DNA of 37,992 bases from a virus. Where the stretch lies: the IMG/VR virus record IMGVR_UViG_3300048930_001142; one strand, given 5' to 3'. The notes below the pieces were generated by a model. The model did not search any database and was not told the DNA's origin. It saw only the letters and a program-made list of their open reading frames with translations. The position numbers were made by a program, and so were the translations under genes. This document shows, one piece after another, positions 1-37,992 of the stretch (positions within the stretch are counted from its first letter, which is position 1; the number at the start of each line of letters is the position of its first letter).

Positions 1-135
1 TGTGGACCCAGTCTGTGTGGACCCAGTCTGTGTGGACCCAGTCTGTGTGGACCCAGTCTGTGTGGACCCAGTCTGTGTGGACCCAGTCTGTGTGGACCCA
101 GTCTGTGTGGACCCAGTCTGTGTGGACAGAGACTG
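1..135 (+). repeat. 15-bp tandem array: 8 perfect copies of TGTGGACCCAGTCTG plus one degenerate copy TGTGGACAGAGACTG; continuation of the array at the window end
   Basis: Read directly. Positions 1-120 are exact 15-nt periodicity and 121-135 is a variant unit. Same unit and phase family as 37851-37992. Confidence 0.95.
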
Positions 136-320
136 TCCCGAGCCATCAGCGCATGTGCGGGCTCCACAATGCGCTGCGTGCTAGACTGTTGCGCTCCAGA
201 AGACTCATCGCAGGTTCAAAGCCATGGTCAAAAAGCTCACTCTGGCTCGCGCCGTCTATACGCTCGGCACAACACCCCCTGCCCGTCGGATTCCGGCCGG
301 CCTTATACTTACCATTCTCG

Positions 321-1310
321 TCATCGCGGTTGGTCTGGCAGCCTTTCGCATGAGAGGCTGACGGTGTAGGCCTCCTCGGGCGCCACGGTGTGGGTGGCAG
401 ATGTCACGCTCCAAAGGCCGTCGACTGCGGCGCGAAACCCCGAAAGCCTGAGCCTTGAGTCCGCACAGATCCTTGCCTCGCCTTCCAGCTCGAGCCTTCC
501 CGTGACGCCTTGCCTCCGGGCAAGAGCAAGCTTGGACGCGGCCGCCTGCTCGGCCTTCTCGCGAGAGGAAAACACCTCGCGAAAGCGAAAGACGGGCTTT
601 CCGCTGCCGACGACCACCTTCTCGCTTTGCGCCGTCTCAAGGTCAAAGGCCTCGGCCTCAACCGAGGCGTAAAGCGGCCGGCTCACAAAATCAAAGTCCC
701 AGGCGAGAACCTTGCCGCCGAGCGCCTCCACCTCAATAACCGGCAGCGCTCCGCCCGAGACGCTCTCTCCAGCCCCCTGGGGCAGGACAAGCACCGTGTC
801 GCCTTGGAGCTTGAGCGAGAGGGCGTGCTCGCCAGCAAGCCTTGAGAGGAAGTGGACGGCCGACTCGTTTCTCTGGGAGACCTCCGCTACCCTCACGCGG
901 GAAAGCGCGGCGGCGGCCTTCACCTTGAGCCCGTAGATGCGGCCGAGCTCGTCCAAAACCCCCTTGAGGTCGCCTGCCGCGTAGAGCCTGGAGGAAACGG
1001 TTTTTAAGTCTTTTAGGGTGTCAAAGCCCTTGCCGGTAAGCCGCATGACGCCGCGGCTTGAGACAGACACCTCGTCGACAAAAAAGCTCCCCATGGGGGT
1101 GAGACTCTCCCCCCAGCCAAGCGCCACGCTGAGGCGGTGGCCACGCTCAGGGACAGCGAGCCTGCCGTCTGAGTCATCGAAAACAAGCTCGAGTTGATCG
1201 GAGAGCAGACCGCGCTCGTCTTTGATGACAAGCCGCCGAAGCCTCTCGCGGTAGACCCCCTTCTTCTCCTCGCCGTCGATTGTGAGGGAAACCCCCGGCT
1301 TTAGTCCCAA
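321..1310 (-). CDS. P2 gpD-like tail protein (late control D family)
   Basis: 329-aa ORF at the distal end of the tail operon, directly after gpX- and gpU-like genes as in P2. Size and position are typical of gpD. Confidence 0.8.
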   Translation of the reverse strand: MGLKPGVSLTIDGEEKKGVYRERLRRLVIKDERGLLSDQLELVFDDSDGRLAVPERGHRLSVALGWGESLTPMGSFFVDEVSVSSRGVMRLTGKGFDTLKDLKTVSSRLYAAGDLKGVLDELGRIYGLKVKAAAALSRVRVAEVSQRNESAVHFLSRLAGEHALSLKLQGDTVLVLPQGAGESVSGGALPVIEVEALGGKVLAWDFDFVSRPLYASVEAEAFDLETAQSEKVVVGSGKPVFRFREVFSSREKAEQAAASKLALARRQGVTGRLELEGEARICADSRLRLSGFRAAVDGLWSVTSATHTVAPEEAYTVSLSCERLPDQPR

Positions 1311-1510
1311 AGCGAGATCTCTCTTCGCTCGGGCCTGGCGCTACGCGGGGGGCTTGGAAGAAGGATCTCGACCCCCTCAGGCAAGACGGCCGCAAGCCCT
1401 GCAAGCTGCGGGTTCAGCTCGAGCACCTCTTCGACAATGCCAGCGGTCTTGCCAAAGACCTGGTAGCAGATGAGATCCAGCACCTCGCCCCCTCGCGTCA
1501 GGTAGATCAT
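1301..1510 (-). CDS. P2 gpX-like tail protein
   Basis: 69 aa. GEVLDLICYQVFGKTAGIVEEVLELNPQLAGLAAVLPEG...LWD parallels the P2 gpX pattern (GDTLDAICVRYYGRTEGVVETVLAANPGLAELGAVLPHG...LWE). Confidence 0.85.
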   Translation of the reverse strand: MIYLTRGGEVLDLICYQVFGKTAGIVEEVLELNPQLAGLAAVLPEGVEILLPSPPRSARPERREISLWD

Positions 1511-1929
1511 AGGGCTTTGGCCGGACTGGCAGCGTCATCGACTCTCACGCTTTTTAGCGATAGCCGAAAGGCCACCTTGCGCGCCTTGCCGTCACCGCGA
1601 AAACTCGACAGCTCCTCGCTTAGCGAGACCACCGCCCAGCTGCCAAGAGACCGCCCCTCCGAGTCGACCAGAAGAAGCGGCTCACCTTTGTAAGCCTCGT
1701 CTTTCAGCGCTTTCAAAGGGTCATCGGTGGAGGCTCTTTCTGCATAGGTCTCGCCCGTCACCTCGACCTCACGCGCCCTGCGCCCCACGTAGCTCAGCGA
1801 AGACACGCTGCCAAGCCTCTCCTGCTCGCTCCAAAGAAAGCTCTCGCCGCGGGTCAGGCGCTCAAACATGCTTCTGCCGGAGAGAAAGCGAAAAGAGCCC
1901 AGCGCAAAGAGCGCTTTGCCTTCAGTCAT
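1507..1929 (-). CDS. P2 gpU-like tail protein
   Basis: 140 aa, between the tape measure and gpX. GEPLLLVDSEGRSLGSWAVVSLSEE...KVAFRLSLK resembles the gpU C-terminal pattern. Confidence 0.75.
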   Translation of the reverse strand: MTEGKALFALGSFRFLSGRSMFERLTRGESFLWSEQERLGSVSSLSYVGRRAREVEVTGETYAERASTDDPLKALKDEAYKGEPLLLVDSEGRSLGSWAVVSLSEELSSFRGDGKARKVAFRLSLKSVRVDDAASPAKAL

Positions 1930-4090
1930 AAAGCCTTGCCCTCAAGGCTCTGGCCTCCTCGTCTTTGACCTCGCGCAAAACCTCTTTGAGCTTGGCAGCG
2001 ATCTCGGCGGTGGTGGCCTTGGGCTCTGTGACATTGACGGTGATGGGAGCGTTTAGGATCGACTGACTCGGCCCCCGCTGAGCTGCGGCAAGAGCCAGCG
2101 GTACCGTGCCGGTTGCCTTGAAGGAGGTCATGCGGGTCATGAAGTCTGCCACCGACCTTCCGCCCGCCTGGAGGCTTTGCGTGATCTTGTCCCAGTTCTC
2201 GTAGACAAGGTAGGAGGCTCCGGCAAGCCCTGCGACAGCAAGCCCAATGCCTGAGCCAAGGAGCGCGATTTTTAGCGCGCCGACCCCCGCCGTAGCCGCC
2301 GCCATAGCTCCCGAGGCTGCCGCTCCAAAACCGATCCAGGCTCCCTTAAAGAGAGCGACTGCCCCGAGGGCGGTTGAGATCGGAATAAAAAGGGCGCCAA
2401 GCGCCGCAGCCGCGCCGCCCACCCCAAGCGCCACGCCCGAGAGAGCCTTTGTGACCCCCGGATTGGCAAGCGCCCAGTCGCGCGTTTTGTCGACCACCCC
2501 TGCCAGAGTACTGGCAAGCCGCGCGAGGTCTGAAAGGAGAGGCTTTCCGAGCACGTTCAAAAGATCTGACAGCGAGGCCTTGAGCCTGAGCAGCGAGGCG
2601 CTCGCCGTCGCACCCTCGATTCCTAGCTTCTCAAGTGCTGTCCCTTCCGAAAGGGTCCTGATCTCAGCCTCGCGCGCTCTGAGGGCCGACAGCCTGGAGG
2701 CCGCCCCACTGTCGCCGCGAGCGGCCTTGACGGCAACATTTACAAGCTCTGAGATGCCCGCCAGACCTTCGCGTCCGAAAAGCTTCTCGAGGATTTTGAG
2801 CCGCTGACCCGACCCCATGGGAGAGAGCTTTGCGCCAAGCTCCTCCATGACAGACATAAAAGGCCGCATGCCGCGCGTCTTGGGGTCGACGACCCGGATG
2901 CCAAGCGCCCGGAGCAGCTTGGCCTGCTCGGTCTTTGGCGTGCCGCCGAGGGTGTCGTGAACCAGCGGATCAAGAAACGCTCCCTTGAGAGCTGTGGCCG
3001 CCACCGAGCCCTTGACCCCGACGTCTGCCAGCATCGCCACCGACGCCATCACTGTTTCAAGCGGGATCTTGGCAGCGTTGGCGACCGAGCCGACGTGCTT
3101 TAGGACGTCTGCGATCTCGGTGAGGTTGGTGTCGGAGACGTCGGCTGTGTACTGGACAACGTCGCCAATGCGCGAGAGCCGCGAGATCGGCAGCTCGAAG
3201 GCATGCGCAATGCCGGTGAGAAGACTCACCGACTGCTGGGGCAAGATGTCTCCGACCTTGGCGACCGCCAAGACAGCCTTGAGGTTGGCCTCGGTGATGT
3301 CTTTAAACTGCAGGCCGGCAGTCCCCATCTGGATCATCGCGGAAGCAACCTCTTGGCCCGTGTAGCCAAACTGGGTCGACACCCGGGCTGCCATGCGCTC
3401 CAGAGTCGCAAGGTCTCTCTCTTGGCGGGCCTTGTCCTTGTAGTCTGGACCCGACAAGACCCGCGAGCGCACGCGCGCCATGACGGCCTCAAGGCTCATG
3501 GCGGTTTGAAGCGGCAGCGACGCTTGGGCCAGCACCCCGCGACCAAATCCCGAAGCAGCACCCCCGATCATGGCAAGCTCGGAAGCCCTGCTGCTCAAGC
3601 CCTCTGCCGACCGCCGCAGCCCCGACAGCCGGTCCGACTTAGCTTTGAGGCGATCAAAGACCTTCTCTTGCTCGGAAAGCCGCTCAGAGAGCCCTCGGAC
3701 AGAGAGCCCCGCCTCCCGCGCCTCGCGCTTTAGGCCGCGAAGCCGGGCGGTCTTTGTCTCAAAGGCGTCTTTTAGCCGCGAGGCAGAGACTCTTGCTGCG
3801 TCAAACTCTCTGGCCAGGCGCCGACTCGGCTCGCCGGCAGCCTTGATCTCGGCGGCAAGCGCCCTCACCCGTCCCTCGGCTGTCTTCCACTGGGAGTGGG
3901 CCTCAAGGGTGGCCTTGGCCTGCCCCCGCATCTGACCGGCAAGCTTGTCGTGGCGGCGCAACTCGTCGAGCGCCAGACTTGCCCGCTTCAGCTCACCGCC
4001 AAGCCCGCGGGTGACCCCAGAGAGGTTTTTTAGCGGCAGGGAGAGAAGGTCCTTGGCGGCAAGGCTTACCCTTATTTTGAAATCGGCCAT
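1922..4090 (-). CDS. Tail tape measure protein
   Basis: 722 aa. Coiled-coil Ala/Arg/Leu-rich N-terminus, central conserved TMP-like core, glycine/alanine-rich hydrophobic segment. Located between the chaperone and gpU-like genes. Confidence 0.85.
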   Translation of the reverse strand: MADFKIRVSLAAKDLLSLPLKNLSGVTRGLGGELKRASLALDELRRHDKLAGQMRGQAKATLEAHSQWKTAEGRVRALAAEIKAAGEPSRRLAREFDAARVSASRLKDAFETKTARLRGLKREAREAGLSVRGLSERLSEQEKVFDRLKAKSDRLSGLRRSAEGLSSRASELAMIGGAASGFGRGVLAQASLPLQTAMSLEAVMARVRSRVLSGPDYKDKARQERDLATLERMAARVSTQFGYTGQEVASAMIQMGTAGLQFKDITEANLKAVLAVAKVGDILPQQSVSLLTGIAHAFELPISRLSRIGDVVQYTADVSDTNLTEIADVLKHVGSVANAAKIPLETVMASVAMLADVGVKGSVAATALKGAFLDPLVHDTLGGTPKTEQAKLLRALGIRVVDPKTRGMRPFMSVMEELGAKLSPMGSGQRLKILEKLFGREGLAGISELVNVAVKAARGDSGAASRLSALRAREAEIRTLSEGTALEKLGIEGATASASLLRLKASLSDLLNVLGKPLLSDLARLASTLAGVVDKTRDWALANPGVTKALSGVALGVGGAAAALGALFIPISTALGAVALFKGAWIGFGAAASGAMAAATAGVGALKIALLGSGIGLAVAGLAGASYLVYENWDKITQSLQAGGRSVADFMTRMTSFKATGTVPLALAAAQRGPSQSILNAPITVNVTEPKATTAEIAAKLKEVLREVKDEEARALRARLYD

Positions 4091-4502
4091 GTCGACCTGA
4101 GCCTCTCAAGCGCTAGCTGGTGGTAGAGGGCAAGCTCGTCGGCCAAAAGTGAGTCGATGGCCTCGATCGTCCAGTGAAAGACAAAGGCCAGGTCGGCCTT
4201 CACCTCAAGAAGTGCCCGTCTTCCCGCCGGCAGCTCCCCTAGGGAGCAAGGCCTAAAAAACCAGCCACCTTGTCAGACACCTTGCGGTAGTCGGCAAAGT
4301 CCAGCTCCCGCACCTCGTCGGGGCTCCACTCGGCCAGGTGGCTGATCAGATGCAAGGTCTTGGCGGCCTCGCTGTCGTGACAGTCGACCATCTCGAGGTC
4401 TTTTACCTTGGCCCTTCTCAGCTCGATGGTGCGCACCAGCCCCCGGCCGGAAAGCTCGACGGGATAAGAAAGCTCGATTACCTCTTTTTTCATGCCCTTC
4501 AT
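4072..4502 (-). CDS. Frameshift-extended tail assembly chaperone (gpE+E'-like), requires -1 slip at 4254-4260
   Basis: Hand translation of the -1 frame after GGT TTT TTA stays open (FFRPCSLGELPAGRRALLEVKADLAFVFHWTIEAIDSLLADELALYHQLALERLRSTWPISK) until TAA at 4072-4074, overlapping the tape-measure start. Confidence 0.6.
4239..4502 (-). CDS. Tail assembly chaperone (P2 gpE-like, short product)
   Basis: 87-aa ORF between the tube and tape-measure genes. It ends just after a T TTT TTA slippery heptamer. Confidence 0.7.
   Translation of the reverse strand: MKGMKKEVIELSYPVELSGRGLVRTIELRRAKVKDLEMVDCHDSEAAKTLHLISHLAEWSPDEVRELDFADYRKVSDKVAGFLGLAP
4254..4260 (-). promoter_or_regulatory. Candidate -1 programmed ribosomal frameshift site (T TTT TTA)
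   Basis: X XXY YYZ heptamer in the zero frame near the 3' end of the chaperone ORF, at the conserved chaperone/tape-measure position. Confidence 0.6.
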
Positions 4503-5017
4503 CCTCTCAAGAGGGCAGCCTTGACGGCTGCCAGTTGGTCGACGCCGTTGATGCGGCGCACCATGTTGTCGGCGTCGATCTCAACCAGCACCTCTTCGGC
4601 ATGCGCGTAGCGGTAGTAGGTGCAGTAGAGACGAAACTTCATGGCAGTCGTCTCGCCGGCCTTCCAGGTGCCAAAGTCGATCTCGGTGATGACGCCCCGC
4701 ATATGACAGCTGACGGGAATGGCCAGCGTATGCCGCTTGAGGGCTCCCCTGACGTGCAGCGCGATGGGGCCGCCCTCCTGGAAGCCAAGCTGCTGGATTA
4801 CAAAGCGGTCGTACTCGCCAAGCGTAAACTCGGCCTCGAGCTTTTCCATGCCCATCTCGATGGGAATGGGCACGTCCATGCCGCCGGCGCGGTAGTCTTC
4901 GACCTTGTAGGTGAGCTTTGGCAAGACGATCTCGTCGACCATGCCGGCGTAGCCGCGGCCGTCGACAAAGAGCGTAAAATGCGTGAGCTTCTGCGGAAGG
5001 TTGTTAAGCAGCGTCAC
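4499..5017 (-). CDS. Contractile tail tube protein (P2 FII-like)
   Basis: 172 aa. LPQKLTHFTLFVDGRGYAGMVDEIVLPKLTYKVEDYRAGGMD matches the P2 FII N-terminus pattern (LPRKLKYLNLFNDGDNYMGVVESLTLPKLTRKLENYRGGGMN). Confidence 0.9.
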   Translation of the reverse strand: MTLLNNLPQKLTHFTLFVDGRGYAGMVDEIVLPKLTYKVEDYRAGGMDVPIPIEMGMEKLEAEFTLGEYDRFVIQQLGFQEGGPIALHVRGALKRHTLAIPVSCHMRGVITEIDFGTWKAGETTAMKFRLYCTYYRYAHAEEVLVEIDADNMVRRINGVDQLAAVKAALLRG

Positions 5018-5020
5018 GTT

Positions 5021-6184
5021 TTAAAAGACCTCCTTCACGTGGTCGTCCGACAGCAGCGAGCGAAAGGTGATCCGCTCGGCCGGATAGGGCGGCGTAAACT
5101 CGTAGTCAAACGTGACGTGGCCATCTGTGATCTGGGAGATCGTGTTGACCTCGGGGTCTATCCAGCAGTGACCGCCGAGGATTGCCTCCTGGGCCTTGAG
5201 GTCGCGAAAGTAGTTGTTGATGCTCTCTGTGACCTGAGCGACGTAGCTCTTGGTGATGTTGCGGTCGACGGCCCAAAGGTGGCTAGCCAAGATCGCGTCA
5301 TCGATAAAGTCGCGCAAGCGGCGCACGTTGATAAACTTGTGCCGGCTGTCGAGCGCATCGGCCTCATCGTAAAGGGTCCGGTTGCCCCACAGGCGAAAGC
5401 CCTGCTCGTTCACGAATGTGGCGATTTTGTTTTTGTTCAAAAGGTTGGCGCCGGACTCGCCCGACGAGGGGTCCAAGGAAAACTCGATGGGATGGGTCAC
5501 TCCGACCACCGACGAGCAAAGCCGGTTGGACGGCGACACCCAAAACCCAAGCTGAGCGTCGGTCTTGGCGATCAGGGCGGCTGCGAGAGCCGAGCCGCCG
5601 ACGACCCCGATCGGAGCGGCAAGCCGGACGTTGGGATAGATGGGATAGAGCCTCGAGCCGCGAAGACTTTGAAAGCTCCCGATCACCGCCTGCAGGTCGC
5701 CGCTGCCGGGGCCCTCAATCGGTGCCACAGCACGCAGCCTCGTTGCCACAACGCTCAGGGCGGCCCTCACCGACTCGTCGGCTGAAAACTCGGGCGCGAT
5801 CACAAGGCGCGGCTGGGCGCCAAGCGCAGCCTTGGCTTTGAGCAGAGCGTATACCCCTGTCAGCTCGCCTTGGCCACCCGCCACCTGAAAAGCCAGAGCG
5901 TCGGCCTCGCCAGGCCCGACGGTGACGACCACGCAAACGGCCGGCGTCTCCTCGTAAATCGCGGCCAGCGTCTTTGGCAAACTCCCTGGGGCATCGAGTC
6001 CCCCGAAAAGCTCTCTGGCCTCTCTCGCCCCTCTGACAAGAAAGGGCGTGTGGGCTGTCACTTTGTCCGACAGAGCCGACGTGCCGACGACGCCGATGAC
6101 CGACGTGGCAGGGGTTCTCACCCCCGGGGCAGCTCTCGTCGTGACCGGCACGACCTCGATTCCATGCCAAAAACCTTCAGCCAC
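5021..6184 (-). CDS. Contractile tail sheath protein (P2 FI-like); GTG start
   Basis: 387 aa immediately upstream of the tube gene. Size and order are typical of myovirus sheath genes. Confidence 0.85.
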   Translation of the reverse strand: MAEGFWHGIEVVPVTTRAAPGVRTPATSVIGVVGTSALSDKVTAHTPFLVRGAREARELFGGLDAPGSLPKTLAAIYEETPAVCVVVTVGPGEADALAFQVAGGQGELTGVYALLKAKAALGAQPRLVIAPEFSADESVRAALSVVATRLRAVAPIEGPGSGDLQAVIGSFQSLRGSRLYPIYPNVRLAAPIGVVGGSALAAALIAKTDAQLGFWVSPSNRLCSSVVGVTHPIEFSLDPSSGESGANLLNKNKIATFVNEQGFRLWGNRTLYDEADALDSRHKFINVRRLRDFIDDAILASHLWAVDRNITKSYVAQVTESINNYFRDLKAQEAILGGHCWIDPEVNTISQITDGHVTFDYEFTPPYPAERITFRSLLSDDHVKEVF

Positions 6185-6329
6185 CTGGCGACCTCCCCTG
6201 TTCGAGTGCCGTGATCCTAGCTTCCTGCTCGCTGACTTTCGTCTGCAGGGATCTCATCTCGCTTGCCATCAGCTCTTGCAGCCTTCTCGTCTCGTCGACC
6301 AGAAGCGCTATCTGCTCTTCGAGAGTCAC
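6177..6329 (-). CDS. Small coiled-coil ORF (50 aa, GTG start) between fibre and sheath genes; possible fibre-associated or assembly factor
   Basis: Hand translation: VTLEEQIALLVDETRRLQELMASEMRSLQTKVSEQEARITALEQGRSPGG. Its stop overlaps the sheath start codon. It is below the ORF-track size cutoff. Confidence 0.35.
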   Translation of the reverse strand: MTLEEQIALLVDETRRLQELMASEMRSLQTKVSEQEARITALEQGRSPGG

Positions 6330-6333
6330 GTCC

Positions 6334-7464
6334 CTACTCCATAAAGAAAATGGCAGGCTTTCGCGCCGAGCGAGAAAAAAGGACCTGCTCCTCCTCCAGT
6401 ATCCTTAGGCTCACAAGCCCCTCCTTTAAGCCCAAAGCTGCAACGTCTGCCTCGGAGAACTCAAACTCGACAAGCCCGCAGCTCAGATAGAGATACTTCT
6501 CGCTGTAGGCGGCCGTTTCCAGGCGAAAGCGTCGTTGATAGGTGGCATCCAGATAAAACTCCAGCGTCAGCTCGCGCGGGAAAGACGCGGCCGTGCGCAG
6601 AAGCCAGAGGTCCCTGATCCCAACTTTTAGGCTGCCGGTCGTCTTCTTGGTAAACCTGTAGTCGATAAGCCCCGTATCTCGGACTGGAGACGAGAGGTCG
6701 AGCTCAATCTCTTGCAGGAGAGCTTGAGTCCCCGCCCCGGCAGGCCAGCCGATAAGAGCCCCCAGCCGCCCCTTGTAGCGGGCAAGTTCATCACGCGCCT
6801 CAGCCTTTGCGGCCTCAAGCTCCGCTTTGACCCCCTGAACAAGCCTCTCCGTCTCGGCCTTTTGGGCCTGAAGCTCGCCACGAAGCGCCGCAAGCGAGGC
6901 CTTGGCGACCTCCCTCAAAGTCAAAAGCTCCCCGCGGGTGGCCGCGAGGTCTCGCATCAGCTCGAGCGTGTGGCGCTGGCCTTGAGTGAGAGAAAGCGCC
7001 ACCGCGGCAAGCTCTCTTGCCAGGGAGAGGTTGAGGCGCTCGCCGACCCCATCGACTGCAATGAGCGAGTCGGGGATCTCCTCGTGGATGAGGTCGATGC
7101 CAAAAAGCAGGTCTTCCGACGCTATCCGCTTGGCGAGGATCTCGCCTCTCTTGGAGAGGACTGCAAAGAGAAGGGGCGCGTCCACCCCTTCGAGGCTTGC
7201 CACAATCCCCATCTCGCCGACGTCATAGCCTTCTCCCCCGCCGCGAAACTCGGCTGTGAGGTGAACGCGGTTTCCAGAGACCCGGTTTGAGTCGGCAAGG
7301 CTCGAGCCCTCGACCCTATCCTTGAGAGCCTCCTCCAAGCCGGTGGGGTCATAAGACGCCCGGCCCAACTCAATGCCGACAAAGCGAAGCCTCTTGCCCC
7401 TGGCCTCGGCCTCGGCCAGGGCCTCTAGCCCGCGTCTTGTGATCTTGGGACGCGACAGAGCCAT
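6334..7464 (-). CDS. Tail fibre protein (short, P2 gpH position)
   Basis: 376 aa directly downstream of the gpI-like gene. The N-terminus resembles fibre-attachment regions (KITRRGLEALAEAEARGKRLRFVGIELG) and the centre is a long coiled coil. Confidence 0.65.
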   Translation of the reverse strand: MALSRPKITRRGLEALAEAEARGKRLRFVGIELGRASYDPTGLEEALKDRVEGSSLADSNRVSGNRVHLTAEFRGGGEGYDVGEMGIVASLEGVDAPLLFAVLSKRGEILAKRIASEDLLFGIDLIHEEIPDSLIAVDGVGERLNLSLARELAAVALSLTQGQRHTLELMRDLAATRGELLTLREVAKASLAALRGELQAQKAETERLVQGVKAELEAAKAEARDELARYKGRLGALIGWPAGAGTQALLQEIELDLSSPVRDTGLIDYRFTKKTTGSLKVGIRDLWLLRTAASFPRELTLEFYLDATYQRRFRLETAAYSEKYLYLSCGLVEFEFSEADVAALGLKEGLVSLRILEEEQVLFSRSARKPAIFFME

Positions 7465-8030
7465 CAGCGCTCCACGAGCGCGGCAATGCGCTTGATGCGA
7501 GTCAGGCGCGCAAACATCGCGGCCCCGACGGCAGCGTCGGCCTCAAACATGATGTCGAGGTCAAAGCGGGACCTAAGGGGCTTTAGCGACTCGATGACCC
7601 GCAGGATGCGCCTCCGATCAGCCTCGCCCAGGGGGCGGTTGTCCTTGTTGAGGAGGATGACCTTGAAGGTGTAGGGCTCCTTTGGCTCGGGGTGGTCCCA
7701 CCACTCGCGAATCCTTGCCCTGACGCCAAGGGTCTCCATGGCCATGTCAATCGCAGCAAGAGTGCCGCGCAGCCGCCTGATCTTGTCAAAGCGCCCAATG
7801 ATCTCGCGCCGCCGCCTGATCAGGTCGTCTTCGCCCCCTACTGCGACAAAGTCCTCGTCCCAAAGCTCAACCCCCCGCTCCCAAGCCAGATACGGCAGAA
7901 AGGCCGGCGGGCAGGTGGCGGGGTCAAAAAGCGAGGCAAAGTCAAAAGAGAGGCCATGAAGACGCTCTCCTGCGACCTCTTCGAGTGCTCTCTCAAGCGG
8001 CGTAGAGTTTTTCGGCAGTAGGCTTGTCAC
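7464..8030 (-). CDS. Baseplate/tail protein, P2 gpI-like
   Basis: 188 aa. N-terminal LLPKNSTPLERALEEV motif typical of the tail protein I family. Follows the gpJ-like gene. Confidence 0.8.
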   Translation of the reverse strand: MTSLLPKNSTPLERALEEVAGERLHGLSFDFASLFDPATCPPAFLPYLAWERGVELWDEDFVAVGGEDDLIRRRREIIGRFDKIRRLRGTLAAIDMAMETLGVRARIREWWDHPEPKEPYTFKVILLNKDNRPLGEADRRRILRVIESLKPLRSRFDLDIMFEADAAVGAAMFARLTRIKRIAALVER

Positions 8031-8890
8031 GAGGTCATCTCCAGCTTGAGGCCGTCGGTGCTCTCCTCAAGTAGCGGCGCCTCGAAGGCCTCGCACAAGA
8101 CGCCGCCTGAGGGCTCGACCACCTCGGCTGCGGTGACGTCGTTTTGGGCATGAAGCGCAGCGTAGAGGACAGACAGCTCGAGGCTTGCCCCCACCCGAAA
8201 GCGACTCTTAAAAAGCTCTCTGAGCGAGGCCTCGGCCTGCCCCCGCACCATCCGCCAGTCGGCGCCGTAGGGCACCTTAAGACGCGCGTGCAGACGAAAG
8301 CGCTTGAGGGAGGCCTCCTCGACTGTGAGCTCGTCGGTCAGCGCTCTAACGTAGGCCATCTTCTCGCGCAGAGTCGCCAGGTCTGCCGCGCGCACAGCCG
8401 CTTCGGCTTTGGGATCAAAAAGCACCCACAGCTTGACCCTCGCAGGCCCCACTTCGGCGCAGTTGGCATCGACGACGTAGCCGCCACCGGAAAGCCGGAC
8501 GGCCTTGGCCTGAGCGATGTAAGAGACCTTGGAGCCGGCAGCCGACAAGAGATCATCCTCGTCTAAAAACCGGCCAAGCAGACTCTCGTCTGTCTCGCCA
8601 GCGGCCCGCGTCAAGCCGCGGCGTGCTGCGACGTGGTCGAGGTTTGCCCCCCGGGCAAAGGCCGGCATGGTGGCACGCGCGGCCTCGTTCACCCGGGCGC
8701 GCAGCAGCAGCTCGCGGTAGGCGCAAACCTCGAGCACCTTGACGGCGGGGTCTGACTCGAAAAGGTCGACTTCTTCGCCGTAGCGAGCGCGAAAGTCTTC
8801 GAGTAGCTGGCGCTTGATCGCCTCAAAGCTCAAGGTCTCCACCACCTCGGGCGCCGGCAGACGACGAAGATCAATCACCCCGCCTCTCAC
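8027..8890 (-). CDS. Baseplate wedge protein, P2 gpJ-like
   Basis: 287 aa between the gpW-like and gpI-like genes. Start/stop overlaps indicate translational coupling. Confidence 0.8.
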   Translation of the reverse strand: MRGGVIDLRRLPAPEVVETLSFEAIKRQLLEDFRARYGEEVDLFESDPAVKVLEVCAYRELLLRARVNEAARATMPAFARGANLDHVAARRGLTRAAGETDESLLGRFLDEDDLLSAAGSKVSYIAQAKAVRLSGGGYVVDANCAEVGPARVKLWVLFDPKAEAAVRAADLATLREKMAYVRALTDELTVEEASLKRFRLHARLKVPYGADWRMVRGQAEASLRELFKSRFRVGASLELSVLYAALHAQNDVTAAEVVEPSGGVLCEAFEAPLLEESTDGLKLEMTS

Positions 8891-9231
8891 CGCTCAAGCC
8901 TCACAGCGAGCGAAAACGGCGTGTCTGTCAGCTTGATGACGCCGTCAAGCAGGATGGAGACATTCCCGTCGGGTAGCTTTTTCTCCTCCTCTGGCCCATC
9001 GAGCACCTTGACGGCGTTGAGCCTCACCCGGGGTTCCCAGCGGGCTACGGCCTCGTGGACAGCCGTAAAGATCGACATCTTGTCGATCCCCCTGCCGAGC
9101 AGCTCAAAGAGCCTGGAGCCATAGTCTCTGAGCATGACGCGCGAGCCCTTGGGCGTCGAGAGGATGTCTTCGAGGCTTTGGCGAATGTGCTCCTCAGGAG
9201 AGAGCCTCTTTCCCGTGCGGCGCGACATCAT
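8887..9231 (-). CDS. Baseplate protein, gpW/gp25 family
   Basis: 114 aa. SLEDILSTPKGSRVMLRDYGSRLFELL matches the GPW/gp25 signature. Confidence 0.85.
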   Translation of the reverse strand: MMSRRTGKRLSPEEHIRQSLEDILSTPKGSRVMLRDYGSRLFELLGRGIDKMSIFTAVHEAVARWEPRVRLNAVKVLDGPEEEKKLPDGNVSILLDGVIKLTDTPFSLAVRLER

Positions 9232-9413
9232 CCAAACTTTCCTTTCCCGCTGCCGGGGTCGACCTGAACCTCGTTTTTCTCGACGATGTAGGCGACAAGC
9301 TCGGCGAGAAGATCGGCCAACACGCCTCCCCTGGCCCCTTCGGCGTCGAGCTTGAAGCCCAGCTCTTTCATCTTGGCGAGTATCCTCTCTCTCACTTCGG
9401 CCTCGTTAAGCAT
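9228..9413 (-). CDS. Hypothetical small protein between the gpV-like and gpW-like genes
   Basis: 61-aa ORF with overlapping start and stop codons relative to its neighbours. No motif recognised. Confidence 0.5.
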   Translation of the reverse strand: MLNEAEVRERILAKMKELGFKLDAEGARGGVLADLLAELVAYIVEKNEVQVDPGSGKGKFG

Positions 9414-9963
9414 GCTTGGCCTTGCAGCGGGTAGAGCCCTGCGGGTGCGGCCCCCCGGTAAAGGCGCAGACGGCCTCTGTCGTCACAACTCCTGCGGCCG
9501 CGTCGGCGCCGCCGAGCGCTACTGTTTCAGCCTCGACGACGACCGCCTTGGCCTTTACGACGATGCTGGCGCCGCCCTCGACCTCGAGCCTTGCCCCCTC
9601 GGGCAAGACGACCCGCATGGCTTTGGCCGCCTTGTCGTAGGACACGCTCGCGCCGTCGCTATAGCTCAGACGGTGACCATCCTCCTTCGGCAAGCTGTCT
9701 TTTGTCATGACAGCCCCGAGAATGACCCCCTGAGCAAGCGAGCCAGACGGAAAAAGACAAAGGACCTGCTCTCCGACCTCGAGCGGCCAGTTCTCGCGGT
9801 CGCCTCGTCCTCTTCGTTTCAGAGTCGAAAGCGGCGGGGTCTCCAGGCCGCCCTCGATCCTGACCCGTGCTCTTGCACCGAAGTCCTGGGTGGCCGTGAC
9901 GACGCCAAAGCTCACAAGGCTTGCAAGCTGGCGCCGCATCTCAGCTGCCTCAAACGCCTTCAC
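9406..9963 (-). CDS. Baseplate assembly/spike protein, P2 gpV-like
   Basis: 185 aa. ARVRIEGGLETPPL...WPLEVGEQVLCLFPSGSLAQGVILGAV fits the gpV OB-fold pattern. Confidence 0.8.
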   Translation of the reverse strand: MKAFEAAEMRRQLASLVSFGVVTATQDFGARARVRIEGGLETPPLSTLKRRGRGDRENWPLEVGEQVLCLFPSGSLAQGVILGAVMTKDSLPKEDGHRLSYSDGASVSYDKAAKAMRVVLPEGARLEVEGGASIVVKAKAVVVEAETVALGGADAAAGVVTTEAVCAFTGGPHPQGSTRCKAKHA

Positions 9964-10616
9964 CGCTTGTCCTCCGTGAGCCTTGTCTTGCGCACGATGA
10001 CGGGAGCGGGTGCCGTGCTTCTTCGCACGACGACCACCGGTGCTTTGCTAGCCCCCTGCCGCGGCTTTGGCGGGGGAGGCGCAGGCTTTGGCGCCGGTTT
10101 GGCTGCCGGCTTGGGCGCTGGCTTGGGCGCTGCCTTAGCGGTCTTTTCCTTGGGCGGTGGCGGAGCCTTCTTGGGCTTTGGAATCTTGTGCTTTCCGCGA
10201 AAGCCGTGCTCGAAGTCGGAGCATTTCTTGAGCGACCTCTCGCGAATCTCAGGGGGCAGGTCCAAAAGCTTGGCCTTGAGCTTGTCAAAATGCCTCCAGG
10301 TCCAAAACTGCCAGCTCCTTCGAGCTTTGGCTGCGGCCTTGAAGGCCTCGCTTCTTGTGACAAACTCGTAGAGGTCGTCTTGGCTGCTGCAGACGTCAAG
10401 ACCTAGCTTGAGGATGGCCGAGCAAAACTGGACGGTCCAGAGGGGGGAGGCCTTGCCGGGCTCTTTGAGCTTTTTTTCAAGCAGCGGCCAGGCCCACTCG
10501 CCGACGTAGCCGTCAAAGGCCAGCTTGGAGAAGGGGTCAAAGGCCGTAAACGGCAGGTAGCCAAGCCTGGTGGCCTCTTCAGTGAAATCAAGCACCACGT
10601 GCTTTCTTTTGGTCAC
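9960..10616 (-). CDS. Hypothetical protein with Pro/Ala/Lys-rich C-terminal low-complexity tail; start revised to GTG at 10616
   Basis: GGAGG lies 6 nt upstream of a GTG that overlaps the upstream stop (GTGA). C-terminus: KKAPPPPKEKTAKAAPKPAPKPAAKPAPKPAPPPPKP. No family recognised. Confidence 0.6.
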   Translation of the reverse strand: MTKRKHVVLDFTEEATRLGYLPFTAFDPFSKLAFDGYVGEWAWPLLEKKLKEPGKASPLWTVQFCSAILKLGLDVCSSQDDLYEFVTRSEAFKAAAKARRSWQFWTWRHFDKLKAKLLDLPPEIRERSLKKCSDFEHGFRGKHKIPKPKKAPPPPKEKTAKAAPKPAPKPAAKPAPKPAPPPPKPRQGASKAPVVVVRRSTAPAPVIVRKTRLTEDKR

Positions 10617-11068
10617 GGCGGCACCTCCGCTGCCTCTGGGTACATGGCGAGAGTGTCCCAGTCGTTGACGCCAAGACGCACCAGCTGCGCCCACTCGCAA
10701 GACCACACCTCGTAGCCTGCAACGGCAAGGTCAAACCGAGAGTCGACGCAGCGAATGACCCGCGCCTGCCGCGCGTAGTCGACAAATGTCTGGTTATGAA
10801 TAGCAAGGGCGATACGGGCTGCAACGTCGCGAGCTGTCACCTGCTGGCGGCCGCGAGCGGGCGGCAAGACGGCCAGGGCCTCCCAGCGCGTCTCAAAGTC
10901 CATCTCGCCTGTCATCGGGTCGCCCTCGGGCTCAAAGTCGGTCATCTCAAAAAAGATGGCCGGCACCTTCTCGATCTTTTTGGTCTCGGGATAGGCGTCG
11001 TAGACGGGGATTTTCGGAAAAACCCGCCTAAGCTCGTCACCGATCTTCTGGTAGATCTCGCCAAACAT
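10613..11068 (-). CDS. Tail terminator / neck protein candidate (lambda gpU-like pattern)
   Basis: 151 aa directly after the gpZ-like gene, as in lambda. By-eye resemblance to the gpU layout (VPAIFFEMTDFEPEG...WEALAVLP). Family assignment is uncertain. Confidence 0.5.
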   Translation of the reverse strand: MFGEIYQKIGDELRRVFPKIPVYDAYPETKKIEKVPAIFFEMTDFEPEGDPMTGEMDFETRWEALAVLPPARGRQQVTARDVAARIALAIHNQTFVDYARQARVIRCVDSRFDLAVAGYEVWSCEWAQLVRLGVNDWDTLAMYPEAAEVPP

Positions 11069-11075
11069 CTCGTCT

Positions 11076-11579
11076 CTACCCGAGTAGGCCTCCGCGGTAT
11101 TTGACCTCGTGCAGCAGGTTTCTCAGGAACACCTCCCGCACGTCCACCTGGAGCGCCGCGGCAGCGGCGGCCGTGTGCAGCTCCACCTTCTGGGCCCCGA
11201 GCGGATGGCGCGCTCTCGACACCCTCCGGTAGACCTTTCTTTCCAGCCGCCCGAGCCGGCCGCGAGCGATAAAGGCGCCCTCGACTTGCCCCCCCTGGCG
11301 GGTCGCAACCCCCGCCCGAGCCTGCCTGGCGCCCGCCAGGATCAAGGGCAGGTCGTGAGTGATCATCGAGAGGGTGGCTTTCATCCCGCGCCCTCTCGTC
11401 TTGATCCTCTGGCGCACGGGCCTTAGCGGCACTCTCGCCTCGTCTGCCGTCTCTTTGGCCAGCTCTCGGGCAAAAGTCCTCACCGTGCGCGAAAGAGCCC
11501 GCGCGATGGCCGCCTCGAGCGTCTTCTCAGACATCTGGGCTGCCTGGGCGAGACCTTCGATTTCCCTTTCAAGACTCAA
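11076..11579 (-). CDS. Lambda gpZ-like minor tail / head-tail connector protein
   Basis: 167 aa. ALSRTVRTFARELAKETADEARVPLRPVRQRIK...DLPLILAG...GAFIARG...VYRRVSRARHP parallels lambda Z. Confidence 0.65.
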   Translation of the reverse strand: MSLEREIEGLAQAAQMSEKTLEAAIARALSRTVRTFARELAKETADEARVPLRPVRQRIKTRGRGMKATLSMITHDLPLILAGARQARAGVATRQGGQVEGAFIARGRLGRLERKVYRRVSRARHPLGAQKVELHTAAAAAALQVDVREVFLRNLLHEVKYRGGLLG

Positions 11580-11923
11580 GCGAAGTCTTCTCCGATCTCG
11601 CTGTCGAGCTCTTCGGCAAGATCAAGCTGGCTCATCCCGGTGAGGTCGTCGTGGCAGGCGGCGACCCGGTAGCGCCTGCCCTCAACGGTAAAGACATCCC
11701 CAGCCTCAGCCCCCGAAAGATCACTCGTCAGGCCGAGAAACTGGCTGTTCTCGGCCGCAACACGCATCGAGCCGAGGTCCTCGTCGAAGAACTTCACGTC
11801 AAAGACGCCGGCCACTTCTCTGCCGGAAAGCTTCCCGGATTTGAACACCCCCCGGTGGACGAGGTCTGTTCCTCTAAAAAAAAAGGTAATGTCCCCCTCG
11901 CCAAAGGCATCTTTTGGTGTCAA
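11576..11923 (-). CDS. Lambda FII-like head-tail joining protein
   Basis: 115 aa. VAGVFDVKFFD...GDVFTVEGRRYRV...DDLTGMSQLDL parallels lambda FII (VIRGVFDDP...GDTLTIGEENFWV...DDGGSCHLWL). Confidence 0.65.
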   Translation of the reverse strand: MTPKDAFGEGDITFFFRGTDLVHRGVFKSGKLSGREVAGVFDVKFFDEDLGSMRVAAENSQFLGLTSDLSGAEAGDVFTVEGRRYRVAACHDDLTGMSQLDLAEELDSEIGEDFA

Positions 11924-13827
11924 CTCTCGCCTCGCCGCGGCCGCGCGCGGTCAGGGCTTGGCGCTGGCCCCTGAGGCGGCTTGATGGTGTCGTAGAAGGC
12001 AAAGGACTCGGGGTGGCGGATGGCGATGTCGACGTCTTGAATGACTCGGATACGCACCGTCCCCGAGGTGCCCTTCAGATAAGGGTTCACCTGCACGTCG
12101 AGCACCCCCCACTCGCCAATCACCAGGTCGGCCCAGTTGCCAAAGATCATGGCGCTCTTGTCGGTGTTCAAGTTGTCGGGGACGATGGTCGAGACCTCGG
12201 CCGGGTAGCCGTTGACGATGCCGCGGCCGTTAGGCCCGCTTCCCCAGATAAAGTTGCTGCTGTTCTCGTTGACGAGCGTGGTTTTCAGCATGCCCGAGAC
12301 CCTGGGGTTTGTGAGATAGGCGAGCGAGCCGAAATTGGCGTTGGCCTTGGCAATCGCGGTTTCGAGCATGACGACGGCGTTAAAGTCAAAATCGGTGAGC
12401 GGCACATTGGTGACGCCCTCGGTCGAGAGAATGCCCCGGGGCTGGTTGTCCTTGCCGCTGCCGGCGATGGCTGCCAGGTCGATGGCGCTCGCCACGGCCG
12501 TGGCGAGGTCTTCTCTGACGACCTCCTCGACGTCGATGGAGCTTTGCAGAATAAGCCGCCGGGAAATATCGGTGAAGGCACCCACCGACTTGGGCGAAAG
12601 CGGCACCTGGTCGGTCTTAAAGGGCTGCTCCTCGACGTCCTTGGTCTCTGCCACCCAAAAGGCCTTGGCGCCGCCGGCCATCCTGGGCAAGGTCACGTTG
12701 CCTTCCAGGCCCGAGAGGATCTTGGCCCCGAGCTGGCGGATCACAAGCCGTGCCCGAAGCGCCTCGATAAAGCTGCCAGGCGGGATATTGCTGGCAACCA
12801 GCGAGCCGGCCGAGCCCGGCGCCGTTGTCGTCTCAAAGCGCGAGGCAAAAATCACGTCTGACGGTACGAGAAAGCCGCTCGTCTGCCGCTTAAACTTCGC
12901 CGCTGCGGCCTCACTCACCTCGCGCTCAAACTCGGCCCCCCGCCAGTCGTTGTTGAGGGCTGCCCGCATGGCCTTGAGAAATGAAAATTTCTTTGACTCG
13001 TCGCGGCTTAGACCGATGTTCTCGCGTGCCGACGCGGGGGCTGCCGCTGGCAGCTCGGGGCGCGACTCCATTGCCATAAGAAGCTTTCGCGAGAACTCGT
13101 CGACCGACAGGCCTTCCATCAGGGCCGCGCGCGCCAGGTCTGGTTTTTGAAACCTGTCTCCAAGCGAGATGATCTCAAGAGCCCTCTTGCGTTCGTCTTC
13201 GGCGCCTGCTGCCACGGAAACTTCCTCCCTCGTTGGCTCTGCGGCGCGCTCCTCTTGGAGGCCGCCTAGCATGTTGATGTCTTCAAAGTGACTACCCCTG
13301 CCGACGCCGACTGTCGGGTCAGCCGGCACGGCCTCAAGCGAGATCTCGAGCGGCTCCCAGTCGGTGACGCGGTAGGTGTCGGCTCCCTCGCTTTTTTGCT
13401 CCTCGAGCTTTAGCTCGTGGTAGCGGTAGGAGACCGACACGTTGGTGCGGATGCCGTCTTTGACGTCCTGGAAGGCTTCCTCGCCAAGCTTGTTTCTGGA
13501 AAATTTGACAAGCGCCTTGCCACGCCGCCCCTCGACTGTGGCCTCCAGCACGACCCCGACCTGCTGGTTTCTGTCGTGGTTTAAGAGAAAAGCTCCGCCG
13601 CGGTTTATCCTCGACAGGCGCACAGCCCGCGACGAGTGGTCGAGGATCTCTCTGCCAAACCAGCGGTCGACCGGAGCTTCCGACGAAAACGTGAGCACCA
13701 CCGTTCTCGCCTCGTCGTTGATCTCGCCCGAGGCCAGGTCAGAGAGCCTATGAGAGATACTGCTCGTCTGGCTCAAGAGCCTCTGCCTCAGCTTCGTCTC
13801 CGCTATCTTCTTCACTGCCCTCTCCAA
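11920..13827 (-). CDS. Fused prohead protease (HK97/S78-like) + major capsid protein (HK97 fold)
   Basis: 635 aa. The N-terminal ~170 aa fit the prohead-protease pattern (VLTFSSEAPVDRWFGREILDH...FLLNHD...NVSVSY). A charged linker follows, then a C-terminal HK97-type capsid domain. The 5' end overlaps the portal gene by 80 nt, so the exact start is uncertain. Confidence 0.75.
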   Translation of the reverse strand: MERAVKKIAETKLRQRLLSQTSSISHRLSDLASGEINDEARTVVLTFSSEAPVDRWFGREILDHSSRAVRLSRINRGGAFLLNHDRNQQVGVVLEATVEGRRGKALVKFSRNKLGEEAFQDVKDGIRTNVSVSYRYHELKLEEQKSEGADTYRVTDWEPLEISLEAVPADPTVGVGRGSHFEDINMLGGLQEERAAEPTREEVSVAAGAEDERKRALEIISLGDRFQKPDLARAALMEGLSVDEFSRKLLMAMESRPELPAAAPASARENIGLSRDESKKFSFLKAMRAALNNDWRGAEFEREVSEAAAAKFKRQTSGFLVPSDVIFASRFETTTAPGSAGSLVASNIPPGSFIEALRARLVIRQLGAKILSGLEGNVTLPRMAGGAKAFWVAETKDVEEQPFKTDQVPLSPKSVGAFTDISRRLILQSSIDVEEVVREDLATAVASAIDLAAIAGSGKDNQPRGILSTEGVTNVPLTDFDFNAVVMLETAIAKANANFGSLAYLTNPRVSGMLKTTLVNENSSNFIWGSGPNGRGIVNGYPAEVSTIVPDNLNTDKSAMIFGNWADLVIGEWGVLDVQVNPYLKGTSGTVRIRVIQDVDIAIRHPESFAFYDTIKPPQGPAPSPDRARPRRGES

Positions 13828-15223
13828 AGGAGAGGCCGAATTTTTCGGCCTTAGCCTTCTCGGCTACGATTTCTGAAAAGACGTCATCCAGCGACCTCCC
13901 CTGCTCGGAGATGATCTCGGTTCGAGATTTGAGCCCGGCCTCCAGCGCCAGGATGTTGGCCTTGGTGTCTTTGAGCGGGTCGACCCAGGCCCAGCGCCGA
14001 GCCACCCACTGCGGCGAGTCAAAGCGGTCCATGTTGACCGTTGTGATTTTCGTGAATTTCTTGGAAAGCACCGCTCCCGTCAACCACTTCGCGTAGACGG
14101 CCTCGCACAGGTTTTCGACCAGCCAGTTTTGCAGGCAGACGTAGTGGTCGCGCTCTTCGAGAAGACTCGACCGCAAGGACGAGTAGCTGACGCTCTCGAC
14201 GTCGTTGGCCAGCGAGTTATAGGAGATGCCAAGACCTGCCGAGATGCCGCGCAAACAGGCCTTCACGAAGGGTCCAAAATTCCCCGCCGGGTGCTCGGGC
14301 TCCCAGGGTTGAAACTCGACCCCCTCGGGCAAGAGCTCAAAGCTCCCCGGCTCGGCCTTCTGGATGACGTTTCCATCCTCGTCGGGCTTGAGGTCTTCGC
14401 CGACATAGCCCGCGCCGCCGGTCTGCTTGAAAAAGCCCATCTTGGTGCTGGCGACCCGGGCTGCGACCAGCTCGGCCTCCTCGTAGCCACCGAGCATCTT
14501 CAGGCGACTCATGGCCGTGTGAATCCACGGCACGCCGCGGGTTTGCTGCGGCATGTCCTGCATGAAGACGTGCAGGATCTCGCCGGCCGGAATGCGCCGG
14601 TAGTGACGACCTGCCACCACCTCGCCCGTGTCGCGGCCTGACTTGAAGTAGTAGGCAGTCGGCTTTCCCCACTCGTCAAGCTCGACTCCCATCGAGATGA
14701 GCCGCTCGCCCTTGCTCTCTGAGAGCTGCTCGTCAAGAAGCGCCGGGTCGATCACCTGCAGCGCCAGACCGTAAGGGTAGCGCTCGCTGTAGACAAAGCG
14801 CACGAAGGCCTCGCCGTCGCGCGCGACCCCTTGCAGGACAAGCCTCTGGACGTCTCGCCAGGAGAGTTTCCCGGTAACGTCGCAGGCACCCTTTTTCCCC
14901 CAGCGGCGAAACTGCTCTTCGATCTCGTCGTTAATCGAGTGATCGATTTCGCCCTGCACCTTGAAGGAGCACCTGAGCTGAATGCCCTTGGGGCCGACGA
15001 CATGCGTGTTGAGGAGTGCGAGAAAGCGCTTCACGTAGTCGTTATTTTGCGCCAGATCCCGCGAGCGCCCTCTTAGCCTTGAAAGGGAAGAGAGGATGTC
15101 CTTGTCGTAGGGGGTGTCAGCCCCCCAGCCTCCGGCCTGAAGCCTGGAGGTCTTGGCGGCGTCAAAACCCCTTCTTTGGACCTTGTCTTTGCGCCTGAGA
15201 AAGACTCTCGCAAACCAGCCCAC
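13748..15223 (-). CDS. Portal protein (lambda gpB family)
   Basis: 491 aa between the gpW-like and capsid genes. Acidic C-terminus. Order A-W-B as in lambda. Confidence 0.85.
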   Translation of the reverse strand: MGWFARVFLRRKDKVQRRGFDAAKTSRLQAGGWGADTPYDKDILSSLSRLRGRSRDLAQNNDYVKRFLALLNTHVVGPKGIQLRCSFKVQGEIDHSINDEIEEQFRRWGKKGACDVTGKLSWRDVQRLVLQGVARDGEAFVRFVYSERYPYGLALQVIDPALLDEQLSESKGERLISMGVELDEWGKPTAYYFKSGRDTGEVVAGRHYRRIPAGEILHVFMQDMPQQTRGVPWIHTAMSRLKMLGGYEEAELVAARVASTKMGFFKQTGGAGYVGEDLKPDEDGNVIQKAEPGSFELLPEGVEFQPWEPEHPAGNFGPFVKACLRGISAGLGISYNSLANDVESVSYSSLRSSLLEERDHYVCLQNWLVENLCEAVYAKWLTGAVLSKKFTKITTVNMDRFDSPQWVARRWAWVDPLKDTKANILALEAGLKSRTEIISEQGRSLDDVFSEIVAEKAKAEKFGLSFGEGSEEDSGDEAEAEALEPDEQYLS

Positions 15224-15229
15224 GCCTTT

Positions 15230-15487
15230 TTAAAACCTCACGAGGACTTGCCGGGCAGGCGGCAAGTCGCCTCGCTTAAGCCTCTCCTCAAGCCGGGCGA
15301 TCTCTTTTTGGTAGTAGTCTTTGGCCTTGAGAAGCTCTGGAAGCGGGATCTTGTCGAGGCGGCGCCGTCCGAGGTTGGTCTCGATCTCAAAAGACGAGAC
15401 GTCCTTGCCGACGCGGCCAGCGAGTGTCGAGTCGATGGCGCGCGAGATTTCGCGTGCGCGCTCGAGCGCAGCTTTGACCTCTTCCAC
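15230..15487 (-). CDS. Lambda gpW-like head-tail joining protein
   Basis: 85 aa between the large terminase and the portal, the conserved gpW position. Confidence 0.65.
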   Translation of the reverse strand: MEEVKAALERAREISRAIDSTLAGRVGKDVSSFEIETNLGRRRLDKIPLPELLKAKDYYQKEIARLEERLKRGDLPPARQVLVRF

Positions 15488-17331
15488 TAGTTTCTCCAGG
15501 CGTTCACAAAGCCGACGCTGTCTCTTCGCTTCTTGATGAGGAGTCTTTTTTTCTCGCTTGCCTTGCCGTGGCTGTCTCTAAGGCGCTCCATCCTTTGCGT
15601 GATCTCGCGAAAGAGCGGATTGAGGATCACGGCGGCCGCGTGCGCGTAGACGGCCGTGTCGAGAGCTTCGTTGCGGCGGTGCCGCGGCAGCTCCCAGACC
15701 TTGACGGGGTGGCCATTTTGGTAAGTGATCTTCACGCGTTCTGAGGTAAGCTGTTTATAGTAATCAGCAGAAAGCGCCATGGGGAAATGTATGTAGCCGG
15801 GGCCGGGCTCTGTGAGCTTGAGCCTCTGGTAGAGAAGCGCCTTCCCCTCGTCGACGCCCAAGGGATAAAGCACCACCTCGCGCCCATCCGAGGGGCTTTT
15901 GCGTCTACTCGGCGCACCGACCACGGGCCTTCCCGTGCCGCGCACGCCCTTTACGGCAAAGACCCTCTGGCCGGTCTTGCCGCGCACGTAGTCGTAGACG
16001 ATCTTGGTGTTGTCGCCCGAGTCGACGGCCGTTGCCACGACCCGGACGGGAAAGCCCCACTCGTGGCGAAACTCCCTAGTGCGAAGCTCGTCGAGAAGAG
16101 CCCACGGCGCCTCTGTGGCGACGTCTCCCCAAAGAACGTAGTAGCCGATGACCCAGGCCTCCCAGTCCTCGCCGTAGCCGATGACTTGGGCCTCAAGGCG
16201 GTCGTCTTGGACGTCGACTCCAAGACAAAGCACCCTGACGCCACGTGGCACCTCGGCCTCGTAGTCTTCGGCTCTCGTGGAAAGGAGACTCGAGGCCACC
16301 GTGTCGACCTCGTCCTCGTAGGGCTCGCCAAGAAAGGTGTTGTAGAAGACCTTCATTTTCTCGGTGTCGCGCTGGGCTGCCATGTACTCGTCGGCCGTCT
16401 CGCCAAAAGAGACCCACGGCGAGTAGAGGGCCGAGACGTGAAAGCCGACACTTGCCCCCCGCTTGTCGGGGTCAAGACAGCGCCAGCGACCGGCCTTGAG
16501 GGCTGCCAATTTGTGGCCGTCGTAGATGGCGCCGGCACACTCCTGGCAGCGGTAGAAGGCTGTCTCAGTCCTTTCCTCCTCCCAGACGACCCCCTCCCAT
16601 TCAAGGACGATAAAGGCGCGGCAGTGGGGACAGGGCAGCTCAAAGACGTGCCGCCTTGAGGCCTCGTAGAGGCGGTTTATCTTGGAGGTCCGGCGCTCTC
16701 TAGAGGGCGAGCTGGTCGCGATAAATTTTCGGTTGTAGAAGGTCGACGAGCGCTTTCGCGCCAGATCGAGCGGGCTTCCTTCCGAGCCAGCCGAGTCGGG
16801 CATCCGGTCGACCTCGTCGGCGTAGACGATGCGAATCGGCCGTGACGAGAGCGAGGCCGGCGAGTTGGCGCCGGCCAGCGAGATGTGACCGCCGGCAAAG
16901 CGCTTGTGCAGCATGGTGTTGGAGCTGTCCTTGGCCTTGGGGTCTTCGACAATCTTGGCCAGGACCTTGGAGTCGCGAATCATGGTGGCCAGGCGGTCTT
17001 TGCTCCAGATCTCGGCTAGCTCAAGCGTTGGCAGAAGCACCAGCTGGGGGCTTGGCTCCTGGTGGGTGTAGTAGCCGATGCAGTTGAGGAGAAACTCGGT
17101 CTTTCCGACCTGGGCTGCGGCCTTGACGATGACCTCTTTGACGTCTGGCGCCTTGACGGCCTCCATGATGCCTCGAAGATATGGCACGCTGTCGGTGCGC
17201 CAGCGGCCAGGCGAGGCCGAGGCCTCGCCCGAGAGGACACGGTAGCGCTCGGCCCAGTCCGAGATGGAAAGCCGAGGCGGCGGGGCAAAGGCTTCGCGAA
17301 AGACTTCGAGCAGCTCTCTTTCTGCCCTCAA
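15487..17331 (-). CDS. terL: Terminase large subunit (lambda GpA family)
   Basis: 614 aa. ISDWAERYRVLSGEASASPGRWRTDSVPYLRGIMEA...AAQVGKTEFLLN matches the GpA N-terminal ATPase region. Confidence 0.9.
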   Translation of the reverse strand: MRAERELLEVFREAFAPPPRLSISDWAERYRVLSGEASASPGRWRTDSVPYLRGIMEAVKAPDVKEVIVKAAAQVGKTEFLLNCIGYYTHQEPSPQLVLLPTLELAEIWSKDRLATMIRDSKVLAKIVEDPKAKDSSNTMLHKRFAGGHISLAGANSPASLSSRPIRIVYADEVDRMPDSAGSEGSPLDLARKRSSTFYNRKFIATSSPSRERRTSKINRLYEASRRHVFELPCPHCRAFIVLEWEGVVWEEERTETAFYRCQECAGAIYDGHKLAALKAGRWRCLDPDKRGASVGFHVSALYSPWVSFGETADEYMAAQRDTEKMKVFYNTFLGEPYEDEVDTVASSLLSTRAEDYEAEVPRGVRVLCLGVDVQDDRLEAQVIGYGEDWEAWVIGYYVLWGDVATEAPWALLDELRTREFRHEWGFPVRVVATAVDSGDNTKIVYDYVRGKTGQRVFAVKGVRGTGRPVVGAPSRRKSPSDGREVVLYPLGVDEGKALLYQRLKLTEPGPGYIHFPMALSADYYKQLTSERVKITYQNGHPVKVWELPRHRRNEALDTAVYAHAAAVILNPLFREITQRMERLRDSHGKASEKKRLLIKKRRDSVGFVNAWRN

Positions 17332-17669
17332 ATGACCTCTCCCCTGGAAAGCTCGGCCAAGGCGTCGTCGATGGCCCTTGTGAGCACTTCTTCGACCTCG
17401 GCTGGCTCGCCAAGCAGAGCCAGGGTGGGCGCTTTAGAGGCTGGGATGGCAAGAAGCCTGGCCTTGGCCGCCATGACGGCCGCCTTCCAGAGCTTTTTCA
17501 CCTCGTCGACTGGCACGAGCTGACGCTCTTTCTCGAGCAGCTCCAGCTCGAGCTTGTCGGCTCTCACCTTGGTGAGCCGCACCTGCTCGGCCTCGAGGGC
17601 TCCTCCTTTGTGTTCTTCCCTCAAAGCCTCACTCCGGTGGAGGTTTGCAGACGGACAGTCGGCAGCCAC
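17328..17669 (-). CDS. Terminase small subunit-like protein (coiled-coil part only; no HTH seen)
   Basis: 113-aa ORF coupled to terL. LELELLEKERQLVPVDEVKKLW resembles the Nu1-type oligomerisation region. Its 5' 49 nt overlap the recombinase ORF, so the start is uncertain. Confidence 0.5.
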   Translation of the reverse strand: MAADCPSANLHRSEALREEHKGGALEAEQVRLTKVRADKLELELLEKERQLVPVDEVKKLWKAAVMAAKARLLAIPASKAPTLALLGEPAEVEEVLTRAIDDALAELSRGEVI

Positions 17670-19213
17670 CTGGTGTCGACCTCGGCGTCGTCGATTTTAA
17701 GATAGGCGTAGGTCTGGTCGACGGCGCTGTGATTCATTTTGAGCTGAATACTACGGATATCGGCGCCATCTTCGTAGGCAAACTTGGCCCAAGAGACTCT
17801 GAGACTGTGGGCTCTTCTTTGGCTTCCCCCGGCAGTGATCGGGGTGATGCCGGCCTTGTCAAAAAGGCTACTGATGCGGCGACAGCTGGTCGAGATGCCA
17901 AGCGGCTTGTCTTTGACCTCGAGAGAGGCCGAGAAAAGGTAGGCCTCGGGAGGAGCGTCGTGAAAGTAGCGCTCGATATAGGCCTCGACCATGTCGGCGA
18001 CTGGCTTTGAGACGCCGACGGTGTAGCGATCGGCGTTGGCCTTGCTTTCAATGGCGAGGCTTTTGCCGCGGCGTGTTTCGAGGAGGTCGCACTTTCTGAG
18101 CGACAAAAGACCGCTGTGGCGCATGCCGACGCCGGCCAGGAGGTAGACGGCCAAAAGATCGCGGTGGGCCTTCCAGCGCTGGGGGATGTTCAAAGGCGGC
18201 GTCGACTTCAAGATCTCCTGGGCCGTGGCGATGACCTTGGCGGTTTCGTCTCGGGTGAGCGCCTCGGTCTGGACCTTTCTCTCGACCTTTGGAACCTTGA
18301 GCCTTTGAAGCGGGTTTTTGGGGATCTCCTCTTCGCCAGCGCAAAACCCCAGGAAGGCTTTGACGGCCGACAGCTCGCTGGCGATGGTGGCCGGCTGCTT
18401 GCCAAGCTCACTTCGGTACTGCTTGAAGGCCACGACGCTTTCCAGCGTGAACTTGTCGAGACGGTCGACGGGGCTTTCGAGCACGCTGGCCGCAAAGCTT
18501 CGGTAGGTGCCCAGGTGCTTGCGGTAGAGCTTGGCGGTGGCGGGCTTTCTTTGGCCGGAAAGAAAGATCTCGAGAAGCTGCTCGAGCCTCTCTTCGGGCG
18601 TCTCTGCGAGGTTTCCAAGCCTGGCAAGGCTTGGGGCCGGCTCGGACTTGTCGCCCTCCACCTTGCGCGCAAGCGGTCGCTGGTGGCCGCGCGTGTAGCG
18701 ATGGGCAGCGCTCACCGACACGCCGTACTTTTTTGCCAAGGCCTCCAGCGTTGCGCCCTCTCGCCTCTCGCGCTGCATGTCGGAGATAAAGCTTTTGCCA
18801 TGGGCCTCGGCGATGCTGGGAAGCCGTCGGGGGCGGAGCTTTTTCTGATGAGCGTTCATGACCCCGGTGAGAAACGAGCTGGTCATCTGCTCTTTGGGAT
18901 CAAGCAGCAGGTTTTCATCAAGCAGCCGCACGTAGAGGCCGTCTTTCCTGCGCTTCTCGTAGAGGTCGACGAAGAGGTCGATGTCGAGCCTGGGGTGGTT
19001 CAGGCCATCGATCACCACCACACTGCGGTCTTCGGCCGTCAGCATCAGCGAGCGAAAGGAGGTATTCTTTTCGAGTACCACCCGCACCTTGTTCATGCGC
19101 TCGTCCAGGTGCGGCAGCATCTTGCCGGGATGCCGCCTCTCCTCCTGCGCCCGGTAGATCCGCTTCATCTCCTCCAGTGAGCCACCAAGCGACACGTAGT
19201 AGATCGTCAGCAC
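17621..19213 (-). CDS. Recombinase fusion: resolvase-like N-terminal domain + HTH + complete tyrosine recombinase; start revised to GTG at 19213
   Basis: AAGGAG lies 8 nt upstream of the GTG. N-terminal motifs: IYYVS, VVVIDGLNHPRLDIDLF, GLYVRLLDENL, HTH ATLEALAKKYGVSVSAAHRY. C-terminal motifs: SAM-like core-binding domain, GMRHSGLLSLRKCDL, AHSLRVSWA (HxxR), DQTYAYL (Tyr). Confidence 0.75.
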   Translation of the reverse strand: MLTIYYVSLGGSLEEMKRIYRAQEERRHPGKMLPHLDERMNKVRVVLEKNTSFRSLMLTAEDRSVVVIDGLNHPRLDIDLFVDLYEKRRKDGLYVRLLDENLLLDPKEQMTSSFLTGVMNAHQKKLRPRRLPSIAEAHGKSFISDMQRERREGATLEALAKKYGVSVSAAHRYTRGHQRPLARKVEGDKSEPAPSLARLGNLAETPEERLEQLLEIFLSGQRKPATAKLYRKHLGTYRSFAASVLESPVDRLDKFTLESVVAFKQYRSELGKQPATIASELSAVKAFLGFCAGEEEIPKNPLQRLKVPKVERKVQTEALTRDETAKVIATAQEILKSTPPLNIPQRWKAHRDLLAVYLLAGVGMRHSGLLSLRKCDLLETRRGKSLAIESKANADRYTVGVSKPVADMVEAYIERYFHDAPPEAYLFSASLEVKDKPLGISTSCRRISSLFDKAGITPITAGGSQRRAHSLRVSWAKFAYEDGADIRSIQLKMNHSAVDQTYAYLKIDDAEVDTRWLPTVRLQTSTGVRL

Positions 19214-19689
19214 CCGACCTTGCTCCTTCCCCAGCACCCTTTTGCGAATAAATAGCGCCCGATCCCTACCCCTTTCTTCGTCGTGAGAAGTAGGAGGTAA
19301 GACAGGGTTACTCCGAGGGGCCGGACGCCCGCCGAAGATGAGACGCAAAACCCTTGAGCCACAAGGAGCCCTCGCGCACGGCCATGCATTCTGTCGGGAA
19401 ATGAACCTATGCCGCTAAGATAGCAGACAAAAGACGGCATGTTTACGGCTTTTGCCAAAGCGGCCACAGCTTCCGACACAGTGCGTAGAAAGCGTGCAAA
19501 CGGGTCCTTTCCCACCCCCCTTTTGCGGTGCCGGCGGCGCCGCAGCAGCTCACTAGAGAATGAAAAATTTTGCGGACTTGCGTCCCTGCGCAGGAATTAG
19601 GATGGTTTCACATATATTTTTGCTAGGAAGGGTCGGTTGAGCTAAAGTATATATAAAATAGTGCCGACTAGAGAGAGGAGGCTCACCTG

Positions 19690-19971
19690 GTGGTGAGGGA
19701 GTTTGACGGCTACACCCTCGAGATCTCCCCATGGGTCTTGGAGAAAATCGCAACCGAGCATGGCGTCACAGAAACCGACGTGGAGGAAGCCTACTGCAAC
19801 TCTTCGCCCGCAGACTGGAGGCGGCCTCGCAACCCGCGGCACGACCCGCCCGAAACCTGGCGCATCATCGCGCCAACCATGAGCGACCGGGTGCTGGTCC
19901 TCTTTCTGACCCCCGATCGCAACAGGCGAAAACTCAAACTCAAAACAGCACTGTGGCTCGATGAGCTTTGA
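19690..19971 (+). CDS. BrnT-like (DUF497-like) toxin candidate; GTG start
   Basis: 93 aa. ISPWVLEKIATEHGVTETDVEEAY then RVLVLFLTP...LKLKTA. RBS GAGAGGAGG upstream. Its stop overlaps the start of a BrnA-like gene. Confidence 0.55.
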   Translation: MVREFDGYTLEISPWVLEKIATEHGVTETDVEEAYCNSSPADWRRPRNPRHDPPETWRIIAPTMSDRVLVLFLTPDRNRRKLKLKTALWLDEL

Positions 19972-20380
19972 AAAAAGGAAGCTAACAATGCCCTCCAACT
20001 ACCCCATCGATCCAAGCACCAAGGCTGAGAGAGAGGCCGACCTTAAAGAGGCCCAAAAACTCGAAGAAGACTTTCGAGCCGGCCGTCAAAGCGACTGGGT
20101 GGCCGCCCAAGACGACGAGCTCTCTGAGATCCACGAGATCGACCGGCAGGTCAAAGAAAACCTCGCCAAGCGTCACGGCGGCGGCCGGCCCAAAAGCGAC
20201 GAGCCCCTGGCGCCCGTCTATATGAAGTGGCCAGAGTCGCTGCTTGCCAACGCCAAGGAAGAGGCCAAGCGCCTCAACATCGGCTACCAGAGCTTTATCA
20301 AGATGGCCGTCACCGAGTACATCCGCCTAAGGCGCGCCAAGGAGCGCGACGCCGCAGGAGCTGCCCATGACGAGCAATGA
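19961..20380 (+). CDS. BrnA-like (CopG/RHH-type) antitoxin candidate
   Basis: 139 aa. The C-terminus VYMKWPESLLANAKEEAKRLNIGYQSFIKMAVTEYI matches the BrnA pattern (RLP.S.L..LK..A....PYQSLIK). Confidence 0.6.
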   Translation: MSFEKRKLTMPSNYPIDPSTKAEREADLKEAQKLEEDFRAGRQSDWVAAQDDELSEIHEIDRQVKENLAKRHGGGRPKSDEPLAPVYMKWPESLLANAKEEAKRLNIGYQSFIKMAVTEYIRLRRAKERDAAGAAHDEQ

Positions 20381-20654
20381 GAAGACTGCCCCACAAGCCG
20401 CCACCACCTGGTGGTACTCCCCAAGCGCCAGCGAGCCGCCGAAGGACCTTGCCGGCTGGCTCGAGCGCATCCGCGCTCACGTCACCTGGGCGCGCGGGAC
20501 CATGACGCCGCGCGAAATGCCAAGCGCCTGTGCATCGCTCGAGAAGGCGGCAGCCGCCCTCGAGCAGCTCGGCAAGGTGCTGGAGACCCGTGGTCTTGGC
20601 GTGACGCCGCTTGACGTCTCCGAGGGACACTAGAACGAATCAAGCGGCCGGCGA
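20355..20654 (+). repeat. Direct repeat copy 1 (about 300 bp, contains the 88-aa gene)
   Basis: By-eye alignment with 21905-22212 runs from caggagct upstream of the ATG through caagcggcc(g/a)gcga after the stop, with scattered substitutions. Confidence 0.8.
20367..20633 (+). CDS. Hypothetical 88-aa protein, copy 1 of a duplicated gene; translationally coupled to the BrnA-like gene
   Basis: Its ATG overlaps the BrnA-like 3' end. A near-identical paralog lies at 21917-22183. No family recognised. Confidence 0.65.
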   Translation: MTSNEKTAPQAATTWWYSPSASEPPKDLAGWLERIRAHVTWARGTMTPREMPSACASLEKAAAALEQLGKVLETRGLGVTPLDVSEGH

Positions 20655-20664
20655 CGGGTGACAT

Positions 20665-21225
20665 ATGACTTTTGGTAACCTTAGGAGCCTCGACGAACGC
20701 CGTCTCCAAGATGAGTTCGACGACGCCCACGCCACGTGTGACTGCAAAGGCACCTGGAAGGTCACAATCCGAGAAAACATCCCCCACACCATCGAAGGGC
20801 TCGGCATGGTCCTCCTGGTCAAGGCGCCCTTTGTCGAGTGCGATACCTGTGAGACGCTCTATTTCTACCCAGGGCTCGAGCAGAATCTCAGGCTCGGCAT
20901 TGCCACACAGCTCATCAACGATGCGCATGCTCTCGACAAGCAGCAGTTGCGGTTTCTTCGCATCGTTGCCGGCTTGACCCAGCAAGAAACCGCGAGTGCC
21001 CTCAACATGGACGTCAAAGAGTACAATAAGTTTGAATCGGTCAACAACACGACCCGCCATCTCAGCATCGACCGGCAGTTTCGTCTCCGGGTGATCTATG
21101 CCCGCCGTCTTGGGCTCGATCTGAATGAGCTGGCACGTATCGCTGATCATCTCGACCCTGATCAGACTGTCCATCTGCCACAGCGCATTGAAAGCAATGA
21201 CCTCTTCAACCGCCTCGCTCTTTAA
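20665..21225 (+). CDS. MqsA-like antitoxin/regulator (zinc-ribbon N-terminus + XRE-type HTH)
   Basis: 186 aa. CDC...C..C cysteine pairs (ATCDCKG...FVECDTCETLYF), then LRFLRIVAGLTQQETASALNMDVKEYNKFES. Confidence 0.6.
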   Translation: MTFGNLRSLDERRLQDEFDDAHATCDCKGTWKVTIRENIPHTIEGLGMVLLVKAPFVECDTCETLYFYPGLEQNLRLGIATQLINDAHALDKQQLRFLRIVAGLTQQETASALNMDVKEYNKFESVNNTTRHLSIDRQFRLRVIYARRLGLDLNELARIADHLDPDQTVHLPQRIESNDLFNRLAL

Positions 21226-21333
21226 AGACGAAGGGGGGCTTAGCCAAAGGTCGGCACACAAGTGCGCTCGCCGTACACGTTCTGCCGACGCAAAGCGCGC
21301 TGACCCATTTCTTGCTGGTGGAGTTTTTAGGCA

Positions 21334-21561
21334 ATGGCTCCCGCACCTCTTGAAGTCTCCCCGCACGCTGCACTCCGCCTCAAAGAGCGTCGCATCTCGC
21401 GCACTGAGGTGCGTCGCTGCATTGCGCTCGGAGAGACAACACGCATCGATATCAGCGGCCGATTCATCGCGGAGCTTCCCCTCGCACGCCGAACCCTGCT
21501 AGTGGTTTACTTGAAGGTGCGAGGTGGATATCTCCTCATCACCGCTTACTGGAAGGACTGA
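21334..21561 (+). CDS. DUF4258-like toxin candidate
   Basis: 75 aa. VSPHAALRLKERRISRTEVRRCIALGE...LLVVYLKVRGGYLLITAYW fits the DUF4258 pattern. Confidence 0.6.
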   Translation: MAPAPLEVSPHAALRLKERRISRTEVRRCIALGETTRIDISGRFIAELPLARRTLLVVYLKVRGGYLLITAYWKD

Positions 21562-21565
21562 GCCC

Positions 21566-21856
21566 GTGAAGGTGACAAAAGACGCCAAGCTAGACGTCGC
21601 ATACATCAAGCTCCGCACCGGCAAGGTCGCATCCACGGTCGAGCTGCGCCCGGGCATCTTGTTCGACCTTGACAAGAACGGCCAGGTGCTTGGGATCGAA
21701 GTGCTAGCATTGAGCCAACTCGCGCCGCTGCTCAAAGCAAGCGGCTCCAGCGGTCCAGCCGCCCGAGCGCGTAGGCAGCAGCCAGGCAGCAGACGGCAAG
21801 AAAACGCGGAAAACCGAAGGTCATCGACAGCAGCGCAGCGGTCGTCAAATCGTTAG
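21566..21856 (+). CDS. DUF2283-like antitoxin candidate with basic disordered tail; GTG start
   Basis: VKVTKDAKLDVAYIKLRTGKVASTVELRPGILFDLDKNGQVLGIEVLALSQL fits the DUF2283 pattern. Lies immediately after the DUF4258-like gene. Confidence 0.55.
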   Translation: MKVTKDAKLDVAYIKLRTGKVASTVELRPGILFDLDKNGQVLGIEVLALSQLAPLLKASGSSGPAARARRQQPGSRRQENAENRRSSTAAQRSSNR

Positions 21857-21904
21857 GTGTTGTCGCAATCCGTGATCGAACAAGACCCAAGGAGGCCTAC
21901 GACA

Positions 21905-22212
21905 CAGGAGCTAGCCATGACAAACAATGAGAAACCCAGCCCTCAAGCCGCCGCCACCTGGTGGTATTCCCCTAGCGCCAGCGAACCGCCGACCGACCTT
22001 GCCGGCTGGCTCGAGCGCATCCGCGCTCACGTCACCTGGGCACGCGGCGCCATGACCCCGCGCGAAATGCCAAGCGCCTGTGCATCGCTCGAAAAGGCGG
22101 CAGCCGCCCTCGAGCAGCTCGGCAAGCTGCTGGAGAGCCGCGGTCTAGGCGTGACGCCGCTTGACGTCTCCGAGGGACGCTAGAGCAAAGCAAGCGGTCA
22201 AGCGGCCAGCGA
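21905..22212 (+). repeat. Direct repeat copy 2 (about 300 bp, contains the second 88-aa gene)
   Basis: See 20355-20654. Confidence 0.8.
21917..22183 (+). CDS. Hypothetical 88-aa protein, copy 2 of the duplicated gene (start at internal ATG, MTNNEK...)
   Basis: MTNNEKPSPQAAATWWYSPSASEPPTDLAGWLERIRAHVTWARG... is nearly identical to the 20367-20633 product. AGGAG lies upstream. Confidence 0.65.
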   Translation: MTNNEKPSPQAAATWWYSPSASEPPTDLAGWLERIRAHVTWARGAMTPREMPSACASLEKAAAALEQLGKLLESRGLGVTPLDVSEGR

Positions 22213-22277
22213 AGACTACTCGCTTTCCTCCGCAGCCCCCGACGCCGCTCGGCGCCTAGCGCCTCACGGCGCTCCGC

Positions 22278-22601
22278 CTACGTCTGGTAAGCCGGCGGCA
22301 AACACGAATAGACACCCTCGCCCACCAGCTCGGCGCCGTCCCAGCTCCAAACAACAACGTCCCCCTCGCCAGGAGAGGGACCTGGCAGCGGCGTAAATCG
22401 ATAGGGTGGCTTGCCGGTCGAGGTCCAAAGCTCCGGATTGCGCTCGGCCGTCTCGATGACAAAGCGGATCTTCGTGAGATACTTCTCGGCCGTCTCGATC
22501 GCGCCTGAATAATCCGCCTTGTCCAGAGCCCGGCGCAATACCGCCTGATAGACGGCCGGCGAACGCCACCGCCATGTCGCCCGCTTCTGGTTCGTCATCA
22601 A
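22278..22601 (-). CDS. ParE/RelE-like toxin candidate (paralog of 30026-30352)
   Basis: 107 aa downstream of, and overlapping, a Phd/YefM-like gene. Shares WRW, ...ET..+Y, GDVV..S and LPP features with the second pair. Confidence 0.45.
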   Translation of the reverse strand: MMTNQKRATWRWRSPAVYQAVLRRALDKADYSGAIETAEKYLTKIRFVIETAERNPELWTSTGKPPYRFTPLPGPSPGEGDVVVWSWDGAELVGEGVYSCLPPAYQT

Positions 22602-22918
22602 GCCGTCTCACTCTCAGGCTTCGCGGCAGAATCACCGGCGTCGTGGTCGCTGCTGCCTTCAAGCTTCAGCATCAACGCACGATACTGCTCGCGCACCTCG
22701 CGCAGCTCCTGCTCGAGCGCCTTCGGCACGACCTCTTTCCCTCTCTCGCCACTGTGCCAGCAGGTAACGAGATCCAGGTAGTGGTCGAGCGGGATGACCA
22801 CCTTGACCGGGTGGGCACGGTGGAGCACCTGCAAGGGCTGCTCCCGCGTCACGCCGGCAAAGAGGGCGTTTGAGTCTTTCTTCAGGTCGGTGAGGGTCAC
22901 GGTCTTGAAGTTAAGCAT
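22598..22918 (-). CDS. Phd/YefM-like antitoxin; start revised to ATG at 22918
   Basis: GAGGAG lies 8 nt upstream. MLNFKTVTLTDLKKDSNALFAGVTREQPLQVLHRAHPVKVVIPLDHYLDL fits the Phd/YefM N-terminal domain. Confidence 0.65.
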   Translation of the reverse strand: MLNFKTVTLTDLKKDSNALFAGVTREQPLQVLHRAHPVKVVIPLDHYLDLVTCWHSGERGKEVVPKALEQELREVREQYRALMLKLEGSSDHDAGDSAAKPESETA

Positions 22919-23156
22919 TGGTAACTCCTCAGTTTCACAGAGCGAAAGCCCCGCATAGCTGTTAAGAGTACCGTTATCGGAACCTTTCGGCAAGCGCTGA
23001 AGCACAAAGCACCCGTCCCCGTCGCTCAAGAGGGCGGCCGGCCACCCCCTCGGGGCCGCCTGACATCTCAGAATGGCGCTAGGCTAGGGTCGATCGGCTG
23101 GGTGCATCGTCTTTTTGCAGATAAAGAGGGCTAGCGACCTCGGGAGAGCCGCTTGC

Positions 23157-23507
23157 TTACTCTTGTTCATCCTCGCGCCGATCCCAAACAATCCGAGGAC
23201 GCCTGCCTAACACCCGCCCCAGCTCCACAAGACTGGCTAGCGTGAGGTTCGCCTCCGCATTGACGATCTTATAAGCCTGCCGTGTGCTCGTTCCCAGTCT
23301 CGAGGTGAGCATGGGAACCCCAATTTTTTCAGTCGCCATGAACTCAACCACAGTCCTGCTCAGCTCTTCCTGCATCGCCTTCAAATCGGCAAGCTCTTGC
23401 AAAGCTTCGAGCCTGCTTTCCGCTCGCTCCTCTGGCGTCAGGCGCGCATTCAGCAGCTCGTCGACGTCCTGGAATTGTTCAAGTCGCTCTTTGGTAAAGC
23501 GAGCCAT
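23157..23507 (-). CDS. HigA-like / XRE-type HTH antitoxin
   Basis: 116 aa. LTSRLGTSTRQAYKIVNAEANLTLASLVELGRVLGRRPRI resembles the addiction-module antidote HTH. Confidence 0.55.
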   Translation of the reverse strand: MARFTKERLEQFQDVDELLNARLTPEERAESRLEALQELADLKAMQEELSRTVVEFMATEKIGVPMLTSRLGTSTRQAYKIVNAEANLTLASLVELGRVLGRRPRIVWDRREDEQE

Positions 23508-23510
23508 GGC

Positions 23511-23627
23511 CTACTCCTTGTCCTGCAGCCGTTTTCGAGCAGTTTCGATGTCGGATGCTTGCGATCCCTTGTCACCACCGACGAGCAGGATAACCCCCGT
23601 CCTTCTCTTATCGGATTTCCTTTGATT
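23511..23627 (-). pseudogene. Truncated addiction-module killer (COG3657/HigB-like) toxin remnant, C-terminal 38 codons only
   Basis: Hand translation: NQRKSDKRRTGVILLVGGDKGSQASDIETARKRLQDKE*. It ends 3 nt before the antitoxin ATG. The family motif is LL.GGDKSSQ..DI..A. The frame is closed by TAA upstream and has no start codon. Confidence 0.55.
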
Positions 23628-23822
23628 TTACTATATGAAAAATTTGTCCTAAAGTACAAACTCTAGCCGCCCTATCCGACGTCATCCCAAGCCCCTCTAC
23701 TCCTTCCATAAAAGTCGAGCTGTTGAGCCAGATTCTCACTTTCCCTAAAGACTTTGAGGCAAAAGTCCGACCTCCTCCTACAAGCTGCCTAGAGGAATCC
23801 GTGCCTGCTCGGAGTTGCCCGA

Positions 23823-26800
23823 ATGCCCAAGCACCACCAACTCTCCTCGGCTCTGACCGGGCTGTGGCTCGCCCTGGCGCCGCTGGCCGCCAGCGCCGGC
23901 CCATTCCCGCTCTCCTACGGTGGCCGCCTGACAGGTCCGACCGGCAGCCCGCTTGCGGGGCCCGTCGATCTTGCCGTCCATTTCTTCCGAAGTGAGACCG
24001 GCGGCAGTCCGCTGCTGGGCGAGCCAGTCGTCGTCCCCGCAGTGACCCTCCAGGAGGGGGTCTTTCAGCTGACGCTCGATCTCCCGGTCGAGGATTACAG
24101 CGCGATCTTCCCCTCGGCTGAGACGGCCGCCTATATCGAGATCACCGATCAAACCAACGCGCGCACCTATCCTCGGCAGCGCTTTGCAGTCGTGCCGCTG
24201 GCAGCCCGGGTGCCGGTCGACGGCAGCACCGTGACGTTCGACGAAAGCGGCCGCCTGACCGCCACGCTCCCGACTGCTGGCGCGACTACACCGGGCGTGA
24301 TCAAGGCGACCAATGCCTTTGTCGAAGTCGACGCTGGTGGCGACATCACCGCCATCAAACAGGCGCAGAGCTTCTCCGGCACCCTCAGCGGCGACGTCAC
24401 CGGCACGCAGAATGCCACGGTGGTCACCAAGATCCGCGGCAAGGCCTTCACCGACACTCTCGATGCCAGCAACGACCAAAAGGTCATCAAGTGGGACAAC
24501 GCCACCAGTAGCTTCAAGCTCATGAACGACGTTGTCAGCGGCGGCCTGAGCACCGGCGACGTCACGTCGACCATCATCGCCGACGGGACCATCGTAAATG
24601 CCGACATCAGCGCTTCGGCCAACATCGCCGCCAGCAAGATCGGCACGGGAGCAGTCGACAACACGCACTTCAATTATTTGGCGGGCCTGACCTCGGACCC
24701 CCAAGCCCAACTCAACGCCAAGCAGGCGGCCATTACTGCGGCCACCGTCCTTCCGGTCGGCTCGCTCACCAGCGACCTTCAAGCGGGTGTGACGCTTGAC
24801 GGCTATGGCAGCGGTGCCGGGCAAACCGGCGAGCTGCGCTTTGAGGAGCGTGACGGGCTCGAGAATAACTACGTCGGCCTCAAGGCGCCCGACGCGGTTG
24901 CAAGCAATCAAATCTGGACTCTGCCTGCCGCAGACGGCACGGCCGGCCAGCTGCTGTCGACCAATGGCTCGGGTGTGCTGACGTGGGCGACCGCGACCAC
25001 GGCCAGCTCGTCCGACACGTTCATCAACAAGACGATCAACGCCGACAACAACACGATCAGCAACATCGAGGACTCGGAGATCAAGGCGGGTGCCAATATC
25101 GCCCGCGCCAAACTGGCGTCCGGCACAGCCTCCCACGTGCTCGTCAACGACGGCAGCGGCGTGATGAGCTCCGAGGCGCAGCTTGCGATCTCCCGCGGCG
25201 GCACCGGGGCCGCCAGCGCCAGTGCGGCGCTCACCAACTTGCTGCCGTCGCAGACCGGCAACTCCGGCAAGGTGCTCTCGACCGACGGCACGGCGGCCTC
25301 GTGGACTGCTCTCAGCACCACCAACTGGAACACCGCCTACGACGACCGCCTGAAATGGGACGGCGGCGCCACCGGTCTCGTGGCCGCCACCGGCCGCGCC
25401 AGCCTCGGCCTCGGCACGGTCGCCACGCTGGATGTCGGCACCGCCGCCGATCAAGTGGTGCAGCTTGACGCTACCGCCAAGCTGCCAGCCGTCGACGGTT
25501 CGGCCGTCTCAAACCTCACTCCCGCCAACCTCAGCGCGGCCGTGGCCGTCGCCAAGGGCGGCACCGGCGCGACGACCGCCGACGGAGCGCTAACGAGTCT
25601 TCTGCCGGCCCAGACCGGCAACTCCGGCAAGGTGCTCTCGACCAACGGCAGCACGACGTCGTGGCTTGCTCTCAGCGCCACCGACTGGAACACCGCCTAC
25701 AGTGATCGGCTGCAGTGGGACGGTGGCGCCAGCGGCCTCAATGCGACGACCGCCCGCACGAGCCTCGGCCTCGGCACAGCTGCCACGCTGAACGTCGGCA
25801 CTGCCGCGAGCAATGTCGTGCAGCTAGACGGCACCGCCAAGCTGCCGGCTGTCGACGGTTCCCAGCTCACAGGCGTCGTCACGACGGCTGCGGTCGACAG
25901 CGCCGGCGCCGTGATGAACGGCGACTTCGGCTCAGACGGCCTAATGGCACGCACCGCGGCAGGGACCTACAGCGTCGTCGCCGACAACTCTGCAAACTGG
26001 AACACCGCCTACACAGACCGCATGAAATGGGACGGCGGCAGCACCGGCCTGGTCGCCGCCACGGCGCGCACCAGCCTCGGCCTCGGCACGGCTGCCACAC
26101 TGGATGTCGGTACCACCGCGAGCAAAGTGGTCCAACTCGACGGCAGTGCCCGGCTGCCGGCCGTCGACGGCTCGCAGCTCACCAATCTGCCGACAGCAAG
26201 CCTCACCTGCCCCACGGGCTATATCCTGGTGCCGGGCAATGCGAGCTTCACCAACGCAAGCTTCTGCGTCATGAAGTACGAGGCCAAAAAGGACGGTACC
26301 ACCGGCCAAGCAGTGTCGACCTCTGCGGGCACCCCCTGGGTCAACGTCTCCTGGTATGAGGCGCAAAGCGCCTGCAAGCGGGTCGGCGGCCACCTCGTCA
26401 ACGAAGGCGAGTGGATGACCATCGCCCGCAACATCGAGGCCACCGCCATTAACGATATCGACTCGGCCGCCGGTATTCAGCTTGCCACTGGCCACTCTGA
26501 TAACTCTCCGGCCAGCGCCTTGGCAGCAGTGGCCGACCCCTCGCTCTCGAGCTGCACGCTCACGTTGGAACTATCGAATGCCAGCAACAACTCCTGCGCC
26601 CTGCGTGGCCCCGGCACCAATGCTGGCAACAGCACCGACTATGGCTACTACGGCACGGGCAACGGCTACAGCACAGCCTATTCGGCTGGCGCCGCCAACA
26701 AATCGCAAATGCGCACCCACGTCCTCAGCAACGGCAATGTCATCTGGGACCTCGCCGGCAACGTCTGGGAATGGACGGATGCACAGTGCGACACGACCAG

Positions 26801-27065
26801 CTGGTACACCACCGGATGGGTCGAGTGGAACAACGCCAACGTGACCGACTGGGAAAAGCTGGTAGCCGGCCCGAGTGGCTCGCTGACCTCCTCTAACGGG
26901 GCCGGTCAGTATTATGGGTGCACCGCGAGTGGCAATGCCCTGCTCCGCGGCGCCTACTGGAACGATGGCTCGTACGCCGGCGTGTTCGCCGCCTATTTGG
27001 TCAATGGGCCGTCGGACGTCTACAGCGTCGTGGGCTTCCGCTGCGCCTTCTCCAATGCCCACTAA
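23823..27065 (+). CDS. DGR target protein: signal-peptide-like N-terminus, fibre-like repeats, C-terminal FGE-sulfatase/C-type-lectin-fold domain carrying the VR
   Basis: 1080 aa. N-terminus MPKHHQLSSALTGLWLALAPLAASAGP. Repeated NWNTAY.DR.KWDGG..GL.A.TAR.SLGLGTAATL.VGT modules. C-terminus GEWMTIARN...GNVWEWTD...LRGAYWNDGSYAG...GFRCAF. Confidence 0.9.
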   Translation: MPKHHQLSSALTGLWLALAPLAASAGPFPLSYGGRLTGPTGSPLAGPVDLAVHFFRSETGGSPLLGEPVVVPAVTLQEGVFQLTLDLPVEDYSAIFPSAETAAYIEITDQTNARTYPRQRFAVVPLAARVPVDGSTVTFDESGRLTATLPTAGATTPGVIKATNAFVEVDAGGDITAIKQAQSFSGTLSGDVTGTQNATVVTKIRGKAFTDTLDASNDQKVIKWDNATSSFKLMNDVVSGGLSTGDVTSTIIADGTIVNADISASANIAASKIGTGAVDNTHFNYLAGLTSDPQAQLNAKQAAITAATVLPVGSLTSDLQAGVTLDGYGSGAGQTGELRFEERDGLENNYVGLKAPDAVASNQIWTLPAADGTAGQLLSTNGSGVLTWATATTASSSDTFINKTINADNNTISNIEDSEIKAGANIARAKLASGTASHVLVNDGSGVMSSEAQLAISRGGTGAASASAALTNLLPSQTGNSGKVLSTDGTAASWTALSTTNWNTAYDDRLKWDGGATGLVAATGRASLGLGTVATLDVGTAADQVVQLDATAKLPAVDGSAVSNLTPANLSAAVAVAKGGTGATTADGALTSLLPAQTGNSGKVLSTNGSTTSWLALSATDWNTAYSDRLQWDGGASGLNATTARTSLGLGTAATLNVGTAASNVVQLDGTAKLPAVDGSQLTGVVTTAAVDSAGAVMNGDFGSDGLMARTAAGTYSVVADNSANWNTAYTDRMKWDGGSTGLVAATARTSLGLGTAATLDVGTTASKVVQLDGSARLPAVDGSQLTNLPTASLTCPTGYILVPGNASFTNASFCVMKYEAKKDGTTGQAVSTSAGTPWVNVSWYEAQSACKRVGGHLVNEGEWMTIARNIEATAINDIDSAAGIQLATGHSDNSPASALAAVADPSLSSCTLTLELSNASNNSCALRGPGTNAGNSTDYGYYGTGNGYSTAYSAGAANKSQMRTHVLSNGNVIWDLAGNVWEWTDAQCDTTSWYTTGWVEWNNANVTDWEKLVAGPSGSLTSSNGAGQYYGCTASGNALLRGAYWNDGSYAGVFAAYLVNGPSDVYSVVGFRCAFSNAH
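25226..26180 (+). repeat. Intragenic repeat modules of the target gene (two copies of about 360 nt plus a partial third; approximate limits)
   Basis: Repeated DNA/protein blocks ALT.LLP.QTGNSGKVLST.G...SW.ALS...WNTAY.DRL.WDGG... . The aactggaacaccgcctac-type cores lie near 25323, 25683 and 25997. Confidence 0.75.
26936..27049 (+). other. DGR variable repeat (VR)
   Basis: 114 bp matching TR 29408-29521, with 11 mismatches that all fall at TR adenines. Confidence 0.92.
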
Positions 27066-27104
27066 GTCCTTGGTTTCTTGGACCTTGGTCCTTGGTGTTG
27101 GGGT

Positions 27105-27123
27105 CTGGGGGCGTAGCCCCCAG
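27105..27123 (+). promoter_or_regulatory. GC-rich hairpin downstream of VR/IMH (CTGGGGGC-GTA-GCCCCCAG), candidate DGR target-recognition stem-loop
   Basis: Perfect 8-bp inverted repeat with a 3-nt loop, 55 nt after the end of VR homology. Confidence 0.6.
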
Positions 27124-27130
27124 CGGCTCC

Positions 27131-27165
27131 ATTTCGGAAATTTCCGAAATTTCGGAAATCATGCC
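27131..27165. repeat. Palindromic TTCSGAAA repeat block 1 (9-bp period AAATTTCSG)
   Basis: atttcggaaatttccgaaatttcggaaatcatgcc. Contains overlapping 16-bp perfect palindromes. The 33-nt core is identical to the one in block 2. Confidence 0.9.
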
Positions 27166-27227
27166 GAAACAGCACGTTAACGTAACATGCTAATCTAATT
27201 GACTATGCGTGTTTTATGATCAGCCGT

Positions 27228-27295
27228 CATTTCCGAAACTTCCGAAATGTCACTTCGGCAACTTCGGAAATTTCCGAAATTTCGGAAATCATGCC
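27228..27295. repeat. Palindromic TTCSGAAA repeat block 2 (upstream of the HTH gene)
   Basis: catttccgaaacttccgaaatgtcacttcggcaacttcggaaatttccgaaatttcggaaatcatgcc. Confidence 0.9.
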
Positions 27296-27366
27296 AGTCC
27301 GGAATGTTTCCCCTTTTGAGCGAGCATGCCCCCTGCTAGGGTACTCTGCACTCCTAATCAAGGATC

Positions 27367-28056
27367 ATGTCGCCCGCGATGCCACGCCGCAGCCAGCCCC
27401 ACTCCCAGCTTGAGGTAAGCGTCGATACTGCCGCGAAATCTCTCGGTGTTTCTGAGCGCATGGTTCTGAACTACATCAAGGCCAGACAGATCAAAGCGCT
27501 GCGTGTCGGCAAGCGCTGGTTTGTCGACCTCGCCTCGCTGGAGGCCTTTCGACAGGCCAGCGGTCTCACCCAAAGGGACCCTCAGGCCATTTCCGAAACT
27601 TCGGAAATTTCCGAAATTTCGGAAACGCTTCCGAAGTCGCCTGCGACCACAGGCAGCGAAGGCCCGCCGCGCCCAAGGCGAAGCTCCTCCGGGAAGAACC
27701 TCGATGGGCTAGCCTGCTACCGGCTGTGCCTGGAGGCTTTCCGGATGCCGATGTGGGCAGACGCCGACAAGCTCCGCTTCGGCCATCGACTGCGTGATCT
27801 GCAGGGCGCGATTCTCGAGCAGCTCGGCTCGGGCTTCTATTCGTATGGCGCCGAGAAGCGCGCCTACTATGACCGTTCCCGGGGACTGATCGGCGCGGCG
27901 CTGGCGCTCGTCTACAGCGATCCCGATGCGAGGCTGCGTTGGGCCAGCGAAGTCGCCTTTCTGGAGGGTGATGTGCTGCCCGCGTTTGCGTCGTTGATCA
28001 AGAAAATCGAGCGCGGTCAGGATCGCGAAGGCCGGGGACGACGCCATGAGCGCTAG
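27367..28056 (+). CDS. DGR-associated HTH protein: excisionase/MerR-type HTH N-terminus + helical C-terminal domain (possibly four-helix-bundle/Avd-like)
   Basis: 229 aa. HTH: VSVDTAAKSLGVSERMVLNYIKARQIKALRVGKRWFVDLASLEAF. The C-terminal ~110 aa are helical (ACYRLCLEAFRMP...LRDLQGAILEQLGSG...). Lies between the target and avd; its stop overlaps the avd start. Confidence 0.7.
   Translation: MSPAMPRRSQPHSQLEVSVDTAAKSLGVSERMVLNYIKARQIKALRVGKRWFVDLASLEAFRQASGLTQRDPQAISETSEISEISETLPKSPATTGSEGPPRPRRSSSGKNLDGLACYRLCLEAFRMPMWADADKLRFGHRLRDLQGAILEQLGSGFYSYGAEKRAYYDRSRGLIGAALALVYSDPDARLRWASEVAFLEGDVLPAFASLIKKIERGQDREGRGRRHER
27588..27636. repeat. Palindromic TTCSGAAA repeat block 3 (inside the HTH gene, translated as ISETSEISEISET)
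   Basis: catttccgaaacttcggaaatttccgaaatttcggaaacgcttccgaag. Confidence 0.9.
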
Positions 28057-28423
28057 AAGCCCCAAGATCCTCGCCGACAGCTACCAATTGACCGTCATGG
28101 TGTTTGGCAGAACGCGCAGCTTTCCCAAACACTACCGCCCGACACTTGGTCGCCGCCTGGAGGACCGCGCGATCGACCTGACGTCTGCCGTCCGCGTCGC
28201 AAGCCTTGCCAAAGGCGGCGGTAAAGACTCGCGGCGGACTGCCTCCTTGGAGAGCGCCTCGGAGCTTCTGGACGAGATCCGGATTCTGCTTCAGCTCGCG
28301 CATGACATGCAGATCATTCCGACTGCCGGCTATGCCGAGCTGAGCGAGCTGACCGCCGAGGTCGGTCGACAAATCGGTGGCTTTGGAAAGTTCGAGGCGG
28401 CTGCCCGTGACCACACTCCTTGA
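28046..28423 (+). CDS. avd: DGR accessory variability determinant (Avd)
   Basis: 125 aa, basic and helical. The C-terminus LTAEVGRQIGGF parallels Bordetella bAvd LIAEVGRILGSW. Lies immediately upstream of, and overlapping, the RT. Confidence 0.8.
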   Translation: MSARSPKILADSYQLTVMVFGRTRSFPKHYRPTLGRRLEDRAIDLTSAVRVASLAKGGGKDSRRTASLESASELLDEIRILLQLAHDMQIIPTAGYAELSELTAEVGRQIGGFGKFEAAARDHTP

Positions 28424-29354
28424 CGAGGTGACGGCGTTTGGGAACCTTGCGCGGGCGTTTCAGCTCTGCGCACGCGGCAAGCGTGCCTCGACCGGCTACC
28501 AGCGCGCCATGTTTGCGCACGGCGAGAAGCTCGTCGCCATGCGCGGCAGGATCCTATCAGGCCAGTATCGCTGGGGACGCTACCGGGAGCTCTTGGTGAG
28601 GGACCCCAAGTCGCGTCGCGTATTGGCGGCTCCCTTTATGGACCGCGTCGTCCATACAGCCATCCACGAGATCATCGAGCCGATCCTCGATCCCCTGATA
28701 CCGGAGAGCGTGTATGCCTGCCGTCATGGCAAAGGCAACCGGAAGGCCGCGACCGATCTTCTGGAGGTGCTTTGCGAGCATGGCAAAGACCGCTTCGTCA
28801 TCAAGCTCGACGTCGCGCAATACTTTGCCTCGATCCGGCATGACGTGCTGCTCGCCAAGCTTTTCGAGGCGCTGCCAGACCGGAGTCTCGAGCCTCTTCT
28901 GGCCTCGCTCCTGCGAAGCCATGCCGAGTATGCCTCTCGAGGGTACGGCATCCCGATCGGAAACCTGACGTCCCAGGTGTTTGCCAACTTCTATCTCGTC
29001 TCCGCCGACCGTGTCGCCTCCGAGCTGCTCGGAGGCGGCTTCTACTTCCGCTACATGGACGACATGGTTCTCGGGGGCCGCAATAAGTCGGTGGTCCTCA
29101 ACGCGGCCGATGCTGTGACCCAGCACGTCGAAAGCGACCTGAGGCTTTCGATTCCCTACTTCAAGCGGATGCCGCTCGGTAACGCGCCCGTGCCGTTTCT
29201 AGGATACGTGCTCGATCACAGCGGCTATAGAATTCTAAGCCGCAACAAGAGGAGGTTTATCAAACGAATGCGACGCCTGGAGCGTTCGGGAGCCCGCCCG
29301 AGCCGGATGGCGCAGAGCGAGTTGTCGTTTCGTTCTTTTGAGAATTTGTTATGA
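28377..29354 (+). CDS. DGR reverse transcriptase (GTG start at 28377, or in-frame GTG at 28407)
   Basis: 325 aa. LDVAQYFASIRHDVL, GIPIGNLTSQVFANFYL (DGR-type motif) and FYFRYMDDMVLGG (YxDD). Confidence 0.92.
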   Translation: MALESSRRLPVTTLLDEVTAFGNLARAFQLCARGKRASTGYQRAMFAHGEKLVAMRGRILSGQYRWGRYRELLVRDPKSRRVLAAPFMDRVVHTAIHEIIEPILDPLIPESVYACRHGKGNRKAATDLLEVLCEHGKDRFVIKLDVAQYFASIRHDVLLAKLFEALPDRSLEPLLASLLRSHAEYASRGYGIPIGNLTSQVFANFYLVSADRVASELLGGGFYFRYMDDMVLGGRNKSVVLNAADAVTQHVESDLRLSIPYFKRMPLGNAPVPFLGYVLDHSGYRILSRNKRRFIKRMRRLERSGARPSRMAQSELSFRSFENLL

Positions 29355-29407
29355 AAAAGGTGTCGGGCTCAGAATGGTCGCGCCTGCCGTTCAGCGTTGT
29401 CCGAAGG

Positions 29408-29521
29408 TGCCCTGCTCCGCGGCGCCAACTGGAACAATGGCACGAACGCCGGCGTGTTCGCCGCCAATTTGAACAATGGGCCGTCGAACGTCAACAGCAA
29501 CGTGGGCTTCCGCTGCGCCTT
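29408..29521 (+). other. DGR template repeat (TR), adenine-rich AAY codons
   Basis: 114 bp homologous to the VR. 22 adenines, 11 of them substituted in the VR. Starts 54 nt after the RT stop. Confidence 0.92.
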
Positions 29522-29654
29522 GTCGTTCGCCCGGCGGCCGTGAGACTTGGGAGTTTGCTGTCTGCGTGAGGGAAGTCTTTTCAGCGATGAGAAGACCACG
29601 CTGAGCCTTCTGATATTTGTCCCAAGGCACTTCGAGCCTGGCACCTGTGGCTGA

Positions 29655-29688
29655 CCGAGCTGGGGGTGGGAAACCACCCCCAGCTCGG
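29655..29688. terminator. Very stable hairpin (15-bp perfect stem, GAAA loop); possible bidirectional terminator or 3' structure of the DGR RNA
   Basis: ccgagctgggggtgg-gaaa-ccacccccagctcgg, between the convergent DGR (+) and minus-strand genes. No U-tract on either strand. Confidence 0.4.
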
Positions 29689-29716
29689 GGTCCGAATCGA
29701 TGTCAAGTACGACGCT

Positions 29717-30069
29717 CTATCCGTCCAGAAAATGTTTTTCAATCCACGCCGAGGCATCGCTGACGTCCGCCTCCCGAGCCCAGCGCATCAGCTCATCCAG
29801 ACGCTCCGCGTCGTCGGTAGCTATGCGGCTCGGCATCGCGTTGTCGAAGCGAAAATAGGCTTTGCTGAGTAGGCACGCCATCCGGCACTGTCATTTCTGG
29901 CACGACGCTTGCGGTTTGCTGACGATGCGAAATCGACACCATGTTCCACACTACAGCTGCCGTGCCATTGAGCCTCGATGTCACGGCCACCGTCACGAGA
30001 AACTCGCCCATGCGGCACGGGCCTGTCAGCTCCCAAAGAACTTCGGCGGTAGATACGGAAAAACACCAT
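29717..30069 (-). pseudogene. Relic of a patatin-like phospholipase C-terminus (frameshifted, no N-terminal catalytic part)
   Basis: Hand translation of 29881-29717: MACLLSKAYFRFDNAMPSRIATDDAERLDELMRWAREADVSDASAWIEKHFLDG*. This parallels the intact patatin C-terminus QCRQILGGNAYFRCDEVLPRRVATDETAALADLMEWAQSVKLTAAVSWLEEKYLG*. Weaker similarity continues upstream in another frame. Confidence 0.55.
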
Positions 30070-30352
30070 GAATCATGACGCCAGCCGAACTGTACGAATA
30101 AAGAATTACGTCGCCCTGAGCTATGCCGGTCGATGCGATCGTCTTCACGCGGTACGCTTTGTCCGCAGTCAGCGGCGCTGCCTCGGGATAACGCGCAAGC
30201 TCCTCGATTGCCGCGAGGACGTGCTCACGATAGCGGCGCCTGGTCTCTAACGGAAACGGCTGAAAGGCACCCATCGCACGGGCACGGCCACGAAATCGCC
30301 GTCGCGCACCTTCGGAGGCCCACCGCCATGGCAAGGCGGCACGCTCAGTCAC
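30026..30352 (-). CDS. ParE/RelE-like toxin candidate; start revised to GTG at 30352
   Basis: The GTG overlaps the antitoxin stop (GTGACTGA). C-terminus: YRVKTIASTGIAQGDVILYSYSSAGVMIHGVFP. Paralogous to 22278-22601. Confidence 0.5.
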   Translation of the reverse strand: MTERAALPWRWASEGARRRFRGRARAMGAFQPFPLETRRRYREHVLAAIEELARYPEAAPLTADKAYRVKTIASTGIAQGDVILYSYSSAGVMIHGVFPYLPPKFFGS

Positions 30353-30734
30353 GGTCTTCGGCCTCCAGCGCGTCGAGCTCGGCATCTTCCTGTTCGGCCG
30401 CGGCGAGCTCCTCAGCTGCTGTCGTAGTCGGCAGGGGCTCCTGGTGCTCGAAGAGCTGCCAGAAGGTCAGCAGCTCCAAGTAGCGTTCTTCGGTCACAAC
30501 GACCTTGATGGGGTGGCCGCGGTGGACGATGCGCAGGGCCTTGTCGTCTGTCACGTCGCCGAGAAGGGCGTTACCTTCGGGGCTTCGTACTTTGCTCACC
30601 GTAACGGTGCCGGCAAAAAGCGGCTGTTGGCTACGCGCTTTGGCGGCCGGAACCGTAGGCTCTTTGGCGGGAGCCGGTTGGCGTTCTGGTCTCATAAACG
30701 TCCTTTGCCTTTCCGGATCTGTTTGAAGATCCAT
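30345..30734 (-). CDS. Phd/YefM-like antitoxin (N-terminally extended paralog of 22598-22918)
   Basis: ALRIVHRGHPIKVVVTEERYLELL versus PLQVLHRAHPVKVVIPLDHYLDLV in the other copy. Acidic C-terminal tail. Confidence 0.6.
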   Translation of the reverse strand: MDLQTDPERQRTFMRPERQPAPAKEPTVPAAKARSQQPLFAGTVTVSKVRSPEGNALLGDVTDDKALRIVHRGHPIKVVVTEERYLELLTFWQLFEHQEPLPTTTAAEELAAAEQEDAELDALEAEDRD

Positions 30735-30793
30735 TTCCAGATCCTAAGGCTTATCGGCGTCTTTGTCCAGAAGCTTGAGCAGGCAATATGTAA

Positions 30794-30815
30794 CCATTAT
30801 CATTAAAATTAATGG
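30794..30815. promoter_or_regulatory. AT-rich inverted repeat (CCATTA-N10-TAATGG) upstream of the Phd/ParE-like operon; candidate operator
   Basis: Read directly, in the 154-bp gap between the patatin stop and the antitoxin start. Confidence 0.3.
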
Positions 30816-30888
30816 TCCATCGCTACAGGCGTAGCCCTTAAAAGCTCAGAGCCCAGCTCATAACCGGGAGGAGGCAAGGCCATTGTCG

Positions 30889-31821
30889 TCAACCTAGGTA
30901 TTTTTCCTCGAGCCAAGACACTGCTGCGGTGAGCTTGACACTTTGAGCCCACTCCATGAGGTCGGCTAGCGCGGCCGTCTCATCTGTTGCAACGCGGCGC
31001 GGAAGCACCTCATCACAGCGAAAATAGGCATTTCCCCCGAGAATCTGTCGGCACTGGTAGTCGGCAATCCCGACGTTGGCGTCGATCATTAGGCTTGTCA
31101 TCGGCTGAGCCCATTGGGCAAAGCCCCAGTCCAGGGTCTTGCCGGAGATCCACTGCGGGCTCCTCCCGGTTGAGAGCGAGAAGACGCGCAGCGAGAGGAG
31201 ATCCTGACGGCCGACGTCGGGGTTGATGGCGAGCGCCACGGCCGCCATCGCCGGGTTGTTGCACCCGACCCCGCCGTCGACATAGCCCTGGTAGCTGGGA
31301 AAGTAGGTCGGCGCCGCGCTCGATCGCAAGGCTACGTCGACTGTCCGTTCCGCGCCGTCTGAATCGGCTCCGGGGTAGTTGTGAAAGAACTTCATTTTCC
31401 ACGTCCGCGGCGAGCCCTCGTTGTCGAGGTCGAAGCTTGGAACGAGCACGCGCCGCTTCAAGCCCGAGAGCAGCCCTTCGCCGAAGATCCGCTCAAGGAC
31501 CCGCTTAAGGTAGCCCTGGTCATAGTCAGCGCCGATGACCTTGCCCATGTCCTGGAGGTTGTCGCACCAGGAGTCGTCAAAGACCTTGGCGCCATGCTTT
31601 TCGAAGAACGTGACAAGCTCGCTTGCCCCCATCCCCGAGGCCAGCGCCATGGCGCTGATCGCCCCGATCGAGGTTCCCGCAAAAAGACGCACCGAGGGCA
31701 AGAACGCCGGCACCGCTTCCGCCAGCCGAGCCAGGATCACAGCTTGATAGGCTCCACGGATACCGCCGCCATCGAGCGCCAAGATTCGATAGGGTCGCAT
31801 CCTCGGCTCAACACGCATCAA
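30889..31821 (-). CDS. Patatin-like phospholipase
   Basis: 310 aa. ILALDGGGIRG (oxyanion loop), GTSIGA (GxSxG nucleophile), VDGGVGCNNP (catalytic Asp). Confidence 0.88.
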   Translation of the reverse strand: MMRVEPRMRPYRILALDGGGIRGAYQAVILARLAEAVPAFLPSVRLFAGTSIGAISAMALASGMGASELVTFFEKHGAKVFDDSWCDNLQDMGKVIGADYDQGYLKRVLERIFGEGLLSGLKRRVLVPSFDLDNEGSPRTWKMKFFHNYPGADSDGAERTVDVALRSSAAPTYFPSYQGYVDGGVGCNNPAMAAVALAINPDVGRQDLLSLRVFSLSTGRSPQWISGKTLDWGFAQWAQPMTSLMIDANVGIADYQCRQILGGNAYFRCDEVLPRRVATDETAALADLMEWAQSVKLTAAVSWLEEKYLG

Positions 31822-31879
31822 GCCACCTTTTGGTTATGGTTTGTTCTCTGGGTCGTGCTTCAGACCTGCCGGGATAGCT

Positions 31880-32452
31880 TCAGGCCGACTCCAGCGCGAC
31901 ATGAAACAAACGCCGCATCCAGCCACGCCCGAAGGTCTTGAACGTCGCAAGCCCTGCGTAGCGCTCGGCACGCGCAGCCATGAAGTCGACAACAAGCTTC
32001 TGGGGGTCAGCTTTCGCGGCAGCGCCAAGCGTCAGTGACCCTATAACGCCGTCGACTGTGACCCCCAAGGCCTTCTGCAAGGTCCGGATGGCAGGCTTCA
32101 CCCCTTGATTGATAGCCGCGTCAAACACTGCCAGACGCAGCTCAGCTGGCAGCTCGCTGCAGCGCGCCGCATCCCAAAAATCACGCCGGTAGATAGCGCG
32201 GGCCTCGTCTGGGGTCAGATCAAGGATCCCCTGCCGGCCAAGCTTGGGGTAGGCCGCAAGCGAGATGCCGTAGTTTGTCAGCCCGCCCGGGTCGCGCGGA
32301 TCGTCAACCAGCCCGCCTTCCAGCTCCAAAATGATCGAGACGGCCTTGCGAAACTGCACCGCGCCCCCCCCCAGAGCCCACGATTTCGTGTGATCTCCAA
32401 GATTTTGGAACATTCCTTGCTCTTTGTCTCGCCGGCGCCCCTGGGCCGTCAC
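31880..32452 (-). CDS. GH108-type lysozyme / endolysin with C-terminal peptidoglycan-binding region (start may be the internal ATG at 32413)
   Basis: ILELEGGLVDDPRDPGGLTNYGIS...YRRDFWD...VFDAAINQG...LGVTVDGVIGSLT fits the GH108 + PG-binding pattern. Confidence 0.8.
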   Translation of the reverse strand: MTAQGRRRDKEQGMFQNLGDHTKSWALGGGAVQFRKAVSIILELEGGLVDDPRDPGGLTNYGISLAAYPKLGRQGILDLTPDEARAIYRRDFWDAARCSELPAELRLAVFDAAINQGVKPAIRTLQKALGVTVDGVIGSLTLGAAAKADPQKLVVDFMAARAERYAGLATFKTFGRGWMRRLFHVALESA

Positions 32453-32467
32453 AAAACCATGGAAAAA

Positions 32468-34486
32468 TCAGGGAAGTAAGCTGACAAGACAGGGAGCAGT
32501 GTCACGGCTTTCGACATCAACGAGATGTTCCAAAACATCTGGAAGGCAGTCCCAGCCGGAATCGGCATCGGTGCTGGAATGAAGATCTTCAACTGGGTCT
32601 ACGCCGTCATCGACAAGCTCATCTAGGCTCACCGTCCTCGAGAGCCCCTTCTCGGCCCGCCACGCCGCAAGCTTCTCGCCGTAGGTCTTGCGCTCGCCAA
32701 ACACCAGTCCAGACTGCAAGACGTCGGGGCAAGACTCGATTGCGTCGCGATAAGCGAGCTGTCGTCCGCTGTGGGGCGTGTAGACTCTGAGCTGTGCGCC
32801 CTGGTACTCAAGCTTTCCAGACAGAAACTCCAGCGCCGCCTGCGCCCGGTAGTGCCGCTTGGTGAAGCACGCCACCAGCCGGCTCCCCTCGAAAAGACCG
32901 ACCCGCTGTCGCCAGCGAATCGCTGCCAGCGAAACCTCCCGAGCTGTGCTGCCGAAGAGCCCTTGAGCCTTGCCGCTCGGCTCCTCAGCGGCCGCCTCTG
33001 AGGCTGCGACCTCTTCGCCGAAGCCTTCTGCAAGAAGGTTTTGAAGACAAGGCGCCACAAGGGCGAGCTTAGGTGAAGTCGCCTCTCGCAGAACCTCCTT
33101 CTGGATCAAACCCTCCGTCCACCCGGGGGTAAACCCCCTTCTTAGGGATGTTCCGCCAGTAAAAGGTAAGTCATCTGTCAGCCACTCAGGAAGGCTGCGA
33201 TCTGAAAAACGGCCCGCCATATGGGGGAGGTTGCGATAGATCGCCTTTACGATCGAACGGGCCTGACGACAGTTGCGTGAATACTCGCAGCCGGGAAGTG
33301 CGGCCATGCGCAACTGAACCTTGGCCTGTGCCTCTTCCCGAGAGAAGCCATGCCACTTGTAGGCAAGCGCAAGCGAAGTCAGCCAGGCGTTACGCTCCCC
33401 GTCTTCGACCAGCTCGGGTCTTTTGATCGAACCGACCGAGCAGAGAAGCCTAGCGCGAGCCCCCCCCCCCCCCCGCTCCTCTCGCGTCAAAAGATCCTCG
33501 GCGCGAGGAAGAAGCCTCTGCACGCTGCCACCAAGAGGAATCGAAAGCCGCCAGCCGGCCTCCACGTACTCCACACGAAGCCAGGACGGAGGAGAGTTCA
33601 GAAACCGGCGCAGAAATTTATCGGAAAGCCCCGTCAGCTTCTGCAGCTGGACCGTCGAGGCCCAGAGAGTCTCGCCCGACAAGAAGCTTGCCTCTGGGAG
33701 GCCTTCCTGGCCATCCTTGGCCCCGAGAAGCCAGGCCACCAGGCGGGCAAGGCCTCCCTCGGCGCGAGCATCGTTATAGATCCGGTCCTGCCGCCGCTCG
33801 CAGGCCTCGAGCTCGTTCAAGTAGCGGTGAAGGTTGCGCAGCACGGGCTCGCGGCCCTGCTCGGCGCGGCGCTGAGCCAGGCGGTTCTCGTAGAGACAGC
33901 GCTCCGGGTTTAGAAAGTTCGGGAAGTCGCGAACCACCCCACGAGCCCCGGGATCAGCGCCAAGCCCCAGGCGGCTCAGCAGCGCGACAAGCCGGCTCTG
34001 GAGGTTGAGCGCCACCTGCTGGTTTTTCTCGGTCGACTTCTGGATCGGCAGAGGATTGATCGCGAGAAGAAGGGCAAGGCCCTTACCTCCGCTGCTCCGG
34101 ATCACATAAGAGATCTGAGAGAAGACCTTGCCGTGCGTCTCGGCGAGGTAGGCGCTGATCTTTGGCCAATCCAGCCTGCCGGCAGAGTCGAGCCACTTAG
34201 GATGAGCCCGGTGGGCATCCAGGTCGAAAACGATCCCGTAAACGGTCTCCGAGCCGTCGCCGTTGCGGTAGGCCGTGCGGATCAGATCCGGGTAGCGGCC
34301 GGCCCAGTCTGGGGGAGCATGGCGAAGCGCCAGGCGCTCTCCCTTGCTGTCAGTGTGCCAGAAGCGAAACTGATAACGCCCAGACTTGGTCTCGTAAGTG
34401 TTTTCAGCAGCAGCAACCATTCCCATCAGCTCCCCAACCGGCAACAACACCCCTGGCCCCTGGCAAAGGCCAGCGGCATGGAACAA
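32468..34486 (-). CDS. Replication protein candidate: primase-polymerase (AEP)-like N-terminus + PriCT-like central domain (true start probably near 34420, MVAAAENTYE)
   Basis: YGIVFDLDAH (DxD-type motif), VIRSSGGKGLAL (sGxG-type motif), GERNAWLTSLALAYKWHGFSREEAQAKV (PriCT-like). No Walker A motif seen. Confidence 0.5.
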   Translation of the reverse strand: MFHAAGLCQGPGVLLPVGELMGMVAAAENTYETKSGRYQFRFWHTDSKGERLALRHAPPDWAGRYPDLIRTAYRNGDGSETVYGIVFDLDAHRAHPKWLDSAGRLDWPKISAYLAETHGKVFSQISYVIRSSGGKGLALLLAINPLPIQKSTEKNQQVALNLQSRLVALLSRLGLGADPGARGVVRDFPNFLNPERCLYENRLAQRRAEQGREPVLRNLHRYLNELEACERRQDRIYNDARAEGGLARLVAWLLGAKDGQEGLPEASFLSGETLWASTVQLQKLTGLSDKFLRRFLNSPPSWLRVEYVEAGWRLSIPLGGSVQRLLPRAEDLLTREERGGGGARARLLCSVGSIKRPELVEDGERNAWLTSLALAYKWHGFSREEAQAKVQLRMAALPGCEYSRNCRQARSIVKAIYRNLPHMAGRFSDRSLPEWLTDDLPFTGGTSLRRGFTPGWTEGLIQKEVLREATSPKLALVAPCLQNLLAEGFGEEVAASEAAAEEPSGKAQGLFGSTAREVSLAAIRWRQRVGLFEGSRLVACFTKRHYRAQAALEFLSGKLEYQGAQLRVYTPHSGRQLAYRDAIESCPDVLQSGLVFGERKTYGEKLAAWRAEKGLSRTVSLDELVDDGVDPVEDLHSSTDADSGWDCLPDVLEHLVDVESRDTAPCLVSLLP
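33460..33474. repeat. 15-nt homopolymeric C (G on the coding strand) tract inside the Rep candidate
   Basis: Counted directly. Encodes RGGGGA between the two predicted domains. Confidence 0.95.
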
Positions 34487-34620
34487 AAAGATCCCTAGAG
34501 GGGGTTGCGAGGAGCCAACCGGGAGAGCTATCGTGGGAGTTGCTGGTGTCCCGCGATTGTTGCGTCTCTTGGTGTTGGCTCTTCGCTTCCCTCGTGAGGA
34601 AAGCGAGCTGTCAGACTTCC

Positions 34621-35523
34621 TTATCTGGGCGTGTGATCCTCCAAAGCGGAGGATCTTACACGCCGGATAAGCCCGTGCGCAAAACTGATGTTGAGAAACA
34701 TCAGCGCAGCGCGCATCAGTGCCTCGACTGTGTAGAGGCGCTCGCTAGCTTGGACACTGCCGCTTTCCTGTGAGCGAATGCGCGCAGCTTGGGAGCGAGC
34801 AGAGTTCTCGCCGAGAAGCCGAAGGGTCGCCTCGCGACGGGTGACATGCTCTTTCGGCAGCGTCTCCATGAGAGCTTCGAGGTGGCGCCTCTCCTTGCGA
34901 AGGTCCTCGACCTCAACGCTTGAGTTTGTAGCGGCCGCCAGCGCCTGCGAGGCGTCGTTTTTGACGCCTGCATGAAGCACCAGCAGCGAAAGAGCGACTA
35001 AGAGCAGTGCGCCGCCGCGCGAGACCAAAAACTGGACAAGCCCTGTCGGGCGATAAACCGAAAGGCCGACAACCCCAACCTCCAGCAAAATCGCCTTCAG
35101 CCAGCCTTCCCAGGTCTCACCGAAAACCGTCACCGATGACCTGACAAGCAGAGTCGATGCTCCGAGAACGACTGCAGCACAGACGGCAACCTGCAGGGCA
35201 TCTGCCGCGTGGCTTTTCTGCGAGATCCGATTTCCGGCAGCGCAGGTTTTCGGTGTCCTCAGCTCGCCGGCTGGTTGGACGGCGCGGCGCGGCACAACTT
35301 CTGGTGCGAGACTGGCTTTCGTCTCGTCAGGTCTTCTGCTCTCTGCTGGTTCCGCCCGGCTGATCTTCTGCTCGGGAGCCGGTGCCAAGGACAGGATCTG
35401 ACTTCTCACGCTAGCCCGACGGTGCGCCTCTTCTGCCGGATACCCTTTGGCCTGCCAGTAAGCGACCCGTTGCCGAAATGCCTTGTTTTGACGCACCGCC
35501 ACATCTATGGAACGCTCTCCCAT
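34621..35523 (-). CDS. Hypothetical membrane protein (3-4 predicted TM helices + coiled coil); start revised to ATG at 35523
   Basis: AAGGAG lies 5 nt upstream of the ATG. Hydrophobic segments: ALQVAVCAAVVLGASTLLV, WLKAILLEVGVVGLSVY, GGALLLVALSLLVLHAGV, ALMRAALMFLNISFAHGLI. Confidence 0.6.
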   Translation of the reverse strand: MGERSIDVAVRQNKAFRQRVAYWQAKGYPAEEAHRRASVRSQILSLAPAPEQKISRAEPAESRRPDETKASLAPEVVPRRAVQPAGELRTPKTCAAGNRISQKSHAADALQVAVCAAVVLGASTLLVRSSVTVFGETWEGWLKAILLEVGVVGLSVYRPTGLVQFLVSRGGALLLVALSLLVLHAGVKNDASQALAAATNSSVEVEDLRKERRHLEALMETLPKEHVTRREATLRLLGENSARSQAARIRSQESGSVQASERLYTVEALMRAALMFLNISFAHGLIRRVRSSALEDHTPR

Positions 35524-35786
35524 GGCATCTCCTTGCCCATTAAGGTGATGTCGCGTCACTCCCCTACTCGGGGTTCGACAACCGACTTGCAGTGTTGGAA
35601 CCACTGCAGGTCGGACTCTAATTTTGAAAAATCGCACCCTCGAACGGGCAGCGCACATTGGTGCGCCATCCAACAGCTCACCTTTGAGCTACAAAGCTTG
35701 GATTCCAAACAAAGATCTCCGAACGCAATAGGCATACGCTTGCCCTGCGGGGAGCATAGGTCTTGAAAAATCTTTTCGAAACTCTC

Positions 35787-35890
35787 GGTCCACAGAGACT
35801 GGGTCCGCACAGACTGGGTCCGCACAGACTGGGTCCGCACAGACTGGGTCCACACAGTCTGGGTCCACACAGACTGGGTCCACACAGACT
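35787..35890 (-). repeat. Inverted-orientation array of the 15-bp repeat: 6 full units + 1 degenerate, three units with a G variant
   Basis: gggtccgcacagact x3, gggtccacacagtct, gggtccacacagact x2. This is the reverse complement of the unit at the window ends. It lies 23 nt downstream of the ParB-like stop. Confidence 0.95.
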
Positions 35891-35912
35891 GTGCTCAGCA
35901 TGACAGCGCAAG

Positions 35913-36491
35913 TCATAGCAGCCCAGGTGCAGTAGGTTTCGCTATAATTTCATCTGGTTCAGCCACACGATAAGCCCATGTTTGGCGCAAGCCGGCGTCG
36001 TATTCTCGGACAACCGAAATAGCTCCAACGTCAATCAGCCTTTTGATGAGTGGAGCAATCGCGGTGCTTCTCAAATCGAACAGCTTTGCATAGGAGCTAT
36101 GAGGCAGCTCTATCAGGCCAGTATTCGGATCACGCATCTCGCGAATAGCGAAATAATAGCCGGCATCGCCTCGAAGCAAACGAGTAATTACCGTTATCTC
36201 CCGGGCACGAGCTGATAAACTGCCATCTTCTTGCGAAGAAGCTCGCGTATTCTCCGTTTCTTGGTCCTTACGTGCGCTGTCTGCCCTTATCGCATCGGCT
36301 ACATGATGATGAACATCCGATGTTTGCTCTTCGACTCTTTCGCGAGCATTAGCGGCCACAGTGAGATGCTCGTCAGGACGACGAGCTTGCCCCTGACGAT
36401 CTATCTTGCGAAGCTTCTGCGGATGACTTCCAATGCGCCCCTGCTTCGCCAGCTTTTTTAGCATTTCCTGAGCATCAGGCATTTCTAACAC
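35913..36491 (-). CDS. Small ParB-like / centromere-binding adaptor candidate (winged-helix-like C-terminus)
   Basis: 192 aa. Overlaps the parA stop by 17 nt. Charged N-terminal half. C-terminus: YFAIREMRDP...SYAKLFDLRSTAIAPLIKRLIDVGAISVVREY. The assignment rests mainly on position. Confidence 0.5.
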   Translation of the reverse strand: MLEMPDAQEMLKKLAKQGRIGSHPQKLRKIDRQGQARRPDEHLTVAANARERVEEQTSDVHHHVADAIRADSARKDQETENTRASSQEDGSLSARAREITVITRLLRGDAGYYFAIREMRDPNTGLIELPHSSYAKLFDLRSTAIAPLIKRLIDVGAISVVREYDAGLRQTWAYRVAEPDEIIAKPTAPGLL

Positions 36492-37692
36492 CTCGCTTCT
36501 CTACGGCAACTCTCCGAGTCGCTGGCTTTTTGCGAAGAGTAACTGCATCGAGGCCGATAATCGCCTTAACAAGCTTATCGAAGTCATCGGCAACACCATT
36601 GCGTCTTCCGCAATCGTACAGACCACGACCAAAATGAATCGCGTTCTTAAGTTCAGCCGAAGTGCGGATGTAGGTGCTATACAGCTTATCCGGATAATCC
36701 TGATAAAGTCGCGACATGTAATGCACGCTTGTGACTTCGCGTGCATCGAAACGCCCAAATATGATTCTTTCCTTCATCGTTTGACGAATCGATGGCCACT
36801 GATTTTTTAAGCGTTCGAGCTCACCAAGTGTCTGCGTAAGCCCTGATATGCACAGCTTGTCTGGATAAACCGGCAAAAGAACAGTGTTCGCAAAGCACGC
36901 AATTGCGGCGTTCGTCGAGGAAAGAGCAGGTGCACAGTCGAAAATGATGTAGTCATACTGTTGCAGAACTTCCGCAAATTTTAGGCGAAACGCCCGCTCC
37001 ACATTTATAGCGCTACGCTGGAGCGTAATCTCAAGATTGCTATTGAGAAGAGTGCTTGGGATGAGATGCAGATTCGGCGTAACCTTGACGATGAGGTCAC
37101 TGACTGTGACAGCAAGCTCTCCACGCTTCTGCTGATCGAACAAATCAGCAAGGATAGCTGTATCCTCATCGACCTCGATTCCATATTGTTCTAGTTCGAA
37201 CGCCGTAGTTAAGTTTGACTGCGGGTCCGCATCGACGACGAGTACTTTCCCGCCGAAAGCAGAGATTCGCGTCGATAACACGTAGCTCGTCGTAGTCTTA
37301 GCTGCTCCCCCCTTGGTAATTTGAACCGCAATTACATGCGCGGTATGCTCTGGCTGATCCAGAGGGAACAGAAAACCTCGGTCAGCAAAAATCGCTCGCA
37401 CATCGTCTGGATGAAGAGTGCGGGCAGCGCCGCTCTTGCTCGTAGAGCGCTCGAAATGCCGAGCCGACGCTTTTTTTAGAATATCGCTTAGTGCCGCTGT
37501 CGATACGCCGATCGTATCGCGCAAGTCTGTTGAGCGGAGCCCAAACGGATTTCTGCAAGCACCACCAGCAAAATCGACGTCTGCCTTCTGGGCTGACTCC
37601 CCTCCTTGCCTCTGCTCACCTTGATCGTCAGCCGCCCCACTTGGGTTGTTATGGTCCTTGCGATCAAGTCGCATTCTTCGCTGCGTCACCAT
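36475..37692 (-). CDS. parA: ParA/SopA-type partition ATPase (long, type Ia-like with N-terminal extension)
   Basis: 405 aa. Deviant Walker A: VIAVQITKGGAAKTTTSYVLS. VLVVDADPQSNLT. Size and N-terminal region as in P1 ParA / F SopA. Confidence 0.88.
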   Translation of the reverse strand: MVTQRRMRLDRKDHNNPSGAADDQGEQRQGGESAQKADVDFAGGACRNPFGLRSTDLRDTIGVSTAALSDILKKASARHFERSTSKSGAARTLHPDDVRAIFADRGFLFPLDQPEHTAHVIAVQITKGGAAKTTTSYVLSTRISAFGGKVLVVDADPQSNLTTAFELEQYGIEVDEDTAILADLFDQQKRGELAVTVSDLIVKVTPNLHLIPSTLLNSNLEITLQRSAINVERAFRLKFAEVLQQYDYIIFDCAPALSSTNAAIACFANTVLLPVYPDKLCISGLTQTLGELERLKNQWPSIRQTMKERIIFGRFDAREVTSVHYMSRLYQDYPDKLYSTYIRTSAELKNAIHFGRGLYDCGRRNGVADDFDKLVKAIIGLDAVTLRKKPATRRVAVEKRGVRNA

Positions 37693-37850
37693 GGAAAGCC
37701 CTCAGAAGCCTCGAGTTGATGCTTTGCAGACATTATGATTAAAAGTGTCAAACACGGTCTGTTCGACATGGTAGCAAAGATTAGCCTGGCACAGCAATAT
37801 TTCTGTGCGAATTAGGCATACTCCGGCATCCACGGCTTCGTTCTCTTAAC

Positions 37851-37992
37851 CCCAGTCTGTGTGGACCCAGTCTGTGTGGACCCAGTCTGTGTGGACCCAG
37901 TCTGTGTGGACCCAGTCTGTGTGGACCCAGTCTGTGTGGACCCAGTCTGTGTGGACCCAGTCTGTGTGGACCCAGTCTGTGTGGACCCAGTC
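37851..37992 (+). repeat. 15-bp tandem array (9 full units + 7 nt) running off the window end; upstream of parA
   Basis: cccagtctgtgtgga repeated exactly from 37851 to the last base. Confidence 0.95.

Follow-up and report, generated by a model that had tools for sequence, protein, structure and literature searches.

A tyrosine recombinase of plasmid-like phages with a resolvase-derived N-terminal module

Serine and tyrosine site-specific recombinases are two unrelated solutions to one problem, and they are normally alternatives. In the case of Cre/loxP of the phage-plasmid P1, a system for plasmid dimer resolution and cyclisation, a simple tyrosine recombinase with a core-binding and a catalytic domain serves a phage that is maintained with ParA-type partition; the site adjoins the gene and has the arms of an inverted repeat on either side of a short, asymmetric centre, and the packaging genes are a few kb away at most. 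Cre lacks an N-terminal accessory module and works without an accessory site. Xer recombinases resolve dimers of chromosomes and plasmids, and their action at cer and psi involves accessory DNA-binding proteins (PepA, ArgR and ArcA) that impose intramolecular selectivity. The cointegrate resolution systems TnpI/IRS of Tn4430 and TnpS-TnpT/rst of Tn4651 likewise use tyrosine recombinases at a core inverted repeat with flanking accessory motifs, TnpI serving both kinds of motif with one set of domains and TnpT being a separate protein; neither system is known to carry a resolvase-like domain. An extra N-terminal DNA-binding domain on a flexible linker is likewise found in lambda Int, IntSXT, IntCTnDOT and the DUF3701-bearing TnpR-type recombinases (Tn4401). 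Unlike the protein described below, these heterobivalent integrases have arm-binding domains that are small beta-sheet/helix folds (clan CL0081) or the helical DUF3701, none of them resolvase-like. The main survey of tyrosine recombinases never mentions the word 'resolvase', nor a fusion of the kind described below (Smyshlyaev et al. 2021, PMC8138268).

In this study, we describe a gene in the window, that is, the whole 37,992-nt stretch of viral DNA that was analysed, which encodes in a single polypeptide a resolvase-like domain and a resolvase-type HTH in frame with a complete tyrosine recombinase (Table 1). This architecture had been proposed by a sequence-only reading, and profile, profile-profile and fold searches now bear it out; all the motifs quoted there (IYYVS, VVVIDGLNHPRLDIDLF, GLYVRLLDENL, ATLEALAKKYGVSVSAAHRYTRG, GMRHSG, AHSLRV and QTYAYL) are found in the protein. 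The open reading frame counted from the first in-frame TTG spans 17621..19348 on the minus strand. The shorter interval 17621-19213, as originally given, is the best gene model, because the N-terminus in all homologues reads VLTIYYV/MIIIYYV and the Shine-Dalgarno sequence GGAAGGAG sits 5' of the GTG at 19213.

Table 1. Positions of the recombinase gene, its domains, the upstream element and neighbouring genes in the window
Feature	Position (strand)	Residues	Basis or remark
Recombinase gene	17621..19213 (-)		530 aa + stop; GTG start with GGAAGGAG ribosome-binding site; full-length homologues P0002-P0007
Resolvase-like alpha/beta domain, b1-aA-b2-aB-b3-aD-b4/b5 hairpin, plus long aE-like helix (109-126)	18836..19213 (-)	1-126	AF2 secondary structure, Foldseek, hmmsearch against PDB, hhalign
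Low-confidence 'arm', then three-helix HTH (140-174)	18686..18835 (-)	127-176	Profiles, AF2
Flexible linker	18605..18685 (-)	177-203	pLDDT < 50 at residues 182-195
Putative SAM-like core-binding domain, four long helices	18314..18604 (-)	~204-300	PF02899, XerC/XerD alignment, AF2 helices
Tyrosine-recombinase catalytic domain	17684..18256 (-)	~320-510	R365, K391, H469, R472, H495, Y504; PF00589; invariant columns
Conserved cis element	19494..19572 (-)		About 290-360 nt upstream of start codon; candidate recombination or binding site
A/T box AAATTTTTCATTCTCTAG	19553-19570 (-)		Part of cis element
Imperfect palindrome TGCGGCGCC-GCC-GGCACCGCA	19524-19544 (-)		Part of cis element
GGAAAGGACCCG box	19501-19512 (-)		Part of cis element
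Terminator-like hairpin, then TTTTGCGTCTCATC	19351..19367 (-)		Leader, between cis element and gene; conserved in phage-type relatives
Small terminase subunit gene, terS	17328..17624 (-)		98 aa; TTG start overlaps recombinase stop (TTGA)
Lambda GpA-type large terminase	15487..17331 (-)		Next gene, same operon; relatives show GpA_ATPase/GpA_nuclease
Partition module	35784..37989 (-)		ParA-like ATPase 36475-37692; downstream 192-aa ORF 35913-36491; flanking 15-nt iterons
15-nt iteron arrays	35784-35906, and 37791-37989 continuing at 7-205		Flank partition genes

The fusion is not peculiar to this contig. More than 30 homologues from many samples, with 18-80% identity and nearly all of 513-583 aa, share the whole architecture, which answers the proposal that orthologs with the same fusion be sought; one of them lies in an Oligoflexus MAG. 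The concern, voiced at the outset, that two separate genes had been joined by a frameshift or assembly error can be dismissed, and we give it practically no weight: the same frame and the identical fused length recur in more than 30 protein clusters from independent JGI, ENA, Logan and NCBI assemblies, the linker is found in every member, the AF2 model is continuous, and no support for an artefact was found. The interval thus holds one intact gene. Current pipelines label the family proteins only as 'XerD' or 'tyrosine-type recombinase', so the N-terminal module is left unannotated. In a tblastn search of 50,697 phage and 72,556 plasmid records no match covered residues before 166, and in BFVD the full-length model found, by Foldseek, only ordinary integrases, aligned to the C-terminal half. 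In agreement with the initial remark that no such family was known, none was found in Pfam, NCBIfam, PHROGs, INPHARED phages, PLSDB plasmids or the searched literature, where queries for a fusion of resolvase and tyrosine recombinase yielded nothing relevant. The architecture is conserved and, it seems, so far undescribed, its carriers being plasmid-like phages and plasmids.

According to profile comparisons and structure prediction, residues 1-175 are derived from a resolvase, the similarity going beyond chance resemblance. They share with the Tn3, gamma-delta and Sin resolvases the fold, the order of secondary-structure elements, the E-helix, the arm and the C-terminal HTH. An AlphaFold check had been suggested, and the model (pLDDT 78 for the N-terminal part modelled by itself, about 90 in the full-length model) shows a resolvase fold: the top 11 Foldseek matches in the PDB are Tn3, gamma-delta and Sin resolvases, with E-values of 1.9e-6 to 2.9e-4 and probability 1.0. 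At the sequence level, a profile of seven family members searched against the PDB ranks six Tn3/gamma-delta resolvase sequences at the top (E 0.0015-0.018, collinear), and the same profile recovers the true resolvases P0141 and P0151 (E 6e-4 and 9e-4) from 1.8 billion proteins. Alignment with hhalign to true resolvases gives 97.9% probability over the collinear b3-aD-b4/b5-aE-arm-HTH stretch. This sequence-level similarity begins at residue ~51 (profile homology 52-177), and residues 1-50 match by fold only.

Single-sequence scans of the N-terminus against Pfam, NCBIfam and PHROGs, on the other hand, gave only weak generic HTH matches. PF00239 (Resolvase) does not match the window protein and matches one of seven close homologues at E 0.023, none reaching the gathering threshold; an arm-binding domain of clan CL0081 found no Pfam match at E <= 10. 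The sequence-only reading would have been abandoned for lack of a significant resolvase-profile hit in residues 1-190; such a lack holds at the level of single-sequence Pfam scans only, and the profile, profile-profile and fold searches contradict it. The missing Pfam match is also what could be expected if the N-terminus were a generic flavodoxin-like or receiver-like alpha/beta domain with a HTH of the NarL/LuxR type, not derived from a resolvase and acting only as an operon autoregulator. The second tier of Foldseek matches indeed consists of response regulators (VpsT, LiaR, RcsB and FixJ, E 5e-4 to 1e-2), and the conserved upstream element described below sits in the promoter/leader region. 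We nevertheless consider a receiver-like origin very unlikely, as the resolvases precede the response regulators by about 100-fold in E-value, the sequence profiles specifically select resolvases, and a b4/b5 hairpin that leads into a long E-like helix corresponds to the topology of resolvases; autoregulation, for its part, would be compatible with a role in recombination.

The resolvase-derived module has retained the arm and the HTH and has lost the serine-recombinase active site. Residues D67, R68 and R71 of gamma-delta align with N72, H73 and L76, at positions that are variable, and the Ser of IYYVS, which is equivalent to S10, varies between S, P, E and A, with P prevailing in the wider family. 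Among 24-32 sequences, the only conserved columns of the N-terminal module are G153, L98 and T174, none of them a Ser or an Arg. As the equivalents of S10, R8, D67, R68 and R71 are absent and unconserved, the module cannot be a serine recombinase, and its replaced nucleophile and catalytic Arg/Asp positions mark it as a pseudo-enzyme; the early suspicion of a catalytically dead domain, raised on account of the replaced Arg residues, is therefore confirmed at the level of conservation. It differs from resolvases also in being joined to a second, unrelated recombinase. Its best-conserved stretch is the HTH (invariant G153, Y173-T174), notably the recognition helix. Mean column identity is 68% in the N-terminal module versus 69% in the rest of the protein; with such equal conservation, the module is still constrained, and its body seems to persist under purifying selection in a non-catalytic capacity.

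Residues about 204-510 correspond to a putative core-binding domain and the catalytic domain of a Xer-like tyrosine recombinase; among profiles and solved structures, residues about 225-512 come nearest to XerC/XerD and the archaeal XerA. The XerC/XerA profiles match down to E 1e-24, the XerA structure 4a8e matches at E 1.4e-11, and the XerC/XerD profiles align from residue 268. PF00589 is found at residues 393-554 (E 5.8e-16, 59.2 bits versus a cutoff of 27.1) and phrog_1, integrase, at E 2.9e-32, the PHROG 'integrase' match covering residues 226-557. The PF02899 core-binding score of 20.5 bits is just below the cutoff of 22.3; the AF2 model shows a four-helix bundle, and relatives pass SAM_1, SAM_4 or SAM_5. 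The catalytic R, HxxR and Y recognized earlier belong to a full R-K-H-R-H-Y set: among 32 aligned members, 18-80% identical, R365, K391, R472 and H495 are invariant and H469 and Y504 are present in at least 90%. Judging from these residues, the tyrosine recombinase retains a complete active site and looks active. It differs from Xer in scoring far below the NCBIfam equivalog cutoffs (87.3 versus 335 for XerC, 79.9 versus 330 for XerD, and 85.1 versus 220 for XerA), in being encoded by a single recombinase gene, and in that its putative accessory function sits within the same polypeptide. With Cre it shares the predicted simple domain composition and the setting, but no sequence similarity past the superfamily, and its function is a prediction.

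The recombinase gene is linked to a conserved cis element, present as a single copy in the window. Six of eight independent lineages have, at 275-640 nt upstream of the gene, a GC-rich inverted repeat with GGAAGGACCC behind it; AAGGACCC stands behind the inverted repeat in six of the eight, against about 0.015 expected per locus. Among loci with proteins of 47-80% identity a 21-nt core does not vary, and the inverted repeat with AAGGACCC is also present in L044, L035, L046, L051 and L052. As in loxP, the site adjoins the gene and its inverted repeat surrounds a short asymmetric centre, in the relative L044 as 12-8-12 within 26-nt arms. Other explanations of the element were rejected. Rfam offers no credible match at E <= 1, and a structured RNA hairpin is not supported, given folding z-scores of about 0 to -2 (except in L044, -9.4) and mismatches that are not of the G-U type. 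Sigma-70 and, by eye, sigma-54 promoters fail to fit. A protelomerase target is at odds with palindrome centres that are asymmetric or odd-numbered (GCC here, TCCAGCGC in L044) and with best profiles of the Xer type; the traits of TelN, TelK and ResT, a perfectly dyad-symmetric centre and a Tel-type catalytic domain, are absent from the window system. The hexamer GGACCC, which also occurs in the par iterons of the window, is taken as a coincidence, not being clustered in relatives. Separately, a mosaic junction between L005 and L006 lies at -84, a single event by which no crossover site is firmly indicated.

The window encodes terminase, portal, capsid and tail genes and appears circular, without host flanks. 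Its ParA-like ATPase, of 405 aa, is of type-Ia size (AAA_31 5e-34, phrog_164 3e-40), so that phage structural and packaging genes and plasmid partition functions are joined on one replicon. The ORFs at 32468-34486, 34621-35673 and 35913-36491 match neither Pfam nor PHROGs. Profiles pointed to neither a replication initiator nor a ParB in the window, and the case for a plasmid lifestyle is built on ParA, the iterons and the lack of host flanks. Relatives agree with the phage-plasmid setting that had been assumed from the start: in the plasmid-like L005-L007 and L045 the homologue lies directly upstream of parA-parB, amid toxin-antitoxin genes, homologues near ParA genes also occur in L041 and L052, and the phage-type contigs are all of 30-39 kb, without host DNA.

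In this regard, a conventional phage integrase, with the upstream element as attP and the dead resolvase module as a controller of integration and excision of the arm-binding type, appears unlikely. It would suit the phage context, the PHROG 'integrase' match, a site that adjoins the gene as in many attP-int modules, and an excisionase-like HTH_17 ORF at 27367-28056. However, no integrated copy, host flanks, attL or attR was seen in about 25 contigs, no attB was found, the window has no tRNA, and its ParA and iterons, together with parAB adjoining the gene in relatives, suggest episomal maintenance. An exact scan of 185,579 species-representative genomes, among which the host may be absent, found the 21-nt core 18 times in unrelated GC-rich taxa, with flanks at chance level (about 25% identical), and viral contigs held two further chance matches; the element was accordingly rejected as a host integration target. 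Homology to an attB also fails to explain the invariant AAGGACCC box among lineages with differing palindromes, and the catalytic half is nearest to simple Xer-type recombinases.

The position of the gene is puzzling, as its coupling to terS is odd for plasmid maintenance and could point to a packaging-linked role. In phages with a lambda-type terminase, ParA and iterons, translation of terS is coupled to that of the recombinase gene, with the 4-nt overlap recurring in L001 and L003, and even lineages with as little as about 20-29% identity preserve the gene order recombinase-terS-GpA terL-portal-capsid. The terS product matches only positions 78-172 of a 199-position terS profile, its C-terminal half, and the box GGGAAAGGAC looks similar to the cohesive end of P2, GGCGAGGCGGGGAAAGCAC (PMC3931495). 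The module might then make or process packageable multimers, or mark cos for a terminase in which the small subunit no longer has a DNA-binding domain of its own, and plasmid-type relatives would carry it for packaging by helper phages. We regard this proposal, taken together with its extension to plasmids, as improbable: plasmid-type members hold the module and parAB without a terminase, GpA terminases have their own nuclease domain, the likeness to P2 extends to about 9/11 bases only and the P2 terminase is unrelated, contig ends fall elsewhere than the cis element, and a promoter-like site within the 3' end of the gene could separately drive terS.

We therefore favour, at slightly better than even chances, a multimer-resolution recombinase of an episomal phage-plasmid, in which the dead resolvase module is an accessory in DNA binding and synapsis; a Cre-like role, already suggested by the sequence-only reading, is what we infer as the best reading of the genomic context. 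In ancestry, a complete small-serine-recombinase body, comprising the alpha/beta catalytic fold, the E-helix, the minor-groove arm and the HTH, would have been fused to the N-terminus of a Xer-like 'simple' tyrosine recombinase, the nucleophile and catalytic arginines being lost afterwards. The element would live as a low-copy episome, a phage-plasmid here and a plain plasmid in relatives, partitioned by ParA, and the target of the recombinase would be the conserved element that precedes the recombinase gene by 0.3-0.6 kb. Binding and strand exchange at the lineage-specific GC-rich inverted repeat would fall to the tyrosine-recombinase domains, while the HTH of the dead resolvase module may, as a guess, bind the invariant flanking GGAAGGACCC box. 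The E-helix and alpha/beta body would provide subunit-subunit contacts, presumably by dimerisation, thus assembling or biasing the synapse, and replicon multimers would be converted to monomers, as by Cre/loxP for P1. Resolution as opposed to integration, and the assignment of domains to DNA, are proposals, and the contigs showed neither a product of recombination nor a duplicated site or a junction between multimers.

A more ambitious version, which we put forward tentatively and hold to be rather doubtful, is that of a self-contained resolution machine, in which the fossil serine resolvase is a built-in architectural subunit working through the invariant accessory box and E-helix bridging, the whole forming a portable site-plus-gene cassette. 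If this were true, one polypeptide would do the work of sites II and III of Tn3 res, or of PepA/ArgR at cer, and the cassette would be traded between cos-packaging phage-plasmids and companion plasmids, possibly tied to packaging.

All together, the family would clearly illustrate how one type of recombinase has been domesticated to serve the other as an accessory domain. It would offer a natural system in which to learn how accessory DNA binding and synapse architecture steer the direction of tyrosine recombination, and, with a candidate site of about 80 bp, a compact and possibly directional recombinase/site pair for genome engineering. The gene may also serve as a marker of a lineage, uncultured to date, that comprises phage-plasmids with ParA and a lambda terminase together with related plasmids.

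The recombinase gene lies within a minus-strand ORF that spans 575 codons (17621..19348) when counted from its first TTG in the ORF listing. All six full-length homologues (47–80% identity, 529–542 aa) start at VLTIYYV or MIIIYYV, and GGAAGGAG stands at suitable spacing upstream of a GTG at 19213; given this common start and GGAAGGAG, 17621–19213 (530 aa) is the best gene model, as a sequence-only reading had placed it, and the motifs quoted in that reading are all found in the protein. The full tyrosine recombinase claimed for the C-terminal part is borne out: Pfam Phage_integrase covers residues 393–554 (E 5.8e-16), PHROG integrase families match residues 226–557, and a Pfam SAM_1 match falls slightly under threshold. 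Residues 268–557 align with NCBIfam XerC/XerA/XerD (E 1e-22 to 1e-24, with scores far under the equivalog cutoffs), and the closest solved structures are archaeal XerA (4a8e, 5hxy), IntI4 and XerD. In the 32-sequence family alignment, R365, K391, R472 and H495 are invariant, while H469 and Y504 are kept in at least 90%. The C-terminal two thirds is, by its sequence, a simple Xer-like tyrosine recombinase (core-binding plus catalytic domains, CB+CAT) that looks active.

A resolvase-like N-terminus had also been proposed; Pfam scans of single sequences (the window protein and close homologues) gave no Resolvase hit, and the proposal was sustained by profile, fold and hhalign searches. An HMM built from residues 1–179 of seven close homologues, searched against all PDB sequences, returned Tn3 and gamma-delta resolvase as its six best matches (E 0.0015–0.018), with query residues 58–173 collinear with resolvase residues 53–178. 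The same HMM recovered two true resolvases, P0141 and P0151 (both carrying PF00239, E 1e-35), from a library of 1.84 billion representative proteins, at library-wide E 6e-4 and 9e-4. By hhalign, the 24-sequence family alignment matched three true resolvases with 97.9% probability over residues 52–177; residues 1–50 match by fold alone. AlphaFold predicts the order b1-aA-b2-aB-b3-aD-b4/b5-long helix-arm-three-helix HTH (pLDDT 77.9 when the module is modelled by itself; 86.4 in the full-length model, whose N-terminal domain reaches ~90). The first 11 chains in Foldseek against PDB are resolvases (Tn3, gamma-delta, Sin; E 1.9e-6 to 2.9e-4, probability 1.0); NarL-type response regulators rank after them, and we consider it very unlikely that the module is a non-resolvase regulatory domain. 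The four independent tests (PDB profile search, fold, library profile search and hhalign) agree on resolvase kinship.

In the HMM–PDB and hhalign alignments, gamma-delta D67, R68 and R71 fall on N72, H73 and L76, and the S10 equivalent, S8, is S, P, E or A in close homologues, with P predominating across the wider family, in accordance with the earlier suspicion of a dead domain. Conserved columns in the N-terminal part are limited, among 24–32 sequences, to G153 (HTH turn), L98 and T174; the HTH is the best-conserved segment, and mean column identity is 68% in the module versus 69% in the remainder of the protein. As the active-site residues are replaced or unconserved and the module is conserved as well as the remainder, it is, judging from the alignments, a maintained pseudo-enzyme retaining arm and HTH. 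The N-terminal profile also picks up, at E 6e-5, P0098 (274 aa) from the representative library, a stand-alone, degenerate resolvase-like protein with two HTH_7 copies. Its PF00239 match (E 0.0016) does not reach the threshold, and it is possibly an unfused relative of the dead module.

Profile searches yielded ~25 further clusters from JGI, ENA, Logan and NCBI assemblies, nearly all of 513–583 aa and matching most or all of the N-terminal profile, with PF00589 in every member scanned against Pfam. The same fusion in a single polypeptide is thus shared across a family; that it is an artefact is hardly conceivable, and the architecture itself is near-certain. The N-terminus was not found in INPHARED phages, PLSDB plasmids, PHROGs, NCBIfam or BFVD, nor was the architecture described in the literature searched, which agrees with the first impression of an undescribed family. 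One member is annotated merely as 'tyrosine-type recombinase/integrase [Oligoflexus sp.]', and a survey of tyrosine recombinases reports arm-binding and DUF3701 N-terminal domains, none of them resolvase-like (Smyshlyaev et al. 2021, PMC8138268). What is new is the domestication of a serine-recombinase module within a tyrosine recombinase, together with a newly noted conserved site.

Features of the window and recombinase-upstream elements of related loci
Feature	Position	Details
Cis element, window	19501-19570	AAATTTTTCATTCTCTAG-N7-TGCGGCGCC-GCC-GGCACCGCA-N11-GGAAAGGACCCG
L044 element	640 nt upstream	26-nt arms, 8-nt centre
L035 element	275 nt upstream	
L046 element	303 nt upstream	
L051 element	440 nt upstream	
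L052 element	448 nt upstream	
terS	17328-17624	98 aa
CopG-like antitoxin gene	19961-20380	
Direct duplication	20337-20636 and 21887-22186	300 nt, 89% identity
Diversity-generating retroelement (DGR), complete	23823-29524	
DGR target gene	23823-27065	1080 aa; VR at 26936-27052; three ~300-nt internal repeats (25197-26168)
9-nt repeats	27121-27634	TTTCCGAAA/TTTCGGAAA, ten copies
HTH_17 ORF	27367-28056	229 aa
DGR reverse transcriptase	28377-29354	phrog_1423, E 7.5e-70
DGR TR	29408-29524	
Patatin-like phospholipase gene	30889-31821	PF01734, E 2.8e-24
Two large ORFs	32468-35673	672 aa, 350 aa
ParA-like ATPase gene	36475-37692	405 aa
15-nt iteron arrays, CTGTGTGGACCCAGT	7-205, 37791-37989	both contig ends
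15-nt iteron array, CTGTGTGGACCCAGT	35784-35906	inverted, downstream of 192-aa ORF

This cis element lies 290–360 nt upstream of the window gene. Its 21-nt core is invariant among loci whose recombinases share just 47–80% identity, and keeps a constant orientation 280–530 nt upstream of the recombinase gene. Distant lineages have another palindrome of the same design, namely a GC-rich inverted repeat with a 3–9-nt centre, followed within ~6–12 nt by GGAAGGACCC; inverted repeat and GGAAGGACCC occur together in six of the eight independent lineages with enough upstream sequence, the chance expectation for the 8-mer alone being ~0.015 per locus. The element is a candidate for the recombinase's own site: the fast-evolving CB/CAT domains would recognise its lineage-specific core, and the conserved HTH its invariant box. 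The element has no credible Rfam match to a known RNA (E ≤ 1); the hairpin is not significantly stable, L044 excepted; and no attB-like sequence was found in the genomes searched. The ~18-kb plasmid-like circles L005 (9917) and L006 (3768) share a backbone and an identical recombinase (P0007), and are wholly different upstream of recombinase-gene position -84; the mosaic junction sits within a shared GATATT, and the L006 upstream segment, cis element included, matches a different lineage, L032.

The small terminase gene begins with a TTG that overlaps the recombinase stop (TTGA), and the order recombinase-terS-terL-portal-capsid recurs in L001, L003, L035, L038, L044 and L051, down to ~20–29% identity. 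TerS matches just positions 78–172 of a 199-position profile, so that its usual N-terminal DNA-binding domain is missing. A packaging-linked role, which we regard as decidedly unlikely, is suggested by this coupling to a TerS without its DNA-binding half and by a weak resemblance between the box and the cohesive end of P2 (PMC3931495).

The window is an entire phage-sized replicon, carrying genes for the tail, the head and lambda GpA-type packaging, an endolysin and a DGR. Eleven of the 12 VR/TR mismatches of the DGR fall on TR adenines. The 9-nt repeats, before and within an ORF with an N-terminal HTH_17 that matches the N-terminal part of terS/excisionase profiles, may be operator sites of a regulator. 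The direct duplication lies in a region of small plus-strand ORFs beside the antitoxin gene, and the phospholipase gene, also present in L003, is possibly cargo with an accessory or defence-related role. Neither of the two large ORFs that separate the lysis genes from the partition genes matches Pfam or PHROG; their position makes them candidates for episome replication functions.

One iteron array runs across both contig ends and the contig therefore looks circular, which suggests a circle broken inside the array; the arrays bracketing the ParA-like gene are probably a partition centromere. The recombinase gene is directly upstream of parA-parB in L005–L007 and L045, ~18-kb plasmid-like elements with many toxin–antitoxin pairs and without phage genes, and a ParA gene lies near it in L041 and L052. 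The window contains neither tRNA nor host flank, and a genuine integrase with a novel arm-type domain is an unlikely reading. In line with the sequence-only reading, we somewhat favour a putative Cre/loxP-like multimer-resolution system of an episomal phage-plasmid, in which the dead resolvase module would serve as a built-in accessory domain for DNA binding and synapsis.

Follow-up and report, generated by a model that had tools for sequence, protein, structure and literature searches.

[quoted passage not shown] For 207 of 278 DGRs with Avd, elements of the BPP-1 ribonucleoprotein (RNP) have been predicted (bioRxiv 10.1101/2023.10.23.563531), and Wu et al. (2018; PMC5758913) describe four accessory classes, Avd, HRDC, MSL and CH1. 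The locus described here, extending from 23823 to about 29698 of the window (the whole stretch of 37,992 nt that was analysed), shares the above features of the BPP-1 element, the hairpin being so far a candidate, and very probably represents a complete DGR that shows recent activity on an evolutionary time scale and works in a BPP-1-like manner (Table 1). It is ordinary among its kind, and its only unusual content is an extra accessory gene, ORF229, with the associated repeat arrays.

Table 1. Features of the DGR locus, in order along the window
Feature	Coordinates	Strand	Evidence
Target gene, 1080 aa	23823..27065	+	ORF list; weak Pfam FGE-sulfatase match
C-type-lectin/FGE-fold ligand-binding domain (target residues 791-1080), carrying VR	26193..27062	+	AF2 model, Foldseek
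VR	26936..27049	+	Direct repeat search, base-by-base alignment
Four YCTTGG repeats, 7-8 nt spacing, directly after the target stop codon	27068..27095	+	Repeats of this kind directly after VR in L001, L160, L165 and L170
GC-rich hairpin CTGGGGGC-GTA-GCCCCCAG, 8-bp stem, downstream of VR	27105..27123	+	Conservation in L001
TTCSGAA array 1, three units, 9-bp period	27130..27160	.	Repeat search, motif scan
TTCSGAA array 2, five perfect units and one degenerate (TTCGGCA)	27228..27290	.	Repeat search, motif scan
ORF229, accessory	27367..28056	+	Pfam HTH_17, AF2 model, Foldseek, genomic contexts
TTCSGAA array 3, in the linker-coding part of ORF229, encoding SETSEISEISE	27588..27637	.	Repeat search, motif scan
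avd, 125 aa	28046..28423	+	phrog_3206 1.9e-16
DGR RT, 325 aa, IGNLTSQ and YMDD	28377..29354	+	Motifs, phrog_1423, homology
RNA segment upstream of TR, AGGTGTCGGGCTC	29358..29370	+	Pairs with GAGCCTGGCACCT at 29634-29646
TR, 22 adenines	29408..29521	+	Direct repeat search, alignment
Structured spacer-like RNA 3' of TR	29522..29698	+	Covariation

The repeat search recovered VR and TR as direct repeats of 114 bp, 2472 bp apart, exactly where the preliminary description had placed them. The two copies differ at 11 positions, and at all 11 of these TR has adenine, no mismatch within the 114 bp falling on any other base. Given the composition of TR (A22 C39 G33 T20), half of its adenines (11/22) differ in VR, and a restriction of all 11 mismatches to A has a hypergeometric probability of 1.1e-9. 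The codon changes from TR to VR, namely AAC to TAC, GTC or GAC, AAT to GAT or TAT, and ACG to TCG, are those reported earlier, and the adenine-containing TR codons number 12, equal to the upper limit then proposed for diversified codons; by simple arithmetic (15^10 x 4 x 4), these could yield about 9e12 different peptides. VR lies at the 3' end of the target ORF and stops 16 nt short of the stop codon. Its last 21 bp (27029-27049) are GC-rich, devoid of adenine and identical to TR, and beyond 27049 the copies diverge at non-adenine positions (VR CTCCAATGCCCAC, TR GTCGTTCGCCCGG). This divergence would be a difference of the usual IMH/IMH* type and does not refute a DGR; by analogy with BPP-1, the 21-bp segment together with the diverged 27050-27062 may be regarded as an IMH-like element.

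The Avd-like ORF and the RT previously noted between the repeats are both borne out by profile searches. The former matches phrog_3206 ("Avd protein of DGR") and a custom Avd profile (1.2e-30), with scores below the curated cut-offs of Pfam bAvd (1.2e-8, 35.9 bits vs 40) and NCBIfam DivGenRetAVD (2.4e-12, 47.1 vs 80). The RT translation contains the IGNLTSQVFANFYL and YMDD motifs and is of the DGR type as judged by its matches to phrog_1423 (7.5e-70) and to BPP-1 Brt (31% identity over 82% of its length, E 4e-23), and by its similarity to the RTs of the known DGR phages BPP-1, VP585 and phiARM81. An adenine-biased repeat pair was found in 121 of the 159 loci collected by RT similarity. The RT also gives partial, sub-threshold matches to group II intron, Drt and retron RT models of NCBIfam and PADLOC, as would be expected if it were a retron, group II intron or defence RT and the repeat pair an ordinary duplicated gene fragment. 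The probability of this is negligible: the scores lie far under the curated cut-offs (group II intron 87 bits vs 300, retron St85 48 vs 235, Drt2 54 vs 390), and Rfam yielded no family at gathering score across the whole window, and hence neither a group II intron nor a retron RNA. Taken together with the adenine-only mismatches, the adjoining Avd and the DGR-type RNA around TR, these results in practice refute such an identity.

A structured RNA supported by covariation brackets TR, from 29358 to 29698. A 13-bp duplex between AGGTGTCGGGCTC and GAGCCTGGCACCT encloses TR, with compensatory changes in 7 of its 13 pairs and 91% of cells paired. On the 3' side, the spacer-like RNA forms a helix with the TR 3' end (29509-29545), followed by the helix CTTGGGA/TCCCAAG (29546-52 with 29620-26) and a terminal hairpin of 15 bp with a GAAA (GNRA) loop (29655-29688); the spacer-like RNA also includes the invariant GGTCCGAA. 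In this 3' part compensatory changes occur in 16-20 pairs, paired cells amount to 93-95% as against 32-49% in slid controls, and the covariation score was matched by none of 500 shuffles. Over the whole TR-bracketing RNA the seven sequences give 20 compensatory pairs and 92.9% paired cells, vs 32-49% with partners slid. Compared through its published description (bioRxiv 10.1101/2023.10.23.563531), the BPP-1 DGR RNA resembles that of the window in having, around TR, a tetraloop stem-loop and two duplexes, one joining the TR 3' end to the spacer and the other joining the upstream to the downstream segment. Priming of cDNA synthesis would take place from the spacer. Because the conserved structure extends to 29698, the right end of the element lies at or beyond this position, and not at 29688 as had been proposed.

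The target protein begins with MPKHHQLSSALTGLWLALAPLAASAG, which resembles a signal peptide, and its gene holds three copies of a repeat of about 300 nt (25197-26168). With its fibre-like repeat region, the protein is probably exposed at a surface or secreted. The translation contains the GNVWEWTD and GFRCAF motifs, and the C-terminal domain was modelled by AF2 with a mean pLDDT of 93.5. In Foldseek searches with this domain the best PDB folds are TaqVP (5vf4, E 4e-8), Mtd (1yu0-1yu4, about 3e-6), TvpA (2y3c) and FGEs; TaqVP, Mtd and TvpA are themselves DGR variable proteins. VR lies within a CLec/FGE fold, in agreement with the earlier assignment. The domain has 1216 homologues, many of them from CPR/DPANN and many fused to pilins.

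Evidence on activity comes from three related phage lineages, with flanks 88-93% identical, which hold three VR alleles, the third being found in L163/L164 by a degenerate-VR scan. The alleles differ only at TR-adenine positions and at three non-adenine sites. The TR of the relatives L001/L002 differs from the window TR at three non-adenine sites, and there each VR has the base of its own TR in the two lineages with TR on the contig. This comparison indirectly indicates that mutagenic transfer from TR to VR has taken place since the related phages diverged, consistent with the earlier suggestion of an active or recently active element. A metagenome scan for VR variants returned nothing besides the IMG/VR contigs, which might favour an inactive relic whose TR/VR differences are left from past activity. 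This is quite improbable, given that all ORFs of the element are intact with the catalytic YMDD kept, that compensatory changes maintain the RNA structure, that near relatives hold three VR alleles, and that VR agrees with its own TR at the three non-adenine sites altered since the lineages, about 90% identical in nucleotide sequence, separated.

The circular replicon of 37,992 nt encodes terminase, portal, capsid, sheath, tape measure and baseplate proteins, and is a myovirus-like tailed phage with a ParA module. Of the plasmid-partition genes noted earlier a ParA-type gene is present, on what is a tailed-phage genome. A tyrosine recombinase, encoded 8 kb from ORF229, and the ParA gene give the phage a temperate look.

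Downstream of VR, repeats of the YCTTGG kind also directly follow VR in L001, L160, L165 and L170. The GC-rich hairpin may correspond to the target-site hairpin/cruciform of BPP-1. The latter adjoins VR, whereas the hairpin of the window stands 55 nt past the end of the VR/TR homology; in L080 and L165 GCCCC-GTA-GGGGC is found at the stop codon.

The ORF229 protein combines, in its AF2 model, an excisionase-type winged helix-turn-helix (HTH; residues 16-65), a disordered linker (70-112) and a four-helix bundle (113-228). Its N-terminus matches Pfam HTH_17 (PF12728; 36.1 bits vs a cut-off of 27), and the closest folds are those of the excisionase and MerR-like small DNA-binding proteins: Xis of mycobacteriophage Pukovnik (4j2n; 40% identity over 48 residues, TM 0.78-0.80 on the target), RdfS and Streptomyces BldC. 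The bundle finds only weak fold matches (2gsc and 2rld, E 0.3-1.3), and its placement among Avd/23S rRNA-IVS four-helix bundles was rejected, since neither hhalign (probability 1.2%) nor an hmmsearch with the Avd profile (E 0.07) related it significantly to Avd. An exhaustive profile search recovered 66 representatives of the family at E<=1e-30. In all informative contexts that were sampled the gene adjoins bAvd, and on contigs extending far enough an RT gene as well; among the 159 RT-related loci it is confined to the closest relatives of the window RT (at least 42% identity), being present in 7 of 8 such loci with L083 as the exception. A role as a recombination directionality factor was discarded on account of this constant association with avd and of the distance from the window recombinase. 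In L170 the homologue lies beside avd, with GGDEF and response-regulator neighbours and no phage genes nearby. ORF229 appears to typify an apparently undescribed, putatively DNA-binding accessory of this RT clade.

The TTCSGAA arrays follow a similar distribution. Their double-unit motif occurs 17 times in the window, all within 27132-27625 and nowhere else in the 38-kb genome, with 0 expected. In L001 the third array has one more unit. Most lineages with the HTH protein have 7-20 copies of the TTCCG/CGGAA core per 300 nt, vs a median of 3 and a maximum of 7 among 152 DGR loci (1.6 Mb) that lack this protein and have no such arrays; three ORF229-family members (L082, L168 and L169) have few or none. 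Xis and BldC bind repeat arrays cooperatively, and proteins of the Xis type act as architectural factors in recombination, occupying tandem sites. Given the co-occurrence of protein and arrays, we lean towards the view that ORF229 binds the arrays upstream of its own gene cooperatively and so controls avd-RT-TR transcription, which would make it a DGR-specific DNA-binding regulator.

Alternatively, ORF229 and the arrays might serve homing and not transcription, the Xis-like domain coating the VR-side arrays while the helical bundle contacts Avd or RT and brings the RNP and cDNA to the target site. Consistent with this, the arrays of most loci occupy the interval from VR to the accessory gene, within 80-250 nt of the VR end, the fold matches are to architectural factors of recombination, a third array lies inside the gene in the window lineage, and ORF229 overlaps the avd start by 11 nt, suggesting co-translation. 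Homing is nevertheless the unlikely alternative, as the arrays of L160 are found just ahead of the HTH gene and some 2.1 kb away from VR, with the YCTTGG repeats remaining at VR; moreover, L168 has a regulator-like layout, its HTH gene being divergent from avd-RT and the short stretch between them holding just two sites, and the bundle is not detectably Avd-like. It is highly improbable that ORF229 has no connection with the DGR and is, for example, a phage excisionase or small regulator, an "X" ORF in the sense of Wu et al. (2018), with the arrays being phage or plasmid iterons. The HTH_17 and excisionase matches, the temperate-looking phage with its recombinase and ParA gene, and the caution in the main text of that survey (PMC5758913) that nested ORFs are usually not DGR components would agree with such an origin. 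A two-domain protein that keeps its place beside avd even in L170 and with RTs only 42% identical, its restriction to the closest RT relatives, the lack of arrays elsewhere in the genome and a phage recombinase 8 kb away all argue against it.

If the element operates as its components suggest, ORF229, avd, RT, TR and the spacer RNA would be expressed from the + strand as one transcription unit of overlapping genes; no sigma-70-like promoter or canonical terminator was found within the cassette. The RT-Avd complex would bind the structured RNA surrounding TR and synthesize cDNA, copying C, G and U accurately and making errors opposite adenine. This cDNA would then replace VR at the 3' end of the target gene, randomising up to 12 codons (about 1e13 variants) on what is probably the ligand-binding face of the CLec/FGE-fold domain, at the end of the fibre-like protein.

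In comparison with described systems, the gene order, which the preliminary description had considered non-canonical, is not new because Wu et al. (2018, NAR 46:11; PMC5758913) describe avd-RT-TR as architecture B2, with which the window shares both the core order and an ORF nested between target and core; an HTH-type accessory, by contrast, is not named in the main text of that work. Relative to BPP-1, where the order is avd-TR-spacer-RT, the window has avd-RT-TR-spacer, a target of 1080 aa with a signal-peptide-like N-terminus that is encoded away from the tail module on the opposite strand, and an additional HTH/four-helix-bundle gene with TTCSGAA arrays between VR and avd. The Vibrio phages VHML and VP585 also carry DGRs, with a TR 77% identical over about 112 nt and RTs about 35% identical, although in VP585 TR is located upstream of RT and in the window downstream. 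Finally, ORF229 resembles the array-coating proteins Xis, RdfS and BldC in its N-terminal fold and in being preceded by short repeats with a 9-10 bp period, and differs from them in its fusion to a linker and four-helix bundle and in its tie to avd-RT rather than to an integrase or attachment site.

This is a genuine DGR whose core architecture is already published, and on an evolutionary timescale it has been active recently. DGRs number tens of thousands, and as such this one is a further instance; it stands out through a clade-specific accessory protein, combining an Xis-like HTH with a helical bundle, together with cognate TTCSGAA arrays. Coordinates of the relevant features are collected in the table.

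Features of the DGR and its surroundings in the window
Feature	Coordinates	Strand	Remarks
Separate tail-fibre gene	6334-7464		
Two-gene module, left	22278-23029	minus	weakly Phd/YefM-like protein, then 107-119-aa protein
Target ORF, 1080 aa	23823-27065	+	bears VR; ends 16 nt past VR
Three ~300-nt units in target gene	25197-26168		
Lectin-fold domain of target	26193-27062		
Four YCTTGG repeats	27068-27095		directly after target stop codon
8-bp GC hairpin	27105-27123		3' of YCTTGG repeats
ORF229	27367-28056	+	between VR and avd; 11-nt overlap with avd
TTCSGAA array within ORF229	27588-27637		
avd ORF	28046-28423		PHROG 'Avd protein of DGR', 1.9e-16
RT ORF	28377-29354		motifs IGNLTSQ and YMDD; phrog_1423 at 7.5e-70
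13-bp RNA duplex	29358-29370 with 29634-29646		first arm just past RT stop codon
Terminal RNA hairpin	29655-29688		15 bp, GAAA loop, z = -6.6
Two-gene module, right	30026-30734	minus	paralogous to left module
Patatin-like phospholipase gene	30889-32452	minus	Pfam Patatin 2.8e-24
Inverted CCCAGTCTGTGTGGA copies, ~6	35797-35891		other side of ParA operon
ORF192	35913-36491		
ParA-type ATPase	36475-37692		
CCCAGTCTGTGTGGA tandem array, 15-bp unit	37852-37992, 1-127		runs off right end, resumes at left end

A repeat finder run on the window returned a pair at 26936-27052 (VR) and 29408-29524 (TR), spaced by 2472 bp, which MAFFT aligns without gaps. By script count, the two copies differ at 11 of 114 aligned bases and all 11 mismatches fall on TR adenines; the TR comprises 22 A, 39 C, 33 G and 20 T, and the probability of 11 random mismatches all lying on A is 1.1e-9. 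Twelve TR codons bear adenine (7 AAC, 3 AAT, 1 ACG and 1 AGC), of which nine differ in VR, and the codon changes listed in the preliminary description agree with this comparison. Past 27049 the copies diverge at non-adenine positions, as expected of an IMH/IMH*-type boundary at the 3' end of the repeats. Both the earlier observation of adenine-only differences and its interpretation as a DGR were correct.

The RT is 31-39% identical to those of known DGR phages, including Brt of the Bordetella phage BPP-1, and 121 of the 159 loci fetched by RT similarity carry paired repeats in which A accounts for at least 80% of the mismatches. Scores against models of group II intron, retron and Drt types lie far under the cut-offs, which speaks against the retron or group II affiliation that had been named as the outcome contrary to a DGR; PADLOC gave many partial DRT-type matches to the RT, none of them informative. 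The Avd ORF matches Pfam and NCBIfam models only under their curated cut-offs, and an Avd profile recognized 67 Avd ORFs among the loci retrieved. The gene order, previously described as non-canonical, is avd-RT-TR and corresponds to the already published architecture B2 (Wu et al. 2018, PMC5758913). Rfam returned no family at gathering score in the whole window, no tRNA or tmRNA was found in it, and a promoter and terminator scan of the cassette yielded nothing over shuffled expectation.

The earlier view of the element as active or recently active is borne out by related phages. Two IMG/VR contigs, L001 and L002, encode an RT 94% identical to that of the window and share about 90% nucleotide identity over the cassette. 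Their TR differs from that of the window at three non-adenine sites, and at each of these the VR of the window and that of L001/L002 bear the base of their own TR, while at adenine sites the VRs differ mutually. A scan of viral contigs using the VR with N at every adenine-templated position uncovered two more contigs, L163 and L164, with a third VR allele, and the same scan of metagenome contigs gave no match. The three alleles differ only at TR-adenine positions and at the three non-adenine sites, where L163 and L164, whose TR lies off the contig, have the bases of L001; identity over the flanking target gene is 88-93% between lineages. The tracking of each TR by its own VR, taken together with the three alleles, shows that TR-to-VR transfer of information has taken place after the split of these phages. 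With three sister phages, three alleles and a VR that follows its own TR where this can be checked, the DGR of the window is a clean natural example and lends itself to read-level work on natural diversification. About 316 bp of the window (29706-30021), lying directly 3' of the DGR RNA hairpin, are missing from the otherwise collinear L001 and L002, an indel that falls on the cassette's right border.

Residues 791-1080 of the target, modelled from a 44-sequence alignment (mean pLDDT 93.5), have as best PDB fold matches the DGR variable proteins TaqVP (E 4e-8), Mtd and TvpA, along with formylglycine-generating enzymes. This lectin-fold domain has more than 1200 sequence homologues, many from Patescibacteria (CPR) and DPANN archaea and often with prepilin N-termini fused to them; its closest relatives, at 40-60% identity (P0064, P0073, P0114, P0117 and others), are likewise mostly from these groups. 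Thus, the variable domain appears, from these sequence relationships, to be common to very distant hosts and differing display scaffolds. The N-terminal 330 residues have eight weak, unnamed homologues in a homologue search, and Pfam and PHROGs gave no match on the target outside the VR region. Upstream of the lectin fold, a ~300-nt unit is present three times in the target gene, the later two copies 78% and 61% identical to the first, each encoding a module of about 100 residues (NWNTAY..RL.WDGG..GL..LGLGTAATL.VGT....VQLD..AKLPAVDGS) reminiscent of fibre repeats. Given that its N-terminus reads directly as signal-peptide-like and that the phage has a separate tail-fibre gene, the diversified protein may or may not be a virion part, the choice being between a fibre and a secreted or host-surface protein.

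The unusual component of the cassette is the accessory ORF229. Its HTH_17 domain exceeds the Pfam cut-off, and in its AF2 model a winged helix spans residues 16-65, followed by a disordered linker (70-112) and a four-helix bundle modelled with confidence (113-228). The structures nearest to the N-terminal domain are Xis of mycobacteriophage Pukovnik (40% identity over 48 residues), RdfS, BldC and RacA, all of which bind repeated DNA sites as multimers; a BFVD fold search with the model returned only single-domain excisionase or HTH proteins. That the C-terminal bundle might be a second Avd was considered and dropped as unsupported: BLASTP against the Avd of the window gave no match, a Pfam search of the domain by itself no match even at E 10, hmmsearch with the Avd profile of 67 sequences E 0.07 and hhalign a probability of 1.2%, with weak fold matches to the PF05635 family.

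Word-indexed search recovered seven homologues of ORF229 and exhaustive profile search 962 at E<=1e-3, 171 at E<=1e-10 and 66 at E<=1e-30; the best-scoring matches are mostly full length. In every informative context (L001/L002, L080, L081, L082, L085, L160, L165/L166, L168, L169 and L170) a gene of this family adjoins bAvd, and also the RT wherever the contig extends that far; L168, in which it is divergent from avd-RT, is the single such case. Within the set of 159 RT-related loci it is confined to those with RTs at least 42% identical to that of the window, namely to seven of eight such loci (L001, L002, L080-L082, L084 and L085). The exception, L083, has an RT 60% identical to that of the window and a different sequence, apparently an insertion, at the expected HTH and avd site. 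No HTH or excisionase accessory of a DGR was described in the literature searched, the coverage of which was incomplete and does not amount to proof of absence.

The double-unit motif TTCSGAAAYTTCSGAAA occurs 17 times in the window, counting both strands, with all copies in 27132-27625 versus 0 expected. The TTCSGAA units form two arrays upstream of ORF229 and a third inside its linker-coding part, where their translation, SETSEISEISE, falls in the linker predicted to be disordered; L001 has one unit more and the protein P0003 the same peptide. Comparison of these sequences suggests that a DNA-level repeat is tolerated inside the protein linker and that its copy number appears variable. Equivalent arrays precede the HTH gene in L001, L085, L160, L165, L167, L170 (about 15 units) and L171, and those of L080 and L081 have a 10-bp period (TTCCGGAAAT). 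In six of seven loci, the 300 nt preceding the gene hold the core TTCCG/CGGAA at 9-17 times its expected count or more. Across 152 DGR loci lacking the gene (1.6 Mb), the peak count of this core in any 300-nt span has a median of 3 and reaches 7 at most; in most HTH-gene lineages it is 7-20.

In L160 the arrays remain with the HTH gene, 2.1 kb from VR, and this, in conjunction with the divergent gene of L168, leads us to favour a putative operator or autoregulator role for ORF229 and its arrays over one in marking the target. The latter might make ORF229 the first DGR component to recognize DNA sequence: the Xis-like domain would assemble on the VR-side arrays and the bundle would dock onto the Avd-RT-RNA particle, delivering cDNA to the target site, with the conserved YCTTGG repeats and GC hairpin belonging to the same landing pad. 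We regard this scheme as improbable; if true, it would make the way in which cDNA finds and replaces VR, a step still unsolved, accessible to genetics. The YCTTGG repeats recur directly after VR in L001, L160, L165 and L170 (five each in L160 and L170), and in L160 they go with VR rather than with the HTH gene. They have CTTGG/CCAAG in common with the long-range helix of the spacer RNA, which may be coincidence. At 6413-7492 and 8980-9950, L160 also shows two peculiarities: a second RVT_1 gene (359 aa) stands between its VR-bearing target and its HTH-avd-RT unit, and its DGR RT is called as two short ORFs, possibly through a frameshift. To our knowledge, both the regulation of DGRs and the targeting of cDNA to VR are poorly understood. 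ORF229, genetically locked to avd-RT and with its presumed sites in cis, is the part of this DGR most worth following, as it renders both testable by simple binding, reporter and homing assays.

The carrier had been described as a replicon with plasmid-partition genes; a ParA-type ATPase is indeed present, while the genome itself is that of a myovirus-like phage. Terminase, portal, capsid-protease fusion, neck, baseplate, tail fibre, sheath, tape measure and gpD-like protein are encoded on the minus strand, and further genes specify a 575-aa tyrosine recombinase, an endolysin and a patatin-like protein. No deposited phage has a terminase more than 44% identical to this one. As the CCCAGTCTGTGTGGA array continues across the window ends, the record is probably a complete circular or circularly permuted genome. 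The two arrays flank ORF192 and the ATPase gene, and by its sequence organization this region resembles a phage-borne partition locus whose repeats are centromere-like. The DGR lies on the strand opposite to the structural genes, between two two-gene modules whose products are paralogous by BLASTP (41% identity over 51 aa, E 5e-13; 30% over 71 aa, E 1e-10). The modules may be toxin-antitoxin-like pairs, and their placement on both sides could reflect the way in which the DGR cassette was acquired. The patatin-like gene adjoins the endolysin gene (phrog_315).

The 3' portion of the element is a structured RNA. About 190 nt 3' of TR are kept in relatives with RTs only ~60% identical, and RNAalifold predicts a helix joining the TR 3' end to the spacer start, a long-range CTTGGGA/TCCCAAG helix, an internal stem that encloses a variable hairpin, and a terminal hairpin, 3' of which lies an invariant GGTCCGAA; a further 13-bp duplex brackets the TR. 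Across seven sequences, 92.9% of cells are paired versus 32-49% in slid controls, and 20 pairs show compensatory changes; none of 500 shuffles attained the covariation score. Of the 13 pairs in the bracketing duplex, 7 show compensatory changes, and L165 carries a compensatory CTTGAAA/TTTCAAG form of the long-range helix. These conserved elements extend the functional element from 23823 to at least 29698, beyond the right end of 29688 assigned to it earlier. The BPP-1 RNP contains a TR:Sp duplex, an upstream:downstream 'cPRT stop' duplex and a tetraloop stem-loop, elements predicted in 207 of 278 Avd-containing DGRs (bioRxiv 10.1101/2023.10.23.563531). The RNA of the window has counterparts of all three, and the covariation shows that the architecture seen by cryo-EM in BPP-1 is kept even with TR downstream of the RT.

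Follow-up and report, generated by a model that had tools for sequence, protein, structure and literature searches.

ORF-X, a 229-aa protein encoded between the target gene and avd of a viral DGR, is a dedicated accessory protein of one DGR clade, as seen from its gene, its conservation and its synteny. The repeat arrays that surround and enter its gene are, from sequence comparison, well supported as putative operators for its helix-turn-helix (HTH) domain. The window analyzed here is the whole 37,992-nt stretch of viral DNA. All that the original prediction stated about the sequence itself was confirmed. ORF-X is conserved in the cassette across many independent DGRs, which is the operational definition of a DGR accessory gene (Wu et al. 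2018), and by comparison with the published descriptions of the known accessory genes we regard it as a probably new accessory protein of DGRs, accompanied by its own cognate array in cis.

The DGR is encoded on the plus strand in the order target/VR, X, avd, RT and TR, which is the gene order of the ORF-X DGR clade. The target gene (23823-27065) encodes a 1080-aa phage tail-fiber-like protein with a weak FGE-sulfatase match in the Pfam HMM search, and the VR (about 26935-27050), placed by the VR/TR match, the A-to-N differences and tblastn, falls in its C-terminal CLec/FGE-sulfatase-like domain. Directly 3' of the target stop are 4-5 NTTGG (CCTTGG-like) motifs at about 8-nt spacing (27066-27104), which also appear as a period-7 row in Tandem Repeats Finder. 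Most ORF-X loci have an NTTGG run at this place, with 3-6 motifs per 50 nt in many and 2 in several; in 79 control DGR loci the median is 2 per 50 nt and the maximum 4. The run is followed by a GC-rich hairpin 3' of the VR, CTGGGGGC-GTA-GCCCCCAG (27105-27123, stem 27105-27112/27116-27123), and similar hairpins, some with T-runs after them, stand ahead of the arrays in L004, L007, L012, L026, L027 and L032. ORF-X (27367-28056) lies between the target and avd, where the original prediction had placed it, and its stop (28054-28056) is downstream of the avd ATG at 28046, so that the two reading frames overlap as described. The avd gene (accessory variability determinant, 28046-28423) was recognized by bAvd (E 1.2e-8), PHROG 'Avd protein of DGR' (E 1.9e-16) and NCBIfam DivGenRetAVD (E 2.4e-12), the reverse transcriptase gene (28377-29354) by RVT_1 (E 1.5e-16), and the template repeat (29408-29521) by the VR/TR match and tblastn. 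The window RT shares 42-64% identity with the RTs encoded by other DGRs that carry ORF-X, and at most 38% with other viral DGR RTs.

ORF-X (pI 9.75; family 9.37 ± 0.48) has an N-terminal winged HTH (residues ~16-65, 27412-27561; Pfam and fold search), a disordered linker (residues ~70-111) and a predicted helical C-domain (residues ~113-224, 27703-28038). The excisionase/MerR-type HTH that had been read from the sequence was borne out, since ORF-X is a member of Pfam HTH_17, scoring 36.1 bits over residues 18-63 (E 7.6e-9) where the cut-off is 27. Foldseek matched the N-domain to Pukovnik Xis (4j2n, TM 0.78-0.80, 40-42% identity), RdfS, RacA-DNA and BldC-DNA. The C-terminal ~110 aa had been thought helical, and the domain alone was indeed predicted to be all-helical at high confidence, with a pLDDT of 96.6.

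The further proposal that the C-domain makes ORF-X an Avd paralog is weakly supported by the fold and unsupported by the sequence. The C-domain is predicted to form a four-helix bundle, and in both the PDB and BFVD the structures closest to it were Avd/23S-IVS proteins (TM 0.6-0.7). These included Avd 4dwl (TMq 0.65/TMt 0.70, rmsd 2.9 over 116 columns), 2gsc (TM 0.60-0.70) and, as the best BFVD match, an 'Avd-like protein' (TMq 0.63), all with non-significant Foldseek E values (0.11-4 for the Avd/IVS matches). On the other hand, none of 50 C-domains had a Pfam match at E≤1, ORF-X itself matched neither bAvd PF22296 nor PF05635, and hhalign of the C-domain gave probabilities of 4% against a profile of 19 Avds and ~1% (1.2%) against one of 83. 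An Avd HMM search recovered no X ORF even at E≤10, and PDB sequence searches with ORF-X and two C-domain profiles returned only the Xis match and noise. Avd paralogy by sequence was therefore not found with Pfam, hmmsearch or hhalign (19- and 83-Avd profiles), and the C-domain may be called an Avd relative only weakly, through a fold-level resemblance with undetectable sequence homology.

The searches for related loci yielded 19 loci from metagenomes and 4 each from genomes and viral sequences. A word-indexed search for ORF-X relatives found 7 and 11 clusters, and an exhaustive profile search with the family gave 199 matches at E≤1e-10, including 83 at E≤1e-30. The family comprises ~80-200 clusters (50% identity) solely from uncultured sequences, and the X clade was found both in phages and in chromosomes of uncultured bacteria. 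Homologues are usually encoded immediately past the 3' end of the VR. Among 40 fetched loci, 36 have avd directly 3' of X, the exceptions being L029 (contig end), L031, L033 and L038, and X is also directly 5' of avd-RT in L156 and L157, members that are just ~30% identical. Thus, the ORF is conserved in related DGR loci, where its absence would have spoken against the original prediction. The C-domain (~110 aa) is invariant across the family and was absent from 79/79 viral DGR loci without ORF-X, which belong to other RT clades.

This synteny bears on whether ORF-X could be the excisionase of the phage, with the repeats as attP arm-type sites for the tyrosine integrase that the window also encodes (17621-19348). 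HTH_17 membership, the mycobacteriophage Xis as best fold match and PHROG excisionase matches (E 7e-5 to 3e-2) agree with such a role, as does a match to the NCBIfam 'excise' family TIGR01764, although its 26.8 bits are below the cut-off of 28.8. However, ORF-X is 8 kb from the integrase, its homologues keep their place next to avd-RT where the called genes include no integrase (for example the chromosomal locus L001, and also L008 and L012), the additional 110-aa C-domain is retained in every member, and no X-less DGR carries the arrays. An excisionase role is hardly probable at all, and we rejected this identity on synteny.

The original prediction described three blocks of repeats, and Tandem Repeats Finder confirmed period-9 arrays at 27131-27159, 27254-27289 and 27589-27625. 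Block 1 (27131-27165, three 9-bp units of ATTTCSGAA with a CATGCC tail that block 2 shares) begins 7 nt after the stem of the VR-side hairpin, which ends at 27123. Block 2 (27226-27295, two looser units followed by four 9-bp units) has a core identical to that of block 1 over 33 nt (27133-27165 and 27263-27295), as had been noticed. Block 3 (27589-27636, four 9-bp units and one TTCCGAA) is, as claimed, inside the ORF in the DNA for the linker, where it is read in frame as ISETSEISEISET. The octamer TTCSGAAA has 24 strand-matches in the window, whereas shuffled sequences average 2.91 ± 1.91 and none of 100 reached 24. Twenty-one of the 24 are within 27132-27625 (~500 bp); among these are the 12 octamers counted earlier, all on the plus strand. 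An octamer scan of the whole window found no TTCSGAAA array near the TR. In L015, a 93-94% identical relative, block 3 has one additional in-frame 9-bp unit, and block 2 differs in unit number and orientation while the motif is retained.

The change of copy number among close relatives could also be expected of functionless selfish or slippage-prone repeats (REP- or MITE-like) that do no harm between genes or in a disordered linker, and MITE-like arrays are known from other DGR loci (PMC10907252). We consider this very improbable, because only 3 of the 24 octamer matches are outside the locus in the 38-kb window, and the 16-mer palindrome occurs in 36 stretches among 2.9 million viral contigs, with arrays and X together only in the clade of this phage. 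A REP-like dispersed element, which had been named as the finding that would speak against operators, was thus rejected for the window and the viral contigs. A likeness to the MITE-like arrays of the Thiohalocapsa DGRs was dropped as well, since those derive from IS terminal repeats (PMC10907252) and so differ. Since the palindrome is not dispersed in the window or in the viral contigs and the ORF is not missing from related loci, the reading of the arrays as operators for the HTH protein is well supported, and binding of ORF-X to them may be inferred.

The arrays are specific to X DGRs and covary with X. About 17 lineages have arrays of TTCCG(G)AA-type half-sites with one-helical-turn spacing after the VR-terminal hairpin, often also in linker-coding DNA; linker arrays were found in L027, L028, L030/31, L032 and L156, and translated signatures of them in distant family members. 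A single cluster holds 3-15 half-sites. The four core pentamers are dense in the VR-X spacer (19-49 per kb in most X loci) and in some linkers (up to 74 per kb), whereas the rest of the same loci has ~1-8 per kb, or 16 in one locus. The pentamer maximum per 120 nt was 7-14 in X loci with a canonical array and 1-7 (median 3) in the 79 viral DGR loci that lack X, and none of these 79 had an array comparable to those of the X loci. The motif variants are locus-specific and common to the upstream and linker arrays of a locus (the window and L027 have TTCCGAA, L032 has TCCGGAA and L030 has AACTCGG), and the core half-site is constant across proteins just ~30% identical, which also argues against a functionless repeat.

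The arrays might instead act as structure-forming DNA or RNA (a cruciform or hairpin by the VR, or a 5'-UTR structure), or as host-factor sites, with ORF-X adjacent by coincidence. BPP-1 needs a cruciform located 3' of its VR (PMC3240598), and single-strand folding of the arrays in the window, L001, L004, L020 and L157 was far better than that of shuffles (z -3.3 to -7.7). However, same-orientation arrays without excess folding (L012, z -0.6; L034, z +0.6 and +0.75; L007, z -1.7) keep the half-site. Since self-complementarity varies (z +0.75 to -7.7) while the half-site is conserved, a protein site is favored over a pure DNA structure. In addition, the locus-specific variants imply a reader encoded by the locus, where X is predicted to be the only sequence-specific DNA-binding protein of the cassette, and the 79 X-less DGRs do without arrays. 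This explanation is therefore improbable, and a cruciform-only reading was set aside, as excess self-complementarity was seen in many loci and not in all.

We tentatively favor, at somewhat short of an even chance, the model that ORF-X on the arrays controls the X-avd-RT-TR unit, with a clade-specific accessory role and multimeric binding. The model of a regulator with its cognate sites is preferred because of the family synteny, the X-specific arrays, their covariation and turnover, the Xis/BldC-like fold and the operon coupling. The Xis/BldC-type N-terminal winged helix would read TTCSGAAA-type half-sites about one helical turn apart, located after the VR-terminal hairpin, upstream of X and, in many lineages, within the X linker DNA. 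The four-helix C-terminal bundle, carried on a ~45-residue flexible linker, would oligomerize ORF-X, as might be expected from its resemblance to the pentameric Avd/IVS proteins only. Multiple HTH domains could then load cooperatively on one array and bridge separate arrays, and ORF-X and the arrays most likely form a multimeric nucleoprotein complex. The likeliest outcome would be control of X-avd-RT-TR transcription, so that DGR activity is gated or held down by negative feedback, and the array within the gene (block 3) would serve as an auxiliary operator or a roadblock. We infer the binding, the oligomerization and the transcriptional outcome in this model.

X is the first gene past the terminator-like hairpins, and ~17 lineages have putative sites upstream of it. 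No consistent consensus sigma-70 promoter was found in or beside the arrays in the window and five other loci, which runs against the regulator model. A weak promoter is conceivable at 27316-27342 on the plus strand (TTGAGC-15 nt-TAGGGT), a speculative candidate guessed from phylogenetic footprints: the two hexamers are conserved between the window and L015, the spacer is variable, and a consensus scan misses it. The X start lies anywhere from ~5 nt to ~330 nt beyond the last array, and 1.9 kb beyond it in L020, which is looser than the usual operator-promoter geometry. In L010 and L017, X is intact and the available upstream sequence has no array, which is odd for a pure autoregulator.

The loose array position relative to the X start would suit a homing or architectural factor, in which ORF-X on its arrays would label the DNA 3' of the VR and help the mutagenized cDNA replace the VR; autoregulation may coexist with this role. 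Such a factor might recruit Avd-RT-cDNA through its Avd-like C-domain, bend DNA or extrude the hairpin, or pause the fork to keep the VR single-stranded. Architectural roles in recombination are classic for HTH_17 proteins of the excisionase type, and Avd/IVS bundles are the best fold matches of the C-domain, although no sequence homology to Avd was found. The arrays begin 0-15 nt past the VR-terminal hairpin in the window, L004, L007, L012, L026 and L032, and only loci with a non-adjacent target (L010 and L017) have X without arrays nearby. L020 is the one split locus whose RT is intact; its arrays have remained with the VR, 1.9 kb from X, but the insertion is co-oriented, so a shared promoter fits too. 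In contrast, the arrays of L004 stay with X, 2 kb from the VR, though the RT there is truncated. None of the fetched loci is multi-target, in which arrays might follow every VR. cDNA integration is still unexplained, lagging-strand templates are favored, and the stem-loop has been suggested to prolong an open target state (PMC12875486); according to the same source, however, BPP-1 retrohoming in E. coli needs four core components only, so such a factor is not generally needed. A homing role is quite possible, with distinctly less than an even chance. The narrower claim that ORF-X on the arrays would be the first sequence-specific DGR target-site factor, acting 3' of the VR hairpin as an Avd-RT-cDNA tether or a replication-pausing roadblock, is somewhat unlikely; if true, cDNA integration in this clade would be protein-directed.

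To our knowledge, DGRs have been described as needing only the RT, Avd (or HRDC/MSL/CH1), the TR RNA, and a VR with IMH and hairpin. The clade described here has two added conserved parts, a predicted two-domain, sequence-specific DNA-binding protein and its putative cognate site arrays, at the junction of the VR and the accessory operon. If ORF-X is a regulator, as we prefer, it would be the first dedicated switch of DGR mutagenesis described; if it is a homing factor, it would offer a handle on target recognition and a route to programming DGR-based diversification tools. Either way, it provides a testable handle on how DGRs switch on or find their target, where the control of DGR activity and the way in which cDNA finds and replaces the VR are described as open questions (PMC12875486).

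The known DGR accessory genes are avd, HRDC, MSL, CH1 and the tentative PAG1-4 (Wu et al. 2018, PMC5758913). Like them, ORF-X is a small cassette protein conserved in an RT clade, and like MSL it co-occurs with avd. However, ORF-X is basic (9.4), whereas pI values of 7.2 ± 1.7 for MSL, 6.9 for HRDC and an acidic 4.7 for CH1 are given in PMC5758913, and it is of the HTH_17 rather than the MutS-like type, with no MutS match in Pfam or Foldseek (MSL was compared by description only). Term searches turned up no HTH or DNA-binding accessory in that paper, and full-text and term searches of the literature, including Roux 2021, Doré 2024, the myRT paper, a Mobile DNA review and Unlu 2026, found no mention of an HTH accessory protein or of such repeats. 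Avd itself (pI 9.5, PMC5758913) and the ORF-X family (9.4 ± 0.5) are both basic. The predicted four-helix bundle of the C-domain is of the same size as Avd/23S-IVS (PF22296, PF05635; 4dwl, 2gsc, 2rld), but ORF-X has no detectable sequence relationship to Avd, and a canonical avd is next door.

With the Xis/RDF proteins (HTH_17; 4j2n, RdfS 8dgl) ORF-X shares the DNA-binding fold and the Pfam family, and its putative sites are likewise several short repeats about one helical turn apart. Unlike Xis, it is not paired with an integrase or an att site, has a 110-aa helical domain and is syntenic with avd-RT. Several of Xis, RdfS, RacA and BldC bind tandem or repeated sites as multimers. BldC and RacA (6ama, 5i44) resemble the ORF-X N-domain in fold (TM 0.58-0.76), and BldC, which forms head-to-tail multimers on direct-repeat arrays, is the nearest mechanistic analogy. 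However, BldC is a single-domain Streptomyces developmental regulator of 17-20% identity, with no C-terminal bundle and no retroelement. lac O2 and gal OI are auxiliary or intragenic operators used in repressor looping, with clusters upstream of and within the first gene of the operon. The putative ORF-X operators would differ from these in being arrays of 3-15 half-sites placed in the linker DNA of the regulator's own gene, and binding sites embedded in the DNA that encodes a protein's own linker would be unusual in themselves.

ORF-X, a 229-aa HTH protein gene (27367-28056, + strand), lies in the window between the DGR target, which encodes 1080 aa and stops at 27065, and avd (28046-28423), and its TAG stop codon shares an 11-nt overlap with the avd ATG. 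Downstream follow RT (28377-29354) and TR (~29408-29521), all three being canonical, and TR matches its counterpart VR (~26935-27050) with A-to-N differences. A hairpin at 27105-27123 precedes the first of three arrays of 9-bp TTCSGAAA-type units (block 1), which begins 7 nt past it; block 2 lies upstream of ORF-X and block 3 inside it. TTCSGAAA occurs 24 times on both strands of the window versus 2.9 +/- 1.9 times in shuffled sequences (24 was reached in 0 of 100 shuffles), and 21 of the 24 matches fall within 27132-27625, with just 3 elsewhere. Tandem Repeats Finder placed period-9 arrays at 27131-27159, 27254-27289 and 27589-27625. Blocks 1 and 2 have an identical 33-nt core, and block 3 is in frame within ORF-X and translates as ISETSEISEISET.

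The N-terminal domain of ORF-X matches Pfam HTH_17 above the gathering score (residues 18-63, E 7.6e-9) and NCBIfam 'excise' slightly under the cut-off. The original prediction of an HTH gene overlapping avd among palindromic repeats was borne out in its coordinates, HTH_17 match, octamer counts and shared core. AlphaFold2 with 16 sequences modelled a winged HTH (residues 16-65) and a helical C-domain, both confidently, joined by a linker (70-111) that is disordered in the model (pLDDT ~40); predicted by itself from 50 sequences, the C-domain reached pLDDT 96.6 and pTM 0.87. Foldseek matched the N-domain to mycobacteriophage Pukovnik Xis (TM 0.78-0.80, 40-42% identity), and also to RdfS, TraN, RacA-DNA and BldC-DNA. 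Several such small winged-helix proteins occupy repeated sites as multimers.

With the whole protein as query, word-indexed searches found 7 clusters, and with a C-domain profile 11. When 1.84 billion representatives were searched exhaustively by profile, 199 proteins passed E<=1e-10 and 83 passed E<=1e-30; most have 180-260 aa and both domains. All members are environmental, and their source names read only 'excisionase family DNA binding protein' or 'helix-turn-helix domain-containing protein'. Invariant residues cluster at the helix 2-3 junction (LGxGYYSYGxxKxxxYxxARxxxG). ORF-X itself is present at 93-94% identity in four IMG/VR contigs. The gene is conserved in related DGR loci: X stands immediately 5' of avd and RT in every gene table retrieved (loci L001-L012 and the ~30% identical L156 and L157), usually with overlapping stop and start codons, and an Avd HMM found avd directly 3' of X in 36 of 40 loci. 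As to the four exceptions, L029 runs off the end of its contig, while L031, L033 and L038 are short metagenomic contigs with ORF-X or the C-domain and no avd detected directly 3' (an RT fragment comes next in L033), which may be copies that have decayed or been rearranged. Loci are commonly ordered target/VR, X, avd, RT and TR, with VR directly 5' of X in most of them. Some X loci are chromosomal, L001 adjoining housekeeping genes in a metagenome-assembled genome (MAG), on a contig of 99.5 kb, and MAGs with X are annotated as Proteobacteria and Silvanigrella. Since the window RT is 42-64% identical to the RTs of X-bearing DGRs and at most 38% identical to the next-best viral DGR RTs, X marks an RT clade.

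For 23 non-redundant loci, we set the VR-X spacers and the linker-coding sequences side by side. Arrays of core half-sites (TTCCGAA/TTCGGAA, TTCCGGAA or CGGAAAT/CGGAAGT) spaced 9-11 bp apart were found in ~17 lineages, typically starting right behind a GC-rich hairpin that comes after the target stop codon. Core pentamers number 19-49 per kb in the majority of spacers, with some linkers as dense as 74 per kb, versus ~1-8 per kb (16 in one locus) elsewhere in the same loci. In 79 viral DGR loci from other RT clades, none of which encodes the C-domain, core pentamers peak at 1-7 per 120-nt window (median 3), versus 7-14 in X loci with a canonical array. The half-site variant differs by lineage, and the upstream and intragenic arrays of one locus have the same variant: TTCCGAA in the window, L015 and L027, TCCGGAA in L032, and 21-bp AACTCGG(TAA) repeats in L030/31; in L029, GTCCGGA arrays were seen upstream of X only. 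Linker-coding arrays recur independently in the window clade, L027, L028, L030/31, L032 and most of all L156 (~15 sites), and several distant members of the family show the FSE/SEN/FPK/FRN/FGN peptide signature that these arrays leave. Among relatives 93-94% identical, unit number and orientation change while the motif is kept, and block 3 of L015 has one additional in-frame 9-bp unit. Taken together, X is a conserved two-domain protein translationally coupled to avd, with putative cognate arrays at the junction of VR and the accessory operon and in its own linker DNA; these arrays are specific to X-bearing DGRs, and their motif covaries.

A REP-like dispersed repeat was rejected as far as the window and viral contigs go: with 3 of 24 octamers outside the locus, the palindrome is not dispersed in the window, and its 16-bp form occurs in only 36 stretches among 2.9 million viral contigs. 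Multi-copy palindrome arrays together with X were found only in this phage's own clade, other occurrences being isolated single sites.

A second element, a run of NTTGG (CCTTGG-like) with ~8-nt spacing, lies directly after the target stop and before the hairpin in most X-bearing DGRs (window 27066-27104; L001 ~5652, L004 ~3667, L007 ~2306, L020 ~1801, L027 ~728, L034 ~2639, L156 ~3834) and is absent beside TR. A 50-nt stretch holds 3-6 NTTGG motifs in many X loci and 2 in several others; in the 79 control loci the median is 2 and the maximum 4.

Many arrays have strong single-strand self-complementarity (z -3.3 to -7.7 in the window, L001, L004, L020 and L157), whereas same-orientation arrays do not (z -0.6 in L012, +0.6 and +0.75 in L034, -1.7 in L007). 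Because the half-site and helical-turn spacing are conserved and the pairing is not, protein recognition is favoured over structure-forming DNA, and ORF-X is the sole sequence-specific DNA-binding protein of the cassette. The second HTH helix mostly reads ...VLNY/IINY... in loci with TTCCGAA or TTCCGGAA, and is ...IRTY/LRLY/VRNY/IRVY/IRSY... in those with CTTCCGC, GTCCGGA, AACTCGG or TCCGGAAG, which suggests, in a small sample with no phylogenetic correction, that the recognition helix covaries with the site.

We propose that the HTH would bind the half-sites, that the C-domain would oligomerise, and that the flexible linker would let several HTHs occupy one array and bridge separate arrays in a nucleoprotein complex. 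The products of operon-first HTH genes with upstream repeats usually control transcription, and on this ground we rank autoregulation or gating of X-avd-RT-TR first, as a plausible if tentative role, favoured further because terminator-like hairpins precede the arrays. The intragenic array would then be an auxiliary operator or roadblock. No promoter was identified in the window or in five other loci scanned. A close second, possible though slightly more doubtful, is a homing or architectural role: the arrays adjoin the VR hairpin, they lie at no fixed distance from the start of X (~5 nt to ~330 nt), they stay with VR in L020, where RT is intact and X is 1.9 kb off, and the only loci in which X lacks arrays close by are those with a non-adjacent target (L010, L017). 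PMC12875486 also ties the unexplained cDNA integration to lagging-strand replication and an open target state near the stem-loop. Against homing, four components suffice for BPP-1 in E. coli according to PMC12875486, and the arrays of L004 remain with X, although the RT of that locus is truncated. Transcriptional control and homing are not mutually exclusive and could coexist.

Several loci are interrupted. In L004 (3664-5790), probably decaying since its DGR RT is truncated to 185 aa, the VR/CCTTGG run is separated from the arrays by a group II intron (RT ORF 4413-5492, domain V-like sequence near 5670) plus an antisense ORF. Unrelated inserted genes adjoin X in other loci: a putative AAA/PD-(D/E)XK-like ORF between arrays and X in L020 (2250-3960) and a putative IS66-like transposase 5' of X in L010 (2-1945), both read from translations, and a PIN toxin module 5' of X in L017 (L017/L005 174-563). 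In L007 (2451-3034), X is divided at a linker CCAGCCA-repeat into one gene for the HTH (86 aa) and another for the C-domain (103 aa), which reflects a frameshift or else a two-gene version that occurs naturally. Gene callers have translated the arrays themselves, as an FRN/FGN-rich N-terminal extension in entry P0076 and a spurious 106-aa ORF at L157 3673-3993, so X-family database entries often have wrong starts; entry P0008 is conversely truncated at its N-terminus.

From its sequence, the window replicon is a temperate tailed phage, with PHROG matches to tape-measure, tail, major head/protease, portal, large terminase and ParA-like proteins and a tyrosine integrase (17621-19348), and is possibly maintained as a plasmid. 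Perfect tandem arrays of a 15-bp unit (TGTGGACCCAGTCTG) stand in the same orientation at both ends (1-127 and 37851-37992), suggesting a circular or terminally redundant contig, and inverted at 35787-35891; together they flank the ParA-like gene (36475-37692) and may serve a plasmid-prophage as partition/centromere-like sites or iterons. Immediately 3' of the DGR, by-eye reading of translations points to a patatin-like phospholipase (30889-31821, - strand, GGGIRG motif) and a lysozyme/peptidoglycan-binding protein (31880-32452, - strand).

Searches of the open-access literature, extended to the leading surveys and mechanistic studies of DGRs (Wu 2018, Roux 2021, Doré 2024, Unlu 2026, the myRT paper and a Mobile DNA review), turned up no HTH-type accessory protein and no such arrays. 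Setting aside the tentative PAG1-4 of Wu et al., this is a DGR clade that has one more protein component and one more cis-element.

For the idea that the C-domain is an Avd paralog, a likeness of fold was seen but no sequence signal. Pfam matched none of 50 C-domains, hhalign against Avd gave probabilities of 4% (19 Avds) and 1.2% (83 Avds), and an Avd HMM left X unmatched even at E<=10. The best PDB TM-scores are with 2rld, the pentameric 23S-IVS-like protein 2gsc (0.60-0.70) and Bordetella phage Avd 4dwl (0.65/0.70, rmsd 2.9), and the top BFVD match is annotated 'Avd-like protein' (TMq 0.63), all with non-significant E (0.11-4), as is common with simple bundles. An Avd-like fold is thus a reasonable reading of the model, and paralogy is unproven. 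The X family is basic (pI 9.37 +/- 0.48), as is Avd and unlike the MSL, HRDC and CH1 accessory proteins, according to Wu et al. 2018 (PMC5758913).
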